A stretch of DNA of 64,000 nucleotides from Trichoplax sp. H2 (lineage: Eukaryota). Position numbers and translations under genes: made by a program. How positions within the stretch are numbered: the stretch's first letter is position 1; each line of letters begins with the position of its first letter. Positions 1 to 64,000 of this stretch are shown here, piece after piece. The notes under the pieces are model-generated. The model worked only from the letters and a program-made list of their open reading frames with translations, was not told where the DNA came from and did not search any database. The stretch covers positions 744,001-808,000 of the forward strand of contig NOWV01000012.1 of the NCBI GenBank assembly GCA_003344405.1, given 5' to 3'.

Positions 1-1462
1 GGAGGAATGTCATCTTTTCTGTTCATTTTTTTAGATGGTCTTCTCAAATAACGTGGCCTTGTGGAATGACAGTAATATACGGCCATAACCACTATATTTC
101 AATTGGAATACAAAACGTAGCCATTCCGGATAGCATTTTACATTCAATATTTTATGTAAGTATCGTATTAAATTGTGTAATTTTACATATAGTGAGAACG
201 GTAGAAGTGATATCCTTAGGAATTACTAAATTAGAGTCTTTGTAACATGCACTTATGTAAATAACTATATACAGTAATTGGAAATTGTCTCCTCTTTCTT
301 TCTTGTATCGATATAGGTTCTGTTCAATACCCCTTTCAAATTTTTACAGTGGATAATAATCTTGCATGGATTATCTTTATTATATCATTTATCCCTTCTG
401 TTAATCTCTCCGACACTAATCCAGATAGTGCTTTTGTCTATTTTGCTGTTGATTAATTACCATACATTTTTTGTACTCCTACGCAATTATTGGATTACAA
501 AAGCATTACATAATGATAAACATTGAGATAATAAAGACAAAATTTTGGCGATAATTAACGTATCTACTACTGTTCGACTGGCAATCTACGTATTTTGTCT
601 GAATATGATCTACTCGTGCGTAGTATTTCTAGAGCTCAATTTTAAGCTAAAATTTTTACTTCATTTATGGATATTTAGCTCTACAGTATTTGTTTATATC
701 TTTTGGAGGCTACGTATTTGAATATAGTTAGACTTGCTCTACAATTGAGTTAATGGTAATCTATTCACGTAGCAGCATCTACTCGTATATGCGCACGTTA
801 TTCATCATAATAAGTTTTGGAAAGACCTGTATTTCCGGCGTATTTTTGCAATCGTATCATCTATATGAGTGCATCTATCAGATCGCTAGAATTTGATTGG
901 TTTATGATTCGCATTGAACTGTTACCATCCTATGCTATCGAACAAAGTATTAAGTATAGTGATGGAAAGAGAATGCAAAGGAAGAAAGCCATACCACTTG
1001 ATATGCACTTTTACTGTAGCAATATGCATTGCAATTTTATTTAAGCAAGTATTCCATTATTTATTACCGTTATGATCAATAGCCCTATAGAAGACGTCTT
1101 TATTTACTAGTAGAATACGTGTATACGTATACATGCATTTTTTCTATTCATCATGATAACCATCAACTTGTAGCCAAGCATTGAGCAGAAATTTGCAATC
1201 TTTTAATCGATTCATTGAGACTTGCTTTTCCATATCAAACTGATCGATTTGCAATTGCAGCAATCTATAATCTTACTTTAGGAGGAGTATCCGTTTGCTG
1301 ATTATGGACAGCATTAGTAACCGATAATGTTATTTCAAGATGAGTGTCTATTTGCTGATCAGTACTGTTTACTAATTTCCATTTTATACGGAAATGTTAT
1401 TAGGAGTACTTTAAATGGAGAAGTTTGTCTGTCCAATTATAATTATATTTATCCACTCCTGA

Positions 1463-2268
1463 GGACAGTATTGCAGCCACACCTATCTGGAGCAGAGCGC
1501 CTATTTCCTATGCATACCCATAATATTGTCAGAATTAGAATGCATCGCTAGCAACTGGCGATCATTACTAGCTCTCCCTCTTATATTGATCCATTCCTAC
1601 GGACAGTATTGCAGCCACACCACCTGGAGCAATACCTATTTCCTATGCATACCCATAATATTGTCAGAATTAGAATGCAATCGCTAGCAACTGGCGATCA
1701 TTACTAGCTCTCTCTTATATTGATCCATTCCTATGGACAGTATTGCAGCCACACCATCTGGAGCAGAGTGCCTATTTCCTATGCATATCCATAATATTGT
1801 CAGAATTAGAATGCAATCGCTAGCAACTGGTGATCATTACTACCTCTCTCTCTACTATAGTCTCATAGGAGACGTTATTCGAGCTAGACCATAACCCATA
1901 ATATTGTCAGAATTAGAATGCAATCGTTAGCAACTGGTGATCATTACTAGCTCTCCCTTATATTGATCCATTCCTATGGACGGTATTGCAGCCATACCAT
2001 CTGGAGCAGAGTGCCTATTTCCTATGCATACCCATGATATTGTCAGAATTAGAAAGCAAATCGCTAGCAACTGGTGATCATTACTAGCTCTCTCTTATAT
2101 TGATCCATTCCTATGGACAGTATTGCAGCCACACCATCTGGAGCAGAGTGCCTATTTCCTATGCATACCCATAATATTGTCAGAATTAGAAAGCAAATCG
2201 CTAGCAACTGGTGATCATTACTACCTCTCTCTCTACTATAATCTCATAGGAGATGTTATTGGAGCTAG
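1463..2268. repeat. Minisatellite, ~135-140 bp unit, about 6 imperfect copies with two unit variants
   Basis: GGACAGTATTGCAGCCACACC-type starts recur at ~1463, 1601, 1735, 1978 and 2115. The core CCCATAATATTGTCAGAATTAGAATGCAATCGCTAGCAACTGG recurs 6 times with small variations. Confidence 0.95.
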
Positions 2269-2627
2269 AAGACTGCTGCCTATCTCCATCTTTCCATTTC
2301 GCTCCGTACTATTTTCACCACACCGATCTTCATTACAGGAGTCATTACGTATGGACAATATCGCTAGCTTGCGATAGTATATAGCCTACACTATTAGCTG
2401 TCCGTACGTCGCCTAAAAAGGTGATCAAGATATAATTAGGAATCTGCCTTAGTGTAGGCTATCAAGGCACTGTAAACACTATTTGAGCAAATCGATTACA
2501 CCACATGCATATCAGGATAAAATGATGGATTCAAAAGTTCAACTTTCTTGGCCATTAGTCGATGTTTCCTTGCTAGCTGGCTAGGTTGAATAACTGCTCC
2601 AAAATGCTCTCCTAAACTCATCAAGAA

Positions 2628-5600
2628 ATGGCTGACGAACTAGAGAGATTTCGTAAAGATTGGCTGCATGAAATCGATCAGGGAGTTGAAAAAAATAGCA
2701 AGAATTTAAAGGAATTAGGCAGTACAACATCAGAAGTTGGCTCAGCCAAATTTTCACAAAGTTTACAGGATATTGTTGGCACCGTTTTACCCTATCGTCG
2801 CTATGAGCAATTGATCCATCAATCTTCTAGTAGTCATCAACAAGATTTATCCAGCAAGGATCAATTAGGTAAAAGGAAAGGAAAGACAGATGAAGTAATT
2901 GGTCGTAGGAAATTGCCTAAGCATGATTTTGTTAGCGCACTCATTGCAGATCTGGTAAGTATATAGTATGGATTTCAAAGTCGGTTTTGCTCGTCGAAGC
3001 AGAGAGATTTTTTCACTCTTGCAGCTAGATGAGCTAGTTGATATTCCCTACTATTTTATCGTTTAATAATGAAGAAATAACGAATCCAATCCAGTAATCA
3101 ACTGTGTTATTTAGATAGGGTTTGGCTAGTGCTGATCTTTTTTTCGCGACTACAGACGTAAAAGTAAATTAGTTACGCTCGTATCGAAATATTTTTGTTA
3201 ACTGGTTTAGCTATATAGCATGGATCTCCAGTAGTTCTGCAGGTTCACAAATGTACTCGTAGTCGATCAAGGTTCCCTTCATGCTGACTAGTTTAGGTTA
3301 AGCAATGATCAATCCAATTTAATTTTATATATGGAAAGACAAAGTTGAAAATAAACCCAATAGATGAGTATAACAGCAAGGCACAATATAGAGCACTAGA
3401 TTAGTTATTAAAAATTGCCTAACCATCACTCTCATCACTTATAAATTCGAGTACAGCAAGACATTTTTGGACTTTACAACTGCAATAAATCAACATTCCC
3501 TTCGATACTGTATCACTTAAGAAAAAGAAAAATATAAAAGGATAAATTTTACTCGTAGCCCTAGAACTAGAGAAGGTTACCATTCCTCCATTATTGCCTG
3601 GTAGTAGAAACTTTTCGATAAAATAAGAGAAAGAGGAAGAGAAGTCTCTGCTAGTGGTACTGTATTATTAATTAATTATAATTCTTGGAGTAATGATGAA
3701 TCCAACTTAGTCAGCTGGTAACCCTGAAATTATAGTACATCAACAGTCCTCCATCAGTACGTAAGCAATGATGAATCCTATTTAATTTACCATAAAATTT
3801 TTTCTATTGCATGAATCTGTTAACTGTCTTATTGCCAATCTTGTACATGAAAGTCAACCGTACTCTTGTGGAGAGAAAATAGATTTTTTTTATTAGTACT
3901 CTCAGTCTTTATCTTCAGTCAAGACTTATAAAGTCAATTCTAGCTCTTAAAGCTGCAAGGTAATCTGACCTAAAAGTCGATAATACTAAAATGCAAGTAA
4001 TTTAGATTCCCACAGTAAACAAATCAAACTGCAGGTTGGTGTTTTTACGCAGGCTTTAGATTTGTGATAGGAGCTCTTAAAATTAACCAATCGAAAAAAT
4101 TTCTCCTAACACAGTATTCCCATTACTTAACCTCTTGTTATTTTTTAATTCAATCATCAACAGTTGCCATAACCTACGTAATTCGTACTCTCTGGCTAAT
4201 TATTTACAACATGACGATAAACTTTCAAAAAATTGAATATTGCATGAGTGTATTTCTCCCTAGGACTGGAATGAATGAGTAAATTTACGTGTACCCCTAC
4301 ACGACAATACGTTAACTTATATGCCTATTATATTTTAGGACGAGGTTTATGCTTTGCCCTTTTTTGATCTTGAATTACCCAAAGAACTTTGCTACCAAAT
4401 ATTCATATATCTCAGCTATCAAGATTTATGTCATTGTAGCCAGGTAAGACATGAATAAGATTTACCATCTAGCAATAAGTAATCCACTTGATGGGTTGCA
4501 TTAGTGGTAATCATTTACAAATTGAAGTTACGTGCACGATGCATAGTGCATATATAATATTATTGGTATCTCATATCAACCTTATTGCTATCTTAACCGT
4601 TTCTTCATCTATAAAATAGCAAATAACTCTACGGATCGATTTTAATAGGTTAGTAAAAGTTGGAGGTCTCTAGCTGATGATGACGCCTTATGGCACAACT
4701 TATGTATAAAGTTTGGATTTACTGATCAAGATAATACAAGCGAGTCAACTGAAGACCCACTAGAAGGGTAAATACTGTTGCTATTAACCAGTATACAGTA
4801 CTAAAACAGAAACAGCTGTAAAATGACCAGATAAAATAGTTCCAATTAAAAATTTAGTCAAGTACGCTAAAAGAAAAGATTATTCAAATTTTTGCTTGTT
4901 CATTTCAATATACTAGAACTAAAATATTCATTTATCCTAAAACAAAAATACACGCAGTTCATCTACATTTGAAGGCAGCTACTGGAAATCGATTATGCGA
5001 AAGAATATTACTTCTCAACGAAGACTCAGGAAACATTGGAGGGTAACTGCTAATATTGTAACAAAGTAATTATTACCATTATAAATAACAGATGGGGTAA
5101 ATTTACAGGAACGAATATGCAAAGTCCAAGAATTTGAAAATACTCTTGGAGGCGTTTTATGTTCAGTGGCATTATCCGACAATCATCTATTAGCAGGGTA
5201 AAATCACGACTTTATGTCATAATATATTTTCTGTAAGCTCGTAAGGAAATGAAAAGCGATTGACACAATATTTTAAATGTAGCTATGGCCTAGGTGAAGT
5301 CAAATTGTATAATATCCATGATACAGAGTTTGTTCGTACCTTTAATCCTATTCACCCCACTTTTGACTATGATGAAGATGGAATCATTGACAAAAGGTCT
5401 CCTGTTAATTGTGCAGCAATTAGCGGAAATTTAATTGCTACTGGACTTCGATATGGTACTTTCTAAATAAATAATTTAATGCGGCATTCCTAATGACAGG
5501 CAAATTGTAATGATTGATTATTTGACTGATTCTATGTATTAAATACATTCTTCAGGTAGTGTAGATATATGGCATATTGACTACGGTCCAACGCCAATTC

Positions 5601-7286
5601 ATCATTATAAATTAGAAGATTCTGTAAGTAATATAGCAATCGAGACTGAAAGGGACTTAGTAGTTGCTAGCTCAAGCAATAATTCCGTAAGAGCCGATAT
5701 TTCAGACATGAACGGCCAATGGCAACTAGCAACTTCGTTTGATTTGTCTCATAATGTAAGTTGCAAATTATAGTAAAACCTTGATATTATTGATGGATAG
5801 CTCATGTTTATAAAATTTCAACTAAAATGATACTCTCATTTATTGTATTCATTGTAACGTTTACACCTTTCCACTATAAATCTTTCTAGATTACCAATTT
5901 AAAAATATCCGGTAATAAAGATGGCCTCCCAATAGTCGTTGCATCTTGTAAAGATGCCATTGTAATTCATGGATTCGATTCTGCAGATTCATCGATAACA
6001 CTAGAAAAACTATATGGTGCTAAAATTACCAGCTTAGATGTAGCAGATGATTTTCTCGCCTGTGGTATTAGTCAACTAGGCTTCGAAATTCCTTCTGAGG
6101 CCCATAAGGTAATGGATAGACAACTATTTTGACATAATAAAGCCAGGGCTTATAAGTAATATCCTGCGGCATCATAACAAAAGTATTTTTAAGTTTAGTG
6201 AACTTTTCCTCAATGTATAGTAACAGTTGTAACTTCTGACTTACACATAGCTCAAAATATTTTCCCTCCATACTGGAAAAATAACAAGTGTATTAAAGGG
6301 ACACTTTGGAGATATCACATGTATAAACGTTTCAGAATATAAATCAAATTCGATCATCACTGGTTCTTCCGACTGCAAGTAGGCTATCCTCTCATTTCAC
6401 TGGCCATAGAAATTGTTACAATCTTACATCGTTATAACACTAACGCTATAAGTTTATATTAAATACAGAAAAATGTTTGCGCTTCTATTTCTATTTAACA
6501 GGGTTCGAATATACGATCTTCGCTCTGAAAAGCCTGTCAATACTTTTCGGGGTAGTAGATCAAAAATTAATACTGTACAATCAGATGATGTAAAAGCCGT
6601 AAGCGGTTGGTAAGTTAACTATTTTCTTAATAAGCTGTCGGTTTGATTATATATATAATTATTGATCATTTTTTGCGTGCACATAACTCACTCATTAATT
6701 TTGTACCAATTTTTGTAGTGAAAACGGTAAAGTATCAGTATGGGATAGGCGAATGTCTGCTTTATTATGGGAAACTTCATTCTCGTATGATAATAATAGA
6801 GTCATAATAATCGTCTTATAACCAAAATACACATATATTTGATATGTTATTATTTCAACGTGTTAATGCTTGGTCCTTTTCATAATTTAGATTCCCTATA
6901 AAATATTGTCACTTTAATACCTCATGCCTAGTTTTCGCTAATATTCCTGAAGAAGAATGTCAAGCTGAATCACCAATTGATGATATTGTATGGAATAGGA
7001 GGTTAGTAGGTGGTATGTAAACCCCGTTGTAGTTTTGCAATAATATTCTCTGGCTTAAAATTGTTAATTCTTAATTATTTGGAGTCACTCGGTGAATAGT
7101 TAATCCAGTTTAAGCTAAGATCATTTATTTTTCAGAAACAGAGGTAGACTAAGGTTACTCGATTTTTCGTCTGACGAGTATCAACCAGAGGAGATTGGTT
7201 TACCTTCCATCTGCTCATCTAAATACGATGAACCAATAGGATACAATTACAATATTCATTTGATGACACCATATGATCAAATCTGA
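2628..7286 (+). CDS. FBXW8: F-box/WD40 repeat protein 8 orthologue, about 13 exons (exon 1 2628-2954, exon 2 4339-4443, exon 3 from 4649, last exon ~7136-7286)
   Basis: Spliced translation gives N-terminal MADELERFRKDWLHEI, F-box ALIADL|DEVYALPFFDLELPKELCYQIFIYLSYQDLCHCSQ|VSKSWRSLADDDALWHNLC, WD40 exons (GSVDIWHI, VRIYDLRS, GKVSVWDRR) and C-terminal LPSICSSKYDEPIGYNYNIHLMTPYDQI*. All resemble FBXW8 as I recall it. The junctions checked are GT-AG and in phase. Confidence 0.9.
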
Positions 7287-7633
7287 AAAAGTTGCTTATC
7301 AGTTCTCTCATACGAAAGATTGAAAAGAGCTATTCCTACGTTGATATACAACGACTCTTTTCGAGCAAATTATCCATCAGTCATGGAATTAAAGCCAATA
7401 ACCTTGTAAATTTTATTGCAATATCTTAGAAATCCTTACATTAGCTACATTTGTTGTAAAATTATACGACTGCAGCTTTATTATGTAAGCCATATGAAAA
7501 GTGTATTGTATAAAGAACGACTTTGATGTAAAAACGAATTAAGCCTGCTAAAATAATGTATTATATGCTGCAAACAAGAATTTGCTACAATACTAGTTTT
7601 AATTATTTTAACTCATTTCACTTCACTGTCACA

Positions 7634-7704
7634 TGCATTATAAATCATCAAAATTCCTAACGAGGAAACGATTTCCTTTGCATCAGGATTTATCAATAGC
7701 TGCA
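7634..7704 (-). promoter_or_regulatory. SECIS element (form 2) in the SELENOH 3' UTR
   Basis: Minus strand reads U-UGAU AAAUCCUGAUG C AA AGGAAA UCG UUUCCU CGUUAGGAAUUU UGAU. This gives a UGAU/UGAU quartet, an 11-bp helix II with one bulged A, unpaired AA and a 6-bp apical mini-helix, ~240 nt downstream of the stop codon. Confidence 0.8.
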
Positions 7705-7940
7705 ATTATAGTGAAACTTATTCGAGTTTTGTTGTAGCTTTTATATCTTGATACAGACGCAGTATTTATATCACGTAAATTTTTTATACTGCAAGTAACC
7801 AGAAAATATTTTTAAGTAAAACATGATGGGAGATTAAAACTGCTCTAGAAATTATGCTATACAGCATTGCGAACCCAAAAATAAAAATGTAATTGGATTG
7901 AATAATAACTTTGCTTTTGCTGAAGTTCATAATAATCTTA

Positions 7941-9026
7941 TTATTTGGCAGTGGTAGTTTGTATTGCTTCCTTAGCAGCTTTGACGATGACGTCAGGGTC
8001 TGGAAATTTTAACTTTCTTGGAGGACCCAGCTTGATGCCACTCCAAAGGAGTATCTCTAAAATTCAATTATATTCATCGTTTAAAAACGTAAAATTTAGA
8101 CTTAGTCAACATTAACTTATTGCAGTTATAAGTATTAGCTTTTCAATGGTTTCAAAATTATTTTTATACTAACTATCGCCATCTTCCTTTGACAGGTAAC
8201 ATTCAAAACTTCCACGACGAGGCTTCTCAGGGTTGACTTGGCTTTCTATCTTTGGAAATGCCGTTTGCAGGGCTTTCACAAGCTCGTCGCTTTTACGTTG
8301 ATATACGCGTCAGGACATGCTAATAAACAAGAATACATAACCTTAGTTTTAGAGGTCTTTTCACGACCCTAAATCCACACATACGCGTACAAATATCCAT
8401 AAGAGTTGTCCGCATGTTCCATATGTTACTCGGTAGTAATCGCATGAAAATAACTGAATAGATTACAATAATATTATTCTTAAATATTGAATTTAAGAAT
8501 AAGCAAGAACATGTCATACTGTACCCCATTGCTGCACAATTATATAATTATATCTAGTACCTAATGTCGAGGATAAAGTTATCATGGTTGTCATAATGGA
8601 ACCTAATGAGTATATACTGTAGTCATACTGTATTACATCTAGGCAAAGCTGACGATAGAGTGCAGGATAGGATACCAGAATGATTTATAATGAGGAATTT
8701 TTTTAATATTTTCGTAGGCATGGGATAATGTCTTACTAATTATATAAACTTTTCGTGTTGGTGATGAGGTTACTAAGCATGCCAGAATAAGAAGAATCAT
8801 TTAGCAAATTGCTATGTCTTGTTATTGAATTATACCTACAGAGGGTAATTTTAACAGGTTAAGGAAGTCAAGAAGGGTTGAATCCTTACCATCTTTCAAT
8901 GATAAATTGCCCGTTAGTTTGAACTTTCGTCCGTTTCCTTTTTTTACCAGTCTCTCCTATATCATCGCTCGCTGCAGTATCTTTACGAGCAACTTTTTCT
9001 CCAACCTTTCTTTTCTTCGGTGGCAT
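7941..9026 (-). CDS. SELENOH: Selenoprotein H; exons 9026-8890, 8319-8174, 8056-7941; Sec (TGA) at 8310-8312
   Basis: Spliced translation: MPPKKRKVGEKVARKDTAASDDIGETGKKRKRTKVQTNGQFIIERCMSURVYQRKSDELVKALQTAFPKIESQVNPEKPRRGSFECYLSKEDGDKILLWSGIKLGPPRKLKFPDPDVIVKAAKEAIQTTTAK*. It has the CxxU motif and the SelH signatures KPRRGSFE and LWSGIKxGPPRKLKFP. Confidence 0.95.
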
Positions 9027-10127
9027 AACAACGTTGAGGATTATTTAAGATCTGAAAGCAATATAGTGCGAAACTAGTCAATCATATACATTGCAATTGA
9101 ATATCTTGACTGCGAGAGAAAGGCTTGAAAAAGGCATTATTCTACTTTCGTAGTGCATCTCATTGAATTAAAACAAGTTGTAAGCATTTCATAGCAGTGC
9201 AGCAAATAGCTAAATCTATTTACAGCCAAAGTACAGTGGATAGATAATATCGATCACACATGCTATCTATATGCTAATCTCTATTGGGTATTACTACTCT
9301 AGATACCACTCCAAAATAGGATTGGATTTTAGTTGCATTTCCAACTATAGTTACTATTAGTATTTGATAGAGGAGTCAATTGCGAGGTGTAAAGTAGCTT
9401 ACGTTTGCAGTTGCATTTTATCATAGTAATCTGTTAGGCTACCTTACCGGACATTAGAACATTTTTACATACTGATTTATCGTTACATCGTACCTGTCAA
9501 CAGCTTCTACAGTAGTACAGTAATTATAAAATTACAATTATATTAATTAATTATAGGAGACTTAAAAGTCTACTGTGCGTTGTTCTATAAAGTCATTCCA
9601 TTGCATTTCTACTGTATCTCTATCATCACATTAAAGTACTAGCAAGCTTGTAAATCTAATGTTCTATTAAGGCATTCTACATCTAGAAAGGGCAATATGA
9701 ATTTTCACTGCAACTATGAGTATCTGGTACAATTTCTCATATTAAGTAGCTCTTAAAAATCTCTATCATCGTATTACACTTCTAGTAGCAGCCCTTGGAT
9801 ATCTACTGTTCGTGTATTCTTACGTTCTTCTATATCGAGAAATAAGCAACATGAGTTTTTCAAAGAGTAGTTTAATGGCCATATTTATCTTCTATTGTAT
9901 GTCATCATGATACTCCTCTACTAAATTGTTCAATGTGAAGAAAATAGCAAATGAGTTTCTGCATGAATAACTGGAGCAAATTGATCATTTTAAGTTGAGC
10001 AATGATTGATCACTATCTTTGCATCATGAATAATTCAATATTAAGTTGCTGTCCACAATCTCTACCTCGTGTTCAACGTAGTTCTAGACTTATAGAAGAC
10101 TCTAGCTTGCTGCTCCCTATTTGATCA

Positions 10128-10425
10128 TCTCATTCTACACATGGAAAAGGCGGCATGAGCTTCCACAGAACGGTCTCTACTGTCACTAATTTCTTCATTT
10201 TAGCTGCTAACGTATTTTGTAGCCCATGTCTATGATCTCATTCTACGCCTAGAAAAGCATGATTTTCATAGGACGGTGATTATTATCTACTGTGACTAAT
10301 TTTTTCATTTTAGGTGCTAACGTGTTTCGTACTCCATCAACACATTCTACTCCTTGAAAAGGCGGCATGAGCTTTGAAAGTGGTGACTACTGTAACTTGC
10401 TCATTTTAGCTACTAACGTATTTCA
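10128..10425. repeat. Degenerate tandem repeat, ~105-110 bp, 3 copies, with more decayed copies back to ~9670
   Basis: CATTCTAC...GAAAAG(GCG)GCATGA...CTACTGT..CT...TCATTTTAG.T.CTAACGT recurs at ~10130, 10238 and 10342. Confidence 0.7.
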
Positions 10426-10790
10426 AATCGAGGACAAACTACTAATCCAAATAGGAAATCTGTTTGTCATCGTTTATCATTGCTTCATCGATATTAATGA
10501 AAACATTAGTGCTAGATTTTGTCTACATACCAGTCGCAGCTATCTAATTTTATCGATAAACTGGCCAAGATATCGTCGAAGATTGGATTTGCAGCTATTT
10601 TAGCTACCTGACAAACTATTGGGCCTCCAAGATCACGTTTTGATCTGGTTAATTTTGGGAACGGATTGTAAACAAAATTCCTTTACACATGCGTGAGAGC
10701 ACATCGCTGCTAAGCAACTGGTACAGCATATTTGAGCTCTTATGCTGAGACTGTGCAATAAGAGAAAATAAGAATAGTTGAATTAATTTA

Positions 10791-11608
10791 ATGAATTAAT
10801 GAGGGATTGATGAATTTAATTACTCGTACATTCAATTTAATAATATTGATGAGGCAAGGTCCAGTATTGCTCAACGATAGTCATTTAGTATGGTTTTATT
10901 CAAGCAGTGAGTTCATTTACCGATTCGGATGACAAATTTATCTAAAAAGATTTCAGCTAGTTCATAAAATGAAGTTTTGCCTTATGAAAGTCTACTGTGC
11001 ATTATTTTGAAAGCATATGAGGATGTCTACAATTTTCTGTATACTGTATACTTGTCTTTCATGGATGATCTGATTACGTATAAGCCATCCATTTCATCCA
11101 GATGTCATGCTATTAATGCTGTGAAGCTTAACCATGGACTACCGCTACTAAATATTACAAGGCATATTTAGTTCTCCATCGCTTAACAAACATTTCGGAT
11201 ATAATGAATTAATGAGGGATTGATGAATTTTAGTACTCGTAAATTCAATTTAATAATATTGATGAGGCAAGGTCCAACATTGCTCAACGATAGTCATTTA
11301 GTATGGTTTTATTCAAGCAGTGAGTTCATTTACCGATTCGGATGACAAATTTATCTAAAATGATTTCAGCTAGTTCATAAAATGAAGTTTTGCCTTATGA
11401 AAGTCTACTGTGCATTATTTTGAAAGTATATGAGGATGTCTACAGTTTTCTATTTTCTTTATACTTGTCTTTCATGGATGATCTGATTACGTATAAGCCA
11501 TCCATTTCATCCAGATGTCATGCTATTAATGCAGCGTAGCTTAACCATGGACTATCGCTACTAAATATCACAAGGCATATTTAGTTCTCCATCGCTTAAC
11601 AAACATTT
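10791..11608. repeat. Tandem duplication, 413-bp period, 2 highly similar copies
   Basis: ATGAATTAATGAGGGATTGATGAATTT starts at 10791 and 11204; both copies end in CCATCGCTTAACAAACATTT. Confidence 0.95.
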
Positions 11609-12427
11609 AGGTCTACTTAATCACTTTTAACCATCCATGAAATGATGGATGACATACTTGTATCAAATCAGACATGATAAAACTCAAACACTTTTAATAC
11701 TATTTCCCTTCCAGGAATGCTTTCCAAAGAATGGAGAAAATCCTCTACAGCTAGACCGAAAGTATGAGCTATAAGGCTCTTTCAACAAAAGTTACTAGCC
11801 AAACATACTTTAAGGATGAAAAAGTAGAACCAAAATATTCGTAAAATTATCAAAACTGGAGTGTTAACATTCTACTTTGCAAGATGTATGCAAATACTAT
11901 CATACGTAGATTTAGACGACGGTGATTCATAGAATGATACCTATAGAAGCATATAGTAAATTAATTTTACGTGAGTGATTCTCATCGACGAAAATTAAGG
12001 ACTGTTAGCCTACACCAATAAGAATCACTAGCTAGAAAACGTTGATCAGAAATATCTATAAGATTTCTATCTTACCACTACTGTATATATTTGCTATCAT
12101 ATACAGTACAAATATTTCGATGACGGCGATAAAATAGTACTGGAGATATTGAATTAATTATCGTCGAGTGATTTCATGCACGTATGATGGATAGACCAAT
12201 GATATACAGACTAAAATTAATCACTCCCTTTCAATTGATTCATTTAATGAAATCGCAATTTTAACATACTGTACAATACTAATAGTTATCCTCGTTGTGT
12301 TTCCACGCTTAGTTGTTAATGTTGGCACGAGGGACTTTGATGCACTTCACCTAGTAGGCTTACTAAAAATCACTTTTTATTTAGGACTTACTGCATTTAA
12401 ATAGTATAGCTGCAATACTATATTATA

Positions 12428-12790
12428 CTTATCTATCACAACACATTAGAGATGCAGTACTATACAGCAAGTTGTTGTATTCTCACATATATAATAATCC
12501 TCAGCGTAGGAATAAAAACATGTTAAACACGTAAAGTATATTCGGAATAAGCTGAATTATCATTTAATACTACAAAAATAGTTGAATTAATACTATATTA
12601 TACTTATCTTAGTAATTCATTACCTTATCTATCGCAACACATTAGGGATGTAGTAGTGTACAACAGGTTATTGTATTCTTACATATATAATAATCCTCAG
12701 TGTAGGAATAAAAACATGTTAAACACGTAAAATATATTCGGGATAAGCTGAATTATCATTTGATACTACAAATATAGTTGGATTAGTGTA
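12428..12790. repeat. ~196-bp-period tandem duplication covering the PARP C-terminal codons and proximal 3' UTR
   Basis: 12428-12590 parallels 12625-12790. On the minus strand the copy reads TIFVVLNDNSAYSEYTLRV* against TIFVVSNDNSAYPEYILRV* in the gene. Confidence 0.9.
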
Positions 12791-15700
12791 ATTATCAACA
12801 ACAGAATGGATTCGTTCTGATTGACTTCCTGGGATAAGTGTTAAATTAGGCTTATTCGAACTACTAATTCCTGCTTGAACATAGATACCCGTTAGAACGC
12901 GAGCTATTAATAGTGTATTACCATAAGTGAGTGATGTTTTTGCACGGACAGCAAAATAAGTTCCTGTTCCAAGCATAGAACCTATAGAGCAAAGTAATGT
13001 AAAAAAAAAAGTCACCTACCGTTAGAATGACTTGAACTAACCTTGAATACAGATTGATAGCTATAGGCTAATGATAACAAAATAAGGGAGATTGTCACAC
13101 TATACTAACACTACCAATTCCATCTTGATCTAACAACGTTAAACGTCTTAATAACTAGCACATACACTTTTATTTAAAGCGCGGAATAATACATAGCATT
13201 AGTGTTATACTGCTTTATTTTCATTTCTAAAAATGCTCATTATTTCTACTACAAAACTGCATTAGAGTAATAGCTGCATATTTTCGATATAATAATCTCG
13301 AAATATGTTCGTTTAATTTCAACCTCTGTATACAATATCAACGATATTCAACGATCTCTAAACATGTTAATTCATTTCGATTACAATTTACGACCTTTAA
13401 CATCTTAATTTGCCGGTACTTTTATTATTTAAACGACAACATACTGTATTATGCATTACAATACAGCGACACTAAATTTATTAATAACTTCAATTTAACT
13501 GTAATATATGACATCAATAGAGGCAAACTACGATAATATCTCCTCAAACACGTTAATTTATTTAATTTGACTATCATTTAGACGTTAGTGGTATGTTGCG
13601 ATCACTAAAGACGTTAACTAGTTACTTTTATTTCACTGCCTTACAAAATTAACAAACTAGAGGAAATATTTTACTGTTGTACAGTACAGTGTTATAATTA
13701 TCATAATAGTGAATGATACTATCTCTAAACATGTTCGTTCAGCTTGACTAGAATTGGCTGCTTCAACTTTATGTAACATACCCGCAAAGCTCTTTATTGC
13801 ATTAATTGTAAGCGAGGTATATGATCTTAATGGTATATTGAGATACCATAATCACGAAACATATTATCCGCCTTAACCTAGCCGTAATACATGATAGGGT
13901 ATATTACGATGTTGCGATCTTTAACTACGGTAATTGCTTTAATTGAGCCCAAATAGATAACCTAAATTGTAGTACACACTACGACCTTCAAATATTTTAA
14001 TTACCTTAATTTATAATATAGGGTGATTAATGGCAGTAATGGTATCTGGATGTGTTGCAACATTGCGACCTTTAAACATCTTAACTACTTCAATTCGACT
14101 CTAATAAGATATTACCCGTTCTAGCTACTTCAGTGCAACTTATAATTACATTTATACATGTAAATAACATTAGTCCTAGATCAACAGGACTGTATCGAAA
14201 TATTGAGTCTCAACTAACCAAATGATTTTCCTGAGTAGTCCCTATCAAAGCCCCTCTTACATATACCATCGATATTCGATCCTGCTGTACCGTGAAACAA
14301 CAGCTTCTCAACTGGAGTGCCAGGTTTGTATTTCCGGATTGCATTTTCAACATCTTTTTTCATGATTTGATAGCGACGATACAAATTCCAGTTTTGAATA
14401 CGTGTTATATTGCGAACACGAAGCCCAGTGAATCCAAGAAGATTTGTAATTTGACTTATTTCGTGTTGATTAGTAACATCAACAGCGTGATAATAACCAT
14501 TAGTTATTTCACCCATTTCATCCCAATACGGAGGTACAGTGATCTCGTCATCTATTTACAATATTAGATTGATTCATGATCATTTAAAAGTTTTTAAACT
14601 TTTCAACCGTTTTAATGGACAAATTTATACTGGCAGATACCCCATTTATAGTACAGTATTTGCTAATACGTAGATGAGAAAGAGAGATTGATTTATCGAC
14701 ATATCGTCATCCCTGTCAAAAGTAGAGAATCAAATCTACTGTATCTTACTCACCGGTTGACATAAATCTTCCTATCGGATACTGTTTTCCAGAAACTGTC
14801 ATAATCATGTTTTCATAGTCAATCGATTTTATTCCTGAATCGACCAAAAAAATCTTATTGGTCTTATCTTGGAGATAGATTTCATAATTTTTAACGAGGT
14901 CATAATTCATCTTACTATCAAATTTAAATTTGGATTGACCAATAATGGCATACCAGGAAGTAGTTTTAGCTATCGCTACTTGTACTTCGTTAGCGGCTTT
15001 TTCTTTCAACCGTGAAGCAAATAACTTATGAATAGCTGATATCGCATTTAAGATATCGGGTTCAAATCCGTGAATTTTTATCATTTTATTTCGATGGTAA
15101 TAGACTAGGATTGTATTATATTTGCACCAAAATTGTAATGTTATATAATGCCAACGATTTAGGTCGATATCGACGAAGTAATCTTCGTCAGTAATTTGGT
15201 GGCACCTCCAAGTATCAGCACAATCATTCACAATTGATCGCATCCGGTCTATTTTATAGCGATTCTGAGATGCGTAGATAATTTTTAAACCAAATTGGGG
15301 GTTTGCCATACTAAAAGTTATTTCCCAAGGCAACTTTAGCTTCTTAATCTCTTGCCCTATCCATGTTGCAATCTCTTCCACTCGATCTCTTGAACTTAAG
15401 GCAAAATCAACACAATTCAATCTGGTCTTATCATCTTCGTGATTAAACAAGAATAATTCAATCTCAAAGAGTATCTGGTGGATATACTCCGCGTTTAATT
15501 CTATACTTATTAATGGGAATGAAACAGAACGATCACCACTTGCATTAATATAGCTTAATAACTGACCCACACCGGTTAAACAGCCATATGGACATATCTG
15601 ATATAAGTTACAATTGAGTTGAAAATTTGGCAAACACTGCAAAGTTTCCAATGTATGCTGAGAATTACAATTGTCCATAACACCATCCAATGTCTCTAAT

Positions 15701-18304
15701 TTGCGATGTTGATCACATAATACTGTTAAATCAATAATGGCATCGCTTGTAGCTGCAACAATATTTCCATGATAGAGATTAACATATAATGGTTTATCAT
15801 TAATATAACAGCAAGCGGTAAAGTACAGTACATAGCTACCGTTCGAGCTATTTGCAAGATTACTACTGCTACATTTTGTAACTAATTCAATCTCCTTGCG
15901 ATCTGGCATTAAAACAGGTTGCATAGCTATTGGTGGTGTAGCAGGTATACTGTTAAATGATAGGAGAGATGATGATGACGGTGATTGAGTGGTAGTGACT
16001 AATGGCACAGTCTGATTTGGTGCATTTAATCCAGTTGATCGTTCATGTAATAGTCTTATAAATAGTTGTTGATGATTAATTTGGTTATCTAGGATAACAA
16101 AATAAACCGTCTTTAAGCAAATTTCTTCCTTAAGCTGCCGACTGAAACTAGATACCACATCGATCATTCCTTTGATCACTTCATCAGCCTTCAACCGACT
16201 TCCACCAATTCCAATCATGGGTATAGCTATAGATTTCATCAATTCTATTTTGGCTTTTTCTAGGCAACGCGCTAACCCATCCTTTAGCCACTAGAATATA
16301 AAATTGATCATGAGAATACAATACTTTATTCATATCTCAATGGTTAATGAGCTTCGATATGAATTAGCTTAGCCTGTAGGAAGAATTATAATGATGAAAA
16401 ATTTTACAGACTTACTGTGATCGATTTACTGGAACTTAAAAATGGCAAGTGATATACTTTTTTACATCCAAAATAGCTCCCACCAGTACTACCAATATCC
16501 TTGATACCTAGAAATTGTAACTGAATTTCACATTCAAGTTGATAACCTAGACCACCAGCTTTATGTAATGCGGTAGCGATGGCGCCATCGTAATAGGATT
16601 TCAGCTTCATAGAATTGACGATAACATCAGCCTAAAGATGCAAGATAGCATAATATAAATGAACTTTATTTATGTGTATAGCTAATTTCGCAAAGTGTAA
16701 TTTGAATGAAGATATTTCAATATTTTTATAACAAAATTTTTAACATAATTATAACTTTACGCACTACTCGCCCTTCTTTCTCGATACTTCCTATTACCAA
16801 TTTAATAGCAACACGATCATTTATATTATCCGACGTGGCTTTCTTAGGCAAAGTTGACGTTAGGGGTAGTTTATTTATAGGAGTATTAGGGATGACTGTT
16901 TGCGCGGATAATTCATTATTATTAGCGAGAATTAATTTATTTGATACTTTATCCACATCAGATGTCGTCGTAGTTTGTAAATTACAACTTGCTCTACCAT
17001 TAGAATCTATAACTTTCTGAATCTTTACTTCATTCCTTTTAACCTGGTTCATACGCTTTGAGCCCTTCAAATTGGTTGATATACTACTATAAATTATTAA
17101 AATATAGAAATTATATATGTAAAAACAGCAAATTAAATTAGTGCTTGATATTAATAATTGAATAATATCTAGTCATGCTAACATATTACAGAGACAACTT
17201 TTAATTTCTAACACTGATTACAGATCAGTAGCTAGTAAAATTAAACTTGTAATAATTTACGTAAATGTACAGCGCTATTATTAGTACTACAGTATACCGT
17301 ACTCCAGTTAATTCATCATTTTCAGATGAGTGTGATGTACTCAAAAATATTGACGATGAATTATCAACTACTACCAAAGCTTAAAGAAAAGAAGTTACTA
17401 TGGGTAAAAAAGCAGCCGATGGAATTAAAATATGACTGCCAATATTCTCATAATACCTAATCAGACCACAATCGATTTCTGCTATCGAACACGAATTAAA
17501 TACAGTAACCGTTACAATCAATTAGTTCCTTAAAAATTCTGATGACGGATAACTCAGGTTTCAACAAGATTTAAAGAAATTGTGTGCAAGAATAGTCTTA
17601 GACTAAAACTTAACGTGAACTTGGTATTATAATTACCACTTCCATAACATCTAGTCAGATAACTTTCGATTGTAGATACTTATCGAATAACTGTTTACGA
17701 GAATAGGCTGTAATAGCATTAACATTTCAATGATGTATTAATTAATTTTTATTAATAATGCAATACGAGTATATGAAATATGAATCAGTAGTGAAAAGAT
17801 TTTTATTATTATCAACATTTTGCCCATTTAAGGAATATTTACTAGCCGAATCGTTTTCTTAAAATCTATATGAGTCATTTATAACATAGAATATAGGATA
17901 GCAGTCTAACATTGATTTAGCAATAAATACATCTAGTTACAGTTTGCTAACTGATACCTTTGATCTTTATCGTCTAGAATGATAATTATGCAGTCATTTT
18001 CATCTTGTAAAGATTTCAATCTCATCTGACGATGGCTTGATGTTAAAAATCTTCCCACCTTACAACCTGTACTAATAAACTGGTCCTCTTCAACAATAAC
18101 ATTATTTAACAGCTTATAAATCTCGTTCATAATAGATTCTCTATTTGATGGATTACATTGAACTTTAATTTGATGATGACAGATAGACGTATGCAGACAC
18201 TTTTTCTCGTCTGCTTTCTCAAATAGGATAACGCAATTATACTGATTTTCAAGTTGAAGGATTTCATGCATCAAATGTAATCGCAAGTATTCTATTTTCA
18301 AAGC
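12719..18304 (-). CDS. PARP14/15-like macrodomain PARP (macro, degenerate macro, WWE, PARP catalytic); predicted mono-ADP-ribosyltransferase; 5' end unresolved
   Basis: Macro 1 KLVIGSIEKE..ADVIVNS..GAIATALHKAGG..SIAIPMIGIGG; second macro-like VNLYHGNIVAATSDAII..SVSFPLIS; WWE-like TSWY..FDSKMNYDL..IDYENM; catalytic RIQNWNLYRRY..EKLLFHGT..GFDRDYSG..GTGTYFA..TIFVV..AYPEYIL. Exons ~16631-16416, 16290-14753, 14551-14219 and 12981-12719 splice in phase. Exons above 17.4 kb are less certain. Confidence 0.85.
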
Positions 18305-19053
18305 TGAAAAAAATATCCACCGCATAAAACATAGTGAATTACTTTTCGTTATAAATGCGAAATAGATGCAAGTATTTTTAATAGAACTCTTACATACCTT
18401 GTTCAAGAGTTTTTTCCTGAAATAGCGCAAAATGATCCTGGAAATAGTTGCTATCAAGCGATTTTGTTTCTTTTGTATTAGAACTTAAAGACGGAGATTT
18501 ACTAATATAACGTCAGTAAAAGACTATTAGTATCAACTGGTAAAAAATACCCGTTCATGTGAACGGAGGATGATTTTTGTTGGTTGGCATTCGCGGATAT
18601 TAGAATTTAGATTTCTATTACTACGTGGCATTATTCATTCATTATTTCCTCGATGTACAGTACAACTCAATTTGTATTCACTAATTTTGTGTTAGATTCC
18701 TATCTGTGTCTAGCGTTATCCTTTTCCCACGATGTGTGAATATACTGCCGTACAATAACCATCCTGCAATACCGTATGTTTAAACAATTATTATTATACA
18801 ATTTTAGCTTAATTAGGATTTTATCCACTTTTAACGCTTGTGTTTTTTCATTACGCTATCTATGCACTAATTCAATTTATGCCCATTCGATAGCGTGCAA
18901 CGGAAACTTCATATAGTTTACATTAACCTTTGTTATTACTATATATGTAAAAAGTAGGGTACATTTACCATTAGAACACCACTATGATGCCCGAATCAAT
19001 CATTACGTTGTATAATAATTAAAAAAACATGCGGCAGCAGTAGCTATAAATCG

Positions 19054-19232
19054 GATTGTGCAGAAGTTTGCACACACAAAGCTCCATTATAATATGATGA
19101 TGATGATGACGATATATATATGTAAGACCTTTACAATTTTACTAAGCAGCTGCAGAAAGATGTCGATTGTGCAGGAGTTTGCACACGCAAAGCTCCACTA
19201 TAATACGATGATGATGATTATATAAGACCTTT
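19054..19232. repeat. Short direct repeat, 2 copies of ~70-78 bp, each ending in a (GAT)n tract
   Basis: GATTGTGCAG(A/G)AGTTTGCACAC(A/G)CAAAGCTCCA(T/C)TATAATA..GATGATGATGA..TAAGACCTT at 19054 and 19166. Confidence 0.85.
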
Positions 19233-20185
19233 CTAATTCTAGTAAAATGTTCGAAACTAATTTTAATAAAAATTTTCCCTTCTATTTCATATGTCGTAGA
19301 ACTTGAAGATCGTAATTTGCTAAGATAAGGTTAGCAAACAACCTTAATATCTATTTGCAAGTAAAATTTTGATAGTCTTTCTAAACTGATAATAACGATA
19401 TAAAGCTGTAAATTTCATTTCCAGTCAATAATTACTGTAAGTTGCAGTACAATCAATTTGTTCCACTCTGATTCGTATGTATAAAAAATTTAGAGTAGGC
19501 TTGCAAATACAATAATTTCAGTATCAATTCGTAAGCAATTTAAGCATAATTCTTTTAATCTAATAAAAACTTGTAGGACGAAATGAATTTGGGGAGAATA
19601 TTTACCTCTGATATTTAGCTGTTTTTACTACATCGTTGATTGTATCTGATTGTTCACCTTTATCCCAATCATCTGTAACATCAAATTAACCATATTTTTA
19701 ACTCTTTAATAAAATATTACCTAGCAATTTAAGAAGTATACAGTACCTTGAGTTAGTATGCTTTCTTCTTCTATCGATAACGGTTGATTTTGCATATTAG
19801 ATTGTTCTGATTCTTGCGCATACTTTTAACGATATAAATTCGAAAATATACTCAATAATTTACTAGTTGAAGGTTTTCTTCAAGTTTGTTCAATCAATTT
19901 TTTTAATTTAGAATTTAGTAATGGAATATCGATGATCTCATCATAATGAGTAACTCTCTTTGATAAATTAAGGAATAAATTTCATTATTTAGCTGATAAA
20001 AGATCGACGAATATCGATAACTTAACCATACACAATAGTATGATAGTGATGCGAAGCTAATACAGAAATAGTAATTCTAACCATAAAGTCTATCATACGT
20101 ACACTTACTAGACTTTGATGACGATAGTAATTAGATGAATAAATTAGCCGGCTATTAGCGCCCTATCCTAAATGAGATTCCCTTA

Positions 20186-20917
20186 CCTCAATCGATTGAT
20201 TTTTACGGTTCAAAGTTCTATTTAGCAAATCGAAATTATGATTATCTACTGCGCATTCTTCATCGCTACCGCTATCGATAATAACGATGGGAGGAGATAG
20301 TTTTGAAGTAGTTTCGTGATGATACTTTAACGGGCTACGCAGTGATACTTTGGAAGACCGACATCGATTAGGCGATGGATGTAATGTTTGGATAGTCATT
20401 TGATGATTATTATCACCATCGATTACAATCACTTGATTGGAAAGCGTGTGAGATTTTGTTGTCTTTTTGCTGTCCTTCTTTTTTCTCTGTAAGAGATGGT
20501 TGGAATTACTCTTACTTTTATGGTGTTGTTTAGATCATGCATGGGATTTTTCGGTAGTCAATTCAATCGTATCTTGATCAACTAAGTTAACATAACCCGA
20601 AGTTGAAGGCATCAATTCGCCTCTTGATTGATCAGTAATGTTTGCATCATCTAGACATGGTAATGGATCGGTTAGTAAGTCTAATCCAGATGATCTTTGA
20701 TGCTGATATTGGTACGGATGGAGTCGTTGATAATTTGTAGTGGCAAGCGATTGGCTCCAACTATCACCATGTTTTATCTTCTTACGCTCTTGACAGTAGA
20801 AGAATTCTTCTGCTGCATCATGTTTTTCCTCACCTTGATCAGTCCATTCCTCAATGGATTTCAATTTTGTACTCTCTACTTGACCCGGAGCAGGATTTTT
20901 ACAGGGGTTCATTGGGT
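20186..20917 (-). pseudogene. Exon-like ~730-nt reading frame for a disordered polar/charged region, with one in-frame TGA at 20535-20537; possibly a 5' exon of the PARP gene
   Basis: ORFs 20535-20912 and 20163-20432 share a frame and are joined by 34 open codons (..EKSHA*SKQHHKSKSNSNHLLQRKKKDSKKTTKSHTLSNQVIVIDGD..). There is a strong acceptor (TTTTTCTTTATTACAG) at 20918 and a donor (GAG|GTAAGG) near 20185. Confidence 0.45.
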
Positions 20918-21775
20918 CTGTAATAAAGAAAAATACTTGAATAATTACCCTAAATCAATACTGGGCTACTTACTGGAAGGCAGATACAAGAATACAAGTA
21001 TAAGAGTACAATGTTAGTTAGCCAGCAGATCGAATGAACTTCATTTACAGTACAGGACAGTATAATTAAATAATTATTTTTAATTTTTCTCAATGTGTCA
21101 TAACAGAAACATATGAAAACTAGTATTTCATTAGTTTCGATCTCTATTTATTTTTTCCCCCTAAGGATTGTCTACCTTGGAAGAATGCGTCACCATGGTT
21201 ATTTTTTTTTACCCCTCCCATAAATATGAAATATATAACGAGTTTACTTCCAGGATCGCGTTTTACTGCTACTTATACAGTATACTGTAGGTAAAATGTA
21301 CTATGATTAGTTACAATCTAAACTATAACTATGCACATCGTAGGCTCGATTACGTCATGACTTGTTTTCCTTTCCTCATTTATATTTTGCTTATACTTGC
21401 TTATTATGCTGTGCCTGTGGGGTGCGATCTACCGCAAAGTACAAAATTATCCAGCTTTACCCCTTGAATAACAGTAGTATCCATCCATAATGGATTCCAT
21501 ACTGATCGCGGTGTATCTTAAGTTATTTTAGGTTATCTAAAGTTACACAAGCTATAAAAGTGCACATCGTAAAGTGCGTAATTATAGCTAAAGCCTAACT
21601 ACTTGTAGAAGCCAGTGGAAATTTATACAACTTCAATGCGTCAATAATTTTACTACGGTAGACCAGAGTTTGTAGTTGTAGAGCATTAGAACGGACCACA
21701 GAACACAATTCTGTAAAAGATTCGCAGGATTGTAGTCATTCCTAATAAATATCTTCATCCATTTTAATCCAGTTA

Positions 21776-22430
21776 AATGAAAATCTGAATACCCAGATTG
21801 CCCAGCCTACTCAGTATAGTATCATTCACTGAGATGCAAAGGAGTATCGAAGTTTTATAGACACTTTAGTCATTGCCACCGTCCAATGAAAATCTGAATA
21901 CCCAGATTGCCCAGCCTACTCAGTATAGTATCATTCACTGAGATGCAAAGGAGTATCGAAGTTTTATAGACACTTTAGTCATTGCCACCGTCCAATGAAA
22001 ATCTGAATACCCAGATTGCCCAGCCTACTCAGTATAGTATCATTCACTGAGATGCAAAGGAGTATCGAAGTTTTATAGACACTTTAGTCATTGCCACCGT
22101 CCAATGAAAATCTGAATACCCAGATTGCCCAGCCTACTCAGTATAGTATCATTCACTGAGATGCAAAGGAGTATCGAAGTTTTATAGACACTTTAGTCAT
22201 TGCCACCGTCCAATGAAAATCTGAATACCCAGATTGCCCAGCCTACTCAGTATAGTATCATTCACTGAGATGCAAAGGAGTATCGAAGTTTTATAGACAC
22301 TTTAGTCATTGCCACCGTCCAATGAAAATCTGAATACCCAGATTGCCCAGCCTACTCAGTATAGTATCATTCACTGAGATGCAAAGGAGTATCGAAGTTT
22401 TATTGACACTTTAGTCATTGCCACCGTCCA
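21776..22430. repeat. Near-perfect tandem array, 109 bp x 6
   Basis: Unit AATGAAAATCTGAATACCCAGATTGCCCAGCC...CATTGCCACCGTCC starts at 21776, 21885, 21994, 22103, 22212 and 22321; one substitution seen, in the last copy. Confidence 0.98.
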
Positions 22431-23172
22431 TTGACATTGATGATAAAAAAAAGGCATTGGTTAAGTACGGACAAAGAAGTTGAGAAGCCTCCTATATCCA
22501 AGAGTCCTCCGGCTATTAAAGGTAGCATTTGTTGTAACCAAATCTTAAGATTGTATACTATATGGACTTTTCACCGTTGCGCTTCTCTGCTTCTCACAAT
22601 TCACAATAATATCTAAAATGAATCTCACACATGAGCTGTATTGACATTAGCCTACCTAATTATGGGCTCCGTATTGAAGCTGAGTGCCAATGTAGCATTT
22701 TAGAACGAGGATAAATTTGATAATGTTGACTCTCTCACGCAGCAGCTATGGTGTGTAGTTCAAGGGTTTCAGATATTATTTCCTATAGTACCTGCTTTTC
22801 GAAGTTAGTAAAATTTAAATCCTTCGTTACTCTCAAATTCCTCAATTATGCATTATAATTTCGTTTCCGAATAACGTTACTGTTATATATCTGAATCTTA
22901 CACTTAGTTAATGTTAGTATATGTTCCCCACGAAAATACATAGCAGTTACAATCTTAATATATATGTATTTAGCGTATCATATGCATACCATTTGCAATA
23001 TTAGAAATGGAATACTTAAAGAATATAATGGAAGTTAACGCAATTATAGATCATGTTATTGCTCTTTGATTAGATATCAACAGATAAAGTCTTGCGCCTT
23101 CATCTTTAACGTAAGCTGAAAACTAATTAATCCTTTTCAACATTAGGAGTGTGTCGAAGCTTAACTCTTGCA

Positions 23173-23677
23173 NNNNNNNNNNNNNNNNNNNNACAATAAT
23201 ATCTAAAATGAATCTCACACATGAGCAGTATTGACATTAGCCTACGTAATTATGGGCTCCGTATTGAAGTTGAGTGCCAATGTAGCACTTTAGAACGAGG
23301 ATAAATTTGATATCGTTGACTCTCTCACGTAGCAGCTATGGTGTGTAGTTCAAGGGTTTCAGATATTACTAGTGCAAACTCCCGTCGCTTTACTGACGGT
23401 TTACGATAATGTGCTCATTTAACAGAGGTTCAGTAACTTTATATCGTGTACTGTGTACAGTACTGTACTGTACTGTAATGTACTGTATGCTGTACAAATG
23501 CACGGTNNNNNNNNNNNNNNNNNNNNAATATAATGGAAGTTAACGCAATTATAGATCATGTTATTGCTCTTTGATTAGATATCAACAGATAAAGTCTTGC
23601 GCCTTCATCTTTAACGTAAGCTGAAAACTAATTAATCCTTTTCAACATTAGGAGTGTGTCGAAGCTTAACTCTTGCA
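23173..23677. other. Assembly gaps (23173-23192, 23507-23526) flanked by redundant copies of 22603-22778 and 23022-23172; probably an uncollapsed second haplotype
   Basis: 23193-23368 matches 22603-22778 with a few SNPs; 23527-23677 matches 23022-23172. Confidence 0.85.
23369..23506 (-). mobile_element. 3' end of a Helitron-like element, truncated by the gap
   Basis: The minus strand ends CCGTCA-GTAAAG-CGACGG-GAGTTTGCA-CTAG, a GC-rich hairpin 9 nt before a terminal CTAG. It sits at an A^T site relative to the empty copy at 22778/22779 and contains an (ACTGT)n tract. Confidence 0.75.
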
Positions 23678-24291
23678 ACCGTATAATATTCCAACAGTCA
23701 AGGCAATAAAAAACTTATAAGGTGGTAAAATTTTATAGAAATTTCTTTCCAGTTGCACTTTTCTTTAAATGCAATGCACTGACAGATAGGATTTCTACCT
23801 ACTTTCAATCCACTGGTTGAAATGATTTGGATAAATTCGTTCATTTTTATTAAGACATTAAAAAGACCACAATTATAGCTCGGCTATAATATCAGTATTC
23901 TGTTATCAATAAAACGCTCATTTTTCATGACTATTAACAAATACCTTTGCTACAGTAGGCTTCTTTTAAATAAAAATGCTAACATTTCACGAGTAACAAC
24001 AAATACACATGTTATTAGTACAATATTATAAATAAAAATACTTCAATTTGCATTATTATTTACAAATAGGCATGTTGTTGCATAAAGCTTTAAAAATGAA
24101 AATGCTTCAATGTCACCATTTTTAAGGTTAACAGATAGATAGAATAGATCATGAAAGAGTATCATCATATGTATCATACATTATTTCTATTTTATAGTAT
24201 TGCGGTTAATAGCAATTTAAATAAATAGTAGCCAGGAAAAGAGAAATTCCACACCACTAGGGTGGACATGCCCTAATAAAAATATGACTAT

Positions 24292-27200
24292 TTACAATAT
24301 ATTACAACATTGGCTAACATGAGGATTAGACGTTGTCCTTGTACGTGGCAATGCAGAAAATAGCGCATCTTCAAAAATTGAAGATCCTATCGAAATATTG
24401 TCATATGGATGGAAACGAATATGATTTCCAGAATTACCACCATCATTAATATTGTGATGATTGGTATTATTATGATCAGTATTAGTGCTGGAATCATGAT
24501 TACTATTATTATTAGGATTAGGCGAAAGATTATTCGTGGAATCATTTTGATTATCTAGTGAATTGCCGGATGTTATTTGTTCATCGCTCAGTTTAACATA
24601 TTTATTGATTCGTTCAATAATCTCCGAAAATTTCTCGCGTGGCGATAGATTTCTACCTTTACCTCCATGACCACCACCTTGGCCGCTCATATCGATGTAA
24701 ATAAGTTGAGAAAAGCTAATAGCCATTGCACCTGGTGGTGGCCAATCGACCTTTTCCAACATGACAGGCACAATCGGCTTACCTAACATATCAGCTAAAA
24801 TAATCTCTTTACTACAACTACTGGAAGAGACATACTTGGAGGTTACACATGCAATTACTAATTGGGCCTCTTTGATACCGTCATAAATTTTTTGATATAG
24901 AATATCACCGCCACCCATTTGACCAATATCAATCCAACATTTATAGCCATACCTTCCTAATCGACTACATAAGGCTTTAGCTTCAGCTTGATGGTCCCAT
25001 TGATAGCTGATAAAAATTTCTGGTGAGGGTGTATCGGAGCGGACAATGTTGTTATTATTACTGTCTGAATTTTGAACGATACCTTATGATTGAAATTGAG
25101 CGTAAAAAATAATTGTAAGCTTATATAATGGTATTGATACACTCTTAATATTCCTTCCAAATCAGTTTCAATCATTTAGTTAACGATCACAATACAGCTA
25201 TCAAACAGAAGTCAATCTATACATTTATTTCGTGTTCGTTGTAATTGAAATAGAACATGAACTAAAATTCTAACATGACTGATTTCTTATTAGTATATAC
25301 TCTATTATAGCATACCTTTATTAATCTCAATTTCCTGCATTATGTGCATAACATCGTCGCGTTGTATTGACTGCAATATTTGATATAAATCATCGATGGT
25401 ATTACTTTTACTCCAATCATTCAATATTGCATGTGCAGGATCTGCTGTTAAACTCCAATTACATATATCGATCTCACTATAGCCCATTTTTCGAGCCAAT
25501 GTGCGCCAATTAGCTTTACCAGGTAAAGTTAATAAATCGGTAACTTCATGGGGCCATTCAAATTCTTGTTCATTCTATCAATTTATTAATACATATGTTA
25601 GCTACTAGTTCTAATATGGAAGTCTATGAATGATAGTTTAATTATTTTAGATTTTTTCCAACATATACGAACTACATCATTAATTGTATCTATATCAAGA
25701 CTTTAGTCACTATAAATAGGTATAAAATAAATACCTTGCTACTGGACTTAATTAAGGATCCTAAGCTTTTCTTGTCTAGATTAAACACGGTAATAAAAAA
25801 AGCAATAGAAATTTAGTTATTACAAAATAGTGCCGGTATATTAATGATTGTATATTGATTAGCACTTATGTACGTCGATATCTAAAGATTTTAACTCTCA
25901 GTGGTCAATATAGAACAACCTTTTTTAACTTCAGGACAAAACCACTTTTTATATGGTGCTGTACGAATTCTTCTATGATCACAGAGGACCAGCTAAAAAA
26001 ATGCAATTTTTATGACCGTTTGATGACATATGTATAAAGATCTCTTCAATATTATATAAAATTCTTATGAATATAATCAAAAAGATGACCGTAGGCACAG
26101 CGTATTGATTTATGGTTTAATTGATAATATTCCGAAGTAATAATCTCTTTTAAAGTGCAAAATAAAAATTTGTCATTAGTACTAAGCTAACCTTTGCAGA
26201 CTTGCAGAGTTCTAATTCATGAAAATGCAAACACTCTTCTCTTTGACAACCATTAATGTTATGTTTTTCACATAACTTGTTGCATGTACAGGCTACAACA
26301 ATTTGATAATTAAGGTGACGGATCCAGGCTTTACGCAAGTTAGCCAATGTCGCTTTAACAAACTGCAAAACCTGTAAATAAAGTATTTAAATAAGAACTG
26401 TATATATTTCGGTGTTAATACTATTTACAGAGACTAATATATTTGCCAATCTTTTAATGAAATCATACCTTTGTACATGCTTGTCTATTTACTTCAATAA
26501 CAACTCCTTCTTCCTCATCATCGAAGTTTGCTCGTTGGACAACAACCTATTAGTAAGGGTGTCATACAGGGTATCATTTATAGGTTAGGATTTACTTCTT
26601 ATTTATAGTGAGCCAGACTGTAACAACAAAAGCATCTATTGTAGCCATTAACTGGTACATTACAACACTATTAACCTTTATTCGTGCAAATCGCATAGGT
26701 GCTCGATGTAGTATAAAATCATGATCTTCATCTAAATAAAATCGAGCACAGTTATTATATAAATAAGGCTCTCGACCACCACATTCTTGTGTCCATCTAA
26801 CGACATGCATTAATAAGCGATTATAAAATCCATCTGGCAGAAATCCGTCAAAGTCAACATAGAACGATATATCCCAGTTATTATGAATGTAGATATCTTC
26901 AATCCTCTTGGGATTTTGCAACCGTGATGGTAAATAATACGTATTTCCACATTCCGCATAATCAGTACAATCAGATGATCCCTATAAAATAAGAATAAAT
27001 TTAAAAATAAGATAGTAAATAAAAGATGACTGACATCTAGGTAGAAATTGATAAAACAGCTAAAGAAAGATAGTTATTTATTTTCTTAGGTGCTATAGTG
27101 AATTTGTTGGACCTTTCGGGGAATTAATCGACGACATAGCAGATCAAACGATTCCATTAAATTTAGTAACATTGATTTATGATCGATGATATCACCCCAC

Positions 27201-30200
27201 ATATAATTGATTAAATCGTCAGTCAATATTCCTCGTTTATTAAGTAATTCTAATGTATTCGATTTCATGGAAAACTGAAATAAGATAAGAACAAATTTCA
27301 AAATAGATATTTATAAGCTTTAAAGTTTCATCATTACTAAACAATTGAATTTATGTTCGTTAACTAATAGTCAAAAATATGATTACATTTTATCCGTAAT
27401 TATACCAATCATGTACTAACGTTATTGCCTATGTTTTTCAAAGTTAAAATTTTAACAAAAGAATCAGCCAACCATAACGGATCAAGAATAACAGTAATAT
27501 TGTTGGATGTATTCCCAACTGAATCTTGATAGTGTACAATATTGCCAAGATCGTGATAGTATTGTAACATGACTTTAATAGCAGATCGATCGATAATATG
27601 CGATTCCGATGCAATTAACTGATAAACCTAATAATACATAATAATTTTTAGTATGAAAAAGATTAGTGCGCAAAGATAATATCATCCGTATCACAAAATG
27701 AATAATGTTATTGTAGTAATGAAAATATGATATAGATATGGTACAGTATTTGTCAATGCAAGAGTAAAAAAATGTGACAGCACTGGTAAATCGGGTTACA
27801 GTACAATATTATTTATGTATCTATTGAATTTAAAAACTATTCAAATGGCTATTTATATAACCTTAAAATAATTATTATCAATCGATAATTATTGTTTGAT
27901 TGTTATATTTCTTTTACGCAATTAAAACTATGTTCAGTCTAGTCTTATTAGTTAATCAATACTAAATTTAATTATACTTATTAAACGCTCACTGAACTGA
28001 CATAAATATTCTTATTCCAAGAAATACTACCTTATCGTCTAGACAATAAACCTATTTACTTATTTATTTATTAATTTGTCCGCAGAAACGGTGTCAATAA
28101 CCATACACAATTCAGCTATAAGTCGATTTTAATCATGAGCTTAATTGCTTTAGCACTGACCTCATCGGATGATATTAAATGCTTTCCTTCTTTCGTCATT
28201 TGTCGAGATAGGCATTCAAATTTTAGCCACTGGATCGGTATCTTTTCACTGATAAAAGGTTGTGATTCTACAGCATTGTCGATGCTTTGAATAAGTTTGG
28301 CCAACTACATAATATCATAAAAAAGAAATCTTATTTAAATTCTTTCCATGACATTAAATCCACTGTTCTCATCAAAAAATAAAATAAATCTATTAAATTG
28401 CGAACATTTTTTTACTTACCTCCTCGTCTTGATCATCATCTAATTGATCATCAATTGCAAAAAATATTGGGGCCATATGCCTAGCGTAAGGTTTACCCCG
28501 TAGGTTTTCCTGTATCCTATCAAATCTATAGTTTATTAATTTGTTACGTTCCTAATAGGAAACAAAGAATTGTCGTTAGAAAGAGCTTATATTCTATCAT
28601 ATCTCAATGGCCTTTACATTAATAATAATACAATCAAAAGTTTTAAATATGCTCTTAATTTTTATTGTTGGAGGTTAGCTATTATTTACCCGAATATAAA
28701 CAAAATAATATTACATACATTTTTCGACTTACTGTGATATTACTACCAAGTTTATTCTTATTAATGCCAATGATAAATACGGTAGGTGTTAGAAGAGTAG
28801 CTTTACGACTGGGGTTTTGACCAACAGCGCAAGAGTAAATGGAGCTCATCCAGTATAAAATAAAATCCAGTACACATAATTCATTTCCCTCCTATCAAAA
28901 AATTTATAATTTGAGTTAAACTTCATATGCATTCACTTAAAGTTTTTTGTGTCAGGGACTACTTCTTTTAGTAGTCCCTGTTAGTATGGATATATAATTA
29001 AATAAAAAATAAATTAAAAGTAAATTGTTCACTACGAATGTCGATTCTAATTAGTACAATTGTAAAACGACTAAAGTTTAATTTTAGACACTATACCGAT
29101 TCTTCAATATCTTCGGTTAAATCGAAAGCGATGATATAGATTGATTTATTGTTGCAAAACATCTACATTATCCAGATAATAATAAAATGGAAATTAATAG
29201 CTAATAAGGGGAAATTTCTGATTTAGAGTGAACGATTAAATATAGGAAGTGCAACGATGGTTTCAAAAGTTTGGCGATCGCAATTAACTTACACGATAAG
29301 ATAAATTGTGTATAGGTTGTCCACTTAAATCCCAGACATCATGAGTTTTTAAGACCTCCTCATTGGGCTTAACTTCGATATTATTTTTTTCATGATTATC
29401 AATATCACAATTTTCAATCATTTTGCATACAATTTGTTTCATTGTAGGGGCTAAGCTATTTAATATTGCTTCATGCTGTTGACTAGCTTGCAGGGTCGAA
29501 TCGGAAGTTTGTAATTCCTTCGACAAATGCCAGCTAGGAGAATAACTTGGTTCATCTTCAATATCACAAATATCATGATCGTCAATATAACGATCTTCGT
29601 CATTGACATTCATATTAGATTCATCAATATCTTGATTATCGATTATACTTTCTAATTTGGTAACAATGCTTTTAGCTAATGCTTGATCTAGTTGTTCTTG
29701 AATTTTTTCCATTTCATCTATTTTAATTGACAATAAAATCATAATTGAGAATGTACTATAGATGAATTTCGCTATACCGCATATTTAAACAACGAAAGGG
29801 GCAAGACTTCTGAGTGTCAATACTGCATCATCATTTTAGGTATTGATTATAGCTATTTTACATCTTTATTTATAACAGCATGATAGGTTACCTTCTATGG
29901 TGGAAAACGAATATTTCTTATCCAAAGCATCTTTTCCGCCTTCTTCTACTAAAGGACTTAAATTACCTTGACCTAAAGTATCAAAATTGTTCATTGCGAA
30001 AATTTTAAAAACAAACGAATTAATTACAATAAATATTTAGTAGATTTAACAGTTCCATGTACTTTATAACTTTTAAGCTACTTGTACAGAGAAATAACGT
30101 AGTTATAAATATGATGTAGATATGTATTACCTTTCAGGATTTTACTAATTGTTTGTCGGGGAAGCTGATCTTTACTTAAGATTACAAAGCGAATTCGACG

Positions 30201-33200
30201 AACATTTCGACAATCAAACTGTGAAGCTTTATTATATGCTGCAATAGCATCTTCACCATGTGCTAAAATTTCCGGTGGAACTTATGGTTTGACAGAAGAG
30301 CGAGAATGATATAAATCAGAAAATTGGATAATATAGATTTTGATCAATGTCTATGTAGCTCTATAGCAGGGAATATTTCAAGAAAAAGCTTGCATTTCTT
30401 GAGTAGTCCCTGTTTAAAGTACTGTCAAGCAAATAAAACTTTAGTCTATTCGAACAGTACCAAATACGATATTAAAGAAAGTAATGAACATTTATGGTAA
30501 ATTTCTATCCGTGCACGTTTGATAGGGAATAAAAGATCTTTAAATAATAACGCAGATGTTTATTGTAATAAAAAAGATACTACCGGTAATTGTTGCAAAG
30601 ACATCATTCGCTAGGCGTTTCTTTATTTCATTTACATTTAATCTAATAATTTACATTATAGTTTCAACCTATATCTAAGGAAAACCTCTATTACGATCGT
30701 TAACCATATCTCTGGTTTGGATTAACTTACTATTTTCATTCCCTTCCGGCACGATGGTAGCACAATCACAGTTACCATACAAATTAATAATGCCGTAGAC
30801 GTTATTAGTAACATCCGTAGCTATCGCACCTAGAAAGACAAAATAAGCAGTATCGTTGGAAAATGCATTAAAAGTGTAAAGTAGTTCATAGTTATATTTA
30901 ATTAATTTGTCAACTCGGATTTTTCAGCGGCACCATAGTTAATCAAGTACATAAATTATTTCTCTGTCCTAACTGTTACTCTAATTAATAATTATCAATC
31001 GGTATTTTGCTTTAGATAGATACAATCTCCAGTATAAGTACGCCATATTTAATTTGAGTTATACCTATACTATAACAAATTAGTAAGGTATGATGTTTCA
31101 TAGCAACAGCTACTTAACTCATCAATCAATATTTACTTCCGATAAGCAATATTATTAGGTCAAGTTAATAAGCTTCGCGTGAATATTATCATGTGCAACT
31201 ACTACATATTGAATTGTAATAATTGCCAAATGTTGTACGAGAATTTTCGATTTGATTTAGTAATAGAGTGTTAACGTGTTTACTATTCGCTTTGTAAATT
31301 ATACTTTTATAACGATTCCTCATTAAAAATTTCTAATTTACAAAAACTTTATGATAAATGTAATCATAAAGTTACGTTCTGAAATATATCTCAAATGCCA
31401 CATGAGCGTAAAATAATTTATGCCATCTCAGTCCCCACTACCGTAAGTTATGCTTTAACGTACGATAAATATAGATTATTTCATAAATGTGAGAAATTAA
31501 CCTAAGTCATTGCCATTAATGTACGCATGAACATGACCATTTGTCTTTCGACTAATACCAAAATAATCGCCCATCTTCAAAGAATGCAATCCTTGATGAT
31601 GGCAGTAATTTTGACATTGACCATGGACATAAAGATTTTTATCGCTGAGAATCCAATTTGGAGATTGTTGTATTCCTACTAAAGAGCGGGGGAATTGTAA
31701 ACTGGTTGGTGATGCAGTTGTTAAACCAATTTGTAAGTTCCCATTCCACCTTGTCATAACATTGTCAATTCTTAACTGAAATAACTCATTATCTTGTAAA
31801 GGACGATTTGTCATAAAAGTAGCAGCATCGAATTGACTGACTGGATTTTTACGGCTAGCAATCGTAAAATCGGACGATAACATGCCATTTAATCCATGTC
31901 TAGAGTAAAAAAGTAAAGGAGTTCGGGGATTCGAAGCTGAAAGTAAAAATAAAGGCACATAGATATTAAGAGAAAGGCGATAATCAGTCAATATTAATCT
32001 CTTTTTTAGCTTCATTGATATTTACCATTTCACAATATTGCTATTACTATAGATTCCTTTTACATTTAAAGTTTACGGAGAAGTTGTAGCAATCAAGTAT
32101 TAGAATATTCTAACGTATAAAATTTATTAGAAGAAAGATTTACCTGCAGGCTGTTCTCCAAGATAGTCTATCCTTACTTTACAATCGCCAATAATTGTTG
32201 ATATCATAGGATAAAGAATTTTTCCTTGTAGTCCGTGAAAGGCAATCCCTAGGTTAACACCATTAACTTCGTAAGATAAAGTTCCTCTATCCATATCTAA
32301 GATAACGCAAAATTTCTTAAATCTAGATAATTCTTGATTTAATATGTTACTGCCATCTTCGCCATCTTGATTCTGGTTATGCAAATGATTAAGCATCGGG
32401 TAATGGCCTTGTTCAATATTTGCATGTATTAATACTCTTTTGCTGATATTCCATCCCCAACTATTAGTACTACAACCAACTAGGCTGGTATAGCCTGTAC
32501 AATGCAGACACTCTTTCTTGTTACCAACACCGGCAACGGAATGAGATCCTAAAAATATAGGTATAAAATCATACATAGGATCAATTAAAAAATCATCCCA
32601 ATAATTAAGTGCAATTTCTGTTTGAAACTGAATTACTTGATTAGTTAATAAATTAAAACTTTAACTATATTACTTTAGCATTTCCTTAAGCAATATTAAT
32701 CATGATCAATCTATGGTCGTTATATCAAAATGATTCAATATATCTTAGAACTACTCTATACCAGAGCCGATAGTAAATAGGCCACTCTTGATTCAAAATT
32801 GATCAACAAAATAGATTCACAGTAACATGAACTAGCTACATTATTGAAAGACAAGGACTGAAGTAAAAATTTATATGTATGGTATGTTTTATAAAGAGAA
32901 AAGATTACATGATAAATAGTGATACTATGTTTATTTGATATCATCAAATAGAGATTTGCGACCATTTCTCAAGAATAATTCATCAATTCCACTATGTTCA
33001 TTACATGTTTAATATATGGTATTAAAATGACTAGACTTTAGAAGACTCGGTTTACGTATGTGCATGCTGATCATTGATTAATAAATGACTGAAACAGATT
33101 TGAAAATCGAAGCCTTAAATTACAGCAATCATAAAATGTAATTTATCATCGCCATTAGCAGAAAGAAACGAAGTACAAAATGACAGTAGTGTTAACATAA

Positions 33201-34592
33201 CAAATGGATTTACCATAGCAAAATACACATTACTCGTATAATGATGCATGCAATGGTTAATAATTTACGAAAGATAACGTATGTAAATTAACGTTTTCGT
33301 ATATGGAGTATGACTGATTCATAATTATTATCACAACAGACTTAATCTATTGATTGTGATATCGGGTATGCTATATGTATTGCCTAGAAAGATTGAAACT
33401 AACTACTATGATTCGTTAATTCAAATTAGTAGCAGTAATTTACAGTGATACTATCACTCCAACACGTTTTCGGGATAGGGATAATTACGTTCAAAACTGA
33501 ACTTGATAATAAAGCTATTCAGGATCAAATAGAGGACGCAGATGACATAAAATCTATTTTTAAGATAGAACTCAGCAAGAAATTAACGGAAAAGATACTA
33601 ACCTAAATCTCCTTGCCATGTTAATTGCCAAACATGTCTACCATTCTCTATGCTTCGATTACATCGAATAGCATCAGTTGATTGGACTGCTTTCTGCCTC
33701 TGACAAGCATGAAGATCATCGTCCAGAACATGAATATTAACTGAACAATCATCTGGATTCCATGTATATAGATTGGCCATTTCTTGACCTGGCCGACGGT
33801 TGCCTGATGATCAATAAATAGAGTAAATTATGAGGATAGAATATCTTCATGAATTAATGTCCTTACTAAACGACATACTATATGAATTACTATTAGCTTA
33901 ATCAAAGCTATCCTGAAATAACAGGATAGTTCATAATGCTTTAGGATTACTTTGTTAAATACTTATTTAAGGTTACCAAGAATGACAGTAAACTTACCAA
34001 GATAAATGATTGAAACTTCTGCATTGCCATAGACTTCGCTAACCATTGGATAAAGAGATTTTCCAACTAGCCCAGTACAACAGATACCAAGATATTTACC
34101 CTCAGCTTCAAATGCTAATGTTCCATTTTCCATATCCAGATAGACTATAACTTCACTCGGTGCTTGGTAATCAAGAGCCATAGACGGATAGCAAGTTAAT
34201 GATTTCTTTCCTGCACTATAGCTAATCTTGTTAGTAATATCCCAGCCCCAAGCGTTAGGGTCTTGCTCAATTAATGTTGTGTAACCTTTACAATGTAGTA
34301 TGGCTTCTTTTGAGCCAACACCTGCTACTGCATGGCTACCTCGTGGAGTTAACCATTTTAATTTCCAAGCATGATGGCCATGAGTATAGCCATATCTACC
34401 TCTAATAGCATCGGTTGATCGACGAGCTGGCCTTCGATAAAAGGTTAATGGGTCATCGTCTTTAATGTAAATATTTTTGGAATGATCTGCGGGATGCCAA
34501 GAATGAATAATTTCCTGATTGAGTTCATTTTTACAAATCGAGTCGTGTTTATCACCATGGCGGACGACATGATCACGACTAGTTGTTACCAT
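24292..34592 (-). CDS. Multidomain Roco-like protein: SPRY-SPRY-NHR(Neuralized)-degenerate Roc-COR-Death-TIR, Asn-rich tail, CaaX; over 20 exons, roughly 1700 aa by rough exon sum
   Basis: SPSB-type SPRY x2 (HSWHPADHSKNIYIKDDDPLTFYRRP..STDAIRG; TWNPDDCSVNI..STDAIRC); NHR (FMTNRPLQDNELFQLRID..WNGNLQIGLT..VYGIINLYGNC); Roc lead-in VPPEILAHGEDAIAAY, WDLSGQ, SIYIIAFDL, LDFILYWMSSI; COR (IPIQWLKFE, MLQYYHDLG, VILDPLWL, YYLPSRL, FDGFLPDGFYNRLL); Death (NWRTLARKMG..AILNDW..LQSIQRDDV); TIR (IFISYQWD..CWIDIGQMGGGD..CSKEI). Splice phases were checked by eye from SPRY into early COR and for Death-TIR. Confidence 0.85.
28953..28980. repeat. Intronic 28-bp foldback CAGGGACTACT-N6-AGTAGTCCCTG
   Basis: Perfect 11-bp inverted arms; shares its termini with 30367-30412. 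Confidence 0.7.
30367..30412. repeat. Intronic 46-bp foldback CAGGGAATATTTCAAGAAA...TTTCTTGAGTAGTCCCTG
   Basis: Imperfect ~18-bp inverted arms; the right end AGTAGTCCCTG is identical to that of 28953-28980. Confidence 0.65.
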
Positions 34593-37500
34593 CTTTCTTT
34601 TTTCTCCTTGGAATAATATAAAAGTAATCTTTACTTTAAGTTGGCTTAATAACAGTTGGGTAGCTAGAGCTAAATTTTAATGAAGGAAAAAGTAACGAAT
34701 AAATTTATAGCTATAATATATGCCAACATTACGGGAAGAAAAGTTATAACTTCGATAATGACACATATAGGTGTACAGCAGTAGTCCGGAGTCATAAAAT
34801 TAAAGAAAATTTGCTAAAGAAAGGGTGAGGTAATAACTGCCATTTTCACCTTCCTTTTAGTAAATCATTATCTTATAAATGCCCAATTTTCGGCTACTGT
34901 ACGTTAAATGTCACTTTAATAGACTTTAATAAAAATGAAGGATAAACTCATTAAGTGATCTAATAAATATTATTAAAATAAACCAATTATAGAAATGAAA
35001 GAAAAGCTTCTAAACAGTCTTATGAAAACAATTTTATAAGGAGAATTTTAATAAATAATTAAAAATGGAAAATAAGACCTGAAATTAATTTAAATTTTTC
35101 CTGCTTATTGGATTATAAACATGGTTGAATAATATTCCCGTACTACTTATTTTTCAATATGCATATTAAAATTCATATTAACAAACGATAACAAAACTTA
35201 TCGATCATGAATATAAAGTACGTATATAAATCTTGGGATATTTTCGAAGGATATTAGGGAGAATTTAAAGAGGGATCAATAACGAGATTTTTCTCACATA
35301 CGTATAGTATAGTGCACGGTACAATTGTCTATTGTATCTCTATCCATAAAAATGTCAACTATATTATTGTATATGGTCTTTAGATTCTTTACTGAAGTTA
35401 AATTCAATGATTCATAGCACAGGATTTAACTATGTTAAGGCAAATGAAAGATTCTTCGGTATAAAATAAAAATGTTCAATTCTCGAGTACCGGTAGCTTA
35501 AATCTTCAATCGGTTTTATGCCTCTATTATTAGAGTCATAATTTCTTTAGATTATTCTTACTGTGAGTATAGGAAATTACTTAAATTAATTGAATAATTT
35601 CAACTAGAAAAAGCTTTTCTTTTTTTTCTCGATCTAAACTTTAGATAGATCTATGCAAAAATTTCTACTGCGTTGCTACTAACTGCTACGGGATAAGCTT
35701 TATATGATCTTTAATAGAATTTCATCGCTTCCTTAAAAGATGCCTATTTCGTTTATCTTCAATACATATTTGCTTCATACCACCTTCATATATAGAATAC
35801 TTTTGATTATAAATAAATGATTAGTAATTTTACCGTCAATTCTCGACAAACTTTACGGGTAATTTATCAAAGATTTACTGCAGGACAGTCTTTAGTGTTG
35901 TGGGGGTACCTCGTATTACACCCGTAGTATAGTAATAGTGTTGTAGTTTAGATTAATGAATCGCCAATGGGGTAAATTAGTAGTAGTATTATTTATGTGT
36001 TGGCAGTACAAAATTTTTAGTACAACGATACAAAGGTACTTTATCATGGCATGAAGATTTAGGTTAATAATTATTCACAGAGGCATTCAGATTTAATGCT
36101 ATTAAACTGTTATCTTCAATTTATAGCATAAGAATTTTAAGGAAGAATAGACATAACGCAATCGATGTAACTCATACATCAAAATTGCAAATAAACCTAG
36201 AATCTGATGTGTGTCTGAACTTAATCACTATCCTTAAGTAAATCACTTAGCGACGTTCATATCCAGTGTAACTTTAAGACAGAAATTGACATTAAAACTA
36301 AAGGGCTATATTCAAATTCATAGTATGGTAAAATGTCAATCAAAGAAGTCAAATTTTTCGTTAAAATAGATAACTTGTTTAGAAAGAAAAGGCTACATAC
36401 GTTACGCGATCAACTTAACAGCAAATTTAAAGAAATAATTATTACACGTAGCATTACCGGGTTAGTAGTTTTGCATGTTGAAAAGTCAAATTATCAAGGA
36501 AGAAATTGAAAACACATTTGATACTTATGGCATCAAATATTGCCTAATACTGTAGCTTAATCATTGATATCGCCTACGTATAGAAGAAAATTGAGATCCA
36601 GAGTTTAGAAAAATTAAGCAGGTACTTCTAATTTTAATATTATGAAGTATATCACGTATATTAGAACATTATATTCAGGAGTAGGAGAGGATTATGACTT
36701 TTCTAGATGAAGACTGATCCATCGCTACTTTTACGGCAATCATTTAAAAAAGGCTGTTACAATCTATATTTACTATATAGCACTAAATATATGACCGGTA
36801 CCTTAACATAAAATTCATAAGATAAGCTAGACAATCATATAAGAATGAAATAGATTCATTATCTTTTTTACCCCTAGAATAACTTCTGAAATAGATACTA
36901 TGTCATAATTTTATTGCTCCACGTACATCTAAGGCTAATAACTTGCCCTAAAATTATAGGTAATAAAGGCAAGCTGTGACTTCCCCAATGGAATGATGTG
37001 CTGCTACATACTTATGACTACGCTCATGTGCTATGATATTTTTATTTGGCTGTCTCTGTATTAGATATTCTTCAATTTAACTTGTGAAGAGTTACTTGAA
37101 TTATAATGATGCTACAAATATTATTGGAGTCTACGTACAAAGTTAGAAATGGAGAGTGTTATGAAAATAAATTTTATGACCTTTCAGCAATTTCAGTATA
37201 AATAGAACTAGAAAAGGAGTTATTATAAATACCCTTTAAAATAGTGTGATAAGCTGCTTAAATTTATCGACAAATAAACCTAAAGTCAGATTTTTATTAA
37301 TAATGTTAATAAAAAAAATTTTACAAACGATATAACAACCAAAACTTTTGCAGTTAGTGTTATAATTTCGACAAAACCTTTATGACTCTAGTAAGAGAAG
37401 TAGTAGTATTTAATTAATAGAAGCTCCGCTGTACAGTATATTTCACGTCCTACACATATACGTGTATCATACTTATTATGGATAACTTTTGCAAGTATGT

Positions 37501-40500
37501 TTATTTTGAAGAGGATCACATTAACTTGAGAAGATATGAAGTTCTCTTAAGTAAGCTGACAAATGTCTAAAATTCAACATCTGTTTGCAAAAATAACTGA
37601 AAAGCTATCCTTATTAGTTTTAAAACGCACAAGTACGGTATAATACGTATTAAGATTAAGGTATCGTTTTAATGCTAGTCTATATAACGCCTATTAATAT
37701 AACATCAGCATTGATCAACTAGAATATTACGTTAATATTTTTCTTACCTCTTTAGAAAAAAGCGGGGTTTTAAGGCAAGCTGTTATCGAAAAATATTCTA
37801 GTTGGATTCGATAAATAATGTTTTTTGCTGTATTTGATCTAAGCCTCTAAGATTAGAAAATGATACCAAAATTACTCGCTAAGTCACTGAATTTTTCTAA
37901 CGAAATGATAGGTCCTTCACTTTAAAGTAATAGTATTTATTATACAATTAAAAATATCAATGTTTCTATGTTGTTATATGCGATTTTAAGGGTTTGAGCA
38001 TAAAGTTGTAACAAACATTAGGATGGATTGTTACCTTTTTTAGTGTAATGCATAGAATTTATACATACTACATACCTACCGTAGGTAAGTTTATTAAACT
38101 TATTTCAATTGGCCATTTTTAAGGTTTAAAGTAATGTTGATGCTAACGAATAACCATGGAAAAGAGCTTTAATGAACGATTTTAATTGTAAATTTAGCTT
38201 GTTTAAAAGTCCAATGACTCTTTAAATGTTAATGTAAGGCCCCATCGCATAAGCTATAGTAATATTGATAGAATTTTAAGTCAACAAGCATTTCTAATCG
38301 AAGCAAATTTCGATGTAATATTGTAGATAGTTATTAGGTAGATGTAATTGCCTTGGTAAAAGTTATGTGATACTTGCTGTATTCGCAGGGAACATAAAAT
38401 GAACGAGATAATAAGAATAAACATTCAGTAGTACTGTACCTTAGTAGTTTAGTTGTTAGAATATGGCAGCGCAGAGACAAGAGTCAACAAATAATTGTTG
38501 TATCAAGTAATCATGCAATATACAGTAAAGATAAACCGATCCGGAGAAAATAGGAAGGAAATAATGACAGCTCGTAAAGAAGTAAAATAAAATTTTACAA
38601 GAAAATTTATATATATCTGCAAATTAAGATATGGAATAGCGTCAAAAAAGAATGTATATAATTTAATATGGCAGATGGCTTCCCGACATATTCGACATGT
38701 CTACGCAATGGCTTATAAATTGAATACTACCTTAGTCCTTTACAATTTTAGCTGTATGGGACAACAGTCTAGTACAACTACTAAATATGATAATATCTAG
38801 TTAACTACTTCATCAAATTGGTTAATGTTATTAGACAGACAGAGGAAGCCAGATGTTATTTATTGTATAAAGCAAATAAATAATTATTTAGAGAATAGAT
38901 TTGTCGTCTTAAGCTATTGATCAAAGCAATAAAATACCTAGTGTGCATAAGGCAGGAATTGTATTATTCTTTTTGCTATTGTTAGTACAGAATCTCCTAT
39001 TTTCTAGATTATAAAATAGTCTATTCTTCTGATCTCAAGGTTGCCACCTATCTAGTTAACGATTCATTGAAAGCAACCAACATGAATGATAGCTTAATAT
39101 AATTTTCTCTTAGAGTCGGTTAATAATAAAATTACTGACCTGCCCCTTTATTGTCATCATGTAACCGGCATTAGTTCCAACTTGAACAGTTCAATAAAAT
39201 TTTACTCTTTTCTTTTTTAAATCATTACGATAGAATTCTATAAAAGCTTTTATTAGTAGATTTGGATGAATAGTAAAATTGTTCATAAAGCTATCATTCA
39301 GTATGTAGTTTGTATGGCTATTATCAAGTTTTTAGTCTATAATATTAGCGACTATAGTGCTTACTTCTTTATCCACTTTATAAATGGACATTGTCATTGA
39401 AGAAATAGGTATGGTCATGACTGTAAGAAATTATATTTGATTAACGTTATATTAATAGATAGCTCATCTTCTTTTCAATATCACTTTACAGATATGACAA
39501 ATTCTTCTCGGTTATAGGAAATACGTAGAATTTGAGCGTAGCGATAGGATATAATAATGCTCCCCTTTATATTTAATATCTGCTATTGGAAAGGCTTATT
39601 AACTGGTTGATTATCATGTTATGCAAATAGCAAAGGATATTGATCAATACACGTAATACAAGAAAGTTGTTCTCTAGGATAGGGATGATAGTGATCATTG
39701 TAGTATATTTATATCCTCTCCAACAACAAGTATGAAATTAAGGTAACACATAGTATAATTACAGCAGTGATTAAAACCATAACATCTTCATAGATCAATG
39801 ACGGTATAGAATATCAACTAACAGTCTATACTTTGGTTACAAAATTGTAGAAAGAATGTAAAGTAAATATAAAATACAGTATTGATGTATTTTTAAACCA
39901 AACAATTATTATATATAACACCATACCGAAATTCATTTTTCAATTTACGATACTGTTTAATTTAAATTAGTAATTACTACTTTATGCCATTTGTGTACAG
40001 ATAGTGCGGCTAAGTATGTTTATTGATAGATAGAAGCAAGTCTTTGACAATAATAAGAAGTCTTTCATTTTGTTGAAAAAGTTGATATTAAAAATCAGCA
40101 TTTATAAACAAGTTCTATTAAAATAAAATTATGACAAAATTACAAATAGTATTATTATTGATACCTTAATTTTGAGATAAAATTTTTGCGTGTCTTCACA
40201 AGCATAACGATAGTTTGGACATGATGTTTATATATTAGGTGTTGAAATAATCGATAGGTTTCACTGCAAATAGTCTGAAACGGGGGTTTATCCTATAATG
40301 AGCTATTAAGTGTTTGATGGGATACTTGTTGTAATAGTTCTAAAGATAAAATTAGCTAACCTGCCTCTTAAATTAGATCTCATGGCTGCTATGCGTACAT
40401 CTGAATGGCCTACGTATGTGCGCTAAAGATGGAAAATAACTTTATTGATTTCTAAATTAATGGTGACTTTCGTTTGTGTTGTGCTTTTTGGAGCATTTCG

Positions 40501-40756
40501 TTACTTGATTTGACTACGACTACTTATTGACATTTTCCTAAATTAGCATTAATTTCATGTAGCTTAGAATATGAAATTCAGCATGTAGTCAATACAAAAC
40601 TGTGATTTCCCTTAATGCAAAGAGAAAATATCAATTTTAGCACGTGCGTGAACAGTATAGGTATAGTCATAAACGGTAAAGTAGGATAGGTACGAGAGTA
40701 AAGTAAACTTAATAGCATGGACTTGATGTATCTAGTAAATCATGTTAATAGATAAA

Positions 40757-41995
40757 TATGGTACATGTACATTGTACAGTATGTTCTAAGCTTGACGGTG
40801 AATGTCCTGTACATTATTTCTGTTCGTGCCGGCGTAAAGTGGAGTGTCCTAAAGTTACAGTACCGTACAGCAGATCGCACTACAGTACTGTAGAACACTC
40901 ACAGATGCATGATTTGAAATTACTGTCCAGTACAGCTATTAAGCTGTTTATCATGTTCTTTCTTGATTTGTTAAGAGCCCCACAGAGTGGGGCAACAAAA
41001 AATTGGTTAGAAACTCATCTGTGTTCCTCTCCACGGAAATCTTTAGTAAAAGGCGAAAGATTTATACGATCTGAAGAGAAACCAGAGTGAAGAGTACGAG
41101 ATCAATTGAGTCCTTATAAGCAGTTCATACGTGCTTTCAATTATGGTTCTACTCATTAGCATACGTATCGTACAGTACATTGCATTGCAACACACGGTGC
41201 AATGTACTATATTTCACGGTACTTCGTACTGTACTGTACAGTCATACCGAACTGTACAGAGTACTGTACAGTGTACACTTGTACGTACGGTCTGTACTGT
41301 ACAGGACAGTACTGTACAGTAAAATTTATGGTCCTGTCAGGTCACGGACTACGGGTTAGGGTTAAGGTTTAGGGTTAGGGTTAAGGTTTAGGGTTACGGT
41401 GCGACCCTCTCGGACAGACGGAGAGAAGGTTTAAAATGTCTGTCCATCCAAGAGTGATCAGTCCAAGTTTTCTTTTCGTAATTCATGCACTCAGTGTACT
41501 CTTAATCTCTTATTACTTTATCAACAGTTACTGGAGCCGACGATGAGATCACGTGGTTTCTAGTTGGAATAGCCTACAAGCCTTGCTGACACGATGACTA
41601 GGCAAAGGACTACTATGGACTGCAGTGGGCCAGTCGAATCAATTTTGCCTTCCTCTGTACTACAGTATCTGTACAGTACTGTACTGTAATTAGAAACTCC
41701 CTTAGATCATCCGCTGCACGAGCATTAAATGAGCTCCCGTTGAAATGCAGCACAGCCTATCATTAGCAAATGAACAACATTATAACCACTGTACTGTACA
41801 GTGTACAGTATGCCAGGTTCTACAGTCTCACTTGCAGTGTACTGTACTGTACTTGCAGTGTTCGACCGTAATTTAGGTACGTTCACACGATGAAGTTTTT
41901 GCAGGACTACTATAAAGACTTCAGTCAAATCCTGTATTTTTGTCTTGGTCAAGGACACTGGAAGACAAGGGCTAAACGTGACGTGGTGGGCCCAA
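40757..41995. repeat. Compositionally distinct, putative mobile-derived segment with ACTGT/ACAGT tracts around a telomere-like core
   Basis: Higher GC than the flanks by eye; dense TACTGTACAG motifs at 41165-41320, 41655-41690 and 41787-41860; TTAGGG-type run at 41353-41399. Boundaries are approximate. Confidence 0.55.
41353..41399 (+). repeat. Interstitial telomere-like repeat (GGGTTA/AGGTTT variants)
   Basis: GGGTTAGGGTTAAGGTTTAGGGTTAGGGTTAAGGTTTAGGGTTACGG. Confidence 0.9.
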
Positions 41996-42001
41996 ATAGA
42001 A

Positions 42002-42130
42002 AAAATATATTGAAAAGGAAACGCCAACGAACTTACTTTATTTACCTAGCTTACAGCGTGATCACTCAAAATATATTGAAAAAGAAACGCCAACGAACTT
42101 ACTTTATTTACCTAGCTTACAGTGTGATCA
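42002..42130. repeat. 66-bp tandem duplication, 2 copies
   Basis: AAAATATATTGAAAA(G/A)GAAACGCCAACGAACTTACTTTATTTACCTAGCTTACAG(C/T)GTGATCA occurs twice. Confidence 0.95.
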
Positions 42131-43182
42131 GTCATAGTAGGGTAATCAACGCAACGTAGAAAGTCCAAATTCTATTAATAATATTTCAGCTTACGGATTT
42201 TATACTATACGCTGTATAACTGTAATGCTTCATTTCCGCTAATAACTGTAATACTTCATTTCCGCTATCTTCCTTCACTGAAACTGTCTTCGTCATCCCA
42301 AGTTTCAAACTTCTAGGTCTTCATTTCTGTCATGTTATGACGTTGCTTATAATTTAATATAACAGACAACGTCCTACTTTAAGGGAGAATACTTATCCAG
42401 AGTAATGACTGATAAATTCTGGTTCATATAGCGTGGCTACGTTTACAACGTCATACGTTCAACAACGAGAGCCTACAATATAATATCAACTCATACATTA
42501 TTTTATTTAATTTTTATCCTGATAATTTTGTACATAAACCATGTTTGCTAAGATGTACCGTATTATACGTATAAGTCAAAGGCATCCTGATTGTTAGTTA
42601 TAATTGAAAGTACTTACTGAAAACGAATGGTAAAATACCAGCAGGAAACTCGTTACTTTCATTGTTACGAAAGTGTTTATGTAAAGAATATAATCGAATG
42701 GGTTGAAAATAAATCAATATCAATTATAAAGATACTATTAACATCTTTTCTTCGTAATGGCCATGTTTGTGCTATAATTGTCATACAGTAATATTACTTT
42801 GCTATTCTAGCTACTTTTCAGATTCTCAATCATGCTTTCCCATGAATTACAGAACTAAAATCGCTTACAAAGTTGACAATTTACGCTGATATCGCTAATT
42901 TCATACTAGGTGCTCGTACCAAAGGTTTCATTCTTTCTACTTTATACATGAAATAGAATTCATAATACAACTATCAATTAATTTTCTGTCTTACCATTAG
43001 CAGAATTTCGTAAATATTTATGGAATAGGAGAATGAAATTGTGTTAGCGTAAAAAAGTATCGTAATTTAGATATTTCTAGGACAGTCTTTTGTGTTATCA
43101 CCAACATTTTAACGTTGTTCCAGTCTCACACTATTTTCCAATATTACTAAGTAAAGCGATTCTTAATATTAAGAAAGAGATA

Positions 43183-43262
43183 AATGCGGATATATCTGTC
43201 GACTGAATATTAGTACGCCATCATTCGCGTAGTAATATTCAGTCGACAGATATATCCGCATT
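43183..43262. repeat. 80-bp near-perfect palindrome (foldback or MITE-like)
   Basis: AATGCGGATATATCTGTCGACTGAATATTAGTACGC-CATCATTC-GCGTAGTAATATTCAGTCGACAGATATATCCGCATT: 36-bp arms with one mismatch. Confidence 0.95.
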
Positions 43263-43542
43263 ACTATAACTTACAATATGTGTATTGTCTTAGGTGGAGA
43301 ATAGAATGATTGCATCCGATAATTAAATATGGCTTACGAGTATACTGTGTTAAAAAATACCGACTACTCCGCCCTAATAAGAATAAAAATGATGAAGCTA
43401 AATTGTTCCATTACACCTCTANNNNNNNNNNNNNNNNNNNNCGTAATTTAGATATTTCTAGGACAGTCTTTTGTGCTATCACCAACATTTTAACGTTGTT
43501 CCAGTCTCACACTATTTTCCAATATTACTAAGTAAAGCGATT

Positions 43543-43898
43543 CTTAATATTAAGAAAGAGATAAATGCGGATATATCTGTCGACTGAATATTAGTACGCC
43601 ATCATTCGCGTAGTAATGTTCAGTCGACTTAATATTAAGAAAGAGATAAATGCGGATATATCTGTCGACTGAATATTACTACGCCATCATTCGCGTAGTA
43701 ATGTTCAGTCGACTTGATATTAAGAAAGAGATAAATGCGGATATATCTGTCGAATGAATATTACTACGCCATCATTCGCGTAGTAATGTTCAGTCGACTT
43801 GATATTAAGAAAGAGATAAATGCGGATATATCTGTCGAATGAACATTACTACGCCATCATTCGCGTAGTAATATTCAGTCGACAGATATATCCGCATT
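43543..43898. repeat. 85-bp x 4 tandem array of the same hairpin, inside a redundant copy (43442-44057) of 43061-43421 across an N gap
   Basis: Units start at 43543, 43628, 43713 and 43798; only the last has the complete right arm. Confidence 0.9.
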
Positions 43899-46632
43899 AC
43901 TATAACTTACAATATGTGTATTGTCTTAGGTGGAGAATAGAATGATTGCATCCGATAATTAAATATGGCTTACGAGTATACTGTGTTAAAAAATACCGAC
44001 TACTCCGCCCTAATAAGAATAAAAATGATGAAGCTAAATTGTTCCATTACACCTCTAAAATTCTTCGTATCATACCCTGGTAGCAATAAACATGATTCAC
44101 TTTGCCTTACGTGAAATGTTACTATATTTTCCTATAGTCAAGAATAATCTGTATTGTTAATCGGGCCACCCGAATAATCCAAATTTGAAAATCGATTTTA
44201 TAGCTATCGATTAAGTTACCTGGTAACGATTCCAATCAGAGAAATCATACAGCGATACATGCGTAAATATTTTCAGGCAGCATACGTATAGAAATTGATA
44301 ATATTGGGGTTGTTACAATTGCTAGATTATAATGCTCCTGATGACGTTTACAGAAGATTTTTTTAGAACTAATTAAGTAATAGATATTTTATTAATAGCT
44401 ACAACACAAGAAATAAATTCTTCTCTTAATTACATTGTTTAATTAGTTTTAGTAATGCTTTTGTTTTAGCATTAACGTTAGTAACAAACATCCTCAATTT
44501 TTAAAATGATATACACGTACAGTACTTAGTTTGCATTGAATTCGTAGCCAACAAAATAAATCTTGCCGACGCGGTATCGTCTGTGTTATTAGACATAAGA
44601 TAATAGAGATAATCCAAAAGTTAGTTTCATTGATCAATTTGTTTATCGGTTTAGACTACAACAACAACGAGCTTCTTTAGTTTTCAAAAGATTTATTTAG
44701 TACATAATTAGTTCGTTGCTAGTGCAGTATATTTTATTGATATTGCCTAGGTTATCTGATATACTAAAATAAAAAGTAATTCGCTCTTTAAGGCATCAAT
44801 ATGTGGTTCATAGGTTAGTATTAACATTTGGAATAAGAAATAAATACTGTGATTAGATCAGATATTTGATTAATTCATGTGAACGAAATAAAGCATAAAT
44901 TCGATGTAATCTTTATGTAATAGCAATCATGATGAATAGTTTATAATTTAAGTCAGCTCGTTTCCCGTCTAATTTAGCAAAGTAATATCAGTAACAGCTA
45001 GACATACTGCCCATCGCGTACAGGCAATGTTGTTATTATTATAGCAACACTAAATCCTCTTCTACGAACGAGTATAGTGACTGCATACCATCGTAAAGTG
45101 ATTATATCATTAAGATATCGAGCAAAAATGCACCGAATGATGCTGTTACAAATCAAAAGGCTGTATGTAGATCATGGAACTAATTTTAGCCTTACTTATA
45201 TCGGAAATGATTTGTAAATGTCAAATTGTGAGAAATTTTCATTCTCAGTATTATTCAGGCTAACTAGAGGCAATTCCATGAACGATACTGCAATATAGCA
45301 AGCAGCACATTGTCACTGCAGGATAGATAAATGTTTCGTACCGATAACTTTAAACTTTTTTCTCCTTAATAATACGGGATAATACGAAATTTAAGTTTCT
45401 AGTCATTTAAATAATCTACTCAGATAAAATTTTCTGCAGAGCTTTTTGGAAAAATCAATTTATCTATGAAAAATATATAACGAAGATAATCAGTACGAAC
45501 TTTATTTATGTGGGTGTGCATTATAATAAGTTTGTATCAATAATAAAATGCAATTTTTAATTATTCTCTTATCCAATGATACTACTTCAATTACATATTT
45601 GTTACAGTTAACGAATCCTTATTAATAATTTTATTACGTAATACATGAATTAAAATATTTTTGATTTGTGTAGCAACTTCAATTAAATTTCGGAAGTGAT
45701 GATTATAATAATTTGTAGTCATTGCAAAATTTTAGTTACGCTTAGGTAGCTATACCAAATACACAATTCAAATATCAAACATGATTAAGCTAAACAACAA
45801 AAAGGGTGGTGATCAATTCCTTAGGACAATACTTACAAAAATATTGGTCCTAATTCTTATTAAAATGTAAAAATTTCAGGTTATTATTACTATTCAAATT
45901 TTAATTGTTTCAATATAGAAACTATTGATAATTATATAATGACCCGCAGTGATTTACGTGAAGTAGGTTGAATGAGAAGGCCATCTACTATAACGGTTGA
46001 CAGATGTAATGATTACTTTATTAAATTCATACTTATCATCAGCTAATTTAAGGCAAAATATGTCATAGAAATATCGTTCTATTGGTCTGATGGGTATTAA
46101 AACCCTCAGGTTGAATTTTGGTATAAGTAATGGTAAGATATTTGAATCGATGACAGCTGATCATGATCATTGTTTAGAGCAGTTTTGGATTGATCTTCAA
46201 GTCGAGAATTATTATAAGGACAAGTATTATTGTAAGAGAAATATAAAATGAAAAAGATAACTTAACTCAATTTTATTTACTGTTAATAGCTATTCAATTT
46301 TTTGTTAAATAATGATACGAAGAATCTTAGTATTTTAATTGTAACATCTGATTGTAAAAACAAAGAAATACATAGAAATATAAAAGTAATCAGTTTAAAG
46401 ATTGATTAGGATTTTATGGTACGATTGATAGTTTATTAACGGTGTCACCCTAACTCTGTCGGAAAAAATCTCTGAATGTTACCTAATGATGACTCTGAAA
46501 TAAATTTAATTTTATTACTGTAAAACTTTCTCTCAGTTTACTGGCAGTAATTACTCTGTAATAGTAAGTCAAAAGGGACGTGTTCAATGTCAGCTTTAAA
46601 TGCTTGCCGTTAGATAGCTGTAAATCTTAATC

Positions 46633-47889
46633 ATGAATGATTCTATAATTAATAAAACTTTCGATCTTGGTATCGCCCTTTACTATTACACCAGTCTGGC
46701 ATTAATTCCGGTATTTGCCTTCGCATTTATAATTAACATCTTCTTACTTTACGTTTTATTACAAGGTAGCGCTTTTCAATGTATTCCCTATAAGTTAATC
46801 CGTATTTCAGTTATATCTGATGCTTTATCTAGTTTAACTGCTGCTATTGGTTATTCTCTTATTACACAAAATTTTTCCTATCAATCGGGTAAATTACTCT
46901 GCCAATTCATCATGTATTTGGTCTTTACATTTAATGGTATCTCCATGAATAATTTATTTTTAATCGCTATTGATCGCTACTACGCCATTGTCAAGCCATT
47001 CTCGGGATATCATCAACGCCATCGTCGGCGAGCATTTTTTATTGGACAAATTATATCATGGAGTTTATCCATTGCCTTTAATATTATCCTTGCTCCTTAT
47101 ATTGGGGGAACTCACGCTGATACGACTCTTTGCGATATACCTGATATTGAAGATCATCTATTTATTCCCATAACTCTTATCTTATTCTGCATCCTGCAAT
47201 ATATTATACCGTGCACAACTATAACAGTTATTTATTGGCGAATTGTCCACCATCAGAAGCATTACGTTAGACCTGGTGAAAATTCATTATCACAGCGAGA
47301 TCATGAAGCTAAAAAGAAAAAATTTAATAAGATACTTATGACCATTACATTATGTTATATTTTAACGACTTGGCCTTATTATGCTGGTGTCTTTGGAATG
47401 GCAATAACTCGTCAATCGGTTATCACAATTCGTAACAAGGATCCAATAATATTTATCTTCTTATTTTGTTCGCTTGGAACCAGCATTTGTATTACAGTAA
47501 TTAATCCGTTTATTTACCTTCAATTCGATGCCAATATAAGAGCTAAATTCGTAGAAATTTTACTCAGAAGAAAGAAGGAGAGAAAAGCATTATCAGTATC
47601 GAGCAAGACAAAACCAATAGAGTTATCACAAGCTACACGGAAAAAACATAAAATTGCACTTACTAAGCAGCGTGAAATTAAATTACCGCGTAGAAAAGTA
47701 ACAATAGCTAAACTAGATCGCAATAAACTAATGGTACCACCTAGGTCATCTCATATTGGCCGGTCTCTAGAACCAAATAATTTCAAATTGATTCCTCATT
47801 CATCGACAATAAAACAGGCTGCTATCCAAAAGCCTAATGAAGTGCTGGCAATACCCGGATTGATACCCGATGTTGAAATAATATACTAA
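46633..47889 (+). CDS. Intronless rhodopsin-class (class A) GPCR, 418 aa, with a long basic C-tail
   Basis: Seven hydrophobic segments, TM3 Cys (LLCQF), IAIDRYYAIVKP, ECL2 Cys, YIIP..YWRI, TTWPY, NPFIY. Confidence 0.95.
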   Translation: MNDSIINKTFDLGIALYYYTSLALIPVFAFAFIINIFLLYVLLQGSAFQCIPYKLIRISVISDALSSLTAAIGYSLITQNFSYQSGKLLCQFIMYLVFTFNGISMNNLFLIAIDRYYAIVKPFSGYHQRHRRRAFFIGQIISWSLSIAFNIILAPYIGGTHADTTLCDIPDIEDHLFIPITLILFCILQYIIPCTTITVIYWRIVHHQKHYVRPGENSLSQRDHEAKKKKFNKILMTITLCYILTTWPYYAGVFGMAITRQSVITIRNKDPIIFIFLFCSLGTSICITVINPFIYLQFDANIRAKFVEILLRRKKERKALSVSSKTKPIELSQATRKKHKIALTKQREIKLPRRKVTIAKLDRNKLMVPPRSSHIGRSLEPNNFKLIPHSSTIKQAAIQKPNEVLAIPGLIPDVEIIY

Positions 47890-50800
47890 GCGCATGGATT
47901 ATTTGATTTATCTGTTAAAATAATTTTACAAAAGACAGTGTACGGATCAAACTGTTTGATTAAAATTACCATTTGGTATATTACGTAATTACAATTTAAG
48001 AAATTATAATCTTGAAAGTTTATCATTGGTATGATCCATGATGGGTTGCAATGGCTGTTTCTTAGCTAAACTGTCTATCTATATCATAATGGGGTACACC
48101 TCTTTGCGCTTGCAAAGAGGTCCTACTGAAATAACTGTTTGTTTTTCATGCTACAAAACTATGATTTTTATAAGCTATATTTTATATCATCTAGAACAGT
48201 AAAGTAATAAAGCTGATGAATATTCGAGAAATGAATATTTAGAATTCATTTTAAGTAAGCAAACATCTTGGAACACAGCCTCACATTATCGAAGAAGTGT
48301 CATATTTTACTTTTGTCAAATCTTAACTGAAGTGTAGTACTTATTTCGTAAATTAATTATTGTCAGCATATTCTTCAGATAGGATACATTCCATGTTAGC
48401 TTCAAATATTGGCATTATCGCATTAACAATTGAGACTAATTTTGAAAATTAAACAACTAAATTACGCAAAACTTCAATAATACATATAGTATTACAAAAC
48501 TGTTAATTGATTATTTATAAAGTTATGTAGAAAAATATTGACGTTATCACCCATAGTAAAGGGAGCCAGCTAGTAGAAGGGAAATGAAGGAATCAATTAA
48601 CATATACAATAAAGCAGTTAAGTGGCATACTTGTACAAGCAAATAATTTAACACAGTAAACCGGTTAATAAAATAATATAATCAAGAGTATGGCCTATTT
48701 TGATATGATAGCAATGTCATTTACACAAGTGAGGATAAAATTTTAGGGGTAACATAATTTAAAACATAAAAGTATCGAGAGAGGTAAAGCGAAATAAACG
48801 ATCGTTCTTTCTCTCAATCGCAACAATTGGTGATTGAAATTTAGGATTAATAACAAATATTTGTACTACTACAGTACTATTTGTAATTGCTATTTTTGCC
48901 AAGAAAAGACTTCAATAAGACGGTGATATTTTCAATTTATAACACGGTAACCGACCCAGTACGCCTAATTTTTATTTCTGCTTAGCCTTAAAATCTGCAG
49001 TCTTAATACGTACTAGCGCATATATTATGTTATCCTTTAGTAGCTAAGGTAATGTAACTACTATCATCAAGCCTTAAGGGTGAAATCTGAATTCATACTA
49101 TCGCCCTAGAACAATTCTAATACTGGTTAATTAAGGTAATTATTAACTGGAGTTAGCTAAATTTAAGGGGATCGGTATTCGAAATGTTTTGAATAAGCTC
49201 TAATCTTTCGATTGTATAACTCATCCAAGCCTGTTTGTTTTACGCTCTTACTGGTTCTTTTTCATTTGAATTCTGCTACTCTTGACATAGATTATTGGAT
49301 ATGTAGTGATACCATTCTACTACTATCATAGTTGTTGAAAACTATTGTGATATTTTAAGTACTTTCAGTATCGCCCATTTAGTACTTAATTTACTGAAAT
49401 TCATAAGCATAGTGCTCAGTAGCACTTACCAGTTATTTCTTACAACCAAACCAGATCGGTTGAACAATCAAAGTAGTAGGAAGGTAAGACATTAGTATTT
49501 ACAAGTAGATAGTGTTACATTTGTGATTATAAGAGTATTGATGAATAGAATCTATTAAAAATTATTTAATTTATAGTATCTCTCACTAAGAACGAGTTGG
49601 GTGAAACTCCTCTAGTAAAAGTATTCTTTACCAAGAAGTACTTAGGTAAAGAATCTGAGGAATATCATAATACGAATATAGTACTCAGGTACTACTCGTC
49701 GCTATAAATAATGGCAAGGTTGTGCCTTAACCACCAGTTATAGCTTCAAAGTCGGACCCTATTTGAAATCATATTTTTAAATATATAAATCCTGAAGCCA
49801 ACCTCAAATTACTTAATGTGTTATAAACTGCAATTTTAATAGACTACATAAAAGTTTTCCATATGATGTAAAATAAAAATAGCAATGATTTATAAATTAG
49901 GTAATGCTACTAACATCCATGGCGATTAATACTAATGATAGTCATATTATGATGGAGTTTTCGACTGACCATTAATGAAGGTTCCCAATTACAAGCTATT
50001 ATGGTGCAAGTTAAGACATAGTAAAAGTGCAACTTAATATTACTGCGGACTCACTCTACTTGTCTATGATCAGCTAAAATAAAAGATAGTATATGAAGCA
50101 TAGTAAGTGAGCAAGCTACTAGTTTTCACGAGATTTCCTAAATTTAAATGGTGTTTGTCCGTCATTTTGTTCTACTAAATGGCTACGGTAGAATGTTTGT
50201 TCTAATTTTACCGATATGAAACTCTATAGGAAATTTACAATTATTAATCAGTCCTATTACAGTATATAATTGATAAAAATTTTATAGGAGATAGATAAAT
50301 TCATATTTACTAATGTGCTTGAAGCATATGTCTAACGAATTAATAAACTTATTGCCTATAGATTATATCATTTAATATATTTTGGCATCGATTTTGCAAT
50401 ATTATTGCCTTATATCATAATCAGCTTTTTGTTAAACGGGGCAAAGCTGAAGATTTACGTATAAACCTATTCATAGTTATATGTTCTGATTTAATCTGTA
50501 TTCTATTTTGAAGCTGATATTATTTTCAGTAAAATTTCTACTGTGTGGATTATTTTCTACCAAGGAAGAAGTAAGAAGAAATTACCACAATTTAATAATA
50601 ATTTCGATTTCTGATTTTATCTAGTAATAAGCAGAGGAAACAGATGTAGGTAGTTCCCCTGCAAGCTAAGAAGCAAATTAAAACTTTATGTACCGTATAT
50701 AGATTAGCATTATATTTATCACTAACCGCAGGAAGTATATGCGATATTCCTTATCTTCTAAATTAATAGTGCTTATGTGAATCCCGTCACTATTACATAG

Positions 50801-53402
50801 CTATAGGAATATTACTAACTGTCAAGGATTAAGTGAAAGAAACTACAGTATGTATTAACTCAATTAAATTTGATAAAATCAATGCAACCCTATAGGCAAG
50901 ATTTATATTTATTAGCATATTGAAGTGTACGAATATTACTAAGTTTTACAGTCTAATTCTCTAAATTGATTTTTGTATTGTAAGAGTAACAGTAATAACT
51001 TCAAAAATCAAACTGCCGCAATAAAAAAATACAGAAATTTAGTAGTTTATGAGAATGTGTACACGAAACAGCAATAAGAATTTTCGAATCAATGGCGCCT
51101 AAAAGAAGAGAAAGCAGTCGAAACCATGAAACTGTAAGTAAAGGACGTCTATCCATTTTATAGATGAAAATGATCAATCATTCGTAGTAAAACTGTTTTA
51201 CATTTATTAAAATTATGTAATCTATGAAGCTGTTACATAATTGATAATTTCCGGCCATGGATTACTTATTACTGCGAAATGAAGTAACATTGTAGTGTAG
51301 ATCAGCATTTGCTATTTCTTTATTAGTTTGATTATTTTTTTAGAAGTTATGTTATATTGTGTTTACCTTCCGCTTGCTAAGGTAATTTAAACCTGGCATA
51401 ATGAAACCAATGAAAATAAGTCTAAAATAATATTCCGTTGCCATCCATTTATTACAATGTATATTTAGTTGGTTTACCATTTGCCATAGAGTTACTTTTT
51501 ATAGCCAAATTCTTATCTTATTTTATTAGTAAGATAATTTGGTACATATCAATAGTGTGCGTATCTGTGATGTTGTACACCGTTATATAGATAATTATTT
51601 ATTTTTATAAACTATTTTAGCATAGATAATTAATTATTGTTTATTTCACTGCACTATAAATTAGTTGTCTTTCAAAAAATTTTTTGAAGTTTGGTCTAGA
51701 GAAGATGTGCTGTTACCGTAGCCTCCTGACGATAGGAGGCTGTGTCACACTGTACTAGGCAAATGTCGATGAGGACGAACTTGATGATCTGCTCTTAGAC
51801 GTTTAATTTCTCTTTGCAAATGCAGATTAATAGTACAATAATAAGCAAAGGTTTAATAGACAGATAAAAACTTGATTAAGAATCATTATCAATACATTCA
51901 TGTATATGGTCTATCTTTAGCATTACGGTCCATCATTCTAGAACCAAATTGCAACGAATCGTAATAATGATTGTTATATTATTATCGTAACCGCCCTTTT
52001 AATGAGCCCACCTTGGGAGCGAAGTGATATGGGTTTATTATTCGACAGGTCTTCAGGTTTTCCTACATACGAGAATATATCATCTTTTAAATTGTCTACA
52101 TTATTATTTATTTAATAAATTTGTCTGGAGTTAGCTATTTTGTAGGTTGATGTGGAGAAGATTTACATAAATCGGTATTAAATTTATCGGACTTTGCATC
52201 AACTTAAAATCTTTGCACTTAAGACTAATACGTAATTATTGTCACGAAATATATAGGCGTATATCGTGATTCTGATTCAGTGCCTTCGTAGTAGGTAATC
52301 ACCTGGGAAAAATAAGCGTGTAAAGTGGAGACTTTAGGCTTATAGAGCAGGATTTTTTGATTAAAACATATCTACCGCTTAACTATATAAAGACATTACA
52401 TAATAAATTTTTTATTATTTACAGTATCATGTGCAGTAAACTACAGAGTAGTGTACACACATAATTATGTTTTATATTGTGATCTGTTCCATGGGTCTTA
52501 TTGCTCTAAGATTAGATCTGGTCGTTTCGAATTAGAGCTCTTGTCTATTACGGGTAAACATCCAATATTATGGTAAAGTATCAAGCTGAAAGTAGATACG
52601 TTGTTACATCTCGAAATTTAAAACTTGAAAGACACTGTAGAGAGACTCTATACAAATACAGGTAGAAACAATTTATTTAGTGACATTACTCTTTATTACT
52701 GCACTCTTTATATTACTGCCAACATGAATAAATTTATTAAAAGACGAAGGAGAAAGATAAAGTAACGCATTCATATTCTAAAGTTTAGTTTAGGCTTTGA
52801 GCAATATTTCTGTTGTAAAATGTCAATTAACTTAATGTTACAATTTCTATCGGAATTTTATTTATAGGATTGAAATAAAACGATAAGCTTTTATCCTTTT
52901 AAGCACTAATTCATGTAGCCATTCATGTATAACTATAATTTAAGTATAGGAAAACGTATAAGCATATTTCATAAGTCGTGCTTGCAATATACTATATCAA
53001 GATACTAATATTGTAAATGTGTACTCGTACTGTGTTTACGGACATAAAGTATCACAATTATTACAGATAGTGGTAAAATAATATAATCTAATTTCTCAAG
53101 ATCAATTAACTTTATATAGTGTAAAGAATAATTCCGTAAAAGATATGTCACATGGTACAATTATGTTAAATTTTTAAATAAATAATAATTATAAATATTA
53201 GGCTGATATAAATTAACAATTTTATGAATAAGTTGGACGAATTACATTTAAGTTGATTATATTAAAGTAAATGTTGATAATTAATTAATCAGTATCAGGT
53301 TACACAACGAAATGTATATAATATTGAACAACTCTTTCAGTCTCAATTTTAAAAGATTTACCAGACTCTACAACCACGATGAGTAAGGCTTTGATGTTTA
53401 AT

Positions 53403-53945
53403 ATGTCTAATATTAGTATAATATATAGAAATCTTAATATCTTTTACAATTATGTCAGTCTAGCCAGTGGCATCTTATTGTATACGTATTATGGGATTTC
53501 TTGCTAATTTATTTATATTATATATTTTAATTCATGATGAAAGTTTTCAATCTATTCCATATAAGTTAATTCGAGCTTCTATTATCTCCGATATTTTATC
53601 AAGTTTAACCTTTAGTATTGCAGGTTTTTAGTATCTCAATAATTTACTTATGCTGAAGGTACAACTAGTTGTAGAATTGTTTTATTTCTTACATTTACCT
53701 CCAATGGTGTGTATGCTAAATCTGTGCTCAATTGCTATCGACTGTTACTTTTCTATCATCAAACCTCAAAACCGAGGCTATCTATCGTTTACATCACCGA
53801 CGTATTTTCTTTATTAATCAAATTTTAACTTGGATAAATTCTAGTTAGAGAAAGAGAAGGAGAAGAAAGATAAAAAAGATTGTTTATTAAAATGTTGATT
53901 ACTATTGCTTTATGTTATATTCTGATTGCTTGGCCGTTTTATTAT
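53403..53945 (+). pseudogene. GPCR pseudogene of the same family; TM1-TM4 start joined to TM6
   Basis: ATG at 53403; FQSIPYKLIRASIISDILSSLT, then in-frame TAG, frameshifts, IAIDCYFSIIKP, then FIKMLITIALCYILIAWPF. Confidence 0.85.
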
Positions 53946-56255
53946 ATTGATAATCTTGCTAATATCGTAAATTTTCTTTCTTTAATGATCTTGTATTTGC
54001 ATCAGTTCTGCGTATTAACTAGTTATGGTATCTCTATTTCCGTGAATATCCGTAGAAGACTTAGATTGGATAACATTAATTATCAGCTCATAATAAGGTT
54101 AAGACTAAAAATTGTACCCAAGAGCTTAGAATGCCGGTGGCTAGGGCACCTATTTATTTCAAAGTTTCTTATATAATCTTATGCGTATACTTCGTTCGAC
54201 TACTATCTTCAGTTTTATATGACAGACTAAAGTTATTGTTGGCCGTTTTTAATTTTCAGATTTGATAGTTAAGGCATGATTCATATGGTTAAGATACATT
54301 TATTTCAGTATATTACTTACATGAAGAGCATTTATTATATATCTGATAACCCAATCTTTCTTTTTTATAAAATTATACATAATTTAATAGATACCGTAGC
54401 ATAAATTATAATTGTCTAGAATTAAAAAGTAAACTATCTTAGGAACTGTGATAGGTTTCTACTTCAAGTTCATTCTTAATGTATTATTTGTATTATTTTT
54501 GAGATCTAGGATCTAACTACGGTTAGCTAATCACAGGCAATGATTATATTAAAGCACTCTTAATTAGTGAGAAATAGTGGTTAGAATGTTTCATTTGGTT
54601 GATCATATTGGCTTCTAATGCGAATCTGTTGATTACGGTTGCCTTATAAGAATATTATTTATTGCCAAATTCAAAGATTGCGAACTGTATGATACAAACT
54701 AATGAATAGCGTAAAGAAAAGGAAATATGATAGCTGTAGATCGTAATTTATAACGTTTAGAAATAGATAGTAGTAGCAACCTAGTCAATTCACATCATCA
54801 TAATTGTTCATATGATATATCATAAAAGGCTATAAAAACTTTGAGCTTGTCGTAACAGTAAAATAATATAGCTTACACCTAATTGTAATATAGCCTCATT
54901 ATTATTGAAGAGATAATGGCTGTACGGTATACTAGCTGTCGAGTTATAATTATTTTTTATTGAAATTGGCTTCTATTTATGGCTAAAAGTGAAATGTTGT
55001 ATATTTTAACATATTACATCTTTCCGCTTAATGTAAATGATTTAATTTATACATAGTCGTCTACTTTTAATCATTTATAAATGACTCTTATTTACAGCTG
55101 AATCTGGTATGCGGTAAACTTCTAGAATTAAGTTTTTGTTTATATTAAAGACACTATTCTGATATAAATTAGTAATTACGACTAATGTTAGGGAGTTTAT
55201 TTTCTCATATAATCAATTAAAATTAATATATTAAGTGAAAGAGTCCTATAGTTAAATTGTCATGTTTATCTACTGAAGAGATGGATATTTTAAATCTGAA
55301 GCGGACCTAATACAAGAATTAATATTTGCCAACCTCTCTTAAATAGATACATTCGATATCGGAGCAAGAGAACTTCTTCAGGAATAGAAGATACCTGGCA
55401 TTAGACTTTCAGCTATTAAATATTTCTTAAAGGCAGAGATAAAATTTTTGCTTAATACTATTTAAAATTAAAAACTATTTGTGCTATACCTCAAAATTTT
55501 CATTAAAAATTGTCGTTTAATTTCATTTTATGTAACATTCAATGATATTATTTACAGAAACGACAGAAAGAGATGTAGAGAAATACATTTCGAATATGAC
55601 TATTTCTCTACTTTAGTATTTCATTACTGCTACTGCTACTAATGTTCTAGAATGTACGGTCATAATATATCGTCAGGTTTCTTTGACACTTGTATCTTTA
55701 AAAATTAATAAATGATACGATAGGAATATTTTCATATAATGACGACTCTTTTATCATCCAAGCTGAAATTCTAAGAAAGCGTTTAATTTTTTTCCATCAA
55801 CCCCAAACTGTTTGACATATTAAAATGATTAATTATCGACTATCTGAACATCATAGTAACATGTCCGCTACGTTATAATTCTAGTGAAATTGGGTAATCT
55901 TTATGTGATTAAATGAACTTTGCTGTAGAAATGAATTTTACTTGCATAGCTAGATTATGCTTTTATTCTTCATCTGGGATGTAGCCTGGTAGTAAACTTT
56001 CAATAGCTATCGTAGTGCGACTAATTTGCGTTATTTTAGATGTTGTCGGTCGCTGACTTGATTTACTAGTGCTTGGCAACAATTTGGGTATTGCGATTCC
56101 CTCTTCTTAGCCAGGCTTTACATGAATGATACAATTGGATGTGTGGGATATTTGTTGACTTTTTCTTTTTTTTTTGCTGGGATTGAGTTTGCTGCTGACG
56201 ATGAAGTAGTCTTATCTGTAAGGGCTGAAGGTTTTATTTTACTTGGTATTGATAA

Positions 56256-57218
56256 TTAATTGCCTTGTTTATTCTTTCTTAGTAATACATCGAAAAACTT
56301 AGTTCTTATATTTGAGTCGAATTTAAGATATATGAATGGATTAATAAGAGTAATACCAATACTCGTCCCTAATGAGTAAAATAGGAATAGAAATTCAGCC
56401 AGATTTCTTTTACGTATAGCGAGAACTGATTGACGAGTTACTGCCATACCAGTAATACCAGCGAAAAATGGCCAAGTTGTTAAAACATACCAAAGTGTAA
56501 TAGTAATTAGTATTTTAATAAATTTTTTTTTCTTCAATTCTTGCTCTTGCGGTTGTCTTGAATTTTGTCCTGGTCGTACATAATGCTTTTGATGATAGAT
56601 TATTCGCCAATAAATATTAGCTATCAATGAGCATGGTAGAATATATTGCATAATGCAAAACATGATAATAATGATAGGAATTGCAATGTAACGATCGATT
56701 TCAGGTACATCACAAAGTGTTGGATCTTCTGGGGTTCCGCCAATATAAGGTACAAGAAATAAATTGTAGAATATAGATAATAACCATGATGCGATTTGTT
56801 CGATAAAGAAAATTCGACGACGGTATCGTCGATGGAAACGAGATAGCGGTTTAACAATTGCAAAATAACGATCCATAGCGATTAAACATAAATTATTCAT
56901 GGAGATTCCATTAAAAGTAAATGCGAGATTAAAAATGATTTGGCATAATAATTTACCTGATTGATAAGAGAAATCTTGCGCTACAAGAGAATAACCAATA
57001 ACAGCTGTTAGACTGGACATCGTATCCGATATAACTGAAATGCGAATTAATTTATAGGTGATACTTTGAAAGACCTTTTCTTGAAGTAGAACATAGAGTA
57101 AGAAGACATTTAATATAAATGCGAAAGCAAAAAGAGGAACAAGAGCTATACTTGTATAATAGTATATGACTGAGCCCATATCGATGGTACGATTATTCTC
57201 ATAAGTAGAATTATTCAT
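56256..57218 (-). CDS. Intronless rhodopsin-class GPCR, 320 aa, close paralogue of 46633-47889
   Basis: IAMDRYFAIVKP, TTWPF, NPFIY; collinear with the + strand paralogue (YKLIRISVISD, FSYQSGKLLCQ, HQKHYVRPG). Confidence 0.95.
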   Translation of the reverse strand: MNNSTYENNRTIDMGSVIYYYTSIALVPLFAFAFILNVFLLYVLLQEKVFQSITYKLIRISVISDTMSSLTAVIGYSLVAQDFSYQSGKLLCQIIFNLAFTFNGISMNNLCLIAMDRYFAIVKPLSRFHRRYRRRIFFIEQIASWLLSIFYNLFLVPYIGGTPEDPTLCDVPEIDRYIAIPIIIIMFCIMQYILPCSLIANIYWRIIYHQKHYVRPGQNSRQPQEQELKKKKFIKILITITLWYVLTTWPFFAGITGMAVTRQSVLAIRKRNLAEFLFLFYSLGTSIGITLINPFIYLKFDSNIRTKFFDVLLRKNKQGN

Positions 57219-59909
57219 ATTAGATTTGATGTATATGATTTCGGTTTATGTCAATCTTGAGTTAATTTCAGATATTTGAATGCATACATCGAATTATAGT
57301 AAGTGTATTTGGGTACAAACCGTCCAAATCTTTCAAATCTTCAATTTTGATCTTAATTACGTGATGCAGACTTTTAATTGGATTAGTTAGCTGTTTTAAC
57401 CTTATTATTTTCCGTAGTGTTATTACCAGAATTTCGAAGTAATGGCCCCGTATTAAAAGTAGACTCATACTTGAATAATATATGTTTTATTTTAATTAAT
57501 GTTACTGGATAATAAAAGAAGAGTTATGGTTTAGCCTTTACTTGTAGTATTAATATCTATAATGGCTTTAAGTATTACATAGAATTGAAGACAATAACGG
57601 ACAACATCATGATATTATTTTTTGTATCCTTGTTGAAATGTTTTAAAGTCACTCAAATTTCAGCATGATTATAGAACGGATGTATGTAGTGAAAGCAGCT
57701 ATTTCGGTAATCTATTGTTTAGAGTAATACTTTTATTTTATTTAGTCGAAGTGTAAACATTATCTGACATTCTGTATTCGCTTTATCGATCCATGGGAGT
57801 ATAATGTATAAAATATAATTACCGAATAAATTTCTAGAATTGAATGATTTTAATGGAACTCATTATTAGAATAGTATATAACTTGATCAAGCTCTTAGAA
57901 TACATCTACTTGATTACTCAATCGAATTTATAGTCTACAGGTCAATGTTGTCGAAATTTAACATCAAAAGTGTTTAAAATTTTGGCTTAGATATAGTTGT
58001 AACAAATAGTTCTTTCACTAAAAATTTGCCATAGTCTCCAATTTTAAGAACTATTAAGTTCGTAATAATACATTACAAAGTAGTATCATTTTCAGCTATT
58101 AACTGACATAAACAAAAATTCATAATATTTTGTAAGAAACATAATAGATTCATTCACAAACAAAAAGGATAGCCTAGACTCCCTGAAGGTGACAATAGGA
58201 CTAATCACTGGGTAATGCAATAGTATTTCAAATTGTCGTATTTTATGTACGGTTTTTAGATCTAAGATTTTCAACAAACACTATAATGATGACCTTAGTA
58301 TTCGCTAATAGGGGAAAAAATTATTAGAAAAGCTAGCAAAAGAGATCAATATGGTACGCTACTTTGACTATCAACCTATAGCTTATTGATTGTTATTTCA
58401 GACATTAATTATGCTAGGTTTATAAAAAAGAAAATTATTTGTATCCACAAAACATAGCGAGCTTTTGCATTACATTTTTCTTATGCCAGTATAGTGTGCT
58501 GTTTTAATTATTATTACTTTATTATATATTAAATAATATAGTTGTCGCAATATCACATCTATAGTAATTAACACCTTTAACCAGTTGAAAATCTCCCTTA
58601 AGTATACAAATTTGCATACGGTAGCATTTATTAACGGAATTTAATTATTTTTGATGATATTACTTATATAATTAGATTCAAACCCATTTCCTGGCAGATA
58701 ATATTTAATTCGTTCAACACACAATGCCTAATACTATTTGTTTCTTAGTATAGACTATGTACACTTATTAATGGTATCAACTAAGAAAACCTTCCTAGTT
58801 TTACTTCATTCTTGTTATGTGACGATGTGTTACGGTGTTATCTCATAGTAGAGAAGTTAGTGATATTTAGTGGCATAGCCTTATTCAGATTACGAGATAG
58901 TTCATACTTAGATGATTTGCACTATAATATGCTATTGTGACTAATTCACAATAGATTGTATTCTATATTCTGACTTTATGATTCTGTGAATAGAAGTATT
59001 GTAAACTGACTATCCCTTGTGTTGATTTATTAGATGTCTACATTTTTATATACTGCTGTATTAATTAGGCATTTTGAAATAAATTTATTACCTGATTTAT
59101 AGACACTATTGATACACATTATAACTTCTAGCAACTGAAGAAATGAAAATGAGATTACTATTTGTATAATCAAGCCCTTTCTTAAGTTTAGTGCTTAACG
59201 AAAGACTGAAGGCGTTATACTGGCTGAGAATCTACAAAATTAGGGATAATTATTCCCAAGTATTTGTTAGACAGATTTTAGTGCTGTGATGCATAGTCTG
59301 GGAAGAATATTACAAGATCTGGCCTTTTTATAATCTTATCACAGAACTGGTTTGTGGCAGATAGCATAACTTGTTCTTAAGAAATTATTTTGCAATTTAT
59401 AGTGTATAGAATAATCCTGGAAAAGATGTGTTACATGGAACATTTATGGTAAATTTTAAATAAGTCATTACCGTAAAATATCAGCTTGATATGAATTGGG
59501 AGCTTTATGAATAGGTTGAATGAATAATTTAATCTTAATTCACCTAATGGAAATTGATATAATAGTACAGTAATAAATACAAGAATGAATTAACTCTAAA
59601 ATTTCCAATCAGGTGTTTTCATTAAATTCATTATTAAATGCTATACTGTACAGACAATCGTGTAAATATTTTACAGTTATTTATTTATTGATAAACGTAT
59701 GCATTGCCTGATGTCATCTACGAGAATGATCTACGTTGGTCAATCGTTATTGAGTATTAATTTATCTGTATAATAAAATAAATTCATAGCTGATTATTTT
59801 CAAAGTAAATATGAATAGTTAATAGGTGATTCATACAGAAACGTATACACTATTGAGTAACTCTTTACTTACAAGATTTATTTGACACCAAATAACTGTG
59901 GCTGTAATA

Positions 59910-60540
59910 ATGTCTAACGTATCTGATAGTAGTATAACATATGGTAGTCTTAATATCTTTTGCTACTATGCCAGTCTAGCCAGTGGCATCTTATTGTATA
60001 TGTATTATGGGATTTCTTGCTAATTTATTTATATTATATATTTTAATTCATGATGAAAGTTTTCAATCTATTCCATATAAGTTAATTCGAGCTTCTATTA
60101 TCTCCGATATTTTATCAAGTTTAACCGTTAGTGTTGCAGGTTTTTAGTATCTCAATAATTTACTTATGCTGAAGGTACAACTAGTTGTAGAATTGTTTTA
60201 TTTCTTACATTTACCTCCAATGGTGTGTATGCTAAATCTGTGCTCAATTGCTATCGACTGTTACTTTTCTATCATCAAACCTCAAAACCGAGGCTATCTA
60301 TCGTTTACATCACCGACGTATTTTCTATATTAATCAAATTTTAACTTGGATAATATCAACTGGCTACACAAGAACACTTATGTCTGCTGTTTGAGTCTCT
60401 TATCAAGACCCCATATTATATGATCTACCCAATATTTCAAATGACATGACTGTTTCTATTCGGCTCGTTGGTCTTGTCTTTTACAACACTTTATGCCGTG
60501 TATTGGTATTGCCACCTTTTATACCAAGATAATATTACGA
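59910..60540 (+). pseudogene. GPCR pseudogene of the same family; TM1-TM5 present, TM6-7 missing
   Basis: ATG at 59910; same stop and frameshifts as the 53403 copy; continues into ECL2/TM5-like QDPILYDLPNI..MPCIGIATFYTKII. Confidence 0.85.
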
Positions 60541-61901
60541 ATCTGTAGAATTAGGGATAAGTGTTTTTAAGTGTTTGATAGACAGATTTTAGTGCCTTGA
60601 TACGCGTACGTAGTTTACATAGAGGTAAAAAAACCTAGAGTATATACTCCTATATAATACAGTGCAACTCACTGACACCAGCAATGAAATCTATCCGCTA
60701 TTGAAATGCAAGGCGTAATGATACTGTAACTACATATTTAACTAGTTTTGCTAACCTTATTACGATATTGTTGCATAGATTATCACAATAACTAATCTCT
60801 GACAATTTAATATAGTGATAGATAATTATATATAATCGAACTGATATAATCTAAAGGTGTCGAAATAAGATTTTATAGTAAGTACTTACGTAATAAGTAT
60901 CAAAGTGTACGTGTGCCTTTAACAACTGATACCACTTATTTTAAAATTTCAGCTATTTATTATATTCCGATAAATATTGGGTATGCTTAATACTCGTAAT
61001 TCTAGAATTGATGAATCAACGGAGATAACCTGCTTTTTTGTAACTTGAAATTGACATCAGTTGTCAAGACCATTAAACTGTAGTTACACTACCGTGATCA
61101 GAGCAAAAGAACGATAGAATAATATAATAACAAACATCATACGGTATCCAAGTTATTAGATAGATTAACCATAGTTAATACGGTGTTTGACAGTTATCTT
61201 CAATTATAAAGTTCGTAACAGAGAATTTTTCGCTCCTGCATACTACATGAATATTCACGAAATGAGAAATAAGAACATACGTTTATGTAAACCACAGTGA
61301 CAGCTACCTGAAGTTTATATAAGCAAACATGCAAGTACTTAATAAAGGACCAAATATTTCATCTTATCTCACGAGCTTGTTTAGTCCATATATTTCTAAT
61401 TAGAAGAAAGCATTAAGCCTAAAGATTTATTAAAAAGTCGAAATATCCTACTTAAGCCAAAATTCGACATATATTTTATTCTCACCGACACACATTTTTA
61501 ACATAACTAAATTTTCTGAAGCATTATTTCATCAAATAAGTATACGACAAAATTGCTGAGATGAAAATCGTAATTCGGATTACAATATTAGCTTGCTTGC
61601 GTGCAACAAGACGATTACCAAAAAAAATTCAAAAACTTTCAAGCACTACAGTTTACAGTAATTTATTTCATCAGCCTGACTATATGTTATTATACATAAG
61701 ACAAACTTGATTTTTCCTCCGTCAAATCTAAAAAAATTCGTTAATATCGATTGCCATTTGGTTACTCCGTCATCTGCAACCATAGTATTACATAACAGAA
61801 ACTTGATTACAATAATGACACCGTTTCTTTTACTTGAAAACCATGATAAACAGTATTTTGTACAATATCGTGTGGTTAAGAGAATTTACTAATATAACTT
61901 A

Positions 61902-64000
61902 TTATTTTACAGACAGTTCACTTAAAGATGAAACAACTTCGTTTGTCTCTGATGCTGTTTGATTATCTTGAAATACGGCAGCTAAAGGAAATAACTGGCT
62001 GCAACTTTTTCTATAGGTTTCAATGACGCTTTCAGGTACTTTACCGAAGGTGTCTTTTTGTAAATTTTTGTACACCTTCGCACACACCTACAATAAAGCG
62101 ATAGTCTAGTAAATATCGTGATACGAAATTGCAAATTAACAAAAATAAGGTAATGCAACTAGTAATAAGTATGGTACCGGTAATTCTGTTTCTATATGAT
62201 CATAAGATAGATTACAGCACAATTGAAGGACCCGATCAGAGGCTGAGGGATTTAAAATATTTAGCGCTTCAGCTCCTGCACTTTGATGTGCAATCGAATT
62301 CTTGTTTCTTTCTATAAAATTATCGTTAAATTCTTGTAATTTCATTCCTTCTAATAACGCTTCCAATTCCGTTTCAATAACTTGAGATACAGCTTTGTTT
62401 AAGTCTGCTTTCGCTTTAACTATCGTGGTAGACGAAAAATGTATTACTTAGTAAAGTGTTAATATTATTAAAACAATAGGTAAATTGGTTAATTAAAAAT
62501 TTACCAGCGTAATCTAAAATTAAAGATTCTTGATACCTACCAGCTAAAGCAAATTTGACAATATTTATATGCAACTGAGGATTTTGCGAATCAATATTAC
62601 GTGCTCTTTTCAATGATTGTAGCATCAATAAGTATTTTCCTAGAAATAGATTGAAATTTGTCTGATTGAGATGAAATTTAAATGTAAAGGTGTTCATATA
62701 TTTCTCAGAATGGTTCTTTACCTTTCCTGTAGTAAATATCAAATGCATACAGGTGAGTATCTATTGTTTCAGCACTCCAATCTTGAAGAGGGCGTAAGAA
62801 TTTGATCGCTTGATCTAGGGGGTCTGGTATCTGGTATAGAAATAATTCTTTCGTTATCTTAGATAAATCAAGGTAACAATCTCATCTAGGCAAAAATATC
62901 ATTATAAATCATAGGGTGACGCAATTTCTTACGAAATTGATACCTGAACTAATTTCTTTGGGTCTAATTTAGGTTCGGTGTTGTCGTCTGCTTTCTTTTT
63001 ATCATTGGTGTCTTTGCTGTCAGCTGCAGCGTGACGAAATATAAATAGCAAGGTATAAATTTGTAGTGTATACATAAAATAAAACAAAATAAATATTTAA
63101 CCTTTCTTCTCTTCTTTTAACTCGGCTTTTTTCTTCGCTCTTCTTTGCTTACTTTTTAATTTTTTTAACTCTTTGGCCGTCAGACCGTCTTAACATTATA
63201 AAGTAAGCAAACCGTAATCTGTTACCATTAGCCTTTTAAAAATATAGTGTTATATACTACTGTATACACATAGTTACCAGAATTAACTTCGGTATCTTCT
63301 TCAGTTTCCGTAATTGGGTTATCGTGCAGACTTACATAGGCCTATTTAAGAACATATTTCTTTGTAAGTAACCTACAGTAGATTATTAAATATCATTTAC
63401 AGTATTACTTCATTCCATACCTGAATTGCCAACACTGCACATTTAAAATAAAACGGATGGCTACGTAATATATCTTCCATCCTTAACATACTATAAAGCC
63501 AAAAAGCAAGTCGAAATTTAATAAAAATTTTCTTTGATAAACCCAATGTTAGAGGTAGCAGAATTTCAAGTACATAAAGAACATTTATTTCAAAATTATT
63601 AGACCTGATATAAGCCTTTAACGTCATTTTACGCATACAATACGTATGAAAGTCAAACTGATCTTCGATAATATCTGTAAAATGCTGTAAGTTATGAAAA
63701 TATTAAATTACTTATTTCGGATATTAATATCGCTTATTAAAAAATCTAAAAGATAGTGATCTACAGGAAAGTGAATTAGGTTGCAGTTCTAGGGCGCACC
63801 TTGTCGATTTCATGACATTTCTTTAATGCTTCACCAATCTTTCCTTGTCTTAAGAAACTAGCAGCACATTCAGTTTGAAACCACATGCATTGCATTTCAT
63901 TAAGATTTTCGATAGCCGAGACACCTTCCTAAAAACATTTTATTACATGCCTCCGTTATAAAGGAAATTAATTAACAAGAAATACCCAATATAAGGCTTT
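61902..64000 (-). CDS. NAA15: N-alpha-acetyltransferase 15/16 (NatA auxiliary subunit), 3' part, about 10 exons; gene continues beyond the window
   Basis: Exons translate to [101 protein letters not shown], which are NAA15/Nat1 hallmarks. Confidence 0.95.

What the first reader, a model, noticed from the sequence alone, without database searches (positions are those of the whole stretch)
24292..34592. Unusual SPRY-SPRY-NHR-Roc-COR-Death-TIR protein: candidate single-chain immune receptor
Seen: one reading frame can be spliced from two SPSB/Gustavus-type SPRY domains through an NHR into Roc-COR, followed by Death and TIR exons, with no kinase, LRR or SOCS box. Established: SPSB SPRY and NHR domains bind short peptide motifs, COR dimerises Roco proteins, and Death+TIR is the MyD88 pairing. 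Inference: sensor, oligomerisation scaffold and effector in one chain, NLR-like in logic but built on Roc-COR. Roco genes with varied domains are known in early-branching animals, but I do not recall this combination.
Basis: partly seen in the sequence, partly recalled or inferred. Interest (0 to 1): 0.9.

Follow-up and report, generated by a model that had tools for sequence, protein, structure and literature searches.

The report
SPRY-tagged ROCO Death-TIR signalling gene
This is an intact animal gene of a conserved but untested family that joins a neuralized-type binding domain, an LRRK2-like Roc-COR core, a death domain and a SARM1-like TIR domain; this copy seems to have gained two extra SPRY binding domains and has lost its GTP-binding loop.

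Summary
On the minus strand, 34592 (ATG) to 24292 (stop), 19 GT-AG exons join without a stop into 1619 codons. They encode two SPSB-type SPRY domains, a Neuralized repeat, Roc, COR-A, COR-B, Death and TIR_2. No kinase, LRR or SOCS box was found.

The combination is not new from the Neuralized repeat onward. 9 of 15 Pfam-scanned relatives carry Neuralized-Roc-COR-Death-TIR: amphioxus, octopus, bivalves, snail, starfish, nemertean, centipede, rotifer. It was noted in print in 2016 and 2022.

- None of the 15 relatives has SPRY. The SPRY-to-Neuralized splice is inferred only; I could lay no RNA reads.
- The Walker A loop is destroyed here but intact in 10 of 11 relatives.
- The TIR is closest to SARM1, with the catalytic-glutamate position kept. 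A C-terminal CaaL prenylation box is kept in 12 of 12 sequences.

Most likely this is a membrane-anchored, nucleotide-independent scaffold that links peptide recognition to Death/TIR assembly. It is a new variant of a known, uncharacterised kind.

The parts
33998..34592 (-). Exon 1 (aa 1-199): start ATG at 34590-34592 and SPRY domain 1 of SPSB type (about 34002-34514)
   Evidence: Pfam SPRY 2.9e-10. SPSB4 2.6e-49 over residues 27-197. Donor TTG|GTAAGT.
33603..33803 (-). Exon 2: N-terminal third of SPRY domain 2
   Evidence: Matches SPSB1 residues 30-84, 1.2e-9. Phase-1 acceptor and donor.
32144..32548 (-). Exon 3: remainder of SPRY domain 2. It ends at the domain boundary with donor CAG|GTAAAT.
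   Evidence: Pfam SPRY 1.6e-6. SPSB4 residues 86-203, 2.4e-22. Read through the donor, the frame stops 5 codons later and an AATAAA overlaps that stop.
31502..31936 (-). Exon 4: Neuralized homology repeat, main part. It is an internal exon with no initiator Met of its own at the family's start position.
   Evidence: Pfam Neuralized 1.6e-23. The relatives' Met1 aligns with Leu here. An 80%-identical ORF from a relative, P0091, is 120 of 146 identical from the acceptor to the donor but only 4 of 9 identical before the acceptor.
30731..30829 (-). Exon 5: end of the Neuralized repeat
   Evidence: Family profile positions 117-157. Donor ATA|GTAAGT.
30131..30280 (-). Exon 6: linker and Roc strand 1 with the degenerate Walker A relic SKDQLPRQ (30153-30176)
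   Evidence: Family profile 158-210, E 1.4e-7. Alignment to G-x4-G-K-T of relatives. The acceptor at 30280 is weak (AAG); it was chosen because it keeps the conserved PPEILAHG. The alternative is 30262.
29892..29972 (-). Exon 7: putative switch-I segment, placed by splice sites and phase only. It could be a cassette exon.
   Evidence: No match to the family profile (positions 211-257 unmatched).
29293..29717 (-). Exon 8: acidic low-complexity insert inside Roc, then the G3 motif DLSGQ
   Evidence: Family profile 261-401. G3 aligned with DFAGQ of relatives.
29097..29162 (-). Exon 9: 22-codon exon for Roc strand 4 (MFCNNKSIYIIAFDLTEDIEES)
   Evidence: Found only with the family profile (positions 407-427, E 0.033). 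Phase-0 AG and GT on both sides.
28420..28891 (-). Exons 10-11 (28891-28733, 28551-28420): rest of Roc, with the G4-equivalent IGINKNKL
   Evidence: Family profile 440-537, E 2e-8 and 7e-9. Alignment.
27113..28304 (-). Exons 12-14 (28304-28161, 27627-27421, 27274-27113): COR-A
   Evidence: Pfam COR-A 3.9e-10 and 0.016. Family profile 536-706.
25930..26981 (-). Exons 15-17 (26981-26676, 26371-26192, 25992-25930): COR-B and a conserved Cys/His-rich module
   Evidence: COR-B exon: 80 hits in 1.84 billion representatives, best long hit 53% identical. Family profile 708-917. Cys/His columns. Exon 17 found by tblastn and bounded.
25316..25574 (-). Exon 18: Death domain
   Evidence: Pfam Death 2.7e-13. 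Best solved matches p75NTR 3.1e-5 and MyD88 3.4e-3.
24292..25082 (-). Exon 19: linker with DSNNNN (25048-25065), TIR domain (24619-25020), Asn-rich tail, C-terminal CCNIL CaaX box (24295-24309) and stop (24292-24294)
   Evidence: Pfam TIR_2 1.2e-23. SARM1 TIR 3.7e-5 with the KE(I) position aligned. CaaL end in 12 of 12 sequences. Translations checked. Alternative in-frame acceptors lie near 25066 and 25019.

Best explanation
One 19-exon gene on the minus strand (34592-24292) encodes a 1619-residue cytosolic protein.

Family. From residue ~408 to the end it is a divergent member of the conserved metazoan family Neuralized repeat - Roc (split by a long acidic insert) - COR-A - COR-B - Cys/His module - Death - TIR - CaaL.

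Two lineage-specific changes in this copy:
- Two SPSB-type SPRY domains, without a SOCS box, are spliced in front of the Neuralized repeat.
- The Walker A loop of Roc is destroyed.

Proposed working (inferred):
1. The C-terminal CaaL box is geranylgeranylated and holds the protein on a membrane.
2. The three beta-sandwich modules (SPRY, SPRY, Neuralized) bind short peptide motifs of a ligand or partner.
3. Roc-COR acts as a fixed dimerising scaffold rather than a GTP switch.
4. Ligand-driven clustering assembles the Death domains and brings the SARM1-like TIR domains together.
5. The TIR domains then either cleave NAD+ (the catalytic-glutamate position is kept) or recruit other TIR/Death proteins.

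Shown: the exon structure is possible and open, the domains, membership of the family, the P-loop loss, and the conserved Glu and CaaL.

Inferred: the SPRY-Neuralized junction, prenylation, NADase activity, and an immune or cell-death role.
For: Gene model. It is open, with GT-AG at all 18 introns and donors mostly GTAAGT/GTAAAT/GTTAGT.

Colinearity with relatives. The model aligns with a profile of 11 relatives (9 clusters at 90%) from residue 409 onward. Profile domains score 67, 425, 93 and 29 bits. The last exon scores 252 bits.

Tree. A quick ML tree puts the window inside the Neuralized-ROCO-Death-TIR clade (SH-aLRT 99), apart from the DED-Macro, Macro and kinase-ZU5 ROCO proteins.

Architecture of relatives. 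9 of 15 scanned carry Neuralized+Roc+COR-A+Death+TIR_2, and 11 of 15 carry Roc+Death+TIR_2.

Evidence that the SPRY exons belong to the same gene:
- In all 11 relatives Met1 directly precedes the Neuralized repeat. Here that position is Leu, and the frame continues 8 codons upstream to a strong acceptor, TTTTTACTTTCAG.
- In a relative's ORF (P0091) identity is 120 of 146 from that acceptor to the donor but 4 of 9 upstream of it. Its ATG falls on an Ile codon of the window, so no start codon is conserved.
- The nearest upstream exon on the same strand, 207 nt away, is the end of SPRY2. It has a strong donor in the matching phase 1, and introns 1-8 are all phase 1.
- SPRY2 ends at its domain boundary with no SOCS box.
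- The only in-frame ATG for a stand-alone start (32013) lies inside the pyrimidine tract region and behind an out-of-frame ATG.

P-loop. The window has SKDQLPRQ where 10 of 11 relatives have G-x4-G-K-T. No other Walker A is encoded on this strand of the locus, apart from a chance match in the read-through of the exon 3 donor.

TIR. SARM1 is the best solved match, and the K-E pair aligns with SARM1's HKEI. This Glu is present in 12 of 12 sequences.

C-terminus. C-a-a-L with an upstream Cys is present in 12 of 12 sequences.
Against:
- 0 of 15 scanned relatives has SPRY.
- A word-based search for long proteins with this SPRY found only a 355-aa SPRY protein.
- Phase compatibility alone has a 1-in-3 chance.
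- An AATAAA overlaps the read-through stop just after the SPRY2 donor, so a separate or alternative SPRY-only transcript is possible. AATAAA occurs in 9 of 18 introns, however.
- Pfam Roc does not hit any single exon.
- Exon 7 and the exon 6 acceptor are weakly supported.
- The window's branch in the tree is very long (1.93 against a median of 0.68). The tree was the unfinished 'quick' one, and the window's amino-acid composition deviates.
- Function, prenylation and NADase activity are untested for any member of the family as far as my searches show.
Confidence: 0.62

Rival explanations
1. Two adjacent genes on the same strand. The first is a SOCS-less SPRY-SPRY gene (34592 to about 32127), ending by read-through of the exon 3 donor. 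The second is an ordinary Neuralized-Roc-COR-Death-TIR gene that starts at the ATG at 32013 or is trans-spliced at 31936.
For: - All 9 relatives with the Neuralized repeat begin with it at residue 3 or 4.
- No SPRY-ROCO protein was found elsewhere.
- Read-through of the donor gives a stop after 5 codons, with an overlapping AATAAA.
- An in-frame ATG exists at 32013.
Against: - Only about 114 nt would separate the stop and the start.
- That ATG is not conserved in the relative P0091, whose own ATG falls on Ile here.
- The 35 added residues are the translation of a pyrimidine tract, and conservation starts exactly at the acceptor.
- The ancestral Met codon is gone.
- The donor and acceptor are as strong as any in the gene and their phases match.
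- After the acceptor the first in-frame Met would delete the conserved start of the Neuralized repeat.
Confidence: 0.25
2. A decaying paralogue. The locus is a duplicate of the family gene that has lost GTP binding and is drifting toward a pseudogene, and the SPRY exons lie next to it by accident.
For: - Walker A is destroyed and the switch-I Thr motif is not recognisable.
- The window has the longest branch in the tree, 1.93 against a median of 0.68.
- Best identity to any relative is only 33% over 1062 columns.
Against: - 1619 codons over 19 exons carry no stop or frameshift, and all splice sites are intact.
- G3, COR, the Cys/His columns, Death, the TIR Glu and the CaaL box are all kept.
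- Exon-limited conservation of 80-95% is seen in ORFs from related organisms (P0001, P0091).
Confidence: 0.06
3. Same single gene, but the TIR works as a MyD88-like scaffold adaptor in a Toll/IL-1-type pathway rather than as an NAD-cleaving effector.
For: - The Death-then-TIR order is that of MyD88.
- The MyD88 death domain is among the solved matches (3.4e-3).
- The Aplysia paper files its orthologue under MyD88-like proteins (PMC9334734, passages).
Against: - The TIR's 14 best solved matches are all SARM1. No MyD88 TIR appears at E <= 0.01, and the catalytic-Glu position is conserved in 12 of 12 sequences.
- The Death domain matches p75NTR better than MyD88.
Confidence: 0.3

Closest known systems
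Uncharacterised metazoan Neuralized-Roc-COR-Death-TIR proteins, e.g. XP_019640924.1 (Branchiostoma belcheri), XP_052830315.1 (Octopus bimaculoides), XP_033637020.1 (Asterias rubens), UniRef100_T1IR33 (Strigamia maritima); names
   Same: - Colinear from the Neuralized repeat to the last residue.
- Same split Roc with an acidic insert.
- Same COR-A and COR-B, Cys/His module, Death domain and SARM1-like TIR with the conserved Glu.
- Same C-terminal Cys-x(0-2)-C-a-a-L.
- Same clade in the quick tree.
   Different: - About 400 extra N-terminal residues with two SPSB-type SPRY domains; 0 of 15 scanned relatives has SPRY.
- Walker A is destroyed here but intact in 10 of 11 relatives.
- The switch-I region is not alignable.
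- A very long branch, with only 33% best identity.
- A DSNNNN motif in the Death-TIR linker that none of the 11 relatives has.
Sea-anemone 'NG3' (kinase-SH3-Roc/COR-Death-TIR) and other Roc-COR-Death(-TIR) proteins with swapped N-termini (PMC5094078, passages; P0020 DED-Macro-Roc-COR-Death from a crinoid)
   Same: A constant Roc-COR-Death(-TIR) chassis carrying a variable N-terminal module. The paper itself names the 'neuralized' version in Strigamia and Crassostrea as the nearest architecture.
   Different: The N-terminal module here is SPRY-SPRY-Neuralized, with no kinase, SH3, DED or Macro domain.
SPSB1/SPSB4/GUSTAVUS (SPRY plus SOCS-box substrate receptors of cullin-5 ligases)
   Same: - Both SPRY domains match SPSB structures end to end.
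- The equivalents of hSPSB1 Arg77, Tyr129 and Gly218 are kept in both. These residues were named critical in PMC2923778 (passages); I read the equivalents off the alignments.
   Different: - No SOCS box, so no link to elongin/cullin is expected.
- Trp217 is replaced by Tyr in SPRY1 and by Ile in SPRY2.
- Thr111 is replaced by Ser and Asn.
- Two domains in tandem, fused to a ROCO protein.
SARM1 (ARM-SAM-SAM-TIR NAD+ hydrolase)
   Same: The TIR is the nearest solved relative (3.7e-5). K-E-I aligns with SARM1's H-K-E-I. I recall this Glu as catalytic E642; the number comes from no call.
   Different: No ARM or SAM domains. Oligomerisation would have to come from Death and Roc-COR. The enzymatic activity is untested.
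DAPK1 and LRRK2 (animal ROCO proteins)
   Same: - Roc-COR tandem.
- DAPK1 also has Roc-COR followed by a Death domain (recalled).
- LRRK2's Roc domain binds the Neuralized-repeat protein NEURL4 in trans (PMC4565672, abstract in search listing only), which resembles the fusion seen here.
   Different: No kinase, ankyrin or LRR domains. The P-loop is dead. TIR and a CaaL box are added.
Bacterial Roc-COR-TIR conflict proteins and NLR/TNL receptors (Kaur, Burroughs, Iyer, Aravind; PMC8195603, passages)
   Same: The logic of variable sensor, NTPase-type core and Death/TIR effector in one chain. [quoted passage not shown]
   Different: There is no STAND NTPase, and the core here cannot be expected to bind nucleotide. 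No homology beyond the shared domains was shown.

Membership tests
Metazoan Neuralized-Roc-COR-Death-TIR family | Neuralized homology repeat preceding Roc | tested here: met
   Pfam Neuralized 1.6e-23. Family profile positions 2-211 align to model residues 409-632. Unlike in relatives, it is not at the N-terminus.
Metazoan Neuralized-Roc-COR-Death-TIR family | Colinear Roc (with insert), COR-A, COR-B and Cys/His module | tested here: met
   The profile of 11 relatives matches every exon in order. Five Cys/His columns are invariant in 12 of 12 sequences.
Metazoan Neuralized-Roc-COR-Death-TIR family | C-terminal Death, TIR_2 and C-a-a-L end | tested here: met
   Pfam Death 2.7e-13 and TIR_2 1.2e-23. 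The end is CCNIL, against CVIL, CSIL, CTIL, CNVL, CAVL and CLIL in relatives; 12 of 12 end in C-a-a-L.
Metazoan Neuralized-Roc-COR-Death-TIR family | Groups with the family in a tree, apart from other ROCO types | tested here: met
   SH-aLRT 99 for the 12-row clade in a quick, unfinished IQ-TREE run. The window has a long branch and a deviant composition.
ROCO proteins (functional Roc GTPase plus COR) | Walker A / G1 motif G-x4-G-K-S/T | tested here: not met
   SKDQLPRQ at the aligned position. 10 of 11 relatives have the motif. No alternative exon encodes one.
ROCO proteins (functional Roc GTPase plus COR) | G3 motif D-x-x-G-Q and Pfam Roc match | tested here: inconclusive
   DLSGQ is kept. 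Pfam Roc hits no single exon. The spliced protein could not be given to the Pfam tool.
ROCO proteins (functional Roc GTPase plus COR) | COR domain directly after Roc | tested here: met
   Pfam COR-A 3.9e-10. The COR-B exon finds ROCO proteins.
SPSB / GUSTAVUS family | SPSB-type SPRY domain | tested here: met
   2.6e-49 to SPSB4. 1.2e-9 and 2.4e-22 for the two exons of domain 2.
SPSB / GUSTAVUS family | C-terminal SOCS box | tested here: not met
   No SOCS_box hit in any exon or ORF scanned. Only 5 codons follow SPRY2 before a stop if the donor is read through.
SPSB / GUSTAVUS family | Four residues critical for (D/E)(I/L)NNN binding: hSPSB1 Arg77, Tyr129, Trp217, Gly218 (PMC2923778) | tested here: inconclusive
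   Arg, Tyr and Gly are kept in both domains. Trp is replaced by Tyr (SPRY1) and Ile (SPRY2). Read from the alignments.
MyD88 | Death then TIR, with both domains orthologous to MyD88's | tested here: not met
   The order is the same. No MyD88 TIR appears among solved matches at E <= 0.01. The MyD88 death domain (3.4e-3) ranks behind p75NTR (3.1e-5). A 1350-residue N-terminal part is foreign to MyD88.
SARM1-type NAD-cleaving TIR domains | Catalytic glutamate at the start of the helix after strand C | tested here: met
   S-K-E-I aligns with SARM1 H-K-E-I. The Glu is present in 12 of 12 family sequences. Its identity with catalytic E642 is recalled.
SARM1-type NAD-cleaving TIR domains | NAD+ hydrolase activity | not testable with these tools
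   Needs an enzyme assay.
NLR / STAND receptors | NACHT or NB-ARC STAND NTPase core | tested here: not met
   No such Pfam family in any exon. The resemblance is in logic only.

The most novel reading that the evidence does not exclude
A ROCO protein that has given up nucleotide switching and become a peptide-motif-triggered death switch. Two SPSB-type SPRY domains, which in SPSB proteins clamp (D/E)-x-N-N-N peptides with nanomolar affinity, would read such a motif in a foreign or stress-exposed protein. Alternatively they would hold the protein's own DSNNNN linker between Death and TIR as an autoinhibitory latch. Release or clustering on the membrane would then fire a SARM1-like NADase. This would be the first animal Roc-COR-based, NLR-like sensor with a defined ligand class.
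Probability: 0.1. Interest if true: 0.8.

Novelty: new variant of a known kind. Interest (0 to 1): 0.5.

Why it matters
The Neuralized-Roc-COR-Death-TIR family is conserved from rotifers and molluscs to echinoderms and amphioxus. In my searches it appears in print only as a domain architecture, with no experiment on any member.

It combines an LRRK2/DAPK1-type core with a SARM1-like TIR and a prenylation box. That makes it an animal counterpart of the bacterial Roc-COR-TIR conflict proteins and a candidate membrane-bound death or immune switch.

This copy is a natural experiment in two ways:
- It has a dead P-loop, which asks whether Roc-COR can work as a pure scaffold.
- It carries an added pair of SPSB-type SPRY domains whose ligand class (Asn-rich short motifs) is known, which gives a concrete handle for finding what such a protein senses.

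If the SPRY exons prove to be a separate gene, what remains is an ordinary but divergent family member.

Tried and rejected
RNA evidence
- The look-up of sequencing runs listed 21 runs, 18 of which hold part of 24692-34680. Three runs on record as RNA hold 0.30-0.35 of the sampled words. One guessed-RNA run holds 0.45. Three runs hold 0.83-0.86 and are probably DNA.
- By my arithmetic from the exon table, all exons make up about 0.45 of that stretch, and the exons without the SPRY part about 0.33.
- None of these runs was laid, so I draw no conclusion from them.

No whole genome is held for this window.

Searches that found little or nothing
- The search for homologous proteins with the Neuralized ORF, 'longer': nothing among 203 candidates.
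- Neuralized exon, 'near': only P0091, a genomic ORF of a relative.
- SPRY1, 'longer': only a 355-aa SPRY protein among 268 candidates. These word-based searches are weak evidence of absence.
- JGI metagenome scan with the Neuralized exon: 70 pattern matches, none confirmed.
- ESM Atlas with SPRY1: SPSB clusters only, no ROCO cluster.
- The scan's earlier findings: nothing on this genome or this sequence. By words, only bacterial ROCO-TIR notes came up.

Complex prediction. SPRY1 with the 35-residue linker holding DSNNNN gave 'no answer' (score 0.00, controls not run). This is no evidence either way.

DSNNNN motif. One (D/E)-x-NNN occurs in the protein. 432 of 5000 composition-preserving shuffles have at least one, and the genome is AT-rich and Asn-rich, so the motif may be chance.

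Readings considered and dropped
- A frameshift after G3 looked possible, because the +1 frame resembled the next family segment. It was rejected once the 22-codon exon at 29162-29097 was found.
- An upstream coding exon beyond 34676 was looked for and not found. There is no coding-like ORF on the minus strand up to about 40700, and the AAG before the ATG is a weak acceptor.

Literature
- Searches for a SPRY-ROCO fusion found none in the listings: (badly targeted).
- Gerdol et al. 2017, which defined the ecTIR-DC families, is not held. I recall that this family may be one of them but could not check.
- Supplements are closed. Figure S1 of PMC6321704 and Table S10 of PMC5094078 may list related architectures.

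The organism could not be placed.

Full report
WHAT IS THERE

The window is AT-rich (GC 0.28-0.38 in 2-kb windows) and eukaryotic in gene structure. On the minus strand between 34676 and 24292 lies a run of open pieces whose translations hit Pfam:
- SPRY, 2.9e-10
- SPRY, 1.6e-6
- Neuralized, 1.6e-23
- COR-A, 3.9e-10 and 0.016
- Death, 2.7e-13
- TIR_2, 1.2e-23

I enumerated GT/AG pairs between successive pieces that keep the frame. I read the difficult junctions by eye. I then used relatives to find what the ORF list had missed.

GENE MODEL

tblastn with three relatives revealed an 18-codon match at 25992-25939. A profile of 11 relatives, searched against all open pieces of 8 codons or more, revealed a 22-codon exon at 29162-29097. 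That exon supplies the Roc strand which at first seemed to be missing.

The final model has 19 exons, 4860 nt including the stop, and 1619 residues, with no internal stop. GT-AG is present at all 18 introns. Intron lengths are 115-1054 nt. Introns 1-8 and 18 are phase 1, and introns 9-17 are phase 0. Exon GC is 0.36 against 0.21-0.31 in introns.

The start ATG (34590-34592) has A at -3 and G at +4. No coding-like ORF lies upstream on this strand for about 6 kb.

Weak points of the model:
- The exon 6 acceptor is AAG at 30280. It was chosen over 30262 because it keeps the family's conserved PPEILAHG.
- Exon 7 has no homology support and could be a cassette exon.
- The exon 19 acceptor has three in-frame choices.

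THE SPRY DOMAINS

Exon 1 matches solved SPSB4, SPSB1, GUSTAVUS and SPSB2 structures over residues 27-197 (2.6e-49 to 2.4e-37).

The second domain is split by a 1054-nt intron. Exon 2 matches SPSB1 residues 30-84 and exon 3 matches SPSB4 residues 86-203. That splice is therefore confirmed by homology.

There is no SOCS box.

Filippakopoulos et al. call four residues critical for binding (D/E)(I/L)NNN peptides (PMC2923778, passages). Of these, Arg77, Tyr129 and Gly218 have equivalents in both domains. Trp217 is Tyr in domain 1 and Ile in domain 2. I read this off the alignments.

THE REST IS A KNOWN FAMILY

The COR-B exon was scored by HMMER against 1.84 billion representatives. It found 80 proteins at E <= 0.001. 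I Pfam-scanned 15 of the long ones:
- 9 have Neuralized (starting at residue 3 or 4), Roc, COR-A, Death and TIR_2.
- 2 more have the same without the Neuralized repeat. One of these is annotated as a shorter isoform.
- 1 is DED-Macro-Roc-COR-Death.
- 1 is Roc-COR-kinase-ZU5.
- 1 is Macro-Roc-COR.
- 1 shows only Death-TIR.
- None has SPRY.

Source names place the family in Branchiostoma, Octopus, Dreissena, Sinanodonta, Physella, Asterias, Tubulanus, Strigamia and the rotifer Didymodactylos. All are labelled 'uncharacterized' or auto-named kinases.

In print:
- The actiniarian immunome paper mentions a 'neuralized' version of its kinase-SH3-Roc/COR-Death-TIR gene in Strigamia and Crassostrea (PMC5094078, passages).
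- The Aplysia immunome paper lists a MyD88-like protein with ROCO domains, and its Fig. 6 legend names NHR, ROC, COR, Death and TIR (PMC9334734, passages).
- A review lists at least 17 ROCO genes with CARD, death, TPR, LRR, AAA, MBT, SH3 and TIR in Trichoplax. SPRY and NHR are not among the listed domains (PMC4104024, passages).

The window's product is colinear with the family profile from residue 409 to the end. It falls in the family's clade in a quick ML tree (SH-aLRT 99), on a very long branch, with at most 33% identity to any relative.

WHAT IS SPECIAL IN THIS COPY

1. The SPRY pair.

2. The P-loop. Where 10 of 11 relatives (9 clusters) have G-x4-G-K-T, the window has SKDQLPRQ: both glycines, the lysine and the threonine are replaced. 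The switch-I S/T-D/E-G of relatives has no counterpart. G3 (DLSGQ) is kept. No other Walker A is encoded on this strand of the locus, apart from a chance match in the read-through of the exon 3 donor.

3. A single (D/E)-x-NNN motif, DSNNNN, sits in the Death-TIR linker. None of the 11 relatives has one. 432 of 5000 shuffles of the protein produce such a motif, so it may be chance.

FAMILY FEATURES I HAD NOT SEEN DESCRIBED

- All 12 sequences end in Cys-a-a-Leu with another Cys zero to two residues upstream. By recalled knowledge this is the signature of geranylgeranylation with a second lipidation site.
- All 12 keep a Glu that aligns with the K-E of SARM1's H-K-E-I. I recall this as the catalytic E642.
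- SARM1 provides the 14 best solved matches of the TIR. No MyD88 TIR appears at E <= 0.01.
- The Death domain is nearest to p75NTR (3.1e-5), then MyD88 (3.4e-3).
- A Cys/His-rich stretch between COR-B and Death has five invariant columns.

ONE GENE OR TWO?

For one gene:
- The ancestral Met before the Neuralized repeat is Leu here.
- The frame runs 8 codons further up to a strong acceptor. In the relative's ORF P0091, identity is 120 of 146 from that acceptor to the donor and 4 of 9 before it.
- P0091's ATG falls on Ile in the window, so no start codon is conserved.
- The nearest upstream exon, 207 nt away, ends SPRY2 at its domain boundary with a strong phase-matched donor.

For two genes:
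- No relative has SPRY.
- Reading through the donor stops after 5 codons, with an overlapping AATAAA. AATAAA is present in 9 of 18 introns, however.
- An in-frame ATG exists at 32013.

I put one gene at roughly 0.7-0.75. Only RNA can settle it, and I could not lay reads.

MECHANISM (INFERRED)

A prenyl-anchored protein carries three beta-sandwich peptide-binding modules. Roc-COR serves as a constitutive dimer scaffold, because the nucleotide pocket is gone. Ligand-driven clustering lets the Death domains assemble and brings the SARM1-like TIR domains together, for NAD+ cleavage or for TIR/Death recruitment.

LRRK2's Roc domain is reported to bind the Neuralized-repeat protein NEURL4 (PMC4565672, abstract in search listing only). 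The Neuralized repeat may therefore contact Roc within the chain.

Kaur et al. note that SPRY-like domains are joined to Death-superfamily and STAND modules in eukaryotic immunity, and that Roc-type GTPases act as switches in bacterial conflict systems (PMC8195603, passages). The analogy is one of logic, not of shown function.

VERDICT

The gene is a new variant (SPRY-tagged, P-loop-dead) of a known but uncharacterised family. Interest is moderate.

Noticed in passing
window 40976-41090 (-): A complete U5 spliceosomal snRNA gene (104 bits, model positions 1-117 of 117).
   Followed up: partly
window 12719-16290 (-): Downstream neighbour on the same strand. Exons carry a PARP catalytic domain (1.2e-7 and 8.2e-6), and a 514-codon exon has a weak Macro hit (0.0052). 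This looks like a macro-PARP (PARP14-like) gene, a class often linked to innate immunity.
   Followed up: partly
window 46624-47889 (+), 56256-57245 (-), 53874-54176 (+): Two paralogous single-exon rhodopsin-family GPCR genes (7tm_1, 3.7e-25 and 5.7e-25), plus an ORF that looks like a fragment of a third copy.
   Followed up: partly
window 62136-63702 (-): Exons of an N-terminal acetyltransferase A auxiliary subunit gene (NatA_aux_su, 6.8e-18).
   Followed up: no
window 22000-22434, 43543-43883, 41353-41400; N runs at 23173-23192, 23507-23526, 43422-43441: Tandem arrays of a 109-bp unit (4 copies, 99% match) and an 85-bp unit (4 copies, 98%). A short interstitial GGGTTA (telomere-like) run. 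Three 20-N assembly gaps.
   Followed up: no
window 25930-26371 (-), and relatives P0002-P0090: A Cys/His-rich stretch between COR-B and the Death domain, with five columns invariant in 12 of 12 sequences (C, C, H, C, C). It may be a zinc-binding module. No Pfam family matched it.
   Followed up: partly
window 24295-24309 (-), and the C-termini of 11 relatives: Every family member ends in C-a-a-L with an upstream Cys (CCNIL here). This predicts a prenylated, membrane-bound ROCO-TIR protein. I found no mention of it in the passages I read.
   Followed up: partly
window 32120-32143 (-): Directly after the SPRY2 donor, the read-through frame stops after 5 codons and an AATAAA overlaps the stop. 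A short SPRY-SPRY-only isoform made by intronic polyadenylation is conceivable.
   Followed up: no

Follow-up and report, generated by a model that had tools for sequence, protein, structure and literature searches.

Related proteins

Proteins that combine, in this order, a Neuralized homology repeat (NHR) and Roc, COR, Death and TIR domains are found in amphioxus, octopus, starfish, nemertean, gastropod, bivalve, centipede and bdelloid rotifer. These bilaterian proteins are uncharacterised; an Aplysia protein of the same architecture has been drawn as a ROCO-containing MyD88-like protein (PMC9334734). In LRRK2 and in the Roco proteins of Chlorobium tepidum (CtRoco) and Methanosarcina barkeri (Roco2), Roc is likewise followed by COR-A and COR-B. 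COR-B is described as the dimer interface in the solved Roco proteins, and the bacterial CtRoco as a dimer when nucleotide-free and a monomer with GTP (PMC6337361). When the Roc halves of the bilaterian relatives are compared with solved chains, the matches are 4wnr (E=3.9e-14), 3dpu (9.1e-9) and LRRK2 (about 3e-8). Retention of a G-domain-derived module in a larger protein after motif loss is described for the pseudoGTPase domains pG1 and pG2 of p190RhoGAP (PMC5593906). The open-access collection of papers searched yielded no pseudoGTPase work on Roco proteins, nothing relevant on LRRK2, and no source joining ecTIR-DC, ROC and death.

We have analysed a 64 kb stretch of DNA from Trichoplax sp. 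H2 (the window), which contains a gene of this kind. It has the domain order of the bilaterian family from the NHR to the Cys-x-x-Leu end, and shares the family's long G2-G3 insert; the identity is 38-52 % in COR-B and up to 58 % in TIR. The gene differs from that family in having two SPRY domains in front, in the absence of the P-loop and of the switch-I threonine, and in an altered switch II and G4. Unlike LRRK2, CtRoco and M. barkeri Roco2, it has no kinase or LRR, carries Death and TIR effectors and is missing the G1 motif on which nucleotide binding in those proteins depends. Compared with p190RhoGAP as described in PMC5593906, it belongs to another G-domain family and is known from sequence alone, while its loss appears recent enough for P-loop-intact comparators of orthologue grade to exist. 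The solved structure nearest to the TIR exon is the SARM1 TIR domain (E=1.1e-4, a match of no more than about 24 bits); outside this domain the protein is unrelated to SARM1. The glutamate in the K-E-I segment of the TIR domain aligns with the SARM1 glutamate that we take to be the NADase catalytic residue.

Organisation of the gene

The gene and its domains outside Roc are located as follows (positions in the window).

24292-34592, minus strand: whole gene; 21 exons, 1662 codons plus stop; SPRY-SPRY-NHR-Roc (altered)-COR-Death-TIR with a CaaX-like end
34592-33998, 33803-33603 and 32548-32144, minus strand: three 5' exons with two SPRY domains (Pfam SPRY, E=2.9e-10 and 1.5e-6)
31936-31502 and 30829-30731, minus strand: NHR, two exons (Pfam Neuralized, E=1.4e-23; junction phases checked)
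26192-28304, minus strand: exons G to K, COR-A and COR-B (Pfam COR-A; COR-B homologues)
25316-25574, minus strand: Death domain exon (Pfam Death, E=2.7e-13)
24292-25082, minus strand: last exon, with TIR domain, low-complexity tail and carboxy-terminal Cys-x-x-Leu (Pfam TIR_2, E=1.2e-23)

The start codon is located at 34592-34590 (minus strand), and upstream of it no open reading frame of at least 45 amino acids with coding character is present. The splice phases of the 5' SPRY exons fit, and the phase-1 acceptor of the NHR exon joins it to a SPRY exon, so the protein does not start at the NHR, unlike the proteins of the bilaterian family. COR follows the G-domain directly, the tandem arrangement by which Roco proteins are recognised. 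Pfam COR-A is matched by exon H (E=3.9e-10) and exon I (E=0.016), while the COR-B exon matches 81 relatives and shares 52 % identity with its amphioxus counterpart. The Cys-x-x-Leu end is shared with the relatives, reading C-x-I-L or C-x-V-L in seven of the eight examined; the sole exception, P0010, is a truncated isoform.

An open frame with intact splice sites had been proposed for this gene in the earlier note, and this holds for the complete model: the 20 introns are all GT..AG, and in-frame stops, frameshifts and broken splice sites are absent from all 21 exons. The 337 Roc codons are free of stops (P=1.8e-14, with the stop rate of the introns as expectation), and the GC content is 0.34 in the Roc exons, 0.37 in the remaining exons and 0.27 in the introns. 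From the NHR onwards, the gene is also colinear with the relatives P0002 and P0004 (tblastn). Judged by these features, it is a living, intact gene.

In three RNA-recorded runs, 0.29-0.34 of the sampled words of positions 25000-34900 are present, the fraction of exonic bases there being 0.43; this is not counted as evidence.

The Roc domain

The Roc domain is divided over six exons, A to F, with the following elements.

30280-30131, minus strand: exon A, pre-Roc linker, beta-1, degenerate G1 and alpha-1 (AG at 30282-30281, GT at 30130-30129)
30176-30150, minus strand: P-loop position, SKDQLPRQT (GxxxxGKT(S) in relatives; gap-free alignment over G1)
29892-29972, minus strand: exon B (predicted), switch I / G2 region, 81 nucleotides, in phase with exons A and C (splice sites; aligned to GQ...STDGID of relatives)
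29293-29717, minus strand: exon C, family-wide helical/acidic insert, then beta-3 and G3 (alignment to relatives)
29334-29317, minus strand: G3, WDLSGQ, with DxxGQ kept (alignment)
29097-29162, minus strand: exon D, end of switch II/alpha-2, and beta-4 (profile E=0.0033; splice sites)
28733-28891, minus strand: exon E, alpha-3 and beta-5 (profile E=5.5e-10)
28768-28751, minus strand: G4 position in exon E, GINKNK (GTH[RK]x in the family)
28420-28551, minus strand: exon F, alpha-4, beta-6 and G5 region (profile E=5.9e-8)

The spliced model is matched with E=1.2e-31 by Roc profiles made from the relatives, and in the alignment its hydrophobic core strands are retained. Pfam Roc, which is found in the relatives with E-values of 1e-11 to 3e-14, does not match single exons of the gene, given their shortness and the interruption of the domain by the insert. 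Exon A aligns with residues 183-236 of P0002 (tblastn, E=6e-6) and its reading frame matches the G1-G2 profile of the relatives with E=2.6e-8; as the runner-up in the whole window reaches E=8.8, the likeness is beyond chance.

The P-loop sequence and the limits of exon A are exactly those of the earlier note, and the G3 motif was likewise placed correctly there. The alignment with relatives that it proposed as a check has now been made: 81 proteins match the COR-B exon, 35 of at least 550 amino acids were aligned and 19 of these cover G1. GxxxxGKT is present in 18 of the 19, while the gene has lost all four key residues, with S, P, R and Q in place of G, G, K and T. The switch-I threonine, present in most relatives, is also absent from the gene. 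The earlier note had further described G4 as altered, which is borne out in part: the changes of threonine to isoleucine and of histidine to asparagine are specific to the gene, but the missing aspartate is not, since the residue after GTH[RK] varies among N, D, E, Q and K in the family. The long acidic insert, which the earlier note had listed among its cues, is likewise a family trait and no more a sign of decay than the G4 without aspartate, as it occurs in all 11 full-length relatives aligned, whose P-loops are intact (near-intact in P0007).

The P-loop lysine holds the beta- and gamma-phosphates and the serine or threonine holds Mg2+. With the lysine, the serine/threonine and both glycines missing, one of the latter replaced by proline, general knowledge of P-loop NTPases argues against canonical GTP binding, and the alignments give good support to its loss from a living gene. 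G-domain ancestry combined with loss of the nucleotide-binding motifs is, at this level, what characterises a pseudoGTPase, and GTP is probably dispensable for the working of the GTPase module. Large families commonly include pseudoenzymes. We estimate a probability of about 0.7 that the gene is a living, lineage-specific member of the NHR-Roc-COR-Death-TIR family, which has gained two SPRY domains and in which Roc is a pseudo-GTPase.

Divergence, constraint and alternative explanations

Within the protein, the divergence is concentrated in Roc, and COR-B and TIR are at the level of conservation of the family, as far as the aligned relatives tell. Family-conserved columns are kept in 23 of 55 cases in Roc versus 47 of 58 in COR (Fisher p=1.9e-5). 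The ratio of maximum-likelihood distances to the relatives is 1.70 for Roc, 1.12 for COR, 0.85 for Death and TIR together and 1.14 for the NHR. By raw identity the NHR is also more diverged (ratio 0.63), so that this measure places some of the acceleration outside Roc. COR-B, with 24 of 29 conserved columns and an identity ratio of 0.98, is retained in full, as would be expected of a regulatory or decoy paralogue that pairs through COR-B with a P-loop-intact member, or competes for Death or TIR partners, and so tunes signalling as an inhibitor or adaptor rather than serving as a scaffold by itself. The bdelloid rotifer member P0019 has an intact P-loop, and the several paralogues in echinoderm genomes indicate that multi-copy families occur. 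However, the window contains no paralogue, and the acquisition of two SPRY domains points to a separate input function, leaving such a role an unlikely, if the most credible, alternative to a pseudo-GTPase acting in its own right.

It is improbable that the Roc domain is an atypical GTPase, whose binding of nucleotide, or of some other phosphate ligand, departs from the canonical mode. This would agree with the retained DxxGQ, strictly conserved in close relatives, with the arginine at the position of the P-loop lysine and with the already unusual G4 of the family. Nucleotide chemistry in the family may indeed be atypical from the outset, with a G4 that has no fixed aspartate; G4 to G5 of Roco proteins are described as variable (PMC6337361). 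On the other hand, all four key residues of G1 and the switch-I threonine have been replaced, the second glycine by proline, and the canonical loop of 18 of the 19 relatives implies that the family depends on the P-loop.

A further alternative is relaxed constraint: either the whole gene would be a young pseudogene, or neutral drift would be carrying its Roc domain towards loss. The terminal branch of Roc (1.68) is about three times as long as in the relatives, whose median is 0.51, and the few conserved Roc columns point the same way. Nevertheless, the 1662 codons are open and the 20 introns intact, COR-B and TIR are conserved at family level and the Roc exons have an exon-like composition. 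Furthermore, two close relatives share 74 % (P0091) and 71 % (P0092) identity with the gene in exon C, and despite these differences of 26-29 % the derived G3/switch II is invariant in all three sequences (18 of 18 positions, compared with 45 of 83 for the central part of the insert). When the positions were shuffled, the longest run equalled or exceeded the observed one in 475 of 20000 trials (about 0.024), which is modestly significant. On this alignment, the derived switch II is held constant among the three close relatives, and decay of the gene or of its Roc domain is very unlikely. A scan of JGI metagenomes with the exon C alignment gave 590 pattern matches, of which none was confirmed, and word-index protein searches with the COR-B exon and exon A (longer forms included) gave no match.

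Least probable of all is an artefact of the gene model in which another exon supplies GxxxxGK[ST] or the P-loop spans a splice junction. Skipping of exon B, a cassette in phase with its neighbours, is conceivable, but between the linker and the end of alpha-1 exon A lines up with the relatives without gaps, down to the GQ that runs into exon B, and no second reading frame fits the G1-G2 profile. The earlier note would have given up its reading for an alternative G1 exon, and none is found in the 64 kb window, either with this profile or by looking for the motif in six frames. Two candidates were considered and rejected. The only Walker-A-like string in the six frames (32136-32159) straddles the end of a SPRY exon, its last three residues lying past the GT donor. 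A G-G-K sequence in exon B, which might represent a shifted P-loop, aligns with switch I of the relatives (STDGID) and is not preceded by a beta-strand.

Proposed role of the Roc-COR module

For a pseudo-GTPase retained in a living gene, we infer a role as a GTP-independent scaffold, by analogy with the known systems. If the gene product behaves like CtRoco, its Roc-COR unit would be permanently in a dimeric state resembling the nucleotide-free one and mediated by COR-B. Such a fixed scaffold would link the ligand-binding heads (SPRY and NHR) to the Death and SARM1-like TIR effectors, and might do so at the membrane, reached via the carboxy-terminal prenylation-type motif. Control would then move from the GTP cycle to ligand binding or to partner proteins. 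In its most specific form, this would be a natural Roc-COR that evolution has maintained in a permanently nucleotide-free form, with the GTP switch of an immune-type Roco protein discarded, with the derived switch II, the COR-B interface and the SARM1-like TIR under constraint and with the newly fused SPRY pair in control; this we put forward tentatively, at less than even odds.

The effect of GTP binding on Roc-COR dimerisation and output is debated in the Roco field, including for LRRK2. The gene appears to be a natural loss-of-binding variant, in which the P-loop is lost while COR, Death and TIR are at full conservation, with intact comparators in other animals. If its Roc-COR is indeed locked nucleotide-free, the gene and its P-loop-intact relatives would form a natural pair for probing the role of the GTP cycle in dimerisation and effector activation. 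The gain is modest: one more probable case, read from sequence, for the short list of pseudoGTPases. It also draws attention to the uncharacterised NHR-Roc-COR-Death-TIR family, which is widespread in bilaterians. Members of this family are automatically named "protein kinase" in one database, although they have no kinase domain.

Gene structure and family assignment

The minus-strand gene that encodes the Roc domain (the window gene) was assembled by hand from three-frame translations and from tblastn colinearity with two relatives. The resulting model runs from 34592 to 24292 and contains 21 exons and 1662 codons, without any in-frame stop and with GT..AG introns throughout; the open frame and intact splice sites described in an earlier note on this DNA are thus confirmed. 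The gene is embedded in AT-rich eukaryotic DNA (GC 0.316 over the window), the GC content being 0.34 in the Roc exons, 0.37 in the other exons and 0.27 in the introns. The relevant features are:

30280-30131 (-), exon A: linker, hydrophobic strand, SKDQLPRQT, then a helix; acceptor AG 30282-30281, donor GT 30130-30129
30176-30150 (-), SKDQLPRQT, at the G1 position
29892-29972 (-), exon B (switch I/G2), 81 nt, in phase on both sides, so that skipping it would preserve the frame
29334-29317 (-), WDLSGQ, G3
28768-28751 (-), GINKNK, at the G4 position
24292-25082 (-), TIR exon

The residues and coordinates of the G1 and G3 segments, and the residues at G4, had been reported exactly.

Pfam matches in the window gene
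SPRY, first: E=2.9e-10
SPRY, second: E=1.5e-6
Neuralized/NHR (Neuralized homology repeat): E=1.4e-23
COR-A: E=3.9e-10
Death: E=2.7e-13
TIR_2: E=1.2e-23

With the COR-B exon as query, a full HMMER scan covering 1.84 billion representatives gave 81 matches, from which relatives were collected. The long matches contain Neuralized, Roc, COR-A, Death and TIR_2 domains according to Pfam (three of three tested), and seven of the eight relatives inspected end in C-x-[IV]-L, the eighth (P0010) being a truncated isoform. Among the members with a named source are proteins of amphioxus, an octopus, sea stars, crinoids, a brittle star, a sea urchin, bivalves, a gastropod, a nemertean, a centipede and a bdelloid rotifer. 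Each of these is annotated as "uncharacterized", and several family members have been given "non-specific serine/threonine protein kinase" as an automatic database name. Pfam revealed no kinase domain in the three members tested, and the name is probably a rule-based misnaming stemming from Roc-COR. An Aplysia protein of the same NHR-Roc-COR-Death-TIR architecture is drawn, in an excerpt of a published study, as a ROCO-containing MyD88-like protein (PMC9334734). Unlike the family, the window gene has two SPRY domains fused ahead of the NHR, as follows from the phase-1 acceptor of the NHR exon, which is spliced to a SPRY exon. We would classify it as a member of the family that lacks the P-loop and is extended by SPRY domains.

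GTPase motifs of the Roc domain

The GTPase motifs were aligned for 35 of the 81 matches, those of at least 550 amino acids. Nineteen could be aligned over G1, the remaining 16 lacking the region, being truncated or being unaligned there. GxxxxGKT is present in 18 of these 19, the sole exception being P0007, from a freshwater mussel, with a glutamate at the second P-loop glycine. At the family's G, G, K and T positions the window gene has S, P, R and Q, which bears out the absence of the P-loop proposed in the earlier note.

That note had also named an alternative P-loop exon as a finding that would speak against its reading; such an exon was sought in the window by pattern and by profile, and was not found. 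Across the 64 kb, in all six frames, [GA]xxxxGK[ST] has a single Walker-A-like match (32136-32159, minus strand). Its final residues lie beyond the GT donor that closes the last SPRY exon, and the string is therefore not coding as it stands. When a profile of the relatives' G1-G2 segment was compared with every stop-to-stop ORF of at least 12 amino acids in the window, the exon A ORF was the only match (E=2.6e-8), the runner-up having an E-value of 8.8. Both scans are blind to a motif divided by an intron, but exon A aligns to the relatives without gaps, from the linker through the GQ at the start of exon B, leaving no room for an intron-split P-loop.

The switch-I threonine of G2, found in most relatives, is missing from the window gene, while the DxxGQ of G3 survives, as had been noted. 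At G4, the family has GTH[RK] followed by N, D, E, Q or K; GINKNK does depart from this, although the missing aspartate, previously taken as a cue, is not one, the family having no fixed aspartate there. The long helical, acidic insert between G2 and G3, listed among the cues in the note, is present in 11 of 11 full-length relatives aligned and therefore forms no part of any decay. Judged as a Roco protein, the product of this intact gene has Roc homology followed by COR, and a G3, and lacks G1 and G2. A mollusc relative, P0005, has DFAAK at G3 and is, with P0007, a second mollusc case of partial erosion; the nucleotide chemistry of the family may be unusual in general.

In P-loop NTPases, the lysine and the serine or threonine hold phosphate and Mg2+. 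As the window gene lacks these residues and has a proline at a loop glycine, we infer that its Roc has lost canonical GTP binding. PseudoGTPases are known as a class, p190RhoGAP being an example given in an excerpt of a published article (PMC5593906). Literature searches of open-access main texts for "pseudoGTPase" with "Roco" found no report, and with "LRRK2" nothing relevant, other wordings being possible.

Proposed mechanism

The Roco protein of Chlorobium tepidum (CtRoco) is described, in an excerpt, as a dimer when nucleotide-free and a monomer with GTP (PMC6337361). By analogy, with Roc permanently empty, constitutive dimerisation through COR-B would be favoured, and the dimer would connect the ligand-binding heads (SPRY/NHR) with the Death and TIR domains. 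The nearest solved structure to the TIR exon is the SARM1 TIR (E=1.1e-4), and a glutamate of the window TIR is aligned in the K-E-I segment, the glutamate of which we take to be catalytic in SARM1. The protein ends in Cys-x-x-Leu; under the CaaX rule, this type of C-terminal motif is that of prenylated proteins, and suggests putative prenyl anchoring. Together, these two features suggest a predicted NADase-type TIR on a prenyl anchor.

That the protein instead serves as a decoy or regulator, pairing with an intact paralogue, seems to us unlikely. It is decidedly improbable that this Roc binds nucleotide in a non-canonical way.

Divergence and constraint

Window model compared with 11 full-length relatives, by domain (identity ratio, model-to-relative over relative-to-relative; conserved columns, those with the same residue in 10 or all 11 of the relatives, as number kept by the model; ML distance ratio, FastTree LG+gamma, Roc without the insert)
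NHR: identity ratio 0.63; conserved columns 4/4; ML distance ratio 1.14
Roc, G1-G2 part: identity ratio 0.60; conserved columns 11/25
Roc, G3-G5 part: identity ratio 0.67; conserved columns 12/30
Roc, both parts: ML distance ratio 1.70
COR-A: identity ratio 0.85; conserved columns 23/29
COR-B: identity ratio 0.98; conserved columns 24/29
COR-A+B: ML distance ratio 1.12
Death: identity ratio 0.78; conserved columns 5/5
TIR: identity ratio 1.00; conserved columns 1/1
Death+TIR: ML distance ratio 0.85

The model keeps 23 of 55 conserved columns in Roc versus 47 of 58 in COR (Fisher p=1.9e-5), the missing Roc columns including the entire P-loop, the YYTTHQV switch II/alpha-2 segment and the T-H of G4. 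In Roc, the model has a terminal branch of 1.68, where the relatives have a median of 0.51; its Roc has evolved about three times faster than theirs, while COR-B and TIR are not accelerated. Column, branch and distance comparisons thus centre the acceleration on Roc, the NHR also being lower by raw identity.

A word-index search with exon C, which encodes the insert and G3, found two close relatives, P0091 (74% identical) and P0092 (71% identical); both read through the same donor as exon C and are therefore genomic ORFs. Of the 140 columns shared by these two and the window gene, 95 are invariant. In the G3/switch-II run all 18 of 18 are, derived non-consensus residues included, as against 45 of 83 in the middle of the insert, and when the invariant columns were shuffled, a run of 18 was reached in 475 of 20000 trials. 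Exon C thus gives direct, if modest, support for maintenance of the remodelled Roc as opposed to drift. Neutral decay is very unlikely. Of 590 pattern matches from a JGI metagenome scan with the exon C alignment, none was confirmed. The 337 codons of Roc exons A-F are all open (P=1.8e-14 at 0.090 stops per codon, the rate in the introns of the same gene). An artefact of the gene model is scarcely credible.

Other features of the window

Three runs of 20 N mark assembly gaps; two of these lie some 0.8-1.1 kb past the stop codon of the window gene, on its downstream side. Large minus-strand ORFs lie further downstream, between 14217 and 18484, the first of which looks, by eye, like a PARP catalytic segment. 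A further two ORFs, long and intron-free, are very similar to each other in their N-terminal halves; they look like seven-transmembrane receptors and are apparently a pair of paralogues in divergent orientation. The positions are:

23173-23192, 23507-23526 and 43422-43441, runs of N
14217-14555 (-), PARP-like ORF
14749-16290 (-) and 17936-18484 (-), large ORFs
46624-47886 (+) and 56259-57245 (-), receptor-like ORFs
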